Origin: Candidatus Bipolaricaulia bacterium
GTDB lineage: Bacteria; Bipolaricaulota; Bipolaricaulia; M55B111
Reading direction: 5' to 3'
DNA length: 38,501 nucleotides
Assembly (NCBI GenBank): GCA_042218715.1
Contig: JBDGQU010000197.1
Coordinates: 1-38,501, forward strand
In this document: piece by piece, positions 1 to 38,501 of the stretch
How the letters are laid out: every line of letters starts with the position of its first letter
How positions within the stretch are numbered: position 1 is the stretch's first letter
The notes under the pieces: model-generated
The model's database searches: none
Seen by the model: the letters and a program-made list of their open reading frames with translations, nothing else
What the model was told of the DNA's origin: nothing
Translations under genes and position numbers: made by a program

Positions 1-353
1 ATTTTCGCACCACTGTAAGCACTAGTATCGACTAAGCTTTAGTCTCTACAGACTGATCCATCACTGGGAGGAGTATTATTTGTGGAATGATAGCTATCGG
101 TTGAAGGGCAAGCGGAACTTGCTATAGAAATGAAGGAAGTCTTGACACCCACTGGGCTAGAAAAATATAAGGGTTAGTTTAAAGGACTTATGTTATTCAT
201 TAGCATTGGATAAAAGATACTATCAGTCGTCGTCAGCCAACTGTTGCGTAGGAATCTGGTAGTTCGAATCCAGATCGTTTTCCAGTTTATAAAGAACCAG
301 GTGGCCGGTTTACCACCTGGCTGTCGAGCTTTGTCTAAATTGGCCTACAACTA

Positions 354-542
354 TTAGTTTTTTCCTTGGCTGCTATTTCCACTACCTCTTTTTTCGTTAT
401 CTCCACCCGGCCGTAATAGGATAAGCAGTTTGCCTGAAGAGCAGTTAGTTCCTATAGCCCTCCGTTCCGTTGTTATTTTTACGACTATTTTCCCGGTTGA
501 ATTGTCCTGGGACCTTTTTCCGTTACGGTTTTCATCGTCCAT
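354..542 (-). CDS. Possible small hypothetical protein (62 aa)
   Basis: Open frame with GGGGTAAAGGAAAT just upstream of the ATG on the minus strand; no recognisable motif. Confidence 0.25.
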   Translation of the reverse strand: MDDENRNGKRSQDNSTGKIVVKITTERRAIGTNCSSGKLLILLRPGGDNEKRGSGNSSQGKN

Positions 543-988
543 ATTTCCTTTACCCCGGTCCTCGATTGGGTGTAATTTAATTTCCTCCGCCCCCAGAGGA
601 CGATTTTTTGCCTTCTACTAGTTTGCATAAATATACTCCCTATATGTAGGCAACCTGTGAATTATTTGTATAGATTTTGTGTGGAATGAATTCGTCCTAA
701 TTTATGGGGAAGTCTCGAGTGATTAGAAAAGTAAAGAGAAAAGAGGATATTTTCTACACGTATGGTAATGAATTGCAACCTAATTGGTCGACGGTCTGAT
801 TCTTAACAAAAGCTAAGGTTGTTAAAAAACTGGCAAAAACTGCCTCTCTATCATACCTCTCAATTGAGGCAATAATTTTAGTATGTAAAAGGTCCTGTCC
901 TCTTAGTTTGTTATTCCTCATTCCAAGGATTATTATTCATTGTTTATAGTTTCTATAAGTTAACTACAATTTCTAGGAAAGTGATAGA

Positions 989-2776
989 ATGGGCAGAACA
1001 AAAGAATCCACCCCTCAAGACGTTTCTTTCTCCAAGTTGGCCGAAACAAACCCTGCGGCCATTACCAAGTTAAATAAGGAAGGTAGGATCATTTACGCAA
1101 ATAAGAAGGCAGAAGAGGTGCTGAGTCTAGAAGAATCGGAGAAAACGAACCGGACATACGACGACTCTGCCTGGAAGGTCATCGACTTCGAAGGCAACGA
1201 GTTCCCCAAAGAAGAACTTCCATTCCAGAGAGTAAAGAATATCGGAGAACCGGTCTCCGACGTAAAGCACGCGGTAGAATGGCCAAACGGAAAGAGGAAG
1301 TATCTCTCCGTAAGTGCCTCTCCCTTGTTTGATAATGATGGTAATTTCGACGGCGTGTTAGCAGTCTTAGAGGATATCACCGAACGCGAACAACTAAAAT
1401 ATGACCTAGAAACAAGCGAAAAACGTTACCGAAGATTGTTTGAGACAGCCCAGGACGGGATGCTTATCCTGGAGGCGGACACAGGAAAGATAATAGACGC
1501 CAACCCTTATATACGGGACCTCTTGAGGTTTTCCAAAGAAGAGTTGGTAGGCAAACAGCTTTGGGAGATCGGAACCTTTCGAGACGTAGTGGAAAACAAG
1601 GAAAAATTCCAGGAACTTGTAGAAGAAGGCTACATTCGGTACGAACACCTACCCTTGAAGACGAAAAACGAAGAAGAGGCTCCAGTCGAATTCGTCAGCA
1701 ATACCTACATGGTTGACGGCGAAAAAGTCGTCCAGTGTAACATAAGGGATATAACCGAGCGCAAGAAGGCAGAGGCCGAACTGGAAGAAAAAGAAAAAGA
1801 GATGTCCATACTCTTCAGCAACCTGCCAGGAATGGCCTTCAAGTGTGAAAACGACGGGAAATCGACCATGAGGTTTGTTAGTCAAGGATCCAAAAAGCTA
1901 ACTGGTTACTCCCCCGAAGAACTTATCGATAGCGCCCAGGTTTCCTACAGGGAACTGATCGTCAAAGAGGATAGGGAGAGAACCCGGAATGAAGTTCTGC
2001 AGGCATTTGATTCTGACCAGCCCTTTGAACTTGAATACAGGATAAAGACCAAAGAGGGGAAAGAAAAACACGTCTGGGAACGGGGAAGGGGAGTATATAC
2101 CGATGAAGGCGAGCTGGAAAACCTGCAGGGTTTTATTAGTGACATTACCGAAAGAAAAAAGATGGAAAATCAAATACGACATGACAAACAGGACCTCCGC
2201 CAATCCTTCGTCAAACTCGCCGAAACCACCTCCCGGGTACTTGGCGTAAGAGACCCGTATACGAAAAAGCACGAACTAAGGGTGGGGGAACTAGCACGAG
2301 AAGTGGGAGAAAGGATGGGTTTAGGCGAAGATAAATTACTGGGATTGTACATCGGCGGCGTATTACACGACATAGGTAAAATAGTGGTACCGGAGACCAT
2401 CTTAACCAAACCAGGGGACCTAAAAGATGTCGAGTGGCAAATGATTAAATCCCATCCGACAGTGGGCTACGACCAAATCCTTGAGGATACCGACTTTCCC
2501 TGGCCGGTGGCGGAGATGACCCTCCACCACCACGAGAGACTTGATGGTTCCGGTTACCCTGACGGATTAACAGAGGAAGAACTCTCAAAAGAAGTACGAA
2601 TTCTTGCCGTAGTGGACGTGGTTGAAGCCATGAGCACCAGACGTCCCTACAGGGAAGCAAGGTCTAAGGTGAAAACTCTGAGGGTAATCAAAGACGGAAA
2701 AGGAAAGAAGTTCGACCCGGAAGTGGTAGAAGTGCTGATTGAGATGATCGAGGAAAACGTAATCGATTTTGGGTAA
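989..2776 (+). CDS. PAS-PAS-PAS-HD-GYP c-di-GMP phosphodiesterase
   Basis: Three PAS/PAC units each ending in DITER; C-terminal HD-GYP motifs [24 protein letters not shown] and DVVEAM..RRPYR. Confidence 0.92.
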
Positions 2777-2808
2777 CCAGATTCTTGAACCCAATCAAGG
2801 AGATCAGG

Positions 2809-3206
2809 ATGGGTAAAGGAAGGAGAATTTCGATTGAATCTCTGATCGAGGACGTGCCGCTGGCCGTATTCGACCTTGACCCGGAAGGGAGGGTTAAATT
2901 CATCTGGAGCGAAGCCGCCGAGGAAACCTCGGCTGGAAGAAGGAGGAAGAGTTAGGGAGCTCTCTTCCCCTAGTTCCGGAGGAGAAGTTAGATGAGTTCC
3001 GGGAGTTGAGAGATCAGGTACTGGAAGGTGGTTCGTTCTCGGGGTGGAGGTCAAACGGCAGAAAAAGGACGGCTCCCTGATTGACTTCTCGTTGACTTTA
3101 GCTATGGGCGTCTCTTACTGGAGCTCCGACCAGGAACGTGACGTTGAAGAAGCGCTAAAAGAGGCGGATAAAAATGTATGCGGACGAGATGAAACAAGGG
3201 GCATAG
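2809..3206 (+). pseudogene. Frameshifted, internally deleted PAS-GGDEF gene remnant
   Basis: AAGGAG RBS then ATG 2809. Adding one base in each of three short runs (CC ~2927, GGGG ~3041, AAAAA ~3170) gives a PAS-like sequence (SLIEDVPLAVFDLDPEGRVKFIWSEAAEETLGWKKEE...RQKKDGSLIDF) joined directly to a GGDEF C-terminus (LTLAMGVSYW...VEEALKEADKKMY), which resembles the end of the 5120-5968 cyclase. Confidence 0.8.
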
Positions 3207-3218
3207 CTAGCTAGTATC

Positions 3219-3247
3219 TTGAGAGTATTATTGAAGATGGGTATTAT
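3219..3247 (+). promoter_or_regulatory. Sigma70-type promoter of the kaiC-like operon
   Basis: TTGAGA-17 bp-TATTAT; GAGGAGG RBS before ATG 3277. Confidence 0.6.
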
Positions 3248-3276
3248 TGAGTGTAAATTGATTTCGAGGAGGAAAC

Positions 3277-4746
3277 ATGACCGAAACAGAAACCACCAGA
3301 GTTCCAACCGGCGTAACTGGACTGGACGAAGTACTTAATGGAGGCTTCATCCCTCACAGGACGTACTTAATTAGAGGAGAAGCCGGTACGGGTAAGACAA
3401 TTTTAGGACTCCACTACCTGATAGAAGGAGTAAATAACGACGAGAATACACTGTTCATAACCTTCTCAGAGACAGAAAAGCAGATCAACCAGAATGCGAC
3501 GGCTTTGGGCTTGAGTTCTGAAGGGGTAGAAATACTGGATCTCTCTCCGGGGTCGGAGAAGTTCACCGAGGAGGAAACCTACGACGTCTTCCATCCTTCG
3601 GAGGTGGAGCAGGAACCGATCGTGGGGAGGATAAAAGAAAAAGTGGATCAACTCGAACCGACCAGAGTATTCATAGATGCCATAACCATCCTCCGGCACT
3701 TAACCAGCGAGGAATTCCAGTTCAGGGAACAGTTTCTTTCGCTGTCCAAATACCTGGGTAACCAGGGGGCAACGGTCCTGTTTACCTCTGAGACCAGTTC
3801 GGAGAACCCGGACACGGACCTCCAGTTCATGTCGGACGGGATAATCGAGCTCACTCGTTCGGACAGAAGCAGAAAGCTTGCCGTAAGCAAGTTCCGGGGC
3901 TCGGACTACCAGGAGGGAAACCACTCTTTGGAGATATCGACCGGTGGACTCAAGGTTTACCCCTGGCTGGTACCGGAAAAGTCGGGAGAAGGTTTCAGCT
4001 CGAAGTCCCTTCCTTCCGGTGTTCCCGAGATGGACGAGATGCTTCACGGCGGTCTGGAAACGGGAACAGTAACCCTGTTTACCGGTCCCAGCGGGGTGGG
4101 AAAGACCAGCCTGGCCCTCCAGTTCGCCAAAGAAGCCGCCGGACGGGGCGACAGAACGGCAGTTTACAATTTCGACGAGGACACGGACCTGCTAAACGCC
4201 AGAAGCGAGGCAATAAATATACCTATAGGTAAGATGATCGAAGGTGGAAATTTGGTGGTAAACGAGGTAAAGCCGCTGGAGCTTACGGCCAACCAGTTCG
4301 CCCAGCGAGTGAGAAAAGAAGTAGAGCAGAAAGGGACGAAGATAGTCGTTTTGGACAGCGTAAACGGCTACGACCTCGCCATTAAAGGGGGAAAGCTACA
4401 GGAGTCCCTCTATAACCTGACCCAGTACTTCCGGGCCAAGGGAATAACCGCGATTCTAACCAACGAGGTAAGCAAGATCACAGGCCAGTTCCAGGCTTCC
4501 GACATGGATATTACGGTCATTGCCGACAACGTCGTCTTCTTCCGTTACCTGGAGATCGAGGGCCGGCTTCGCAAGGCCATCGGTGTGTTGAAAAAACGGG
4601 TAAGCGACTTCGAACGCAGCCTGCGGGAGTTTACGATAACCGAACACGGGATAAAGGTCGGTGCCCCGATGGAGAACCTCAGAGGAATACTGAGCGGTCA
4701 GCCGGACTGGAACGATGAACAGGGTCCCGGCGAACGGGAGACCTAA
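3277..4746 (+). CDS. KaiC-like double-domain RecA-superfamily ATPase
   Basis: Two Walker A motifs (GEAGTGKT, GPSGVGKT), Walker B-like VFIDA/VVLDS, KFRGS and KKRVS Arg-finger segments, KaiC-type tail LRGILSGQP. Confidence 0.9.
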   Translation: MTETETTRVPTGVTGLDEVLNGGFIPHRTYLIRGEAGTGKTILGLHYLIEGVNNDENTLFITFSETEKQINQNATALGLSSEGVEILDLSPGSEKFTEEETYDVFHPSEVEQEPIVGRIKEKVDQLEPTRVFIDAITILRHLTSEEFQFREQFLSLSKYLGNQGATVLFTSETSSENPDTDLQFMSDGIIELTRSDRSRKLAVSKFRGSDYQEGNHSLEISTGGLKVYPWLVPEKSGEGFSSKSLPSGVPEMDEMLHGGLETGTVTLFTGPSGVGKTSLALQFAKEAAGRGDRTAVYNFDEDTDLLNARSEAINIPIGKMIEGGNLVVNEVKPLELTANQFAQRVRKEVEQKGTKIVVLDSVNGYDLAIKGGKLQESLYNLTQYFRAKGITAILTNEVSKITGQFQASDMDITVIADNVVFFRYLEIEGRLRKAIGVLKKRVSDFERSLREFTITEHGIKVGAPMENLRGILSGQPDWNDEQGPGERET

Positions 4747-4750
4747 TGAA

Positions 4751-5113
4751 ATGAACAGCAAGAGAATCTTGGTCGTGGCCAAAGGCGAGAAAAACCTCCA
4801 CTTGCTGGCCGACTTTCTCGCCGACCAGGGCTATGACCCAAACCCCGCCTCCTCCATAAAGGAAGTCGATGGAACCTTGCGGGAACTCGAACACCTCGAC
4901 ATGGCCCTGATAGACGTAACCGGCTTCGGGGACTCCATCTGGGATCGGTGTGAGCGGATAAGGAACGAAGGGGTCCCGTTTTTCATAATTTCACCGAAGA
5001 AAACCGGTAAGGCCAAGGAGAAGAGCTTATCGGAAGGAGCCAGGGACGTCCTGACCAAGCCACTCGAGAAGAAGAGACTACTCAAGCTGGTTGAGATCAT
5101 ACTGGGAGAGTAG
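4751..5113 (+). CDS. Stand-alone atypical receiver (REC-like) protein
   Basis: RILVV beta1, ALID (Asp retained), FFIIS and LTKPL match the receiver fold, but the acidic pair after beta1 is replaced by AK. Start placed at ATG 4751, just after the kaiC stop. Confidence 0.8.
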   Translation: MNSKRILVVAKGEKNLHLLADFLADQGYDPNPASSIKEVDGTLRELEHLDMALIDVTGFGDSIWDRCERIRNEGVPFFIISPKKTGKAKEKSLSEGARDVLTKPLEKKRLLKLVEIILGE

Positions 5114-5119
5114 ATCGCC

Positions 5120-5968
5120 GTGGCAAAGATTATGCTAGCCCTGCAGAATGAAAGGAACCGAGAACTCATCAGAGACGAGCTTGCTGAGAACCATTCCGCT
5201 CTTGAAGGTAGGGAAGAAGAGGATTGCGCCCGGGACGTTGATCTCGTCATCTTCGATTTACCCACCTTTAAAAAACTCCGAGAGGCCTGTGAAAGTAAAA
5301 GGGAGGAGGAGAAACCGCTACACTTGCCGGTGCTGTTGCTGCTGGAGAGGGAAAAGGAAGAAGCGGTGGCGAAATATCTCGGTGATACCGTCGACGATAT
5401 CCTGCTAACTCCCGTCAAAAAACCGGAACTGAAAACCAGAATTGGGTCCTTACTTCAAACGAGACGGTTCTCCCTCAAGTTTAGAGACCAAATGAGAGAA
5501 GAGTCCCTAAAAGATCCCCTTACAGGTCTTTACAACCGCCGCTATTTTCAGGAGTTCATCGAAAAGGAAGCCGAGAGAGCAAGGAGGTATGGGCACCCGA
5601 TTTCCTTTTCGATGATGGATATAAACAATTTTAAGGATATAAACGACCGTTATTCCCACATGGTGGGTGACGAGGTCCTCAAAGATATATCCCAGCTACT
5701 GCTTGATAATATCCGGGAATCGGACATCCTGGTAAGGTACGGCGGAGACGAGTTCCTGCTGGTCATGCCGGAGACGAACCGAGGAATAACTGTTGTAGTA
5801 GACAGAATAGTTCATAAACTGAAAGAATGGAACGGGAAGACGGATCTGATCGAAGAGACCTTAGAGATAGCCATTGGTCAATCGTACTGGGCGCCTGAAA
5901 AAGATATATCTATAGAACAAGCTCTAAAAGAAGCGGATGAGGATATGTACGAGAATAAGAGGGGATAA
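5120..5968 (+). CDS. Diguanylate cyclase with degenerate N-terminal receiver domain
   Basis: DPLTGLYNRR, DINNFKDINDRYSHMVGD, RESD I-site five residues before an intact GGDEF, ADEDMY. N-terminal REC-like region (LVIFD, LLTPV) lacks the acidic pocket. Confidence 0.92.
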   Translation: MAKIMLALQNERNRELIRDELAENHSALEGREEEDCARDVDLVIFDLPTFKKLREACESKREEEKPLHLPVLLLLEREKEEAVAKYLGDTVDDILLTPVKKPELKTRIGSLLQTRRFSLKFRDQMREESLKDPLTGLYNRRYFQEFIEKEAERARRYGHPISFSMMDINNFKDINDRYSHMVGDEVLKDISQLLLDNIRESDILVRYGGDEFLLVMPETNRGITVVVDRIVHKLKEWNGKTDLIEETLEIAIGQSYWAPEKDISIEQALKEADEDMYENKRG

Positions 5969-6035
5969 ACATTAAAATTCTTGATATTTCGTTCGTTAAA
6001 CCTTCGTTTTCACCTTCACTTTACCTTTCCCTGCC

Positions 6036-6070
6036 AACTATCATCTCAGTTCGGAGAAGATAGTTTTTCT
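6036..6070 (+). terminator. Probable intrinsic terminator after the cyclase
   Basis: AACTATC-A-TCTC/AGTTCG/GAGA-A-GATAGTT stem followed by TTTCT. Confidence 0.5.
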
Positions 6071-6221
6071 AACTTAAAAACCATTCCACAAAACTCCCGA
6101 AGTGCCAGTAAATAAAAAATAGATTATAATTTAAACCATTGTTAATACTTTCAAGAAATCGTCTAAAAGTTGAGATACTAGGTATAATTGTTATAGGAAA
6201 TAGTTTTCTCAACTTGAATGG

Positions 6222-7217
6222 GTGGTCGATTTGAGATTTACAGCGCAGATCGAAACAATGATCGAACAGTACTCAACGCAGCCGGTAATTTATATGGGTG
6301 CTACTTTGGGTGCACTGGTGGTACTGTTCTTATCCTGGACGCTCCATCGGTGGTTGAGACAAAGGAAGCTTTCCAGGGGAGACGAATTAGATAACAGGAT
6401 CAAGCGAATCCTGACGGGGCAACCCGAGGTGAAGTTGCTTTCCGAGAACCCCAGAAAAACAACTAAGGTAGTTTTCGAGCTTTTAAGTAATTCCGATGAT
6501 GAAGAGGAAAAGGAGGCGTTACTTAGCCAACTGGAGGAATTAAACTTCGGTGAGGTACTGGCTGACGTCGAGATTCAGGAACAAGAGAGGGACTACGGAT
6601 TGCTAGTCGTCACAAGCGCACTGGGATTGGATAAGGGTTGGCAAACCTGCTTAAAGTGGTTGGATCAGCACGGAAGCTGGCAGTGGACGGCAGCTATTCA
6701 CGCTTTAAGTTACTGGCCCGGACACAACGCCGACCAGGTCCTGGTTTCAGAGATGGCTTCCCTTGCCGAAAGGTATCAGATTAACGATAGAGCTTTCAAT
6801 CAACCGATTATAGGGGCTCTTTCCCGACGGGGCAAAAAGACCCAGAAACTGGCTATGGATTACCTGACATCCTATTCTCCTCCTAACCTTCAGATACTCT
6901 TTCTGATGTTCTTTAAGGAAGTTGAAGAGGTAGACCCCGAAGTTGAAGAGTTCCTTGAAGAGCGTCTTAAAATTCTTTGGAAAGAAGCGGATAACGAGAT
7001 GAAAGCTAGCATACTTGGAGTAGCCGCTAAACACGGTCTCACCGGCCTCGTGCCTCTGGCAAAGGATGCTATAGGAGTAGAGGTAGATTTCGTCCAGTTG
7101 TGGGCAGTAAGGCTACTAGCCAAGTGCTCTTCCCCTAATTCCTACCTCGAGAAAGTGAAGAACGATGGTTCGCCTCGAGCCAAGAGAGAGGTTGAAGAAC
7201 TGCACTCCGGCAGTTAG
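6222..7217 (+). CDS. Membrane-anchored helical (HEAT-repeat-like) protein
   Basis: One N-terminal hydrophobic helix followed by a basic stop-transfer stretch; HEAT-like helices (WTAAIHALS, VQLWAVRLLAK, SPRAKREV); lies directly upstream of a GT2 synthase. Start may be ATG 6258. Confidence 0.65.
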   Translation: MVDLRFTAQIETMIEQYSTQPVIYMGATLGALVVLFLSWTLHRWLRQRKLSRGDELDNRIKRILTGQPEVKLLSENPRKTTKVVFELLSNSDDEEEKEALLSQLEELNFGEVLADVEIQEQERDYGLLVVTSALGLDKGWQTCLKWLDQHGSWQWTAAIHALSYWPGHNADQVLVSEMASLAERYQINDRAFNQPIIGALSRRGKKTQKLAMDYLTSYSPPNLQILFLMFFKEVEEVDPEVEEFLEERLKILWKEADNEMKASILGVAAKHGLTGLVPLAKDAIGVEVDFVQLWAVRLLAKCSSPNSYLEKVKNDGSPRAKREVEELHSGS

Positions 7218-7234
7218 AACTAATTAGAAACTCG

Positions 7235-8662
7235 ATGATCTCTCTCCTCAGGACGGCGTTGATAATAAGCCAGTGGACCATTCTTGTCTATTTTGTTCTT
7301 AATACACTATTCCAGCTGGTAAAGTTCTCTTTGGGGTTAATTGGTGTTCGAAAATCCGCGTTTCGCGGACGGGCCGGGGCGTACGCAGAAGAGATTATCC
7401 TCCGGCAACCAGGAGTTACTATAATTATTCCAGCCTATAACGAAGAATCGGTGATTGTGGGGTCTACCAAACAGGCGCTGTCCCTCGATTACCCTAACCT
7501 GGAAGTAATAGTAGTGGAAGACGGATCGAGCGACGATACTTTTGGAGAACTGAAGCAAGCTTTCGAGTTAGAGACCTCAGACGATGAACCAAAAACGGAT
7601 GCCAGTAACGCCGTGACCACTTATGGTAATGTTACCGGGACGTACAATTCTCCTACCTATCCCGGGCTAAAAGTAGTCTGTAAGGAAAACGATATTGGAA
7701 GGAAGGCCGACGCCCTAAATGTGGGGTTGACGTATGCATCTAACGCGTTTGTAGCTACCACTGACGCGGACACTTTCCTCGACTCGAAGGGCATTCATCT
7801 TTTGATGCGAGATATAACTGACCTCAATAGACCTGTGATGGTTGCGGGGGGAGCGGTTAAACCGATCAACGGTTGTATAAGGAAGGAGAATGGAGGCCTG
7901 GAAGTTCACCCACCTAAAAGCACCATAGGTAAAGCCCAGTCTGTAGAGTATCTCCGGAGTTTTTATTATGGCAGACGAGGGTTAGCCGCCATGAACGCTC
8001 TACCACTTCTTTCCGGGGCATTTTCTTTTTTCTGGCGGAGAGCACTGATAGCGGTTGAGGGTTTTCCTGTGGACACCTTAACGGAGGACCTTAAAGTCTT
8101 TCTCAAGCTTTTTTCCTGGCTAAGAGATAAGGGCGGAGGAAATCCCCCCATGTACGCTACGGAGCCGCTAGCCTGGACGGAGGTGCCGGAAAAATGGAAG
8201 GGGCTTTGGAACCAAAGGGTGCGATGGCACCAGGGTTTACTGGAAGGTCTGTGGGGGTTCAAGGACCACTTTGGCAAGCTGAGTTATGGTGCCTTTGGTC
8301 TTATAGCTTTGCCCAATCTGTTATTTTTCGAAGCTTTAGGTCCACTGGTGGAACTATTTGGTCTGGGAATTTTCGCACTTTCCTATTTTCTTGACGCTTT
8401 AAGCCTGCCTGTGTTTTTACTCTGGCTTGCTATTGCTTTTTTACTCCATATTTTTATGTCAATTGGAGCTATAATAATGAGCGACATTTCGTTTCGCCGT
8501 TACGAGAATATTTCCGACCTTGTGAAGCTTCTGGCCGCCTCCGTATTTGAACAATTTGGCTACCGACAGTTTACCGTAACGGCAAGGGTGTGGGCCACGT
8601 ACAGGTTTTTAACCGGCCGCTCAGGGGGCTGGGTATCTCCCGAGCGAAAAAGTAAAGAGTAA
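7235..8662 (+). CDS. Processive family 2 glycosyltransferase (PgaC/IcaA/cellulose-synthase-like polysaccharide synthase)
   Basis: IIPAYNEE, EDGSSDDT, KADALN, DADT, LTED and QRVRW (D,D,D,QxxRW signature); N- and C-terminal TM helices. Confidence 0.9.
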   Translation: MISLLRTALIISQWTILVYFVLNTLFQLVKFSLGLIGVRKSAFRGRAGAYAEEIILRQPGVTIIIPAYNEESVIVGSTKQALSLDYPNLEVIVVEDGSSDDTFGELKQAFELETSDDEPKTDASNAVTTYGNVTGTYNSPTYPGLKVVCKENDIGRKADALNVGLTYASNAFVATTDADTFLDSKGIHLLMRDITDLNRPVMVAGGAVKPINGCIRKENGGLEVHPPKSTIGKAQSVEYLRSFYYGRRGLAAMNALPLLSGAFSFFWRRALIAVEGFPVDTLTEDLKVFLKLFSWLRDKGGGNPPMYATEPLAWTEVPEKWKGLWNQRVRWHQGLLEGLWGFKDHFGKLSYGAFGLIALPNLLFFEALGPLVELFGLGIFALSYFLDALSLPVFLLWLAIAFLLHIFMSIGAIIMSDISFRRYENISDLVKLLAASVFEQFGYRQFTVTARVWATYRFLTGRSGGWVSPERKSKE

Positions 8663-8671
8663 AAAAACTTT

Positions 8672-8693
8672 GCCCTCTGGTGTGAAAGAGGGC
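8672..8693. terminator. GC-rich hairpin after the GT2 gene
   Basis: GCCCTCT-8 nt-AGAGGGC; the A-run upstream would be a U-tract only on the minus strand. Confidence 0.35.
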
Positions 8694-8752
8694 CCATGAG
8701 CTAGATCGGTACTCTGAGATGTAATCGATTAATTTTAGGAGAGGAGATCTAC

Positions 8753-9670
8753 ATGCAGGTAATTATTACCGGAGGAACAGGATTAATTGGTAAAAAACTG
8801 GTAGAAGAACTCTCAGCGGCCGGTCACAGGTCGGTTGTCCTATCACGGAACCCGGGGGAACGAGAGGTACCTGGTGACTCCGTGCTGGTGAGGTGGGACG
8901 CCAGATCGCCGAGCGGATGGGTAGAATGGGTCGAAGATTCCGACGCGATCGTAAACCTGGCAGGGGAAAACATTGCCGGCAAAGGGTTGATCCCCGACAG
9001 ATGGACGCCGCGTAAGAAGAAAGCAATACTAAATAGTCGGTTAAAAGCAGGTGAAGCGGTGAACCAGGCAGTGGAAAAGGCGAAGGATAAGCCGCAGGTA
9101 CTGATCCAGGCCTCGGCTATCGGTTATTACGGAACAAGGGAAAGAGATAAGACCGAGGATTCCTCACCGGGAGATGATTTTCTGGCGGATACGGCCAAGA
9201 AATGGGAAAAGATAACGTCCCCCGTGGAGGAGATGGGAGTCAGGAGGGCGGTAATTCGGACTGGAATCGTACTGAGTTCCGAGGGCGGAGTACTTCCGAG
9301 GTTGATCTTGCCTTATAGGCTTTTTCTCGGAGGACCCCTTGGGTCGGGGAAGCAGTGGTATTCCTGGATTCACGTAGCCGATGAAGTGAGGGCAATAAGG
9401 TTCCTATTGGAAAACGAAGATGGGGAGGGTCCGTTTAACCTGGTTGCTCCCAACCCTAGGCGGAATTATGAATTCGGAAAAGAGCTAGGAGCGGTTTTGG
9501 ACCGGCCCTCGTATTTGAGAGTCCCGGGTTTTCTATTCAAAATACTGCTAGGGGATGCCTCTAAGCTAGTTCTAGAAGGCCAAAAAGTTAAACCTAAGAG
9601 GCTAGAGGAACTGGAATTCGAATTTGATTACCCCACACTGGAAGAGGCCCTGAATGACCTACTGAGCTAG
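8753..9670 (+). CDS. TIGR01777-family NAD-dependent epimerase/SDR (YfcH/SDR39U1-like)
   Basis: ITGGTGLIG, NLAGENI, RW....K..I..SR, ASAIGYYG, GSGKQWYSWIH, GPFNLVAP, GQKVKPKRL. Confidence 0.9.
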   Translation: MQVIITGGTGLIGKKLVEELSAAGHRSVVLSRNPGEREVPGDSVLVRWDARSPSGWVEWVEDSDAIVNLAGENIAGKGLIPDRWTPRKKKAILNSRLKAGEAVNQAVEKAKDKPQVLIQASAIGYYGTRERDKTEDSSPGDDFLADTAKKWEKITSPVEEMGVRRAVIRTGIVLSSEGGVLPRLILPYRLFLGGPLGSGKQWYSWIHVADEVRAIRFLLENEDGEGPFNLVAPNPRRNYEFGKELGAVLDRPSYLRVPGFLFKILLGDASKLVLEGQKVKPKRLEELEFEFDYPTLEEALNDLLS

Positions 9671-9883
9671 AAGTAAGCAGGGGATTGAAGGTAAAGAAAC
9701 CGGGAATCCTGCTTTAGTCCGGGATAACGTGATCATTGTCAACATACAGCTGGACCGAGAAGTTGGGTAGCCTACACACAAGCACGAAGGAGTCTTTCAG
9801 TTCCTGCGACTACAGTGAAGAACCTATTTTACTGATTTTCCCCCGAGAGTTGCAGCACTCAAACCACGGCGATGCCCTTTAGT

Positions 9884-9912
9884 TTGACAGTGGGGCATTC
9901 GATATGTAAAAT
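9884..9912 (+). promoter_or_regulatory. Strong sigma70-type promoter of the hydrogenase operon
   Basis: TTGACA-17 bp-TAAAAT. Confidence 0.75.
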
Positions 9913-9945
9913 AAAGATGTGAAAGCGTTTATGTTCACAATCTTT
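9913..9945. promoter_or_regulatory. Candidate operator palindrome over the transcription start
   Basis: AAAG-ATGTGAA-(10 nt)-TTCACAA-TCTTT. Half-sites match Rex half-sites but the spacer is 10 nt, not 4. Confidence 0.4.
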
Positions 9946-10174
9946 TATCTTTTCGCTACGTAATAACGCATTACGACCTCCCTTTAGAACTGGATACCTT
10001 AATTTACGGTTTCCGTCGATGTTGATCTGAGAATAAAAGCAACAGCCAATAACGGTAACTTTTAGTAGCAGCGAGGAAACGAAATCGGCAAGGCTGTAAA
10101 TTAATTTGAGGTCTAACGGTACCAGGTTAATGAATTACTAATCCGTTGGCCGTTAATAAGGTAGGGGAGGTATT

Positions 10175-11209
10175 ATGGATGTCTATAAAACGAGCGAGAG
10201 GGATTTTCTTGCTCTCTTAGAGGACATCGCATCCCGAAGAGAACTATTCGTTCCTGCAGAATATCACGGGGAGATAACTTACAAAAAGTGGGATGATCTG
10301 AACCATTCCGCGGTTCAATTCCCGAAAAATAGGATTGAGACTCCTCCCAAAGTTTTCTTCTTTCCTCCCAAAGAAGAGGTCTCGAAATTTCCCGCCGGAA
10401 AAGCAGAATCGGAAAGAAGTAAAAGGGCTATTTTCGGGCTCAAGGCTTGCGATCTATCTTCTTTCAAAGTACTCGATAACATTTTTCTCGACGAGGGGTT
10501 CGTAGATCCTTTCTACGCCATTAGACGCCACGATACGTTGCTGATTTCGAGTGACTGTTACGAAGTGTCGGATACTTGTTTCTGCAATAAAGTTGGGGGG
10601 CAACCTTACCCGGAAAAAGATTTCGACTTAAACGTAATTAAAGTCCCGGGCTTAGAGGATTTCATCGTCGAATTTAACCCCGAATCCCTGGAAGCCCAGG
10701 AAATTTATGACACGAACTCCAATCTGTTTGAACCCGTAACTGAAGAAACTCTGAAAAAAAGAACTGAGTTCCGGATCGAACAAAAAGAAGAGCTCAACGA
10801 AAAAAATAGTTTCTTCGAGATACCGGAAAACGTAGGAGATATTCCACCGGACAATCCCATCTGGGGAGAGCTGGCAGAGGATTGTGTGGAATGTGGTGCC
10901 TGTAACCTTTCCTGCCCGACATGCCACTGTTTCCAGCTTTACGAAACGGAAGAAGGCTCTTCAGTCAATCGAAATAAAGTCTGGGACAGCTGCAATTTCA
11001 AAGGGTACAGTCGCGTGGCAGGAGGAGCTAACCCGATGGAATCGCTCGAAAGCCGCGTCAAGAACAGATTTTACGATAAATTCGACAGGATGGACGAAAA
11101 TTATGGCTTTTCCGGTTGCACCGGGTGTGGAAGATGCATCGACGGATGTATGGGTGAGATTGATATGAGAGATGTCCTTAAGGAGGTTGCCGTTGAAAGT
11201 AAGAGCTGA
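10175..11209 (+). CDS. AsrA/HydB (sulfhydrogenase beta)/FlxBCD-like 4Fe-4S protein
   Basis: PPK.FFFP, FGLKACD, C...SDTCFC, CVECGACNLSCPTCHC, WDSC, CTGCGRCIDGC. Confidence 0.88.
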   Translation: MDVYKTSERDFLALLEDIASRRELFVPAEYHGEITYKKWDDLNHSAVQFPKNRIETPPKVFFFPPKEEVSKFPAGKAESERSKRAIFGLKACDLSSFKVLDNIFLDEGFVDPFYAIRRHDTLLISSDCYEVSDTCFCNKVGGQPYPEKDFDLNVIKVPGLEDFIVEFNPESLEAQEIYDTNSNLFEPVTEETLKKRTEFRIEQKEELNEKNSFFEIPENVGDIPPDNPIWGELAEDCVECGACNLSCPTCHCFQLYETEEGSSVNRNKVWDSCNFKGYSRVAGGANPMESLESRVKNRFYDKFDRMDENYGFSGCTGCGRCIDGCMGEIDMRDVLKEVAVESKS

Positions 11210-12044
11210 GATAAAAGAAGCCCTGAAAACCAGCGGTAATCCTTATAGATCAATTCCCGCAAAGATAACCGACATCGATGTCGAATCACCCAATATAAAG
11301 ACTTTCCGGCTTAAACCGGAAGAACCAATGGAATTTGCCACAGGGGAGTTTGTCCAGTTATCAGTACCGGGACTTGGAGAGGCACCGTTTACACCCTCTT
11401 CCTCCCCGAACGTGGCGGATAAGCTGGAGATTACCATCATGGAAGCGGGCGAAGTAACTGGAAAGCTTCACGACACCCCTCCTGGAGAAACGCTGGGAAT
11501 AAGAGGACCTTATGGAGAGGGATATCCGCTGGAGGAAATGAAGGGCCGGGATATTCTAGTCGTTGGCGGCGGAGTCGGTCTGGCGCCGCTTAGGTCTCTT
11601 TTATACATGTTATTGGATAAACCCGGAGCTTACGGAAAAATAAGTTTAAAATACGGCGCCCGGACCCCCGATCACCTTATCTATAAGGATCAGTTAGAGG
11701 AGTGGGACAGCGGCTCGATAATTGATCTGGAATTAACCGTAGACGAAGCTGACGATAGCTGGGAAGGGAATGTCGGCGTAGTAACCACCCTTCTAGAAGA
11801 ACCGGGAGTTGATACGGATGATGGCCTGGCAGTGGTGTGTGGCCCTCCGATTATGATGAAATTCACGGCTCAGGAGCTACTGAACCACTTTGACCCGGAA
11901 GATATTTACCTTTCCCTGGAGAAAAATATGAGCTGTGGCTTCGGCATGTGCGGTCACTGTCAGTTAGGGAAATACTACGTATGCAAGGATGGGCCCGTAT
12001 TTACCTATGACCAGGTAAAGGACATACCCGATTTGTGGGAGTGA
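11193..12044 (+). CDS. AsrB/HydG (sulfhydrogenase gamma)/FlxA-like FAD/NAD(P)-binding [2Fe-2S] subunit
   Basis: GEAPFT, IRGPYG, GGGVGLAP, YGART, CGPPIMM, MSCGFGMCGHC...VCKDGP. TTG start at 11193 follows AAGGAGG. Confidence 0.88.
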   Translation: MKVRAEIKEALKTSGNPYRSIPAKITDIDVESPNIKTFRLKPEEPMEFATGEFVQLSVPGLGEAPFTPSSSPNVADKLEITIMEAGEVTGKLHDTPPGETLGIRGPYGEGYPLEEMKGRDILVVGGGVGLAPLRSLLYMLLDKPGAYGKISLKYGARTPDHLIYKDQLEEWDSGSIIDLELTVDEADDSWEGNVGVVTTLLEEPGVDTDDGLAVVCGPPIMMKFTAQELLNHFDPEDIYLSLEKNMSCGFGMCGHCQLGKYYVCKDGPVFTYDQVKDIPDLWE

Positions 12045-12050
12045 ATTTAA

Positions 12051-12581
12051 ATGAAAACTTCCTCAGTATCCAAAGTAGAAGAAAGGACTCTGTTGCTGGA
12101 CCTGGACGTGTGTGACAGCGCGGATTGTGATAATTGTGAAGCTGACTGCAGCAATAACGTTCATCCGAATAATAAGGGAATTACAGAACTTAGAGAGCAG
12201 GCGACTTTTGCTCACTACTGCAGGCAGTGCGAGAATCAGGCATGTCTTGAGGCTTGTCCTGTAGATGCTCTCGATAAAAACGAGGCCGGTATCGTGGAGA
12301 GAGCGAATCTGTTATGCATAGGTTGCGATTCCTGCGTTGTGGCCTGCCCGTTTGGCACGATATACCCAGAATTTATACCGTTTTTTGATTCCAGCTGCGA
12401 CCTCTGTAAAGACAGGCCGGGCAAACCTTCCTGTGTATCCAGCTGCCCTTATGATGGACTAAAATCAGTACCGTCAGGACATGAACCGGAAGGGGAGGAC
12501 TGGCACGAAATGAGAGATGGGCTATTCGTTCACGTTAGTAGCTGGAAGCCCGAATTAATAGCTGGTAAAGGGGGTGAATAA
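12051..12581 (+). CDS. Four-cluster Fe-S electron-transfer protein (HycB/HydN/CooF-like)
   Basis: Four Cys groups: CDSADCDNCEADC, CRQCENQACLEACP, CIGCDSCVVACP, CDLC...CVSSCP. Confidence 0.85.
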   Translation: MKTSSVSKVEERTLLLDLDVCDSADCDNCEADCSNNVHPNNKGITELREQATFAHYCRQCENQACLEACPVDALDKNEAGIVERANLLCIGCDSCVVACPFGTIYPEFIPFFDSSCDLCKDRPGKPSCVSSCPYDGLKSVPSGHEPEGEDWHEMRDGLFVHVSSWKPELIAGKGGE

Positions 12582-13510
12582 TGGTTGGAGGGCTATTATT
12601 CAACTTTTTCGTCTTTCCAGGGCTCTTATTTACCCTGGTGTTAGGAATAATAGCTTCCTGGGTAGTTAGAAAGGTGTCCGCTCTCGTACAGTGGAGGGTA
12701 GGCCCGCCGCTGCTTCAACCAGCCTACGACATCGCGAAACTTTTCGGAAAAGAAAATATAATACCGTCTGGCAGCGTGGAATGGAGCTATCTTATAGCAC
12801 CTCTGCTGGGACCTGCGGGATTACTTCTGGCATCGATTATTCTAGTAAAAGCAAACTACCTCGGTACTTCATTTATAGGCGACGTCATAGTTGTGCTGTA
12901 TCTATTGATATTGCCAGCGCTTTCCATAGTGCTCGGGGGAATGTCCACGGGGAACCCCCTGTCGGGCCTGGGGTCAAACCGCGAGTTGAAGTTAATGTTA
13001 TCATACGAATTGCCCCTACTTCTCTCTATAACTGCGGCCATAGTCAAATCCGGAGGCCTTAAGATCGTAACTTTTACTGCTCAACCGATTGCTGCAAGCG
13101 TCTCGGGTGCACTTGGTTTTATCGCAGCTTTATTGTGCATCCAGGCCGAACTGGGATTTATCCCGTTCGACATACCGGAGGCGGAGACGGAGCTAATGGG
13201 GGGACCTCTGATAGAGTACTCCGGTCCTTTACTAGGACTTTACAAGATTTCCCATTTGATGGCTCTTTTAGTTCTACCCCTCTTCCTTGTTACCGTTTTC
13301 CTCGGCGGCTTCAGTACGGGCTGGGGGGCACTCTGGGGAGCCATAAAATATGTACTGGTTCTGGTCGGCATAATTTTAATTAAAAACACCAATCCGAGGC
13401 TAAGGTCCGACCAAGCCCTAAAGTTTTTCTGGTATGGGGCAACGCCCCTGGCACTCCTTGCTCTGGTGCTCGCGGTCGTAGGGGATCTAGTCGGATTAGG
13501 CTGGGTATAA
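12581..13510 (+). CDS. Membrane-bound hydrogenase subunit, NuoH/HycD/MbhM family
   Basis: QWRVGPPLLQP.YD..KL..KE, PFDIPEAETEL.GGP..EYSG, NPRLR; multiple TM helices. Confidence 0.92.
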   Translation: MVGGLLFNFFVFPGLLFTLVLGIIASWVVRKVSALVQWRVGPPLLQPAYDIAKLFGKENIIPSGSVEWSYLIAPLLGPAGLLLASIILVKANYLGTSFIGDVIVVLYLLILPALSIVLGGMSTGNPLSGLGSNRELKLMLSYELPLLLSITAAIVKSGGLKIVTFTAQPIAASVSGALGFIAALLCIQAELGFIPFDIPEAETELMGGPLIEYSGPLLGLYKISHLMALLVLPLFLVTVFLGGFSTGWGALWGAIKYVLVLVGIILIKNTNPRLRSDQALKFFWYGATPLALLALVLAVVGDLVGLGWV

Positions 13511-13529
13511 ACCGGGAGGAATCTAAATA

Positions 13530-13976
13530 ATGAATTGGAAAAGTTGGGGAATAAGCAAATCTCCCTGGCTCTATCACGTTAACACGGGCTCCTGCAATAA
13601 TTGTGATATTGAGATAGTTGATTGCTTAAGCCCAAAATTCGATGTAGAGAGATTCGGAGGGAAACTGGTAGGTTCTCCCAGGCACGCTGATGTACTAATG
13701 GTAACGGGACCTATGACCCGTAAATCAAAGCCAAGATTTGCACGGGTTATGAAAGCTTCTGCTAAGCCGTTTATCGTCGCGGCCGTGGGTACATGTGCCT
13801 GTTCCAAGGGAATGTTTCACGATGCTTATAACTGCGTTGGTCCCGTGAGAAAAGTCACCGAAGACATCGAGGAAGATATTATGGTTCTGAATATTCCTGG
13901 TTGCCCACCTAGGCCGGAAGCAATTATCGACGGATTAGTCGCGGGACTCAACAAGCTAAGGGAAGTGGAAGTATGA
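13530..13976 (+). CDS. Group 4 hydrogenase small subunit (NuoB/HycG/MbhJ family)
   Basis: GSCNNCDIE, SPRHADV..VTGP, GTCA, PGCPPRPEAI. Confidence 0.93.
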   Translation: MNWKSWGISKSPWLYHVNTGSCNNCDIEIVDCLSPKFDVERFGGKLVGSPRHADVLMVTGPMTRKSKPRFARVMKASAKPFIVAAVGTCACSKGMFHDAYNCVGPVRKVTEDIEEDIMVLNIPGCPPRPEAIIDGLVAGLNKLREVEV

Positions 13977-14431
13977 ATCCTTCGACGTTTAAAGATGAGT
14001 TATCGGGCAGGTTCGGTTGGAAACTTGGAAACACTAAAGAGAGCGAAGGAAGGTTATATCTGACTCCTGAACCGGAAATTTTAGATGAGCTTATCGAGGA
14101 AATTTTTGAGGAGAATAACGGTCGACTGGCAACTATATCCTGTGTCGACGAAGAAAGTCAATTTAAGCTTCTATATCACTTCGCACTCGATCACGAGGGC
14201 TTCATTACGACGGTAAAATTGCCGGTCGACAAGGATGGAGACCCTAGCACGGAGTCAATCGCGAATCAAATACCCGGAGCGGAATGGATAGAGCGGGAAA
14301 TAATGGAAATGTTCGGGGTCGATTTCCACAACCATCCCGCAAAGAAGAGGTTGTTAAAGGCTGAAGCGCTCGATGACCAGGACTTCCCCTACAGAAAGGA
14401 TTTCAACGTTGAAGACCTGGAGGAGAACTAA
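13973..14431 (+). CDS. NuoC/MbhK-family subunit
   Basis: RLATISCVD, LLYHF, A.WIERE..EMFGV.F..HP...RL. Confidence 0.9.
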   Translation: MNPSTFKDELSGRFGWKLGNTKESEGRLYLTPEPEILDELIEEIFEENNGRLATISCVDEESQFKLLYHFALDHEGFITTVKLPVDKDGDPSTESIANQIPGAEWIEREIMEMFGVDFHNHPAKKRLLKAEALDDQDFPYRKDFNVEDLEEN

Positions 14432-14432
14432 T

Positions 14433-15632
14433 ATGGCGACAACGATACCCATAGGACCGTATCATCCCCTGCAGGAGGAGCCCGAACACTACCTTCTCAC
14501 AGTTGAAGAGGAAGAGGTAATCGACGTCGACGTACAGATAGGATATAACCATAGAGGAATTGAGAAGCTATCCGAAAAGAAGTCTTTCAATCAAATTCCG
14601 TTTCTCGTGGAGCGGGTTTGCGGCATCTGTTCTCACTCCCACCCTTACGCTTACTGTCTGGCAGTAGAGGATTGTGGAAACATCGAAGTTCCCGAAAGAG
14701 CAAAGTATATTAGAACTCTGATAGGCGAATTGGAGAGAATCCACTCTCACCTGCTCTGGGCAGGATTAGCCGGGCACTTTATAGGTTATGACACAGTATT
14801 TATGTGGGGCTGGAGGTACAGAGAGGAAGTACTTGATATACTTGAAAGTCTCACCGGAAACAGAAACGCCTACGCCATGATGAAGCCGGGAGGAGTCCAA
14901 AGGGAGATAAAGAGGGAGGATTTAGATGGAGTGCAACAGACCCTGGAAACGCTAAAAGAGAAGGCGGAAATGTTATACGGAGCCGTACTTGATGATCCCG
15001 TATTGAAGGCGAGATTGGAAGGAGTAGGGGTCCTACCCGAGGAAGATGCGCGGGCCTACGGAGCACTGGGGCCGACTTCAAGGGCTTCGGGGCTTCCCGC
15101 TGACGTGAGATGCGATTTTCCCTACGGAGTATACGATAATCTGGACTGGAAAGTAATAACCCGAGATGCCGGAGATACGCTTGCCCGGGTGGAAGTGAGA
15201 CTTCTCGAAACCCTCGAGTCGATAAAGATGGCTGAACAAATCATTGACGACATCCCGAACGAGGGCCCAATTGACTCGGAACCGGAAGAAGTTCCACCGG
15301 GAGAGGGGATTGGAAATTATGAAGCACCTCGAGGAGAATGTTTTCATTACCTTCAGAGTGATGGATCGAACCGGCCGATACGACATAAGATTCGCGCCCC
15401 TACTTTCATGAACTTTCCCACTTATAAATCTACGTGCGAAGGCGAAACCGTCTCGGACGCGACGATAATCCTCGCCTCCGTCGATCCATGTTACAGCTGT
15501 ACGGAACGAGCTATACGTATAAAGAACAAGGAGGAAGTGGATTTAGTGGAATTAAGTCAGAAAAAAACGGCTAAGCTCAAGGAAAAGTTTGAAGTCGAGA
15601 AGAGCCCCCTGGAGGAGGTTCTAGATGAGTGA
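14433..15632 (+). CDS. Group 4 [NiFe]-hydrogenase large subunit (MbhL/HycE-like)
   Basis: GPYHP, HRGIEK, L1 motif ERVCGICSHSH, EAPRGE, L2 motif DPCYSCTER; all four Ni/Fe Cys present; 40-aa extension after L2. Start ATG 14433 after GGAGGAG. Confidence 0.93.
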   Translation: MATTIPIGPYHPLQEEPEHYLLTVEEEEVIDVDVQIGYNHRGIEKLSEKKSFNQIPFLVERVCGICSHSHPYAYCLAVEDCGNIEVPERAKYIRTLIGELERIHSHLLWAGLAGHFIGYDTVFMWGWRYREEVLDILESLTGNRNAYAMMKPGGVQREIKREDLDGVQQTLETLKEKAEMLYGAVLDDPVLKARLEGVGVLPEEDARAYGALGPTSRASGLPADVRCDFPYGVYDNLDWKVITRDAGDTLARVEVRLLETLESIKMAEQIIDDIPNEGPIDSEPEEVPPGEGIGNYEAPRGECFHYLQSDGSNRPIRHKIRAPTFMNFPTYKSTCEGETVSDATIILASVDPCYSCTERAIRIKNKEEVDLVELSQKKTAKLKEKFEVEKSPLEEVLDE

Positions 15633-17499
15633 TATTGGAATTTATGGACTGGCGCTGCTGGTGATACCTCTGGGAGCCAGTCCGATAATCTGGGTAATAG
15701 GGAAGGTTAATGGCAAACTCAGGAACTCTTTAACCCAAATTATTACATTGGGCCTCTTTGGTTTCTCGGTTTCTCTTTTTCCAGCCGTTCAATCTGGAAA
15801 TCTGGAATTTCTGAGTAAAGTAATTGGAGGATTAACGATAACTTTCGGAGTGGCTCCCCTCTCGTTACTAATGGTATCTTTAATTTCGTTTCTCTCTTTT
15901 CTCGCTTCAGTCTTTTCCCCAGCTTACTTAACGAGGTACGAAAGCTCCCAATTAAACGAAGACAAATATTATAGCGTCCTCCTTGTCTTCATGGCGGGAA
16001 TGATTGGGGCGGTGACCTCTGGGGAGCTTTTTTCAATGTTTTTGTTCTGGGAATTAATGACTTTAGGGGCGTATTTCTTGGTCGTATTTGAGAACACAGG
16101 AGTGGCGATTAAGGCCGGAAATAAGTATTTCTTGATGAGCGAAGCCGGGGCCCTATCTATTATAGCCGGGATAGTCCTTCTCTGGACGGAAACTGGAACT
16201 TCCCAGGTAAGTGCCATTCATAGCATAATGAGCTTACCGCCGGAGATGAAAACTTCTATCTTGGCCCTTTTCCTGGTCGGTTTCGGGGTGAAAACGGCTT
16301 ACTTTCCTCTTCATTCTTGGGTACCGGAAGCTTACCCTGAATCCCCTTCGCCGATCTCAGCCCTGCTCTCCGGAGCTATGAAGAAGATAGGTTTATTCTG
16401 GATAATTCGGATATTTTGGGAGATCTTCGAGGTATCGCCCTCGTGGAATAGCGCCTTAGCTGTAATTGGTGCCTTCACAATAGTAATTGGGGGGCTGCTT
16501 GCAATCGTCCAGAACGACTTAAAGCGGTTAATAGCTTACTCTAGCATATCACAGGTTGGATATATTATGCTGGGAGTAGGGATAGGAACGGGACTTGGAA
16601 TCACGGGTGCAATAACTCACCTGCTAAACCATGCCCTGTTTAAAGGACTGTTATTTCTCGGGGCTGGGATAGTCATTTATATGACAGGCACGAGGAAGCT
16701 GGACGAACTAGGCGGACTGGGTAAAGAAATCCCGGTAGTCTTCGGTTCGGTCCTTATTGGGATACTTTCGCTGGCCGGAATACCCCCGTTGAACGGGTTC
16801 TACTCAAAGTGGATTTTATACCAGGCTACCGTGGACTTCGGGCGAGGTTTCGCCCCTTTTCTCCTGGTAGCCGCTCTCTTTGGTAGTACCCTTTCAGTCA
16901 TCTACGGCGCTAAGTTCCTTTTCTCGGCCTTCTTTGGGAATGTAGGAAATAAGCTAAAAAGGTATCCCGGATGGGGTATGAAATCCGCTGTCGGGGTCCC
17001 TGCACTTTTGTGCATAGCACTCGGTGTGTATCCGAGACTATTGCTTGATTCAGTCAGGCCAATAATCGGTCAAATCCCTGCTTTCACAGGAACATGGACG
17101 GCTTATATGGCAGCAGCCTTCTTACTTGGAGCCATAGTAGTAGGGGTGGGAGCTTATTCCCTTTTTGACTTGAAGAAGCACTCTACTCGTAAACCGGTTT
17201 TCCTGGGGGGAGAGAACGAAGAAACCATAGACGAGGAGATGTATTTTCCCTACCTCAAGGAACTCGACTTCAAGGTCTATCCTTCGGAAATTTATAACAG
17301 TATAAAGAGTTCCAGGTTAGTTAACTGGCTCTTCGTCGCCGAAGAACGAAAATTCATAGATCTCTACGCGGCAATTAGCTGGGTGGGCAAAGCGTTTACC
17401 AGGTCGTTCAGGTGGGCTCATAACGGGCTCCTCTCCAGATACCTGGTCTGGGTATTTTCCGGTTTGATCGTGATATTATGGCTTCTGACAACACAATAA
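15625..17499 (+). CDS. Large antiporter-like subunit (MrpA/NuoL/HyfB family)
   Basis: FWELMT, GVKTAYFPLHSWVP, LKRLIAYSSISQ, HALFKGLLFL, GIPPLNGFYSKW; C-terminal H.GLLS.Y helix. Confidence 0.88.
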   Translation: MSDIGIYGLALLVIPLGASPIIWVIGKVNGKLRNSLTQIITLGLFGFSVSLFPAVQSGNLEFLSKVIGGLTITFGVAPLSLLMVSLISFLSFLASVFSPAYLTRYESSQLNEDKYYSVLLVFMAGMIGAVTSGELFSMFLFWELMTLGAYFLVVFENTGVAIKAGNKYFLMSEAGALSIIAGIVLLWTETGTSQVSAIHSIMSLPPEMKTSILALFLVGFGVKTAYFPLHSWVPEAYPESPSPISALLSGAMKKIGLFWIIRIFWEIFEVSPSWNSALAVIGAFTIVIGGLLAIVQNDLKRLIAYSSISQVGYIMLGVGIGTGLGITGAITHLLNHALFKGLLFLGAGIVIYMTGTRKLDELGGLGKEIPVVFGSVLIGILSLAGIPPLNGFYSKWILYQATVDFGRGFAPFLLVAALFGSTLSVIYGAKFLFSAFFGNVGNKLKRYPGWGMKSAVGVPALLCIALGVYPRLLLDSVRPIIGQIPAFTGTWTAYMAAAFLLGAIVVGVGAYSLFDLKKHSTRKPVFLGGENEETIDEEMYFPYLKELDFKVYPSEIYNSIKSSRLVNWLFVAEERKFIDLYAAISWVGKAFTRSFRWAHNGLLSRYLVWVFSGLIVILWLLTTQ

Positions 17500-17514
17500 C
17501 GGGGTTGGTTTAGG

Positions 17515-18063
17515 ATGGTACTTATCCAGGTATTTTTGGTCTTTACAATAATTGCCGCCTTAATAGCTGTCGAGGCTCCGTCCGCACTCTCTTCAATTAT
17601 TTCACTGGGGGCGGTGGGTTTCGGCCTTAGTATTGCCTTTTTGTGGCTCGGAGCACCGGATATCGCGATTACGCAGGTGGTTGTTGAGATAATTACCCTG
17701 GTAATTCTGATAAGGGCCACGATAGGTAAAGGCGTGACTGAAATCAGGGGAAATGAGAGCAAACCTCTGTTAATCGGTAGTTTGATCCTTTTTGGCCTGG
17801 GTTCGGCCTTTTTTGCAAATTACCTCAGTGCTTTTCCTGAATTTGGAAAATCCGCCATGGACGTATTTTCTGATACTCCAAGTCAGTTTTACCTGAAATA
17901 TGGACTTGAAAAAGCAGGTGGGTCTAACATAGTAAACGACATTCTCCTGGACTTTAGGGCCTATGACACCCTTGGCGAAGCCACTGTTCTGTTTACCGCC
18001 ATCCTGGGGGCGATAACTCTGCTTGGCAAAAACGTTTTCATTGGAAAAGGAGGGAATGAATGA
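17515..18063 (+). CDS. MbhD+MbhE-like fusion (homologous to MrpA C-terminal parts)
   Basis: APDIAITQ..VE and NIVNDILLDFRAYDTLGEATVLF motifs. Confidence 0.85.
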   Translation: MVLIQVFLVFTIIAALIAVEAPSALSSIISLGAVGFGLSIAFLWLGAPDIAITQVVVEIITLVILIRATIGKGVTEIRGNESKPLLIGSLILFGLGSAFFANYLSAFPEFGKSAMDVFSDTPSQFYLKYGLEKAGGSNIVNDILLDFRAYDTLGEATVLFTAILGAITLLGKNVFIGKGGNE

Positions 18064-18503
18064 GCGGAATGAGCCCAATAGTAAAGACGGTGACCCGATG
18101 GGTCTCCCCGTTCATCCTGGCGTTTGGAGTTTACATTGCCCTTACCGGACATCTCACCCCGGGTGGAGGTTTCCCCGGAGGTGTAATCATTGCCGGTTGT
18201 TTCGTATTGCTGATGCTTGCCTACGGAAAGGAAAAGGTCTATGGGGTATTTGACCTGAAATCCGCTTCTGCTACCGACAGCCTGGCTTCCCTGTCCTTCC
18301 TCTGTATGGGTCTGCTGGGTTACGTATTCGGAGGCGGATTTCTCACTAATTTCATTCAATCCGGTTTTCCCGGAAAGGCGTTCAAACTGTTAAGTGGCGG
18401 CAATATGCCGATAATCAACATAGCCATTGGCCTTAAGGTAGGAGGGTCGCTATTCGTCGTATTTGCCTACCTCGCCCTGTTTCGAGCGGTCGAGGAGGAC
18501 TGA
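18060..18503 (+). CDS. mnhB: MrpB/MnhB (MbhF) subunit
   Basis: GHLTPGGGFPGG, LLSGG, IGLKV. Confidence 0.88.
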   Translation: MSGMSPIVKTVTRWVSPFILAFGVYIALTGHLTPGGGFPGGVIIAGCFVLLMLAYGKEKVYGVFDLKSASATDSLASLSFLCMGLLGYVFGGGFLTNFIQSGFPGKAFKLLSGGNMPIINIAIGLKVGGSLFVVFAYLALFRAVEED

Positions 18504-18505
18504 AG

Positions 18506-18856
18506 ATGTTTACTTACTTACTCGCATTTGTTCTTTTTGCGGTGGGGCTATATAGCGTAATAAACAAGCGAAACCTGATTAAGATCATTATGGGGATAAT
18601 CATTATGGAGCACGCCGTAAATGCCTTCTTGATCCTTGTTGGTTACAGGATCTCCGGAAAAGCACCGATACTTGACAAGGAAATGACGGTAACGGAATTC
18701 GTCAACTCCGCAGTGGATCCTCTACCACAGGCACTTGTCATTACCTCGATCGTCATAAGTCTTGGAGTGGTGGCGTTGATGGTCGCCCTTGCCGTGAGGT
18801 TATATCAGCACTACGGCACCTTTGATATTACGGAAATTAGGAAATTAAGGGGGTAG
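18506..18856 (+). CDS. mnhC: MrpC/MnhC (MbhG) subunit
   Basis: NLIKII.G, DPLPQALVITSIVI. Confidence 0.9.
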   Translation: MFTYLLAFVLFAVGLYSVINKRNLIKIIMGIIIMEHAVNAFLILVGYRISGKAPILDKEMTVTEFVNSAVDPLPQALVITSIVISLGVVALMVALAVRLYQHYGTFDITEIRKLRG

Positions 18857-18862
18857 TCAAGT

Positions 18863-20368
18863 ATGCTCCCACTGTTTGTTGCTATACCTTTAGGAGTTGG
18901 ATTCACCCTACCTTTGATCGAAGAGTTCCGGGAACGAACACGATTGTTTGCCCTTACTGTGATCCTGGAAACCGGATTGCTGCTGGCTCTATCCCTCATC
19001 AAATTTGGTGAAAGAAGTATATACCGTATGGGGGGCTGGCCGCCGCCAATAGGCATCAACTACGTGCTTGATGGGTTGAGCTCTGTTGTTTTAGTCGTGA
19101 TTAGCGCTATAGCTTTCGTGACTTCCCTGTTTTCCCTGACTTACATGAGCGAATACGATAATCTGGGGAAATTTTACGGGTTGTTCTCACTGATGCTTGC
19201 GGGAATGTACGGTGTGACCTTAACGGGCGACGTTTTCAACATGTACGTCTACCTGGAAGTAGCTGCCATAAGCTCGTACGCCCTGGTCGGGTTCAACAGA
19301 GGGGCAGAGGAGCTCGAAGCGTCTTTTAAGTATTTGATTATGGGAGCGTTAGGTTCGATCTTCATATTACTTGGTATAACTATGCTATATGGGTCCGTCG
19401 GCTCACTTAACATTGCCGATATCTCCGTGAGGGTGAGCGAGGTTTCCGACCAATCCTTTATTCTACTAAGTACTGCTCTCTTCATAGTAGGATTCGGTCT
19501 AAAAGCTGCATTTATACCGTTCCATTCCTGGCTACCTGACGCCCACTCGTCAGCACCCACGCCGATTTCAGCAATGTTATCAGGGGTTCTAATAAAGGTT
19601 CTGGGAGTTTACGCCCTCTCGCGGATCCTGTTCAACGGATTGAATCTTCCCCATCTTGCACCCCAGATAATGACCTGGATTGGGGCAGGATCCATGTTTA
19701 TTGGTGGAATGATCGCTCTGGGTCAGTCGGATTTAAAGAGATTACTGGCTTATTCAAGTATCTCTCAGATGGGATACATCACTCTGGGACTGGGTATGGG
19801 AGGCATATTTATCTCTCAGGGCAAGCCCGCGGTGGCTACTCTTGCTCTTATCGGGGGAATTTTCCACCTAGTAAACCACGCCACTTATAAATCGCTACTC
19901 TTCCTGTTTAGTGGAGGTGTCGAACGGCTGTTTGGTACTCGAAATCTATCGGAAATCGGCGGACTAACCAAGGTCAGCCCGGTTTCCGGTGCTACGGGAA
20001 CTATTGGTACGCTATCAATTTCAGGCTTACCTCCGTTCAATGGGTTCTGGAGCAAGTTGGTAATCGTAATAGCGGCAATATGGGGCGGCAAATATCCATT
20101 GGCCGGGATAGTTCTATTTACCAGTGCAATTACACTTGCTTATTATCTTAAAGTCCAAAAGGAGCTATTCCTCGGAGAAGTAATTGGGGAAATAAAGGAA
20201 AAAGGTAAATTATCGCCGGGAATCTACGTTCCTTTATTGATCCTGGCTATCTGTTGCATCGGTCTCGGGTTACTCTATCTCCCTGCAATTCGAGGAGTAG
20301 TGCTTAAACCGGCTGCTCTGGCCCTAAAGGAAGGATCCGAATATACAAAGCTCGTACTCGGCTTATAA
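18863..20368 (+). CDS. mnhD: MrpD/MnhD (MbhH) antiporter subunit
   Basis: GGWPPPIGI, TGD.FN.YV..E, EASFKY, PFHSWLPDAH, LKRLLAYSS, GLPPFNGFWSK. Confidence 0.9.
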   Translation: MLPLFVAIPLGVGFTLPLIEEFRERTRLFALTVILETGLLLALSLIKFGERSIYRMGGWPPPIGINYVLDGLSSVVLVVISAIAFVTSLFSLTYMSEYDNLGKFYGLFSLMLAGMYGVTLTGDVFNMYVYLEVAAISSYALVGFNRGAEELEASFKYLIMGALGSIFILLGITMLYGSVGSLNIADISVRVSEVSDQSFILLSTALFIVGFGLKAAFIPFHSWLPDAHSSAPTPISAMLSGVLIKVLGVYALSRILFNGLNLPHLAPQIMTWIGAGSMFIGGMIALGQSDLKRLLAYSSISQMGYITLGLGMGGIFISQGKPAVATLALIGGIFHLVNHATYKSLLFLFSGGVERLFGTRNLSEIGGLTKVSPVSGATGTIGTLSISGLPPFNGFWSKLVIVIAAIWGGKYPLAGIVLFTSAITLAYYLKVQKELFLGEVIGEIKEKGKLSPGIYVPLLILAICCIGLGLLYLPAIRGVVLKPAALALKEGSEYTKLVLGL

Positions 20369-20371
20369 AAG

Positions 20372-20908
20372 GTGATTACGTTGGAAGAAACACAAACTGA
20401 GCTAAAGTTTTCGAAAACCGTATTTGTATTTGCAATAACGCTGGGGGTCTGGCTTCTATTTACGTGGCCTTTTGCGCCGGTTGACTGGGCAATGATAGTG
20501 GCAGGTTCGCTGGTTTCCCTGCTCTCCGGAATTCTTCTCGGCGGAATAGCTACTGAACACCCGATCAAGGGGCTAAACCCCCTCCGATACTTCTGGGCCG
20601 CCTGTTACGTATTTACCCTCGCCTGGTGGGTTATGGTCGCAAACTTGGACGTAGCTTTCCGGGTATTACACCCCGATGTTCCAATTAATCCGGGAATAGT
20701 CAAAGTAAAGACCAAGCTGGAAAGCGAATCGGCAAAGACAGCTCTGTCCAATTCGATTACCCTGACTCCGGGGACTATGACGGTAGATCTATCCGAGGAT
20801 GGTTATCTTTACGTTCACTGGATAAACGTAAGTTCGACAGAAGTAGAGGAGGCGACTCGTGAGATTGTTGGGAGGTTCGAGTGGCTACTTAGGAGGGTAT
20901 TCGAATGA
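20372..20908 (+). CDS. mnhE: MrpE/MnhE (MbhA) subunit
   Basis: ANLDVA, PINPGIV, NSITLTPGT, LYVHW. Start may be TTG 20381. Confidence 0.9.
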   Translation: MITLEETQTELKFSKTVFVFAITLGVWLLFTWPFAPVDWAMIVAGSLVSLLSGILLGGIATEHPIKGLNPLRYFWAACYVFTLAWWVMVANLDVAFRVLHPDVPINPGIVKVKTKLESESAKTALSNSITLTPGTMTVDLSEDGYLYVHWINVSSTEVEEATREIVGRFEWLLRRVFE

Positions 20909-21162
20909 TTGGTTTTGCTTTGAGTCTTTTGACATTATCGGCTTTTCTCTGTCTGTTCCGCATAGGATCGGGTCCTACCCCCGCCGATAGGATGGTAGGA
21001 ATAGATATCCTAGGAATTCTCGTTGTAGGTTTTTGTGCACTTTTCGCAGTCATCACTGATAGAGCTTTTTATCTGAATATAGCGCTTGCCTGGGGTTTGC
21101 TTTCTTTTATCGGCACCACCGCTTTAGCAAAACATCTGGAGGGTAAGAACTTCGATGAGTGA
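20905..21162 (+). CDS. mnhF: MrpF/MnhF (MbhB) subunit
   Basis: R...GPT.ADR.V..D, LSFIGT.ALAK.LE. Confidence 0.9.
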   Translation: MIGFALSLLTLSAFLCLFRIGSGPTPADRMVGIDILGILVVGFCALFAVITDRAFYLNIALAWGLLSFIGTTALAKHLEGKNFDE

Positions 21163-21478
21163 ATTAGCCGGAAACGCGATTATCATAATAGGAGCCTTGT
21201 TTAACCTTTTCGGCTGTATCGGCTTGATTAGGCTCCCCGACGTCTATAATCGACTTCAGGGGGCGACGAAATGCGTCACGCTCGGGACCTGTTCGATTCT
21301 GTTGGGAGTGCTAATAGGTTCGGGAGTTAGCTCGACAGGAATGAAGGCTCTCGCGGCAATTGTTTTCATAGCTATAACTGCTCCCACCGCCGCTCACGCC
21401 CTTTCCCGAGGCGCCCACAGGTCCGGGATACCGTTATGGGAAGGCAGTGTCGTAGATAAGTACGAGGAGGAAAAATAA
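21155..21478 (+). CDS. mnhG: MrpG/MnhG (MbhC) subunit
   Basis: GLIRLPDVYNRLQ.ATK..TLG, TAP.AAHAL.RGA. Confidence 0.9.
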   Translation: MSELAGNAIIIIGALFNLFGCIGLIRLPDVYNRLQGATKCVTLGTCSILLGVLIGSGVSSTGMKALAAIVFIAITAPTAAHALSRGAHRSGIPLWEGSVVDKYEEEK

Positions 21479-22092
21479 TGCAGAAGCCAAAAATCCGGGA
21501 GCTTGCCGAGGCAATAAGGGCCGTATTCTCTCACAGATTTACGTCTAGATTCCCCAAAGAAGAAGCAGACGTAGCTTCGTCATTTAGGGGAGCACCAGAC
21601 TATCAGGACGATGGATGTATAGGTTGTTCGGGCTGCTACAACGTATGTCCCGCCGACGCCATAGACCTGGAAGATTCAGTTACCGGTACCGACGGTATCA
21701 GACACCTCAGGGTAAACTTTGAAGAATGTATATACTGCGGTCAGTGCGAGAAGTACTGTACGACAGGGGAAGGAATCGAGCTTTCCCAGGAGTATTCACT
21801 TGCGTTCGTAGGGGATGAGGGGCCGTCAACGAGCACGGAGAAGGACCTGGTTATATGTGACGCTTGTGGTGAGGTCCTGGGGACCAAGGATCACGTTCTC
21901 TGGCTCTACAGTAAGCTGGGAAATCTTGCTTATTCAAATCCAAGTATTTTCCTTACTTATCTCGAGAACCTGGACCTTGCCAGAAGGGATAGGTTGAACG
22001 AGCGACCGAGCCACCGCAGCGACAGGGTCAGGGTACTCTGCCCAGAATGCAGAAGGGAATTGACGATAATTGAACAGGGCGAGGAGTCGTAG
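21478..22092 (+). CDS. NuoI/HycF/MbhN-like 2x[4Fe-4S] subunit with an extra C-terminal Cys domain
   Basis: FRGAP, CIGCSGCYNVCP, CIYCGQCEKYC; additional CDAC...CPEC pair. Confidence 0.88.
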   Translation: MQKPKIRELAEAIRAVFSHRFTSRFPKEEADVASSFRGAPDYQDDGCIGCSGCYNVCPADAIDLEDSVTGTDGIRHLRVNFEECIYCGQCEKYCTTGEGIELSQEYSLAFVGDEGPSTSTEKDLVICDACGEVLGTKDHVLWLYSKLGNLAYSNPSIFLTYLENLDLARRDRLNERPSHRSDRVRVLCPECRRELTIIEQGEES

Positions 22093-22393
22093 GAAGGAAA
22101 ATTGCGAAATCAGAGAACGAGATACTGAAAAACTTCTACCAGGGCTTGTCAAGTCGAACTGAGCTAAATTCGGTTATTGGTCCTATCGGTAAATTTTCTG
22201 GGTACGGAAGCACTCTAATTGGTCTTTGCCATCCTACAAATTTCCCCGGGTTGCGGGAGGTTCTGTAACGTAAGATGGCATAAATTACCTGAATAAACTG
22301 CCGGGCGAGAAACTTGATTCCGAGTCTTGGTTTTTACGGAATGTTAGGGCCATCAGGGCGAAAGTAAGCCCCTATCTCCAAAGGTGAGAAATC

Positions 22394-23020
22394 ATGAAAG
22401 AGCCCGATATACCGGAAGAGACCGTTGAAAGGCTTGTGCTCTATTTGCGTCAACTAGAGAAGTTCTATGATGAAGGGAAGAAGTCTATTACTTCCCAGCA
22501 ATTTGCGGAGAAATTACCAGGAATAAACTCTCACAGTTTAAGGAAAGACCTTACCTACTTTGGCACTTACGGAAAAAAAGGTACAGGTTACGACATTTCT
22601 CGGCTGATAAAGGAATTGAGGAGTACTTTAAGTCTCCAAGCTACAAGGAAAGTTGCTTTAGTGGGGGTGGGGAATTTGGGGACTGCCCTATTGAACTATA
22701 ATGAGTTTGGAAAGTGGAATTTTGACATAACTTTTGCCTTTGATAAAGATCCGGAGCTTATCGGTAGCGAGGTCGGAGGAGTCCAAGTAAGGGATCCCAG
22801 GGTAATGGAGAAGGAACTTCGGGCAGAAGGAGTAAAGATGGCCATAATTGCAGTGCCCGGAGATCAGGCTCAAGTCGTGGCGGAGTCCCTTGTCTCCGTT
22901 GCTGTAGAAGGCATACTTAACTTCGCTCCTGTTTTGCTAGATTTACCTGAGGAAGTTAGAGTAGTTCAGCTGGATATCGTATCCCAATTGGAGAAGATGG
23001 ATTTCTATCTGGAGAGATAA
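22394..23020 (+). CDS. rex: Redox-sensing transcriptional repressor Rex
   Basis: IP..TVERL..YLR, LRKDLTYFG.YGKKG.GY, VGVGNLG.AL, ILNFAP. Confidence 0.95.
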   Translation: MKEPDIPEETVERLVLYLRQLEKFYDEGKKSITSQQFAEKLPGINSHSLRKDLTYFGTYGKKGTGYDISRLIKELRSTLSLQATRKVALVGVGNLGTALLNYNEFGKWNFDITFAFDKDPELIGSEVGGVQVRDPRVMEKELRAEGVKMAIIAVPGDQAQVVAESLVSVAVEGILNFAPVLLDLPEEVRVVQLDIVSQLEKMDFYLER

Positions 23021-23080
23021 AGCCTTAAGGCCCGCCGTCGGTAAATCCTTTCATTCCGCCCATGACTATTAGACTGGGGA

Positions 23081-23117
23081 AGTCAAGAACCCCGCCCTGT
23101 GGGCGGGGTTCTTGACT
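23081..23117. repeat. Perfect 17-bp inverted repeat (hairpin)
   Basis: AGTCAAGAACCCCGCCC-TGT-GGGCGGGGTTCTTGACT. Confidence 0.85.
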
Positions 23118-23255
23118 GTTCAATTGAAGGTTAATGAGCTCTTACCAAATGCGTTCGGGGAGTTTATCATCTGATTTACCGTTAGTTGTAAACTTAGGTA
23201 TAATGGCCTTATTATAAGATCGACAACATATTTGACCGAAAAAGGGGAGGAAAAA

Positions 23256-23483
23256 GTGAAAAGAAACGTTGGTGACATTGATAGCAAGATCCGGAGTAGG
23301 CTGGGTCTGATCTTGGTCCTTTTAGGTGTACTGGGGTTTGTGGGATTGTTAAAAGTGGGACTTACCGTCAATATTGTTTTTCTTGCGGCAGGATTAGTAC
23401 TGTTTTTAACCGGGAGCAGCAGGAGGTGCGGTATATATTCGATTTTCGGCTTTGATACCACAAAACCGGAAACGGAGGAGTAA
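23256..23483 (+). CDS. DUF2892/YgaP-like small membrane protein
   Basis: MKRNVG.ID..IR..LG, two TM helices, C.IYS.FG..T; GTG start after GGGGAGG; TATAAT at 23199. Confidence 0.8.
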   Translation: MKRNVGDIDSKIRSRLGLILVLLGVLGFVGLLKVGLTVNIVFLAAGLVLFLTGSSRRCGIYSIFGFDTTKPETEE

Positions 23484-23538
23484 CTAACCAATTCGAATTA
23501 GTGGCTTTTAATGTAAATAATTTACGGGCGAGGTAAGG

Positions 23539-24885
23539 GTGAAGGAAGATAATGTAACTTTTGTAATTCTGGGCGGTACGGGGGACCTCGCGAAAAGAAA
23601 ATTGTTGCCGTCCCTTCTAAATCTCTATAAAAAAGGCAAGCTTAAGGATTTTGACGTAATCGGGACCTCTCGTGAAAATCTCACCCGGGAAGAATACGTG
23701 GAAAGAGTTGGCGTAGATGTAGAAGAGGAAGAAGTGTGGAAGGATTTTAGCCAACACATTCACTTTAGCCAGTTGGATTTCTACGACCCCGAAGATTATG
23801 AGGGGTTACGGGAGGAAATTTTAGATTGTAGCGACCACAGGTTGTTTTACCTGGCGACTCTTCCCGGACATTTCGACGTAATAACGGATAACCTGGCCAG
23901 ATGGGACCTGGTAAATGATAACTCTAAGTTATTATACGAAAAACCTTTCGGGAATGATTTAGCTTCTGCCCGAGAATTAAACGAGTCCATTGGTAGTTTG
24001 TTTCCGGAGGATAAGATCTATCGGATCGATCACTATCTTGACAAGGAACTCGTAGGGAACCTAGCTATTTTGAGGTTTTCCAATTCAATTTTCGAGCCGA
24101 TTCTCAATTCTAATTACGTGGATCACGTTCAGATAATTGCCAGCGAAAATTTTGGTGTAGAAGCAAGGGGGGAGTTTTACGATAATTACGGAGCTATAAA
24201 AGACTTTTTCCAGAGCCATCTTCTCCAGTTGCTTTCCCTGGTTGCAATGTCTCCTCCGAACCATCTGGACGCGAAGTGCATAAGGGACGAAAAGGTAAAA
24301 GTGTTGAGGAGTGTAGAGATCATGGATTTAATCACCGGACAGTACGAGGGTTATCAAACCGAAGATGGAGTGGAGGAGGGGTCTGATACAGAAACTCTTG
24401 TCGCCGCAAAGGCGGGAATTCGGGAGTCCCGCTGGAAGGACGTCCCTTTTTATTTGTTCTCAGGTAAAAACCTGGTTAAGAAATATGCCAGTATTTACGT
24501 TCAATTTAACCAAAAATTCCGTTCTCTCGGGCCTGGAGAGAAGACTGTTCCTAATGCGCTGGTAGTAAGCATACAGCCCGACAGCGGAATTCATTTTACC
24601 ATAAATACAAAAATCCCCGGGGATATGAACTCAGAACCCGCTAAGATGGAATTTTGCCATGCCTGCCATCACGGTCCTAATACCCCAAGTGCGTACGAGA
24701 ACCTTCTGTCTCAAGCTATGGCGGGAGACCAGCGGTCATTTGTTCGGTACGACGAAATAGAGGAACAGTGGAAAATAACCGAGGGCATGAAAGTTCCGAA
24801 ACCTTTTACGTACAAAGTTGGGAAAATTCCTCCCGCGGTAAATTCTTTTATAGGGGATAGACAGTGGCACGGGCTAAATGAATAG
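23539..24885 (+). CDS. zwf: Glucose-6-phosphate 1-dehydrogenase
   Basis: GGTGDLAKRKL, EKPFG.DL.SA..LN, RIDHYL.KE, YDNYGAIKD..Q.HLLQ. Confidence 0.93.
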   Translation: MKEDNVTFVILGGTGDLAKRKLLPSLLNLYKKGKLKDFDVIGTSRENLTREEYVERVGVDVEEEEVWKDFSQHIHFSQLDFYDPEDYEGLREEILDCSDHRLFYLATLPGHFDVITDNLARWDLVNDNSKLLYEKPFGNDLASARELNESIGSLFPEDKIYRIDHYLDKELVGNLAILRFSNSIFEPILNSNYVDHVQIIASENFGVEARGEFYDNYGAIKDFFQSHLLQLLSLVAMSPPNHLDAKCIRDEKVKVLRSVEIMDLITGQYEGYQTEDGVEEGSDTETLVAAKAGIRESRWKDVPFYLFSGKNLVKKYASIYVQFNQKFRSLGPGEKTVPNALVVSIQPDSGIHFTINTKIPGDMNSEPAKMEFCHACHHGPNTPSAYENLLSQAMAGDQRSFVRYDEIEEQWKITEGMKVPKPFTYKVGKIPPAVNSFIGDRQWHGLNE

Positions 24886-24941
24886 TTATAGCTCCCCGAG
24901 ATTAATTTTTAATTTTCTTTTTTGTAAAGGGTATTGAGTTA

Positions 24942-25691
24942 ATGAAGAACGTAAAGACTATCTATGAGCCCGACTTGTCGGAGTTATCGTTGTCTGCGGT
25001 AAAGGCTTTTTTTGGGGCATTGAAGGAGTTGTCGGACTTAAAGGAGAAAATAGTTGTGTCCCTTCCAGGTGGAAGATCAGTTCGGAGCTTTTTCTCGGTT
25101 ATAGCGGAAAAATCCGACCTTTTACCCCGACCCGTCTGGACGAAAGTTCACCTTTTCTGGACTGACGAGAGGCTGGTATCACCTGAAGCAAACGGGAGCA
25201 ATTACGGGCTGGCCGAGGAACTGTTCCTAAAGAAATTAAGGTCCGAGAATCGGATAGAAGAGGATCAAATTCATCGATTCCCAGGAGAAAAGACAAACGT
25301 GAGTGAAGCCTTGATAAAGTACCGAAACGAACTTAGGAAAATATCCGGGGGGATCGTTCACCTTCCGGTGCTGGGAGTGGGGTCGGACGGACACGTCGGT
25401 TCTCTTTTCCCCGACCGTTCAGAGCTTTCAGGAGATGAAAGAGAATTTTTGCTCGTTCAGGACTCACCCAAGCCGCCGAAGAAGCGAATAACGATTTCCC
25501 CAAGTGTAATTAGGAAATCTTTTTATCCGTTTCTGTTTTTTCTTGGTGAAGAAAAACGTGAAGCCTATGAATGCTTCAATAATAGCGCTCGGGACTACGT
25601 TGATTGTCCTTGTAAGCTGGCACTTAGCGGAGATAGGGGGACCTGCTTTGTAATAACGGATATGAGATTGGCCCCCGATCGTAGTCCTTAA
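24942..25691 (+). CDS. pgl: 6-phosphogluconolactonase
   Basis: LPGGRS, FWTDERLV, SNY, LGVGSDGHVGSLFP, PKPP..RIT; adjacent to zwf. Confidence 0.85.
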   Translation: MKNVKTIYEPDLSELSLSAVKAFFGALKELSDLKEKIVVSLPGGRSVRSFFSVIAEKSDLLPRPVWTKVHLFWTDERLVSPEANGSNYGLAEELFLKKLRSENRIEEDQIHRFPGEKTNVSEALIKYRNELRKISGGIVHLPVLGVGSDGHVGSLFPDRSELSGDEREFLLVQDSPKPPKKRITISPSVIRKSFYPFLFFLGEEKREAYECFNNSARDYVDCPCKLALSGDRGTCFVITDMRLAPDRSP

Positions 25692-25748
25692 TTCAATTCT
25701 TCCCTTGATATTCAGGACCGGGATTGTCAACGGGGGAAATGATTATCC

Positions 25749-25776
25749 TTGCGAACGTATCTAGCTGTAATATACT
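25749..25776 (+). promoter_or_regulatory. Possible sigma70 promoter upstream of the structured segment
   Basis: TTGCGA-16 bp-TATACT. Confidence 0.4.
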
Positions 25777-25784
25777 TTTTAATA

Positions 25785-25994
25785 GGACCAAAATTACCGG
25801 TTTCGACCTGGTAGATTAACAGGGAAGAGTTAACCGAAAACTTATTTGATAAACGGGAGTTGGTCCAGCACCCAGTTTAATATGGACTTCGAACGTGAAA
25901 CCAGTTTACAGAAGACAAGTTTTTGGTGAAAGTCTTTACCACCGGTTGATTATCGATATTAAACTGGGTGCTGGGTGAAAGCCCTGGAAGAGGG
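25785..25994 (+). ncRNA. Candidate structured non-coding RNA or leader of unknown family
   Basis: Multibranch domain closed by GGACCAA/TTGGTCC, then a 19-bp perfect stem domain, then a CCCT/AGGG hairpin; folded by eye only. Confidence 0.4.
25865..25974. repeat. 110-bp element bounded by perfect 19-bp inverted repeats
   Basis: CCAGCACCCAGTTTAATAT (25865-25883) and ATATTAAACTGGGTGCTGG (25956-25974); GT on both flanks. Confidence 0.85.
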
Positions 25995-26186
25995 ACTTAA
26001 TTTAACGCTTTAGATATAACCTAGCAGGTGAAGTTAACTAAATTTCTCAAATAGGGACGATTTTTATTTTAGACTTAATTAGAAGTTGGTCTTAGGGGAG
26101 AGAAACGCACGACTTAGGTAGGATTTAGTCCAAGTTCGATTTGAGTATAAATTGTTTATTTGGAGGACTTTACAAGGGAGGTAAAT

Positions 26187-26696
26187 ATGGCTGTTAGCTC
26201 GGATTCGTTAGAAATGGCTATTGAGTTAGAGCAGGAAGGTCACGATTACTACGAGGAGCACGCTTCCGAAACCGAAAATACTTTCGTAAAAAGCGTACTG
26301 GAGAAACTAGCTGACCGGGAGCTGGAACATATAAAGGTGATAAAGGAGATAGCTAAAGGAAAGTCAGTAACGGAAGTAAACTTAGTGGATATGGATCTCG
26401 AGGAAGAGACCAGGAAAACTTTTGAAGAATTTACAAAGAGTGAGCAAGAAGGATGGAAGGACGAAAAAGTTACTGTCTACGATCACGCAATAGAGCTTGA
26501 AGAGAAACTAGCGGAGCTCTATAAGGAATTAGCGGAGAAAACCGAGGACGAAGAAGAAAAAGAGTTCTTTACGGCGTTGATGGAGGAGGAGGACAAGCAT
26601 TACGATACCCTATACAACGTGTTTTATTACCTAACTGATCATGATCGCTGGATGGCCGAGACGGAAGGACAAATTTGGGGCTGGATGAATACGTAG
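26187..26696 (+). CDS. Ferritin-like (rubrerythrin-family) diiron protein without rubredoxin domain
   Basis: Duplicated A..LE.......Y / E..H pattern (ELEH, EDKH); ATG 26187 after GGGAGG. Confidence 0.85.
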   Translation: MAVSSDSLEMAIELEQEGHDYYEEHASETENTFVKSVLEKLADRELEHIKVIKEIAKGKSVTEVNLVDMDLEEETRKTFEEFTKSEQEGWKDEKVTVYDHAIELEEKLAELYKELAEKTEDEEEKEFFTALMEEEDKHYDTLYNVFYYLTDHDRWMAETEGQIWGWMNT

Positions 26697-26822
26697 GATT
26701 TTTGGATTAGCAGTTTCATAATAAGTAAGTAAGTGAGAGAGTCGTACGCCTTAGGATGAAGTAGGCGTAGTTATCTAGTGGCGGTTGGTTTTTGGCCCGG
26801 GAAGTATATAACGGTACAGGCA

Positions 26823-26850
26823 TACCTCGCCAAACTGGCGGGGTAATTTT
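26823..26850 (+). terminator. Terminator-like hairpin immediately upstream of pheA
   Basis: TACCTCGCCA-AAC-TGGCGGGGTA followed by ATTTT. Confidence 0.5.
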
Positions 26851-26861
26851 AGTTATCGCCG

Positions 26862-27725
26862 GTGGTAGGTGTGGATAATAAAAGAAAAATTGAAGTTGCG
26901 TTTCAGGGTGAACCGGGAGCCTATAGCGAACAGGCGTTAAATAAGTACTACGAGGGAGAAGGGATTTCGGTAAAGGGAATCCCCAGAGAATCTCTGGAAG
27001 ACGTGATTCTGGGGGTGGAGATGGGGGAAGCTCAGCTGGCTATAGTCCCGGTCGAAAATTCTATCGGCGGGTACGTTGATAGGTCTTACAAGCTGATTTC
27101 CCAGGGAAGCGTTCACGTGACCGGTGAAGTCTATCTTCGTGTTAGACACTCACTTCTCGGGGTAAAGGGAACTGAGGTGTCGGAAGTAGATACCGTATAT
27201 TCTCACCCCCAGGCTCTTAAACAGTGCAGGGAAGTGTTGACCAATCTCAATGTAGAGACACACGCTACCTACGATACTGCGGGATCCGCGAAGATGGTCA
27301 AACAGAAAAAAGACGAGAGAGTGGCCGCTATCGCAAGTAAGTTTGCGGGGGAAAAGTACGACCTAAAGGTGCTAATGGAAGATATCCAGTCGTCCGATCG
27401 TAACCATACAAGGTTTCTCCTGGTTGCCAGGAAGCCAGAAAAAGAGGTAATCGATGGATTGGATTATAAGACTACTATAACGTTCGAGCTCGGGGACGGT
27501 CCGGGATCCCTGTATAGTTGTTTGGCCCCGTTTGCCGAGAAGGACATAAACCTCACAATGATCCAATCGAGGCCAACAGAAACTGGAAGGTGGGAATATC
27601 ACTTTGACCTGGAACTGGAAGGTCACAGAGAAGATGATCAGGTTAAGACAGCTATAAAAGAATTGAATAGACTTGTGCCGGAGGTCCACGTGCTCGGGTC
27701 CTATCCCAAAGGTAAAATTTCTTAA
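26862..27725 (+). CDS. pheA: Prephenate dehydratase (PDT + ACT)
   Basis: FQGEPGAYSE, PVENS..G, SHPQAL.QC, NHTRF, NLT.IQSRP, LGSYP. Confidence 0.93.
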   Translation: MVGVDNKRKIEVAFQGEPGAYSEQALNKYYEGEGISVKGIPRESLEDVILGVEMGEAQLAIVPVENSIGGYVDRSYKLISQGSVHVTGEVYLRVRHSLLGVKGTEVSEVDTVYSHPQALKQCREVLTNLNVETHATYDTAGSAKMVKQKKDERVAAIASKFAGEKYDLKVLMEDIQSSDRNHTRFLLVARKPEKEVIDGLDYKTTITFELGDGPGSLYSCLAPFAEKDINLTMIQSRPTETGRWEYHFDLELEGHREDDQVKTAIKELNRLVPEVHVLGSYPKGKIS

Positions 27726-27788
27726 AATAAAGTTATTTCAATGTATCACCGTTTTTCCTTGTATTTTTTTCCTTATTACCGAGTACCC

Positions 27789-27817
27789 TTGACAGTTTAA
27801 CTTCTATGACCTAAAAT
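27789..27817 (+). promoter_or_regulatory. Strong sigma70-type promoter of the ilv-leu operon
   Basis: TTGACA-17 bp-TAAAAT. Confidence 0.75.
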
Positions 27818-27838
27818 GCTTTAAACTTAGGTGAAAAT

Positions 27839-27985
27839 ATGGGGTCAATAAAGGACGTTGTTTTCGATAAAGGTAGGTATGCCGGGACTATTGATGGCTC
27901 CATGAGAGGTATCACTCCTAGCCCAATCGAATTGTCAATTTCTTTCTCTTTCTTAATTACCCTCGTAGTTATTCTGCCCCTCTAG
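27839..27985 (+). CDS. Putative ilv-leu attenuation leader peptide (48 aa)
   Basis: AGGTG RBS; MGSIKDVVFDKGRYAGTIDGSMRGITPSPIELSISFSFLITLVVILPL*. Eight of the last ten codons are Leu/Ile/Val; the stop lies inside the TGCCCC-TCTA-GGGGCA hairpin. Confidence 0.65.
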   Translation: MGSIKDVVFDKGRYAGTIDGSMRGITPSPIELSISFSFLITLVVILPL

Positions 27986-28088
27986 GGGCAATTACTTCTG
28001 TATTAGAACCTTTCCATAGATCTATTTTTCAAATTTAAAAAATTTTCAAGTTAATCTAACAACCATGAGTATTTTGGAGGTTGCCGCT

Positions 28089-28361
28089 ATGAACCGAGAA
28101 GTAATACATAAAAGAGAATTTACGGATCAGGCCACTGAAAAAGTAGAGAACACTGGTTCTTCCTGTCCCGAGTGTGGAGAAGAATTGGTGGCTACCAGGC
28201 GGGGAGTTACGTCAGCGTTTCCTTCTCCGGCGCTGGAGCGAAAGAGTTGTACAAACTCAAGCTGTAATTACTTCAGATACGTAAAGCTTAATTCTGACGG
28301 ATTTGCGGATAGGGGAGCTTCGAGCCCAAAAAGGAGCACAGATTGCGCAGCGACAAAATAA
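28089..28361 (+). CDS. Small C4 zinc-ribbon protein
   Basis: GGAGG RBS before ATG 28089; CPECG...CTNSSC; 3' end overlaps the ilvD start. Confidence 0.6.
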
Positions 28362-30031
28362 AGAAAGGTACTGAAAAGGCTCCCCACAGGTCTTTGATGA
28401 GGGCGGCCGGTCTGGATGGAAGTGAAATAGATAGACCGATTATAGGTCTAGCTAATTCGTACAACGAGTTTGTTCCCGGCCACGTTCACCTTGATGAACT
28501 GGGAAAAGTCGTCAAGCGCGGCGTAACCCTGGGGGGCGGGACGCCAATCGAGTTCAACACCGTAGCTGTTGACGACGGCATAGCAATGGGGCACGAAGGG
28601 ATGTTTGCTTCTCTGCCGTCCCGGGAAGTTATAGCCGATTCAGTGGAATTACAGGGATTTGCCCATCAATTTGACGGACTGGTGCTTCTGGCTTCTTGTG
28701 ACAAGATATTGCCCGGGATGTTGATGGGGGCGGCCAGACTGGACTTGCCTACAGTTGTTGTCACTGGCGGACCCATGGAAGCTGGTTGTTCACAGGGGAA
28801 GTCAATGGACCTATCAACCGTATTTGAAGCAGTTCCCAAGGTAAAACAAGGAGAAATGGGGAAAGATGAACTGCTGGAAATTGAAAAACACGCCTGTCCT
28901 GGGGCGGGGTCCTGTGCCGGGATGTTTACCGCTAACACCATGGGTGCCGTCGTAGAATCAATGGGGTTAAGTTTTCCGTACGCAGGTACAGCACCGGCGA
29001 AGTCCACCTGGCGGGATAATATCGCTCGTGAAAGCGGTAAAAGAGTAGTAAAACTGGTCGAAGGCGAAACAGGAATGAGCGAGTTTTTAACTAAAGAGAG
29101 TTTTAGAAACGGGTTAAAAGTCGGAATGGCCCTTGGCGGATCTACTAATATGGTGCTACACCAATTGGCTCTCGCAAATGAATCAGGGGTCGAGTTCAAT
29201 CTGGATGACATAGGTGAAGTTGGCCAAACAACGCCCCACTTAGTTGAAATGAGTCCCGCTGGGCCACACAGGGTAGAGGACCTTCATGAAGCGGGTGGTG
29301 TCCCTGCCGTGATGAAAAATATGAGAAACGAGCTGGCTGTGGAAGTACCCGTAACGGAAGGAGGAGAGGTAAAAGATCGGCTAGAAGAGGAAAGCGAAGC
29401 CGATAAGGCGATTATTAAGGATATGTCCAACCCAGCCCACGATAAAGGATCAATTGCCGTCTTGAAGGGTAGTATGGCTCCCAGAGGAGGAATAGTAAAG
29501 CGGACGGCGGTAGATGAGAGTATGCTAAGGCATGAAGGGCCGGCAAAAGTATTTAATTCGGAAGAGGAAACTGTGCGAGCAATAGACGACGGATGTATAG
29601 AACCTGGAGACGTAATAGTTATTAGGTACGAAGGACCGAAAGGGGGGCCCGGGATGAGGGAAATGTTAACCCCTACGAGCAGAATAAGTGGTGGAAGCTT
29701 AGCGGGCAAGGTGGCTTTAATTACCGATGGGAGATTTAGTGGCGCCACGAGAGGTGCGGCAATAGGTCATGTAGCCCCTGAGGCTGCTACCGGAGGTCCG
29801 ATTGCTTTCGTGGAAGACGGTGACCCGATCGAGATTGATATCCCGGAAGGAAGATTAGAGCTAAAAATATCCCCCGAAGAGCTGACTAACAGGAGTGAAG
29901 AAAAGATCCAGGGTAAGAAGAAGACAAATACGTACGGCAGAAAGTTTCTGGCAAAATATTCGCAACTAGTTTCCGGTGCGGACGAAGGTGCCATTCTGAA
30001 AACCGGAGAATCGAATGGAGGAGATATATAA
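28343..30031 (+). CDS. ilvD: Dihydroxy-acid dehydratase
   Basis: [59 protein letters not shown]; TTG start after AAGGAG. Confidence 0.96.
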
Positions 30032-31815
30032 TGGCTCAGTCGAAAGAGAAAAATGAATTAACTACGGCTACTAAAAAGAGACCGGAACAGGAGGACGACG
30101 GTTCCAAACAAAAACGCGAAATAACGGGCGCGAAAGCGGTGGTAAAAAGTCTAGAGGAACAGGGAACCGAGGTAATATTTGGCATTATCGGCGGAGCTAT
30201 AATGCCGATTTACGACGAACTGGGTAAATCGGAAAAACTCAGGCACGTAACGACGACCCACGAGCAGGGCGCGATACATGCCGCTGACGCTTATGCCAGG
30301 GTAGCGGATAAACCGGGAGTGGTGTTTGCAACCAGTGGCCCGGGAGCGTCGAACCTGATGACCGGAGTTGCCAATGCTTATATGGATTCTTCGCCGGTGA
30401 TTTCATTTACCGGTCAGGTAGCTACCCCTTTAATCGGACAGGATTCCTTTCAAGAAGTTGACGTAAGAGGAATGAGTGACCCGATAACTAAGCATAACTA
30501 CCTGGTAATGGAGCCGGAAGAAATTCCCGAAACCGTGAGGGAGGGGTTTCACCTCGCCCAGTCGGGAAGACCGGGCCCGGTTGTAATAGATTTGCCCAAG
30601 GACGTGCAGATGGGGGAGTTGACCTGGTATGAGGACCGAACAAAAGTTGAGGGAGTTGAAGGCTTCGAAGTAGATAACAGCGTCGATAAGCAAAGCGTGA
30701 AAAACATTTCGGAAAGCCTCTTGTCAGCCGATAGACCAGTAGTGCTGATAGGAGGAGGGATAGCCCAGTCCGGAGCGAAGGAAGAACTAATGAGCGTTGT
30801 CAACCAGCTGGAACTTCCCGTGGCAAGTTCTCTAATGGGCCTTGGTTGTGTAAATTCTCGTGATCCCCATTTCATTGGGATGGTCGGAATGCACGGTTCG
30901 GGACCGGCAAACAAAGCCGTTGCGAAATCGGATTTTCTGCTGGCGGTAGGAACAAGACTCGATGATAGAATTACGGGAAACGTGGATGAATTCGCGCCCA
31001 ACGCGGAGATCGCTCACGTAGATATAGACCCGGCGGAAATGGGGAAGATCGTACAACCGGACTACCCCGTAGTTGGGGACGCAAAGAAAGTTTTGTCTTA
31101 TCTCTACGATGAGGTCGAAGGAAAGGACCACCGTCCTGAAAACTGGTGGAGACAAATAAAAGACTGGTTTGAAAAGTACTCAATGGAACCCCGGGAAGAG
31201 GATTCGGTGCTGAAACCTCAGGAAGTAGTTAAGGCTTTGAGTGACCTCACAGACGATGAGACCGTGGTCACTACCGGCGTAGGACAGCATCAGATGTGGG
31301 CGGCCCAATATTACGAGTTTTCATATCCGAATCAGTTAATAACCAGTGGAGGGCTAGGCACTATGGGATTTGGGTTCCCAGCGGCTATTGGTGCCAAAGT
31401 GGCTGCGCCGGACAGGAAAGTAGTTTCCGTGACGGGCGATGGATCGTTCCAGATGAATATTCAGGAGTTAACTACTGCAGTACGAGAAGAGCTTCCCATT
31501 ACAGTAGTAATTCTCCGGAATGGCTCTCTCGGAATGGTACGTCAATGGCAACAGCTTTTCTTCGATAACAGATTGGTAGAAACTCTAATAGACGAAGGCA
31601 CACCCTCTTTAGCAGAGGTTACTGAAGCTTACGGAGGAAAGGGTCTCACAGTAGCTGAACGAGAGGACCTTCGACCGAGCCTGGAAAAGGCACTCGACTA
31701 TGAAGGTGGGCCGTCGGTAGTGGAATGTTTAGTGGCAGAGGAAGAAAATGTTTTTCCGATGGTTCCGGCTGGCGCGGCAAATAAAGACTTTATTCTGGGG
31801 GAAGACGATGCCTAA
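30031..31815 (+). CDS. ilvB: Acetolactate synthase large subunit
   Basis: HEQGA.HAAD.YAR, TSGPGA, GRPGPV, GQHQMW, SGGLGTMG, GDGSFQMN, LGMVRQWQ. Confidence 0.96.
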   Translation: MAQSKEKNELTTATKKRPEQEDDGSKQKREITGAKAVVKSLEEQGTEVIFGIIGGAIMPIYDELGKSEKLRHVTTTHEQGAIHAADAYARVADKPGVVFATSGPGASNLMTGVANAYMDSSPVISFTGQVATPLIGQDSFQEVDVRGMSDPITKHNYLVMEPEEIPETVREGFHLAQSGRPGPVVIDLPKDVQMGELTWYEDRTKVEGVEGFEVDNSVDKQSVKNISESLLSADRPVVLIGGGIAQSGAKEELMSVVNQLELPVASSLMGLGCVNSRDPHFIGMVGMHGSGPANKAVAKSDFLLAVGTRLDDRITGNVDEFAPNAEIAHVDIDPAEMGKIVQPDYPVVGDAKKVLSYLYDEVEGKDHRPENWWRQIKDWFEKYSMEPREEDSVLKPQEVVKALSDLTDDETVVTTGVGQHQMWAAQYYEFSYPNQLITSGGLGTMGFGFPAAIGAKVAAPDRKVVSVTGDGSFQMNIQELTTAVREELPITVVILRNGSLGMVRQWQQLFFDNRLVETLIDEGTPSLAEVTEAYGGKGLTVAEREDLRPSLEKALDYEGGPSVVECLVAEEENVFPMVPAGAANKDFILGEDDA

Positions 31816-32326
31816 ACCCGAAGAAGAACAGCTTCATCCGCTGACGGCTTTGGTGAAAAATGAGAGCGGGGTACTCTCCCGCCTGTCAGGGTTATTTGCT
31901 CGAAGAGGGTTCAATATAGATAGCCTCGCAGTAGGGGAGACCACCGACTCGAGGTACTCCAGGATGTCAATAATCGTCAAAGGAGACAGAGAGGTACTGG
32001 ATCAAGTGGTTAAACAGTTGAATAAACAGGTGGACGTGATTTCCGTAAAAGATCTTTCAGATACGTCCCACGTGGAGAGGGAATTGTCGCTTATAAAGGT
32101 TCATGCGGGAACGGAAAACAGAAGCGAAATAATTGAACTGGCCGACATATTTAAGGCGAAGGTTACCGACGTGGGCAAAGATTTCATGATAGTGGAAGCG
32201 ACCGGAAACGCCGACAAAGTTGAAGCGCTGGAAGATTTGCTGGAAGAGTTTGGTATCGAAGAAATTGCTCGAACCGGCAGAGTCGTCCTGGAACGGGCAG
32301 AAAAAAAGAAAGAAACGAAATCTTAA
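31808..32326 (+). CDS. ilvN: Acetolactate synthase small (regulatory) subunit
   Basis: [47 protein letters not shown]; ATG 31808 overlaps the end of ilvB. Confidence 0.94.
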
Positions 32327-32346
32327 AAGATATTAAGGAGGATATT

Positions 32347-33333
32347 TTGTCAGCTACAGTTTTCTATTCCGAGGATGCGGAGAAAGGTTACATTTCCGAT
32401 AAAAAAGTTGCGGTCATTGGGTATGGGAGTCAGGGAAGAGGTCAGGCCCAGAACCTAAAAGATAGCGGCGTGGATGTCGTGGTAGGCTTAAGGGAAGGTA
32501 GCTCATCTAAAATGGTTGCGGAAGACGATGGCCTGGAGGTAGCCAGTATAGAAAAGGCGGCGGAAGCGGGTAATATAGTTCAGCTATTAATTCCGGACAA
32601 CGTCCAGCCCGAGGTATATAGGAAGAAAATTGAACCCCATCTGAGCCCTGGTGACGCGCTATTTTTTTCTCACGGATTCAATATTCATTTCAATCAAATT
32701 CAACCACCGGACAATGTCGACGTCGTCATGGTTGCTCCGAAAGGACCGGGAAACCTGGTACGTAGAGTTTACAAAGAGGGGGAAGGAGTCCCCGCACTTT
32801 TAGCAATATATCAGGATTACACCGGAGAATCCAGGGACATAGGACTTGCTTACTCTCACGCCCTGGGGGCTACTAGAGCCGGAGTGATCTTGACTACGTT
32901 CAAAGAGGAGACGGAAACAGACCTCTTTGGTGAACAAGCCGTATTGTGTGGTGGAGTTACCGAACTAATCAAAGCAGGATTTGAGACTTTAACTGAAGAA
33001 GGCTATCAGCCGGAAATCGCGTATTTCGAAGTGTTAAATGAACTGAAATTGATAGTCGACCTGATATACGAAGGTGGGTTGACAGAAATGAGGAGATCGA
33101 TAAGCGATACGGCAGAATACGGTGATCTTACCAGAGGAAAGAGGGTAATTGGAGAAGAAAGCAGGGAAGCGATGAAGCAGTTGCTAAAAGAAGTCAAGTC
33201 GGGCGAGTTTGCCCGGGAATGGATATCCGAAAACAAGGCAAATAGACCTCAGTTTACCAGGTTACAGAGTATGGATGAAAACCACGAAATCGAAGAGGTT
33301 GGCCGGAAGTTAAGAGAAATGATAACCCGATAG
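32347..33333 (+). CDS. ilvC: Ketol-acid reductoisomerase
   Basis: [43 protein letters not shown]; TTG start after AAGGAGG. Confidence 0.96.
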
Positions 33334-33345
33334 GTGTAATAAATA

Positions 33346-34899
33346 ATGGAAAACAGAAGGGTAGAAATATTTGATACGACCTTGAGGGACGGGGAACAAA
33401 CACCAGGGTTGAGTTTTCCCCGGGAAGAAAAACTTGAAATTGCTCGGGAACTGGATCATCTGGGGGTTGACGTTATTGAAGCGGGATTTCCTGCTAGCTC
33501 TGAGGAGGAAATGGAATCGGTCGGGGAAATTGTCAGGGAAGTAGAAACTCCGGTATGTGGTCTGGCCAGGATAAAGAAAAAAGATCTTAAACCCGCGTTC
33601 GATTCGGGGGTAGAAATAGTCCACCTTTTCGCGTCAACCTCGGAAATACAGATGAAGAAATCGATGAAGATGTCCCGGGAAGAAGTATTGGAGCAGTCGG
33701 TTAAGATAGTATCGGAGGTCAAAAAAGCGGGAAAAACCTGTATTTTCAGCCCCATGGACGCATCGAGGACCGAAAGTGACTATCTTTTGGATATCAGTGA
33801 GGCAGTTAAGGACGCCGGAGTAGATATGATTAACGTTCCGGACACCGTAGGTATTTCCCTGCCCAAAGAGATAGAGGAAATGGTGTCAGCGGTAAAAAAC
33901 AAAATTGATTTACCTCTGAGTGTCCACTGTCACGACGACTATGGGCTGGCGGTAGCGAATTCTGTAGCGGGAGTAAGGGGAGGTGCAGACCAGATACAGG
34001 TTACGATAAACGGCCTGGGCGAAAGGGCTGGAAATGCTTCCCTTGAGGAGACGGTAATGAACGTAGAGAGGTTGGAAGGTTTTTACACCGGGATAGAAAA
34101 GAAATCCCTCTTCAAGGCTTCCAAGCTGGTTGAAAGATTGAGCGGAATTCAATTATCGCCGACGAAGCCCATTGTCGGGAGAAACGCGTTTTCTCACGAG
34201 AGTGGTATTCACGCAGCGGGAATGGTGGAGGACGAAAGCACGTTTGAACCGGAGTTGATGGACCCCGAAACGGTGGGTCACAGAAGGAGATTTATCGTCG
34301 GTAAGCACGCTGGAAGACAGGGACTGAGAAAAGTTCTAACAGAAGCTGGGCTGGAGCCGTCCGAGTCCGAAGTTAACCAAATACTAAAGAAGGTTAAATC
34401 CATCAGCAGCAATGGTAAGAAACTTTCCGAAGCGGACCTCTACGCAATAGCGGAAACAGAACTGGGGAAGCCAACCGAAAAAGAGCTCGTAGAACTGGAT
34501 CAGGTATTTGTTATGACCGGTGACAACGCTACACCAACTGCCACCATTACCGCGAGAGTGGAGGGAGAAGAAAGAACGGAATCTGGCAACGGGGTTGGGC
34601 CACTAGATGCCGTTTTCAAAGCGATGAGGAAAATCATTGGCGAAAAAAAACAGATAAAAATTTCCGAATTTCGAATTGATGCGATTACCGGGGGAAGTGA
34701 CGCGGTTGCTAACGTTGTTATCGCTCTTGAAGACGAACGGGGTACCGCCGCCGAGGCCCGGGGAACAGGAGACGACATAGTTATTGCGAGCGTAGAGGCG
34801 CTGCTAAATGCTGTTAATCTCCTTGCAAGGAAGGACGATGAGGAACGAAATGAAAAAAAAGTTGACGATAATGAGGAAAAACCTAAAACCTCGAGCTAG
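33346..34899 (+). CDS. leuA: 2-isopropylmalate synthase (archaeal-like)
   Basis: [30 protein letters not shown]; C-terminal regulatory domain ([13 protein letters not shown]). Confidence 0.85.
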
Positions 34900-34983
34900 A
34901 TTGTTAAATGGTTGGGGGTTTACGTCGACTCGGTCAAGACTAATCCAGTGTGTAACTAAAAAGGCAAATAAAAGGTGAGATAA

Positions 34984-35964
34984 ATGAAAGACGTTGCTGT
35001 AATACCAGGAGACGGGGTAGGCTCGGAAGTAGTAGAGGCGGCGGTTTGGATACTGAAAAATATGCCGATTGAGATTGAGTTTGAGAGTTACCCTGCCGGC
35101 GATGAGGTGCTTGCAGATCGTGGTACGGCATTGCCTGAAGAAACTCTATCTGCGGCCAGAGAGGCAAACGCTGTTTTACTGGGAGCGGTGGGGGATACTG
35201 CCGCGGATGTGGTGATAAAGTTGAGACAGGAACTTGATACTTACGTTAACCTGAGACCAATAAAGGCTTACCCGGGTGTAGATTGTGTAGATCCTAACAC
35301 GGATCTGGTCATTGTGAGAGAAAATACTGAATGCCTTTATTCGGGAATAGAAAATGAAATTGTACCCGGTGTAACTACGGCAACGCGGGTCATATCGGAG
35401 GTCGCGAGCAAGCGGATTGCTGAGTACGCGTTTGACTACGCAAAATCGGAAGGGAGGCCTCTGGTAAGTGCTATTCACAAAAACAACGTACTTCCCGTGA
35501 CGGGTGGCCAATTTCTCGAAGCTGTAGAGTCGATAGCAGATAAGTACGATACGGAATACGAAGATATTCTCGTTGACGCGGCAGCCCTTTACCTAGTCAA
35601 GGAACCCGAAAGATTTGAAGTTGTCCTTACAACTAACCTTTTTGGAGATATATTGTCAGATCTGTCCGCCGGACTCATTGGGGGTCTAGGTCTTTCACCC
35701 TCCGCGAATATAGGAGAAGATCACGGCTTGTTTGAGCCCGTTCACGGTACAGCACCCGATATCGCCGGCCAGGGCGTTGTAAATCCGACCGCCACTATAC
35801 TCTCGGCGAGCTATATGTTGAATTTCCTTGGCGAGCCTGAACAAGCTGATAAACTGGAAGAGGCTGTAGAGAAAACCCTTGCCAAAGGTGAGACGACTCC
35901 AGATCTAGGCGGTAATTTGAGTACGATGGAGATGGCCAGGGCAATTTCGAGGAGGTTAGGTTAG
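34984..35964 (+). CDS. leuB: 3-isopropylmalate dehydrogenase (short, archaeal-like type)
   Basis: IPGDGVG.EV, NLRP, VRENTE, HK.NV, NLFGDILSD, FEPVHGTAPDIAG; 326 aa. Confidence 0.85.
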   Translation: MKDVAVIPGDGVGSEVVEAAVWILKNMPIEIEFESYPAGDEVLADRGTALPEETLSAAREANAVLLGAVGDTAADVVIKLRQELDTYVNLRPIKAYPGVDCVDPNTDLVIVRENTECLYSGIENEIVPGVTTATRVISEVASKRIAEYAFDYAKSEGRPLVSAIHKNNVLPVTGGQFLEAVESIADKYDTEYEDILVDAAALYLVKEPERFEVVLTTNLFGDILSDLSAGLIGGLGLSPSANIGEDHGLFEPVHGTAPDIAGQGVVNPTATILSASYMLNFLGEPEQADKLEEAVEKTLAKGETTPDLGGNLSTMEMARAISRRLG

Positions 35965-35966
35965 TT

Positions 35967-37562
35967 ATGGATGGAAAAGACGTATTGGTGTTCGATACCA
36001 CTTTGAGGGATGGATCTCAGGGTCGGGATATAAACTTTTCCCTGGAAGATAAAATAAAGGTCGCACGGCGACTGGACGAGCTGGGAGTAGATTATATCGA
36101 AGCTGGTTGGGTACCGAGCAATCCAAAAGATACAAAATTTTTCGAAAAATTCGATCAAAGTGACCTGAACGAGGCGAAACTAGTTGCGTTGAGTAGCACA
36201 AGGAGGCCCAATACGGAGCCCGAGAAGGACAAAAACTTGCAGGGTTTGCTGGATTCAGGGGCTCCGGTAACCGGAGTGGTAGGAAAGAGCTGGCAACTTC
36301 ACGTGGACGAAGTTCTAGGTGTCTCTCAGGACGAGAATCTTGACATGATTGCAGAGTCCGTGTCTTACCTTAACGAAAATGGAAGGGAGGTGTTATACGA
36401 CGCGGAGCACTTCTTCGACGGGTATAAGGCGGATCCCGAGTACGCAATTGAAACACTAAAAGTTGCGGAAAAGGCCGGGGCGGAGATATTGTGTCTCTGT
36501 GATACGAATGGAGGTGCCACACCTACCGAGGTAAAGGATGTGATAGGCAGGGTCAGTGCAGCCGTAGACACCGAATTATCCATTCACGCTCACGATGACT
36601 CGGGGCTGGCAGTGGCCAACTCTCTTGTAGCCGTGGAATCCGGAGCTAAAGTAATTCAGGGCACGATAAACGGCTACGGGGAGCGTGTGGGTAACGCAAA
36701 TCTATGTACGCTAATTCCGGATTTAATGCTGAAAAAGAGTTTCAACTGCCTGAAATCTAAGGATAGTTTAAGTGAGCTCACGCCCGTGTCCCGGTTCGTC
36801 TCTGAGATAGCTAACAAACCCCCGGAGAAGAGGACACCGTTTGTCGGGGTCAACGCTTTCAGTCACAAAGCAGGTCTTCACGTGGATGCTGTTTTGAAAC
36901 AGCCCGAGACCTTCGAACACGTAACTCCTGAAGATGTGGGGAACGAACGGAGGTTCCTAGTTTCTGAACTTTCCGGAGGGAGTACAGTCGAGAAGAAATT
37001 AAAAAGTGTTGGGGTGGATATGGGAGATGAAGGAGAACCTCACAAGGAAGTTCTTGCCAATATAAAGAAACTGGAGGAGGACGGTTATCAATTCGAAAAC
37101 GCCGACGCCTCGTTTGCACTCCTGGCGAAACGAGTCCAGGGGGAGCTACCCGAGTTTTTTGAGGTTCTAGAATACGAGATTTTGACAACAAGAGTGGACG
37201 GTGAAGAACCAACGGCCAAGGCCAGCGTAAAGCTAAGAGTGGACGGTGAAGTACGAGACGCCATCGAACGAGGACACGGACCCGTTGACGCTCTGGATAA
37301 CGCTTTCCACAGATGTCTCAATAGCTTCTACCATTCGATCGAGAATATGAAGTTAACAAATTACAAAGTCCGTATACTCGAAAGCTACAGGGGAACAGCA
37401 GCCGTACCGAGGGTTATGATCGAAATGACGGACGGAGAAAAGACCTGGAATACGATTGGCGTATCCGAAGACGTAATTGAAGCGAGCTGGGAGGCCCTCC
37501 GGGACGGTTACATTTACGGATTACTAAGCGACCGGACGGAAGTTTCCGGTCACGTGGATTGA
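35967..37562 (+). CDS. cimA: Citramalate synthase (bacterial type)
   Basis: DTTLRDGSQG, SNPKD..FF, GKSW..HV, DAEHFFDG, CDTNGG, GYGER.GNANL, HKAGLH, NYKVRIL, ASWEAL. Confidence 0.9.
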   Translation: MDGKDVLVFDTTLRDGSQGRDINFSLEDKIKVARRLDELGVDYIEAGWVPSNPKDTKFFEKFDQSDLNEAKLVALSSTRRPNTEPEKDKNLQGLLDSGAPVTGVVGKSWQLHVDEVLGVSQDENLDMIAESVSYLNENGREVLYDAEHFFDGYKADPEYAIETLKVAEKAGAEILCLCDTNGGATPTEVKDVIGRVSAAVDTELSIHAHDDSGLAVANSLVAVESGAKVIQGTINGYGERVGNANLCTLIPDLMLKKSFNCLKSKDSLSELTPVSRFVSEIANKPPEKRTPFVGVNAFSHKAGLHVDAVLKQPETFEHVTPEDVGNERRFLVSELSGGSTVEKKLKSVGVDMGDEGEPHKEVLANIKKLEEDGYQFENADASFALLAKRVQGELPEFFEVLEYEILTTRVDGEEPTAKASVKLRVDGEVRDAIERGHGPVDALDNAFHRCLNSFYHSIENMKLTNYKVRILESYRGTAAVPRVMIEMTDGEKTWNTIGVSEDVIEASWEALRDGYIYGLLSDRTEVSGHVD

Positions 37563-37579
37563 AATATTGGACCTCCTTC

Positions 37580-38458
37580 TTAATAGATTTTAGTTCCAGT
37601 TTCTTCGGTTCCCGTTATCTTACCGAATTCATCCTTTACCCGAAGCGCTACCTCACCGGGCTTTCCGTCACCTATCTTACGTCCGTCAATCTCCGCTACG
37701 GGGGCGACTTCCGCGGCAGTACCGGAAAGAAACACTTCGTCGGCGGTAAAAACTTCGGCCAGACCAAGGTTTTCCTCTTTTACCTGATAACCCAGGTCTT
37801 TCAGAATGTTTATGACGACGTTCCTGGTAATACCGGGTAGGTTATTTATCACTGGAGGAGTGTAAACGACCCCCTTCCGATAGACGAAAATGTTATCGGC
37901 GCTCCCTTCCGCTACGTTCCCGTTCGTATCAAGCATCAGTGCTTCATCGGCTCCCCAGGTATTTGCTTGCATCAAGGCAAGTACGTTGGTCAAGTAGTTC
38001 AGGTGTTTGACTGTCGGGGGAAGACCCTCTTTTGGTTGGTTCCGAATTGTCGTGGTTAATAAATTAAGCCCCTGGTTATACAGTTCAGGACCGTAAAGTG
38101 CCTCCCATTCTTTCGTAATTATAATAACAGAAGGTCTGGTGCAGGAGTCGGTATCGATCCCGAGTGACCCCCGGCCTCTGGTGACTATAGGTCTTATATA
38201 AGCCTCTTCAAAACCGTTGGTTCGAAGCGTTTCCAGAATTTTATCCCCCATATCTTCCGGATTTAGTGGAATTTCCAGGTTGATGGCTCTAGCGCTTCTG
38301 TACAATCGGTCGAGGTGTTCGTCCAGTTTGAATACGTAGCCGTCGTAGGCTCTAATTCCCTCGAAAACCCCGTCTCCATAAAGGAATCCGTGGTCGAAAA
38401 CGCTTATTCTCGCTTCGTCCTCGGGAACTAATTCTCCGTCAAGATAAATTTTCGTCAT
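37580..38458 (-). CDS. ilvE: Branched-chain amino acid aminotransferase
   Basis: DHGFLYGDGVFEGIR, HLDRL..SA, YIRP, K.LNYL.N, EGSADN, LPGITR, GTAAE; ATG 38458 after GGAGG. Confidence 0.95.
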   Translation of the reverse strand: MTKIYLDGELVPEDEARISVFDHGFLYGDGVFEGIRAYDGYVFKLDEHLDRLYRSARAINLEIPLNPEDMGDKILETLRTNGFEEAYIRPIVTRGRGSLGIDTDSCTRPSVIIITKEWEALYGPELYNQGLNLLTTTIRNQPKEGLPPTVKHLNYLTNVLALMQANTWGADEALMLDTNGNVAEGSADNIFVYRKGVVYTPPVINNLPGITRNVVINILKDLGYQVKEENLGLAEVFTADEVFLSGTAAEVAPVAEIDGRKIGDGKPGEVALRVKDEFGKITGTEETGTKIY

Positions 38459-38501
38459 TTTTTCCTCCTTTAAAGCATTGATTGGGCTTAGTTCTTTCAC
38501 C

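Follow-up and report, generated by a model that had tools for sequence, protein, structure and literature searches.

KaiC-like ATPases that have no KaiB partner abound in both bacteria and archaea. In the output of the cyanobacterial clock, KaiC is read by KaiB, SasA and CikA, and pseudo-receiver domains occur in KaiA and CikA. Archaeal KaiC-like proteins were reportedly described by Makarova and colleagues in 2017 as 'signal transduction hubs'. KaiB-less kaiC-kinase and kaiC-receiver contexts have been known since 2011 (De Luca et al. 2011, PMC3164672). In the sections of that paper drawn on here, the 'second' context pairs kaiC with a dedicated kinase, Nt_HK, whose N-terminal domain is receiver-like, while in the 'third context' kaiC is followed by a receiver gene or lies near HK or GGDEF-EAL genes. 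The conserved receiver-like N-terminal domain was proposed there to dock on KaiC and was compared with KaiB and SasA (PMC3164672). The excerpted account of LbKaiC2 from Leptolyngbya boryana describes a non-clock KaiC-like ATPase that is multimeric, with little ATPase activity and undetectable autophosphorylation, its gene lying 3 nt upstream of a histidine kinase gene (Matsukami et al. 2024, PMC11680916). KaiC-REC fusions of Methanosarcinaceae appear in the consulted part of Galperin et al. 2018 (PMC5847659).

Here, we analyze a locus in a 38,501-nt stretch of DNA (hereafter the window) from a Candidatus Bipolaricaulia bacterium, in which a KaiC-like ATPase gene is followed by genes for a small receiver, S, and for a protein, B-GGDEF, that joins a second receiver-like domain, B, to a GGDEF domain. 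We consider it reasonably probable that this locus represents, in Bipolaricaulota, a widespread KaiB-less module made of a KaiC-like ATPase, S, B and an exchangeable output, in which the usual histidine kinase has been replaced by GGDEF and S and B read the state of the ATPase by contact. With the contexts of De Luca et al., as far as the cited sections describe them, the module shares a KaiB-less kaiC followed by a protein with a receiver-like N-terminal domain, and relatives here carry 'SY' at the phosphosites. It differs from them in that its output is GGDEF and not a kinase, in the 'TV' of the window's clade, and in the S family and its residue pattern, which do not appear in those sections (PMC3164672). 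In the window, a receiver-like domain protein lies directly after kaiC and no histidine kinase follows downstream. LbKaiC2, possibly related and likened here by description, has a kinase output and no small receiver in the portions of the report used, in contrast to the GGDEF and S found here (PMC11680916).

Our literature search for KaiC-like proteins with a diguanylate cyclase found no report, and among those retrieved for KaiC with GGDEF only PMC3164672 touches the module, judged by title and abstract; what Makarova 2017 and Terrettaz 2023 contain on receiver neighbors could lower the novelty.

Results

Organization of the locus

The features of the locus are as follows.

989..2776, + strand: PAS-PAS-PAS-HD-GYP protein, 595 aa (Pfam HD_5, E 1.4e-33, and three PAS stretches; 'HDIGK' in the translation)
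2777..3276, + strand: pieces of a decayed PAS...GGDEF gene, interrupted by stops and spread over three frames; they separate the HD-GYP from the kaiC-like gene (blastx)
3219..3247, + strand: sigma-70-like promoter match, TTGAGA-17-TATTAT, 10/12, 30 nt before the kaiC-like ATG
3277..4746, + strand: KaiC-like ATPase, 489 aa, with CI at about 1-235 and CII at about 236-489 (Pfam KaiC)
4751..5113, + strand: S, stand-alone 120-aa receiver (Pfam Response_reg), acidic pair lost, D55, S81 and K103 kept
5120..5509, + strand: B domain, predicted pseudo-receiver with a long alpha5 helix into GGDEF (AlphaFold2 model, Foldseek)
5510..5968, + strand: GGDEF diguanylate cyclase domain (Pfam GGDEF), intact GGDEF motif and RxxD I-site
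6036..6070, + strand: hairpin and U5, possible intrinsic terminator, about 70 nt past the stop (-11.8 kcal/mol, z -2.86)

In the window's ORF list the module occupies three + strand frames, 3277-4746 (489 aa), 4715-5113 and 5120-5968 (282 aa), whose products are a two-domain KaiC-like ATPase, the 120-aa receiver S and the pseudo-receiver-GGDEF protein. The most likely start of gene 2 is ATG 4751, 4 nt past the KaiC-like stop, where homologues also begin; the gap between S and B-GGDEF is 6 nt. The ORFs, the Pfam matches and these short gaps bear out the preliminary description of a unit of KaiC-like ATPase, receiver and receiver-GGDEF protein, and its statement that the window holds no kaiA, kaiB or histidine kinase agrees with the Pfam results for the window's ORFs. 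KaiB (PF07689) and KaiA (PF07688) are also without a match in the whole genome, although, at 90.8% completeness, KaiB or an orphan kinase may have been missed. HATPase_c is matched seven times in the genome, and six of the seven matches adjoin a canonical receiver; S is the sole receiver above the Pfam cut-off without a nearby kinase. In profile searches the genome contains one S and one B, both at this locus.

Upstream, the HD-GYP protein (989..2776) is a probable c-di-GMP phosphodiesterase by its domain content. An HD-GYP homologue precedes KaiC in five of the six related loci with visible upstream DNA, namely the window, L001, L003, L004 and, partially, L082; none is found in the visible upstream DNA of L002.

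The KaiC-like ATPase

Pfam KaiC (PF06745) matches the KaiC-like protein in two stretches (E 3.9e-77), accompanied by weak RadA, RadB and DnaB matches (Pfam/NCBIfam). It has the two RecA-like domains, each with a Walker A motif and a catalytic Glu, that characterize the two-domain KaiC superfamily. Across the family the Walker A motifs at G34-T41 and G270-T277 are invariant, including G37/G39/K40 and G273/G275/K276, as are the catalytic residues E65 and E301; the family is two-domain and apparently active. The best-conserved non-catalytic stretch of the protein is segment 96-116, the equivalent of the B-loop.

The circadian KaiC models of NCBIfam (NF006799 / TIGR02655) remain below their cut-offs (274.1 vs 408 bits; 180.9 vs 546.25). 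Aligned to solved KaiC, the phosphosites S431 and T432 correspond to T413 and V414 of the window protein, and the CI 'EE' to 'SE'; the pair reads 'TV' in the window's clade and 'SY' in relatives, and neither is the circadian Ser-Thr pair. A KaiABC-type clock oscillator was rejected because the S-T site pair is missing and neither KaiA nor KaiB was found in the 90.8%-complete genome.

The small receiver S

S exceeds the Pfam Response_reg (PF00072) cut-off (32.1 vs 30.2 bits), and the S family profile gives 145 bits for the window's S vs at most 49 bits for the canonical regulators of the genome. Its beta1 motif is 'ILVVAKGEK', with K11 and G12 at the positions of the acidic pair (CheY D12/D13), and in the S family neither position is ever occupied by D or E (0/47 members). 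Other phospho-site residues are retained, D57 in 46/47, S/T87 in 43/47 and K109 in 47/47 (D55, S81 and K103 in the window), and N15, C67, K103 and P104 are invariant in the family. "Pseudo-receiver", as gene 2 had been called, is thus apt for the lost Mg2+-binding pair only; S retains D55, the acceptor Asp, along with S81 and K103 and is therefore not a dead receiver. Retention of D57, S/T87 and K109 is the pattern expected of a phosphoryl-handling site, which counts against the main reading proposed here.

The B domain and its GGDEF output

Pfam finds no match in the B domain at E 0.01. Its AlphaFold2 model (pLDDT 90.8) has (beta-alpha)5 topology with a helix at 101-129, and a Foldseek search of the PDB with this model gave 240 matches at E 0.001 or better; among the matches listed, all top ones are receiver domains, including PleD (TMq 0.76-0.80) and DgcR (6zxm). 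The model shows B as a receiver fold that ends in a stalk helix. A KaiB/SasA-like fold for B, a likeness raised in the cited sections of De Luca et al. 2011 (PMC3164672), was ruled out, since every listed Foldseek match is a receiver. The modeled B is a plain receiver fold, and its likeness to the domain of De Luca et al., such as that of Ramlibacter Nt_HK (RtaNt), is one of description (PMC3164672).

The motifs of B-GGDEF are 'IMLALQNER', 'DDILLTPV' and 'RESD-ILVRY-GGDEF'. In the window's B the phospho-site quintet is occupied by Q9, N10, D46, L75 and T97, of which only D46 is retained, and within the B family the acidic pair is found in 0/69 members, the second acidic position never being D or E, while D57 is kept in 51/69 and K109 in 22/69. 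That both receivers are without the acidic pair, and that the second also lacks the conserved Lys (T97 stands in its place), had been read from the window's motifs, which are present as quoted; the acidic-pair loss is family-wide, in S and in B. Whether B keeps its Lys varies with S: it is retained in 18/29 loci without S vs 4/39 with S, the loci being kin and not independent.

Pfam GGDEF matches gene 3 with E 1.1e-42; HisKA and HATPase_c have no Pfam match in the protein, and GGDEF is its only output. The segment RESDILVRYGGDEF begins at residue 199 of B-GGDEF, and the GGDEF motif is kept in 10/10 B-GGDEF loci. With GG(D/E)EF and an RxxD I-site five residues upstream, intact as first described, the protein is a predicted diguanylate cyclase.

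In the order of its domains the locus resembles PleD of Caulobacter (PDB 1w25, 2v0n, 2wb4), which likewise has an acceptor-Asp receiver, a degenerate adaptor receiver and a GGDEF domain with an RxxD I-site. On the NCBIfam PleD model, S aligns to PleD 3-115 and B-GGDEF to PleD 157-446; PleD is a single chain, whereas the region here is divided over two genes and scores 167.3 bits against a cut-off of 474 (NF007135). Unlike in PleD, the first receiver is without the acidic pair, and its constant partner is a KaiC-like ATPase, not a kinase. In the Rec-GGDEF cyclases DgcR (PDB 6zxm) and WspR the receiver alpha5 likewise runs as a stalk into GGDEF, and the NCBIfam DgcR model matches B-GGDEF with E 6.1e-41; the receivers of DgcR and WspR are phosphorylatable, whereas B lacks the second acidic residue, T87 and K109.

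The module across genomes

The preliminary description had proposed a neighborhood survey for co-occurrence of the three genes and coordinated loss of the acidic pair, and both were found. We surveyed 79 loci, which together hold 83 KaiC-like copies and come from cyanobacteria, Chloroflexi, haloarchaea and other groups; L040 was left out because it is identical to L038. An S and/or B gene lies directly downstream of the KaiC-like gene in 83/83 copies, with both S and B in 41, B only in 32, S only in 8, a fused S-B in 2 and neither in 0, counts that are inflated by kinship since many loci come from related cyanobacteria. The S-only copies are haloarchaeal (haloarchaeal family members are L038, L046-L048, L055, L063 and L068). 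The two natural S-B fusions, L036 and L039, have the PleD order. Longer S-containing proteins (KaiC-S and S-B-GGDEF fusions) gave one weak 60-bit match, an empty search of this kind being weak evidence. S has been lost repeatedly across module loci, and remnants of it are found at 21-23 bits in L031 and L043. The pattern of Lys retention and S presence, together with this repeated loss, hints at a division of labor between S and B.

A B domain lies downstream in 75/83 copies, and in the window. By hand labeling of Pfam results, the outputs fused to B are HK (41), PAS-HK (17), GGDEF (4 and the window), BAT-HTH (3) and HD-GYP (2), while a further 3 are PAS-only or cut, 5 are of other kinds and 8 copies have no B gene; PP2C is also fused to B among the best 120 B-family proteins, and B proteins contain sensory PAS or GAF domains at many loci. 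The GGDEF output was found only in one Bipolaricaulota family. There, S is directly upstream in 10/10 B-GGDEF loci, and KaiC too wherever the contig reaches; L161 and L162 have the same KaiC-S-B-GGDEF order. Among 80 metagenome loci fetched with B-GGDEF just 3 contain the B domain, and in each of these it is preceded by S and KaiC. No other conserved partner gene was found beside the module in the surveyed loci. The unit is kinase-free, as had been claimed, but it does not represent a separate kind of system: one lineage has exchanged the output of a module whose last component is normally a histidine kinase. It is a rare version of a widespread, little-studied signaling module.

Discussion

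The receivers stay with the ATPase while the output is swapped, which argues that they are coupling elements. From its fusions to kinases, HD-GYP, GGDEF, PP2C and archaeal HTH outputs, B appears to be a portable 'KaiC-coupling' input module, with S, a small receiver with a distinctive residue pattern, as a frequent third component. From the observed anatomy we infer a way of working that includes direct binding and a role of the ATPase as ATP/ADP sensor or timer, as the preliminary description had suggested. The KaiC-like hexamer would change state as it binds and hydrolyzes ATP, and perhaps also as T413 is autophosphorylated, and S and B would read this state by protein-protein contact and not by His-Asp phosphotransfer. 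With the binding of KaiB and SasA to KaiC as a guide, the likeliest docking site would be the extended, highly conserved 'B-loop' segment 96-116 of CI. Together, S and B may do the work of PleD's D1 and D2 receivers, here divided over two proteins, the long alpha5 stalk of B setting the dimer geometry of two GGDEF domains and thereby switching c-di-GMP synthesis on or off. The RxxD I-site could provide product inhibition, and the product of the conserved upstream PAS-HD-GYP gene would be the opposing phosphodiesterase.

Co-folding of the KaiC-like protein with S, using two alignments, scored 0.28-0.30 against a mark of 0.32 and weighs neither way on binding. A single-sequence fold of the L039 S-B fusion was confident for the S part, with pLDDT <50 for the B part, and is uninformative for S-B packing.

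Cyanobacterial clock output is similar in that the state of the KaiC hexamer is read by protein binding with the involvement of pseudo-receiver domains, as we propose for the module. It differs in its KaiA, KaiB and SasA-type thioredoxin fold, which are absent here; the receivers of the module come from a different family, and there is no sign of a rhythm. Archaeal hubs and KaiC-REC fusions likewise link KaiC-family ATPases to receivers, with variable outputs; the archaeal reports (PMC5847659 and, reportedly, Makarova et al. 2017) concern mostly single-domain or inactivated KaiC-like proteins, whereas the family here is two-domain and apparently active. LbKaiC2 is the one possibly related protein with biochemistry behind it, and its low ATPase activity and undetectable autophosphorylation count against our main reading (PMC11680916).

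Alternatively, a phosphorelay could persist, with S accepting a phosphoryl group on D55 from the B-kinase or, here, from an orphan kinase, acetyl phosphate or the KaiC-like protein, and S~P regulating KaiC or the cyclase. The near-complete retention of D57, S/T87 and K109 in S would fit such a scheme, as would the kinase present in most modules (58/83), and among the canonical anchor receivers in the alignment one has N and another E at the second acidic position. Nevertheless, we regard a persisting phosphorelay as unlikely: S has D or E at neither acidic position, its residues are the same in kinase-less modules (GGDEF, HD-GYP and the 8 S-only haloarchaeal copies), 32 kinase modules are without S, and the 6 receiver-adjoining kinases of the genome are all paired with a canonical receiver.

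A more speculative idea, which we would call a long shot, is that S reads a phosphate rather than receives one. Its intact Asp-Ser-Lys pocket without Mg2+ ligands would dock on the KaiC-like hexamer, either at a phosphorylated Thr/Ser or at the gamma-phosphate site of the nucleotide. If so, S would be a receiver-fold functional analogue of KaiB, and the trio would be a complete, phosphorelay-independent timer or energy sensor that could be coupled to any output, which here is c-di-GMP synthesis.

Signal flow might also be reversed, the receivers and cyclase being inputs or accessory regulators of an ATPase with another output, e.g., stress or repair. KaiC-family proteins are relatives of RecA/RadA, as the weak RadA, RadB and DnaB matches recall, and many B proteins carry sensory PAS or GAF domains. 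The domains after B are, however, classic outputs or transmitters (kinase, GGDEF, HD-GYP, HTH, PP2C), B is always N-terminal to them, i.e., in the input position, and no other conserved partner gene adjoins the module, all of which makes reversed flow improbable. That the genes are chance neighbors, or share only their regulation while their products do not interact, is barely credible in view of their unbroken adjacency over several bacterial phyla and haloarchaea, the S-B fusions, the gaps of 4-6 nt and receiver families private to the KaiC-like context, with the genome's only S and B both here.

The contact-reading module that we favor is of practical interest in its GGDEF version, which ends in an easy read-out, c-di-GMP, and whose three small soluble proteins suit an in vitro test of ATPase-state transmission; kinase versions are hard to assay because their downstream regulator is not known.

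The preliminary description had also given the unit its own promoter and terminator. The promoter match at 3219..3247 reaches 10/12 positions in a region with 9 such sites vs 3.1 +/- 2.0 in shuffles and is a consensus match only; GAGGAGG lies just 5' of the kaiC-like start. The hairpin-U5 at 6036-6070 is present and was equaled by 2/200 shuffles, but a consensus terminator scan returned no + strand site; the hairpin is a possible terminator. Between the HD-GYP and kaiC-like genes, the decayed remnants have relatives elsewhere in the same genome: by blastx, the PAS N-terminus resembles the frame C57:3-1475 (57% over 44 aa) and the GGDEF C-terminus residues 646-686 of C181:2292-4349 (64% over 42 aa).

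An intact operon of KaiC-like ATPase, receiver and cyclase

The operon at 3277–5968 is real and intact, and all three genes of the preliminary description were found on the plus strand:

3219–3247, upstream of the first gene, match to a sigma-70-like promoter site
3277–4746, plus strand, KaiC-like ATPase of 489 aa, two KaiC/RecA-type domains (Pfam PF06745, E 3.9e-77, two stretches)
4715–5113, plus strand, receiver ORF (S; Pfam receiver 32.1 bits, a bare pass of the 30.2 cut-off)
5120–5968, plus strand, GGDEF protein of 282 aa (Pfam GGDEF, E 1.1e-42)
6036–6070, hairpin with U5, folding better than 198 of 200 shuffles

We take S as 120 aa because an in-frame ATG at 4751 fits both a spacing of 4 nt past the KaiC-like stop and the starts of its homologues. 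The third gene starts with GTG 5120, 6 nt past the S stop, and its N-terminus (MAKIMLAL) agrees with homologues; no Pfam family matched the first 125 residues of its product, whose N-terminal pseudo-receiver domain is called B below. A GAGGAGG motif also lies upstream of the first gene. As to the noted promoter and terminator, the sigma-70-like site is a consensus match and the hairpin a possible terminator; a consensus scan found no plus-strand terminator.

The ATPase carries Walker A motifs in both halves and one catalytic Glu per half, invariant among relatives. Alignment to solved KaiC places T413/V414 at the clock phosphosites S431/T432 and 'SE' at the CI 'EE', and the protein scores under both NCBIfam KaiC cut-offs. 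Identity with clock KaiC was ruled out, and the protein is KaiC-like instead. In the alignment, residues 96–116 form the most conserved stretch outside the catalytic residues and correspond to a longer form of the KaiB-binding loop of clock KaiC.

The MAG holding the window (1.78 Mb, 90.8% complete; the window is its contig C109) yielded no match to KaiA, KaiB or PilZ; for the window itself, the absence of kaiA and kaiB had been noted before. It holds five GGDEF and six HD-GYP matches. Six of seven HATPase_c matches have a high-scoring receiver no more than roughly 2 kb away, and S is the sole receiver over the Pfam cut-off without a nearby kinase. Searched with the family profiles, the genome gave a single S, at 145 bits, and a single B, at 130 bits; canonical regulators scored at most 49 bits. 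The closest KaiC-like relatives are called Bipolaricaulota or Acetothermia where sources give a name; 'uncultured Thermotogae' is the depositors' label on three of the nearest records.

S and B accompany the ATPase while outputs are swapped

We queried one genome per species with aligned KaiC-like relatives and obtained 80 loci. L040, identical to L038, was dropped, which left 83 KaiC-like copies in 79 loci. Four loci were of Bipolaricaulota type (71–76% identity); the remainder (49–55%) came from cyanobacteria, Chloroflexi, haloarchaea, Tectomicrobia, and myxococcal and planctomycete MAGs. The expected co-occurrence was borne out: S and/or B lay directly 3' of the KaiC-like gene in 83/83 copies.

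Genes directly downstream (assigned by profile search) and outputs after B (labelled by hand from Pfam results), in copies
Downstream, S and B-domain protein as separate genes: 41
Downstream, B-domain protein alone: 32
Downstream, S alone (Haladaptatus paired copies): 8
Downstream, single S-then-B chain (L036, L039): 2
Downstream, neither: 0
Output, HisKA-HATPase_c: 41
Output, PAS plus kinase: 17
Output, none (S-only copies): 8
Output, unclassified: 5
Output, GGDEF: 4, plus the window
Output, GAF-BAT-HTH_10 (haloarchaea): 3
Output, PAS only or cut by contig end: 3
Output, PAS-GAF-HD-GYP: 2

The S and B families accompany the ATPase while outputs get swapped. Run against a protein database, the B profile matched 884 proteins at E≤1e-8 among 8000 scored; most of the best 120 carry kinase domains, none of these 120 carries GGDEF, and in three PP2C/SpoIIE (PF07228) is the only other Pfam domain. 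These three (P0169, P0207 and P0235, 361–404 aa) represent an output type absent from the 79 loci.

Several arrangements stand apart. In Anaerolineae, L036:8353-10536 and L039:8341-11148 encode the S-B fusion as one chain followed by a PAS-kinase, and at L020:2979-11411 the KaiC-like gene precedes a B-PAS x3 protein lacking a kinase domain, a second, longer KaiC-family gene (609 aa) and a large PAS/GAF protein. The Haladaptatus loci L038, L047, L063 and L068 each hold two KaiC-like/S pairs, ~2–5 kb apart, without B; in three of the four (L038, L047, L063) an RNase_H_2 (PF13482) protein follows one pair. The identical 15.4-kb stretches L038 and L040 come from two places on one chromosome.

Residue patterns of the two receivers

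As described, S lacks the acidic pair (ILVVAKGEK, with K11 and G12 at CheY D12/D13), B lacks both the pair (IMLALQNER; Q9, N10) and the Lys (LLTPV, T97 at K109), and the GGDEF and RxxD sites are intact (RESD-ILVRY-GGDEF). Residue columns were compiled for 47 S and 69 B sequences, anchored on canonical receivers from the surveyed loci.

Residues at CheY phosphorylation positions
D12: S, D/E in 0/47; B, E/D in 55/69
D13: S, D/E in 0/47 and N in 36/47; B, D/E in 0/69
D57: S, D in 46/47; B, D in 51/69
T87: S, S/T in 43/47; B, T in 54/68
K109: S, K in 47/47; B, K in 22/69

N15, C67, K103 and P104 are invariant in the S family, and D55, G58, F59 and W64 nearly so. Placed by alignment to canonical receivers rather than by a model of S, these residues would sit in beta1-alpha1, beta3-alpha3 and beta5-alpha5, around the active-site face. 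The B Lys is kept in 18/29 modules without S vs 4/39 with S, a contrast that we treat as a lead and give no statistic because the loci are kin. In its model (pLDDT 90.8), B shows the (beta-alpha)5 fold of a receiver, with a 29-residue alpha5 that leads into GGDEF. Among PDB structures the model is most similar to receiver domains, such as those of the receiver-modulated cyclase 3n53, DgcR and PleD (TMq 0.76–0.80). In the NCBIfam PleD model D1 aligns with S and D2-GGDEF with the whole third protein, and PleD's two receivers follow the same order as the natural S-B fusions (L036, L039).

Readout of the KaiC-like state by contact with S and/or B appears to be the most economical mechanism. The hexamer's nucleotide or phospho state would be sensed through this contact and relayed via the B stalk to the output, here a dimer-dependent GGDEF cyclase, with the I-site providing feedback and the neighbouring HD-GYP opposing the cyclase. 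The main rival is that S still gets phosphorylated. Its Asp-Ser-Lys triad is nearly invariant, and in the window protein D55, S81 and K103 are retained, so the loss is limited to the Mg2+ ligands, which corrects the preliminary reading of S. However, both ligands are absent in every S, and the triad is kept even in modules without a kinase.

A restricted and uniform GGDEF version

The GGDEF version that would perform such contact readout is restricted in distribution and uniform. S occurs in 7/184 genomes of the phylum, all in one family (our genome and 6/18 others). A metagenome search with the whole third protein gave 80 loci; just three carry the B domain, and all three have S and KaiC-like genes upstream. 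Ten KaiC/S/B-GGDEF loci were found in total, L161 and L162 included. In the N-terminal and motif segments compared, L083 matches L002 and L082 matches L162; each pair appears to represent a single population, which leaves about 8 distinct versions. GGDEF and RxxD are intact in 10/10, and a PAS-HD-GYP gene lies 5' of the KaiC-like gene in 5/6 loci with visible upstream DNA. A quick tree, rooted at its midpoint, groups the five GGDEF-linked KaiC-like proteins in a single long-branched clade (SH-aLRT 100) and places B-only modules among the S+B modules. Between the KaiC-like and B-kinase genes, short frames at L031:8464-8592 and L043:3590-3721 score 21–23 bits with the S profile and appear to be what is left of an S gene lost recently.

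Relation to published systems

De Luca et al. 2011 (PMC3164672) distinguish three contexts for kaiC genes. In the KaiB-less one, a kinase gene always comes next after kaiC, and the N-terminal domain of this kinase resembles a receiver and is a proposed KaiC binder; in a looser one, a receiver gene follows kaiC or GGDEF/EAL genes lie nearby. Co-transcription was demonstrated in Ramlibacter. The non-clock KaiC-like protein purified by Matsukami et al. 2024 (PMC11680916) is encoded 3 nt 5' of a kinase gene; it had low ATPase activity and no detectable autophosphorylation, and the authors did not settle on a function. Archaeal KaiC-REC fusions are catalogued by Galperin et al. 2018 (PMC5847659). 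Our literature search found no paper linking KaiC-like proteins to a diguanylate cyclase. The operon is a new output variant, with clearer three-part anatomy, of an already known module rather than a system of a new kind. Its practical worth lies in offering KaiC-like signalling in a kinase-free form readable by enzyme assay, and it points to the small S receiver and its unusual residue pattern.

Flanking regions

Between the HD-GYP and KaiC-like genes, a 500-nt gap (2777–3276) holds remnants of a frame-broken PAS...GGDEF gene, with PAS N-terminus and GGDEF C-terminus present and the middle deleted; the equivalent gap is short in relatives (about 84 nt in L001, a surveyed locus). Downstream, 6222–8662 encodes a 331-aa protein without a Pfam match, a homologue of which also follows the module in L001, and a family-2 glycosyltransferase that is PgaC/IcaA-like (TIGR03937, E 1.5e-31, under cut-off). 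By language model, the 331-aa protein has HEAT-repeat proteins as neighbours (score 0.91), which is no more than a lead. The region could be a c-di-GMP-controlled exopolysaccharide synthase, but the genome search gave no PilZ match. Farther on, 10175–23020 holds a membrane-bound hydrogenase/Mrp-type operon with a Rex-like regulator (Pfam).

Follow-up and report, generated by a model that had tools for sequence, protein, structure and literature searches.

With which redox partner does a membrane-bound [NiFe] hydrogenase exchange electrons when its operon opens with an AsrAB/HydBG-like gene pair? The question is raised by a cluster on contig JBDGQU010000197.1 of a Candidatus Bipolaricaulia bacterium (38,501 nucleotides, the whole stretch analysed, hereafter the window), which belongs to a MAG of 1.78 Mb that is 90.8% complete. 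The sixteen genes of the operon, lettered here hunA to hunP by gene order, span positions 10175-22092, are co-oriented and nearly gapless, with intergenic distances of -38 to +19 nt, and a spacer of 301 nt separates hunP from rex. All of them, rex included, lie on the plus strand at the positions given by an earlier note on this DNA, whose description of sixteen tightly coupled genes followed by rex is borne out by the coordinates and by the domain calls (Pfam and NCBIfam):

10175..11209, plus strand: hunA, SHI-beta/AsrA-like Fe-S protein (Fer4_22, 99.8 bits)
11172..12044, plus strand: hunB, SHI-gamma/AsrB/PyrK-like flavoprotein with FAD, NAD(P)H site and [2Fe-2S] (Pfam domains)
12051..12581, plus strand: hunC, HycB/HydN/CooF-type polyferredoxin with 16 Cys (Fer4 families)
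12581..13510, plus strand: hunD, NuoH/MbhM-like membrane anchor (NADHdh, 218 bits)
13530..13976, plus strand: hunE, NuoB-type hydrogenase small subunit (Oxidored_q6, 91.5 bits)
13973..14431, plus strand: hunF, NuoC-type subunit (Complex1_30kDa, 86.9 bits)
14433..15632 (ORF opens at 14373), plus strand: hunG, [NiFe] large subunit (Complex1_49kDa and NiFeSe_Hases)
15625..17499, plus strand: hunH, MrpA/NuoL-like antiporter subunit (Proton_antipo_M, 236.7 bits)
17515..18063, plus strand: hunI, MbhD+MbhE-like, the MrpA C-terminal part (PF13244, PF20501)
18060..18503, plus strand: hunJ, MrpB-like (MnhB, 89 bits)
18506..18856, plus strand: hunK, MrpC/NuoK-like (Oxidored_q2, 93.9 bits)
18863..20368, plus strand: hunL, MrpD/NuoN-like antiporter subunit (Proton_antipo_M, 218.6 bits)
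20372..20908, plus strand: hunM, MrpE-like (MNHE, 126.5 bits)
20905..21162, plus strand: hunN, MrpF-like (MrpF_PhaF, 64 bits)
21155..21478, plus strand: hunO, MrpG-like (PhaG_MnhG_YufB, 86 bits)
21478..22092, plus strand: hunP, NuoI/HycF-like 2x[4Fe-4S] subunit with a C-terminal Cys quartet (HycF match)
22394..23020, plus strand: rex, NADH/NAD+-sensing repressor (NF003995, 233.9 bits, cut-off 126)

Identity and conservation of the cluster

As judged from its sequence, the cluster is a Bipolaricaulota member of Hun, designated HydDB group 4g in the literature. The 16-gene cluster was named Hun by Glass et al., who put forward ferredoxin as its donor (10.1101/536078); the main-text Hun section of that paper does not list Bipolaricaulota among its phyla. 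A Hun-type cluster also appears as the 'Mbh-Mrp-oxidoreductase type', with its function given there as unknown (10.1101/765248), and a similar cluster with asrA, asrB and cooF is described from Saganbacteria (PMC6349859). The novelty implied by the earlier note was thus overstated, the composition having been described and named; its statement that no complex of this composition has been characterised agrees with the literature searched, where no biochemical, structural or expression work on any Hun complex was found. The predicted function is probably a link between NAD(P)H and H2 that involves an ion gradient.

Of 419 confirmed HunA relatives, the best 80, from many phyla, entered the synteny survey, and downstream genes were counted only over loci with enough sequence. 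Downstream of hunA these loci hold HunB (74/74), HunC (69/70), NuoH (65/66), NuoD (56/57) and MrpD (47/48), the single exception being a locus whose HunB is truncated (L052). The full 16-gene order is kept in 4/4 same-genus and 2/2 other-family contigs. The pairing of AsrAB-like genes with a membrane hydrogenase, proposed earlier for this locus, thus recurs across many phyla, which indirectly supports the assignment of the AsrAB/HydBG-like pair to the membrane hydrogenase.

It is highly improbable that HunAB stands outside the membrane complex, co-transcribed with it but serving a soluble partner such as a group 3b or Mvh/Hdr enzyme. Such partners do exist in the genome, which carries a complete group 3b operon on contig C156 and an Mvh-type hydrogenase beside an Hdr-like set on contig C158; the absences reported earlier hold for the group 3b large and small subunits within the window and for Hdr within the operon, but not for the genome. 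However, the 3b operon encodes a beta/gamma pair of its own (28% identical to HunA and 42% to HunB), gene order is kept across phyla with genes overlapping or near-abutting, and the HycF-type docking extension described below occurs only where HunABC is present (four HunP sequences versus loci L135 and L136). The genome also has two RnfD-type clusters, and no [FeFe] hydrogenase was found in this 90.8% complete MAG. Since it has, in addition, no NuoD-like gene other than hunG, Hun is the sole candidate found for a route to or from H2 at the membrane. The common type in Bipolaricaulota consists of ordinary Mbh-type clusters without HunAB (NuoD 41-49% identical).

Hydrogenase core, input module and adaptor

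HunG carries the motifs RVCGICSHSH and DPCYSCTER, and with these two CxxC motifs all four Ni-Fe cysteines that had been claimed for it. The L2 motif reads CYSC, as in 30/67 syntenic loci, CYCC being found in 34/67, and a C-terminal extension of about 40 residues is present. The best solved relative is MbhL (6cfw_L, 3e-90), and HycE also matches (7z0s_E, 6e-83). The start of hunG is most likely 14433 (M21) instead of 14373, because the alignment to MbhL starts at residue 23 and the relatives' frames measure 406 aa.

The nearest families of HunA are HydB/ShyB/AsrA. Sulfhydrogenase 1 uses NADPH; HunA matches its beta subunit (9nez_B, 7.7e-45) and HunB its gamma subunit (9nez_C, 7.1e-53). Fifteen HunA cysteines are invariant in an alignment of 31 sequences. 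The HunB domains FAD_binding_6, NAD_binding_1 and DHODB_Fe-S_bind all exceed the Pfam cut-off and, in a 31-sequence alignment whose members are 50-84% identical to the window's HunB, the motifs RGP, GGxGxAPxR and CGPP..M and the cysteines C255/C260/C263/C271 are invariant. The invariant part of HunB hence comprises the FNR-type FAD and NAD(P) motifs and four [2Fe-2S] cysteines. Domains, homology and motifs together sustain the earlier assignment of the pair as HydB/AsrA-like and HydG/AsrB-like (FAD, NAD(P), [2Fe-2S]). The hunB start may lie at 11172 or at a later ATG.

The likeness to AsrAB and to the 'sulfhydrogenase' beta/gamma subunits would also suit a reading in which HunAB, with a molybdopterin-type protein where present, reduces polysulfide, sulfite or another acceptor, Hun being an H2-oxidising respiratory complex; sulfur-compound reduction is mentioned by Bird et al. 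This is improbable, as the window holds neither AsrC (no AsrC-like gene among the window ORFs scanned with Pfam, in line with the absence claimed earlier) nor another catalytic acceptor subunit, and a molybdopterin-type gene lies between hunB and hunC in just 7/69 loci having both (best 80 of 419 relatives). To our knowledge, the reduction of sulfur by SHI is not regarded as a physiological activity.

Between the module and the core lies a putative adaptor that resembles the one in formate hydrogenlyase (FHL). HunC has 16 Cys in four CxxC-type motifs, as expected of the four-cluster Fe-S protein that it had been taken for, and matches HycB4 (7qv7_B, 1.3e-12) and FHL HycB (7z0s_B, 1.4e-8). The best solved relative of HunP is HycF (7z0s_F, 2.7e-18), MbhN being weaker (6cfw_N, 7.5e-10), and its cysteines C127, C130, C188 and C191 correspond to the CxxC...CPxC quartet of HycF. 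According to the E. coli FHL structure, the extension that bears this quartet binds HycB and faces FdhF (PMC9474812). The quartet is present in the Hun-type HunP sequences (n=4, 201-204 residues) and missing from the 158-residue NuoI-like protein of two sister clusters without HunABC (L135 and L136, n=2, NuoD 61-62% identical).

Such a chain could, with a probability that we regard as low, take two donors, ferredoxin and NAD(P)H both feeding or leaving it, either by a confurcation-like pooling onto protons or by redox-set switching among Fd->H2, Fd->NAD(P)+ and NAD(P)H<->H2. 'Ferredoxin or NADH' is the wording of Bird et al. The long polyferredoxin chain offers several surface clusters, and the Mo-type insert in those 7/69 loci suggests that the module is interchangeable. 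Nevertheless, HunB is of the PyrK/NfnA/FNR type, which is the non-bifurcating NAD(H) entry in known bifurcating enzymes, and no candidate bifurcating flavin subunit (GltD/NuoF type) was seen in the operon with Pfam/NCBIfam.

Electron donor, direction and Rex linkage

The best explanation, to which we give a probability of roughly 0.6, is that Hun is an NAD(P)H:H+ oxidoreductase, reversible and coupled to ion transport, with the architecture of formate hydrogenlyase; its substrate, docking, direction and coupling ion are inferred. One membrane complex, an 'NAD(P)H hydrogenlyase', would equilibrate NAD(P)H with H2 in a manner coupled to ion translocation. Electrons from NAD(P)H would enter at the FAD and [2Fe-2S] of HunB and pass through the [4Fe-4S] clusters of HunA, the four clusters of HycB-like HunC and the two of HycF-like HunP to the HunE proximal cluster and the Ni-Fe site of HunG, and the reaction where HunG, HunE and HunD meet would be coupled, in either direction, to the Mrp-type module HunH-O. 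What the analysis itself establishes is the gene content, the motifs, the synteny, the linkage of rex and the homology of the adaptor. With about -320 mV, NAD(P)H has a higher potential than H+/H2 (-414 mV at 1 bar). On these values the evolution of H2 from NAD(P)H would cost ion-motive force unless H2 is very low, and oxidising H2 with NAD(P)+ could build up such a force.

The adjacent gene had been read as an NADH sensor, and its NF003995 score and the linkage of rex to the cluster agree. Among the best 80 of 419 relatives, rex lies directly upstream of hunA in 40/73 loci with room, and 5/5 sampled upstream rex genes exceed the NCBIfam Rex cut-offs. The canonical box TGTGAA-N4-TTCACA (<=1 mismatch) occurs 20 times in 1.16 Mb of loci, and 18/20 of these sites fall within the spans upstream of rex/hunA, which amount to 56 kb; they come from 16/78 loci. 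Where present, Rex control would place expression at NADH excess, which points to H2 evolution as an NADH valve. Rex regulons also include ferredoxin-linked hydrogenases, and linkage to Rex does not single out enzymes that use NADH. In the window rex lies downstream of the operon and not upstream; no canonical box occurs near the operon (3 weak matches in the window versus 2 expected), nor, at <=1 mismatch, in the whole 1.78 Mb genome. Two features precede hunA:

9884..9912, plus strand: promoter-like site TTGACA-17-TAAAAT (11/12 consensus matches, best in 9500-23600)
9918..9939, no strand assigned: inverted repeat TGTGAA-N10-TTCACA (Rex-like half-sites, non-canonical spacing)

Of the 'one strong promoter' claimed earlier, the site remains as a consensus match only, the scan total (19) being not above shuffles (mean 16.5). 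The repeat has an operator-like position directly after the -10 box and is the sole perfect site at spacings 2-14 in the window and the 1.78 Mb genome. With <=1 mismatch it recurs in front of hunA, at -234 to -272, in 8 different genomes of the same genus (11/17 same-genus loci scanned, three genomes counted twice).

A ferredoxin-only, Mbh-type enzyme would receive Fd electrons via HunABC or at HunP, evolve H2 and pump ions out, the NAD(P) fold of HunB being structural or vestigial. HunG is closest to ferredoxin-dependent MbhL, the same core is kept in sister clusters without HunABC, and outward pumping fits the thermodynamics; ferredoxin is also what Glass et al. infer by analogy with Asr (10.1101/536078). 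We nonetheless consider this reading unlikely, given that the FAD and NAD(P) motifs of HunB do not vary from phylum to phylum, an argument that the site is in use, and that a three-protein module of ~800 residues in 56/57 loci is hard to explain as a mere ferredoxin funnel when MbhN-type subunits take ferredoxin directly.

Several points also count against NAD(P)H as the partner, beginning with the ferredoxin proposal of Hun's namers. The sister clusters imply that the core can work without the module, so ferredoxin may still enter via HunP/HunC. As NAD(P)H-driven H2 evolution would be unable to pump outward under most conditions, the pump module needs a less familiar reverse mode or uptake. 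Soluble group 3b enzymes elsewhere are known to link NAD(P)H and H2, and the one in this genome raises a question of redundancy or of a futile cycle. Also counted here are the lack of a canonical Rex box in window and genome and the finding of just one maturation protease gene, inside the 3b operon.

Comparison with known systems

HunAB shares its domain architecture with AsrA/AsrB of the Salmonella-type AsrABC, but scores under the Asr cut-offs (TIGR02910, 120 bits versus 323; TIGR02911, 200.8 versus 288.6), and AsrC is missing. The beta/gamma subunits of P. furiosus soluble sulfhydrogenase I (9nez, group 3b) are homologous to HunA/HunB, with Fe-S cysteines and FAD/NAD(P) motifs kept; unlike that enzyme, the Hun operon has no group 3 alpha/delta partner, and the group 3b NCBIfam equivalog scores of HunA and HunB fall far under cut-off (165 versus 750; 172 versus 650).

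P. furiosus MBH (6cfw, group 4d) provides the closest solved large subunit (3e-90) and is, like Hun, an Mrp-linked, complex-I-like hydrogenase. It differs in taking ferredoxin at a short MbhN, in having a single antiporter-like subunit, in lacking any beta/gamma or HycB-like module, and in gene order. In E. coli FHL-1 (7z0s, PMC9474812), as in Hun, an input enzyme is followed by a HycB-type four-cluster protein, a HycF with Cys-quartet extension, a NuoB-like subunit and the Ni-Fe large subunit on a NuoH-like anchor. The input is FdhF in FHL-1 and a SHI-beta/gamma-like, predicted NAD(P)H module in Hun; the membrane arm is HycC in the former, and in Hun a complete Mrp set that includes two antiporter-like subunits. 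The Hun large subunit, unlike that of FHL-1, has no fused NuoC domain.

The nearest counterpart is Hun itself. In an Atribacterota locus (L044) the synteny is kept, rex lies upstream and NuoD is 60% identical to the window's. As published for Atribacteria JS-1 and others in many phyla, Hun has the same 16-gene order, with AsrAB-like HunAB first, then Fe-S protein HunC, the NuoH/B/C/D-like subunits and the Mrp set, and the NuoI-like protein last, and shares the L1 motif CGIC with the window; its L2 motif is CYCC versus CYSC here, and ferredoxin is the donor proposed there (10.1101/536078), whereas NAD(P)H is favoured here.

Composition of the Hun operon and its hydrogenase core

Sixteen ORFs lie on the + strand of the window between positions 10175 and 22092, with neighbours that overlap or stand at most 19 nt apart, and a rex gene follows the sixteenth after a gap of 301 nt. 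The sixteen genes are lettered hunA to hunP by gene order.

Features of the window (ORFs 1-16 assigned by Pfam and NCBIfam)
ORF 1 (hunA), + strand: Fer4_22 protein, nearest HydB/ShyB/AsrA
ORF 2 (hunB), + strand: FAD_binding_6, NAD_binding_1 and PyrK-type [2Fe-2S] domains, nearest HydG/ShyC/AsrB
ORF 3 (hunC), + strand: HydN/HycB/CooF-like protein, 16 cysteines, four cluster motifs
ORFs 4-7 (hunD-G), + strand: NuoH-, NuoB-, NuoC- and NuoD-like
ORF 8 (hunH), + strand: MrpA/NuoL-like
ORF 9 (hunI), + strand: MbhD+E
ORFs 10-15 (hunJ-O), + strand: homologues of MrpB, C, D, E, F and G
ORF 16 (hunP), + strand: NuoI/HycF-like
989-5968: signalling cluster of a multi-PAS HD-domain protein, a KaiC-like ATPase, a small ORF and a GGDEF diguanylate cyclase
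6222-7217: 331-aa ORF without Pfam match at E ≤ 1e-6, then a family 2 glycosyltransferase and an NAD-dependent epimerase downstream
23539-25691: glucose-6-phosphate dehydrogenase and 6-phosphogluconolactonase, NAD(P)H producers, directly 3' of rex
28343-38500: branched-chain amino acid block with ilvD, ilvB, ilvN, ilvC, two LeuA/homocitrate-synthase-like genes flanking an isopropylmalate/isocitrate dehydrogenase-type gene, and a class IV aminotransferase on the opposite strand

ORF coordinates and domain content bear out an earlier note on this DNA, which had described sixteen coupled hydrogenase, Mrp and AsrAB-like genes together with rex. The "strong promoter" that it placed in front of them is the best consensus match of the region (TTGACA-17-TAAAAT at 9884-9912), but this promoter-like site is no more than a pattern match. 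The source MAG comprises 1.78 Mb in 208 contigs and is 90.8% complete, and the nearest named proteins to those of the window come from Candidatus Bipolaricaulota/Acetothermia MAGs. A single sequencing run is listed as containing the stretch, a DNA run whose salt lake metagenome is a possible source; no RNA run with it is listed.

The cluster is a Bipolaricaulota addition to the Hun family, which has been described but is biochemically uncharacterised. Glass et al. (10.1101/536078) describe HunAB as resembling AsrAB with AsrC missing, HunC as an Fe-S protein, and HunEFGP as a hydrogenase module with CGIC and CYCC motifs accompanied by NuoH- and Mrp-like subunits. The same authors place HunG in group 4g by HydDB, a label of the literature that is taken over here, and record the operon in Atribacteria, Omnitrophica, Elusimicrobia, Bacteroidetes, a Firmicutes MAG and Kosmotoga isolates. 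Elsewhere the word "enigmatic" is applied to a region of Saganbacteria that combines hydrogenase, Mrp, cooF, asrA, asrB and molybdopterin-protein genes (Matheus Carnevali et al., PMC6349859), and a "Mbh-Mrp-oxidoreductase type" is named whose oxidoreductase function is given as unknown (Méheust et al., 10.1101/765248). Bird et al. also refer to such a cluster, with "ferredoxin or NADH" and the reduction of sulfur compounds. The literature searched, supplements apart, yielded no purification, assay or structure of a Hun complex; papers on Oman acetogens (PMC9586279) and on Mesotoga (10.1101/322537) contribute nothing about it, nor did a search for an SHI structure paper or for comparisons of Rex regulons. 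Within the same bounds, the quantified cross-phylum synteny, the linkage to rex and Rex boxes, the HycF-type adaptor contrast and the separation from ordinary Bipolaricaulota Mbh appear to be new, although rex or members from Bipolaricaulota may already figure in the supplementary material of the papers cited.

HunG contains the motifs RVCGICSHSH and DPCYSCTER. These four Ni-Fe cysteines (two CxxC), together with a small subunit of NuoB type and an anchor of NuoH type, predict a competent group 4 [NiFe] hydrogenase. Among solved structures, the large subunit is most similar to P. furiosus MbhL (3e-90) and next to E. coli HycE (6e-83); position 14433 is the probable start of its gene. The L1 motif is CGIC, as published, and L2 is CYSC versus the published CYCC; among 67 syntenic loci from the best 80 of 419 HunA relatives, CYCC is found in 34 and CYSC in 30, so that CYSC looks like a common variant within the same family. 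HunG ends in a C-terminal extension of about 40 aa, such as a dedicated endopeptidase would process; with a single exception, the 65 complete relatives have one of 32-50 aa. The sole HycI/HybD-type maturation protease gene found in the MAG (90.8% complete) lies in the operon of a soluble group 3b hydrogenase.

Distribution across phyla and within Bipolaricaulota

The synteny survey was based on an alignment of 35 HunA relatives and a scan of one genome per species. Among at least 600 pattern matches, at least 419 encoded a HunA relative, of which the 80 best loci entered the survey; gene presence was scored by tblastn with the window proteins and counted only over loci with enough downstream sequence.

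Genes in the same order downstream of HunA (present/loci with room, best 80 of 419)
HunB: 74/74
HunC: 69/70
NuoH-like: 65/66
NuoD-like: 56/57
MrpD-like: 47/48

In the sole exception among these 80 loci, L052, HunB is truncated to 168 residues and the next gene is unrelated and lies on the opposite strand. The AsrAB-like pair is syntenic with the hydrogenase in relatives. Since the 80 loci were picked by HunA similarity, it is the HunA clade that is tied to the hydrogenase and not the converse. The idea that HunAB might function outside the membrane complex, for which the 3b and Mvh-Hdr loci of the genome could be cited, is barely credible beside this gene order.

By record title, the syntenic loci among the best 80 of 419 fall into more than 12 phylum-level groups. 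The 80 loci include Planctomycetota groups, Omnitrophota, Latescibacterota, Calditrichaceae, Atribacterota, Thermotogae, Elusimicrobia, Caldisericota, Nitrospirota, Sumerlaeota, Hydrogenedentota, Actinomycetota, Spirochaetaceae, Anaerolineales, Clostridia, Victivallales, Eisenbacteria and the cultured Desulfosarcina variabilis (L081). The co-oriented order AsrA-like, AsrB-like, Fe-S, NuoH, NuoB, NuoC, NuoD, Mrp set and NuoI that characterises Hun is present in the window, and an Atribacterota locus (L044) has the same order. In seven loci from the same 80 of 419 (L014, L015, L023, L047, L077, L083 and L086) a gene of 1.4-2.1 kb separates hunB from hunC; that of L014 encodes a 599-residue protein with Molybdop_Fe4S4 as its sole domain, matching published descriptions. 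L014 also has a TPR protein after hunC, and both L014 and L047 carry a group 3b delta/alpha pair just 5' of hunA.

Within Bipolaricaulota, at E ≤ 1e-20 the HunA query matches 62 of 184 genomes, some of them through 3b beta subunits or an orphan paralogue, and all 14 other genomes of the window's genus. All 16 genes are found in order on the four same-genus contigs fetched (65-94% identical) and on two contigs from another family (29-64% identical), and rex lies 3' of hunP in two of the three same-genus contigs with room. The neighbourhood downstream of rex is not conserved, as a relative of the same genus (L124) has its 3b operon beside rex instead. The orphan HunA-like gene of the source genome (contig C19, 391-1407, - strand) is 36-38% identical to hunA and occurs in several same-genus genomes (L118-L121), in L118 beside an AIR-synthase-related protein and a HAD hydrolase. 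It was rejected as a second Hun operon, being without hunB or hydrogenase neighbours in the four copies fetched.

The HunG query separates the phylum into tiers of 80-89% identity (13 genomes, the Hun orthologues), 56-64% (8 genomes) and 41-49% (most others). The two contigs sampled from the lowest tier (L137, L138) carry ordinary Mbh-type clusters without HunABC. In the middle tier HunA matches occur in five genomes and in none of three genomes of one genus. In the two of these three that were fetched, L135 (G096:C5) and L136 (G094:C25), NuoH-B-C-D-Mrp-NuoI follow one another as in Hun; NuoD is 61-62% identical and HunABC is absent. Mvh-type group 3c genes lie directly 5' of both on the same strand, and their NuoI-like protein has a low-complexity tail; the Mvh-type neighbours and the short NuoI-like protein may represent a different input arrangement. 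A further candidate, the "Mbh A-N" reported for Ca. Bipolaricaulis in the accessible part of PMC6092417, was set aside as probably a different enzyme, because most Bipolaricaulota carry ordinary Mbh (NuoD 41-49%) without HunAB.

HunAB, the putative HunC-HunP adaptor and Rex

In P. furiosus sulfhydrogenase 1, whose structure is solved, the homologue of HunA is the beta subunit (9nez_B, 7.7e-45) and that of HunB the gamma subunit (9nez_C, 7.1e-53). All three Pfam domains of HunB score above cut-off, and in an alignment of 31 sequences, 50-84% identical to that of the window, both the FNR-type motifs (RGP, GGxGxAPxR and CGPP..M) and the [2Fe-2S] cysteines C255, C260, C263 and C271 are invariant; HunA has 15 invariant cysteines in its own alignment. 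By its domains and its GGxGxxP and CGPP motifs, HunB fits an FNR/PyrK-type NAD(P)H:Fe-S flavoprotein with predicted nucleotide binding, and because the NAD(P)H site is so strictly kept across phyla, it is most simply a used site.

The pair falls below every cut-off of the NCBIfam equivalogs for 3b beta and gamma subunits (HydB/HydG, ShyB/ShyC; 165.4/750, 163/690, 172.4/650 and 179.1/600). HunA is 28% and HunB 42% identical to the genome's own 3b beta and gamma, which belong to a complete operon on contig C156 (beta, gamma, delta, alpha, protease). As that operon has its own pair and the identities are this low, HunAB are an additional pair that has diverged, and they do not partner the soluble enzyme. 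The likeness to AsrAB and sulfhydrogenase might bring to mind another acceptor, such as sulfur compounds. The AsrAB equivalogs also stay below cut-off (TIGR02910, 120 vs 323; TIGR02911, 200.8 vs 288.6), no AsrC-like ORF was found among the window ORFs scanned with Pfam, and we regard this reading as very unlikely.

The remaining input subunits resemble those of E. coli formate hydrogenlyase (FHL). HunC matches HycB-type proteins (7qv7_B, 1.3e-12; 7z0s_B, 1.4e-8), and HunP is closer to E. coli HycF (2.7e-18) than to MbhN (7.5e-10). Beyond its two [4Fe-4S] motifs, HunP contains four more cysteines, C127/C130/C188/C191, and HMMER aligns this quartet with the CxxC...CPxC of HycF; HunC and HunP thus provide both parts of an FHL-type adaptor, namely a four-cluster HycB-like protein and a HycF with this extension. 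In the accessible part of the FHL structure paper (PMC9474812), the HycF quartet binds metal beside the interface with FdhF, a protein that is absent from the window. The Hun-type HunP proteins read from the window, L123, L126 and L127 have 201-204 residues and the quartet in 4/4, versus 158 residues and no quartet in the NuoI-like proteins of the two clusters without HunABC (L135, L136), which amounts to one evolutionary contrast and not a statistic. By analogy, these features fit an arrangement in which HunC would sit on HunP as HycB does on HycF, with HunAB in the place of formate dehydrogenase. The co-fold prediction for HunA and HunC scored 0.00, which counts neither for nor against contact.

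The Rex protein of the window passes the Rex family cut-off. Elsewhere, among the 73 loci with at least 800 nt upstream (best 80 of 419), 40 have rex as the immediate 5' neighbour of hunA in the same orientation, with titles covering Planctomycetota groups, Atribacterota, Latescibacterota, Omnitrophota and Clostridia, and all five upstream Rex proteins sampled exceed the NCBIfam Rex cut-offs. The box TGTGAA-N4-TTCACA (at most 1 mismatch) occurs 20 times in 1.16 Mb of loci; 18 of these sites fall within the 56 kb of rex/hunA upstream spans, spread over 16 of 78 loci from the best 80 of 419. No canonical box (TTGTGAA-N4-TTCACAA) lies near the window operon, the window holding 3 weak matches against about 2 expected, and none was found at up to 1 mismatch in the whole genome. 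Just 3' of the -10 hexamer, a perfect TGTGAA-N10-TTCACA (9918-9939) forms a candidate regulatory repeat. It is the genome's only perfect half-site pair at spacings 2 to 14, and eight different genomes of the genus retain it at -234 to -272 with no more than 1 mismatch; the genome-wide scan gave 4 sites at up to 1 mismatch and no clear regulon. The stretch of about 250 nt from the promoter-like site to the hunA start (9913-10174), with the repeat at its 5' end, is possibly a regulatory leader, and an Rfam scan of 9600-10300 found no riboswitch there, only a sub-threshold lncRNA match. The Rex linkage is consistent with a pyridine-nucleotide enzyme and is not proof of one; Rex also controls ferredoxin-linked hydrogenases.

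Electron donor and comparison with known systems

On these sequence comparisons, we favour, with a probability of about 0.6, the interpretation of Hun as a reversible, ion-translocation-coupled NAD(P)H:H+ oxidoreductase with FHL-like wiring. The proposal of the earlier note, an NAD(P)H module joined to a membrane hydrogenase and acting as an H2:NAD(P)+ oxidoreductase, is partly supported: the synteny, the HunB motifs, the rex linkage and the adaptor speak for it, but two readings that involve ferredoxin keep some weight. On one hand, Hun could be a ferredoxin-only enzyme, in line with the donor inferred in the available portion of Glass et al. (10.1101/536078) and with Antarctic-lake MAG papers whose accessible parts record group 4g plus Mrp as a ferredoxin-driven Mbh (PMC8542988, PMC9324843). 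On the other hand, a dual-donor enzyme would use both ferredoxin and NAD(P)H. The first leaves the conserved site of HunB unused, and the two are in our judgement equally unlikely.

Standard potentials are about -320 mV for NAD(P)H and -414 mV for H+/H2, so NAD(P)H-driven H2 evolution by Hun would need ion influx unless H2 is very low, and H2 oxidation could pump. The genome has, besides Hun, two further [NiFe] hydrogenases, namely the 3b enzyme and an Mvh-type group 3c enzyme adjoining Hdr-like genes on contig C158, as well as two RnfD-type clusters, three strong NuoF-like matches with a fourth under cut-off, and an acetyl-CoA synthase gene. Neither an [FeFe] hydrogenase nor a second NuoD-like gene (E ≤ 1e-40) was found, absences that are weak evidence in a 91% complete MAG. 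As Rnf is present and no [FeFe] hydrogenase was found, it is conceivable that Rnf and Hun would jointly replace the function of Mbh, with NADH as intermediate, and glycolytic NADH might also be released as H2 through Hun. The uptake direction is equally conceivable, given the acetyl-CoA synthase.

For fermenters and syntrophs, the release of NADH electrons as H2 is a necessity that the redox potential disfavours, and the known answers are confurcating [FeFe] hydrogenases or very low H2. If the favoured interpretation is true, an NAD(P)H:H+ oxidoreductase coupled to ions would add a new site of bioenergetic coupling and, in reverse, an unrecognised energy-conserving step for H2-using acetogens, in a genome with acetyl-CoA synthase and Rnf-type genes. 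Hun is widespread in uncultured anaerobes and is routinely annotated in genome papers as a ferredoxin-dependent Mbh; metabolic reconstructions based on that annotation would change if the donor were NAD(P)H. The question is directly testable, because Hun occurs in the cultured D. variabilis and in the Kosmotoga isolates listed in the part of Glass et al. (10.1101/536078) at hand.

Among known systems, NAD(P)H is converted to H2 by confurcating [FeFe] hydrogenases and by soluble group 3 enzymes. We tentatively place Hun beside them, at somewhat less than even odds, as a third, membrane-bound route, an "NAD(P)H hydrogenlyase" that would spend Na+ or H+ motive force when Rex senses excess NADH and that, reversed, would let acetogen-like bacteria conserve energy as H2 reduces NAD(P)+. 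With respect to the Mbh of Thermococcales (group 4d), the operon differs in three ways: Mbh has a short ferredoxin-accepting MbhN, a single antiporter-like subunit and no extra input module, whereas the window encodes a HycF-like HunP of 204 aa, two Proton_antipo_M subunits and HunABC.
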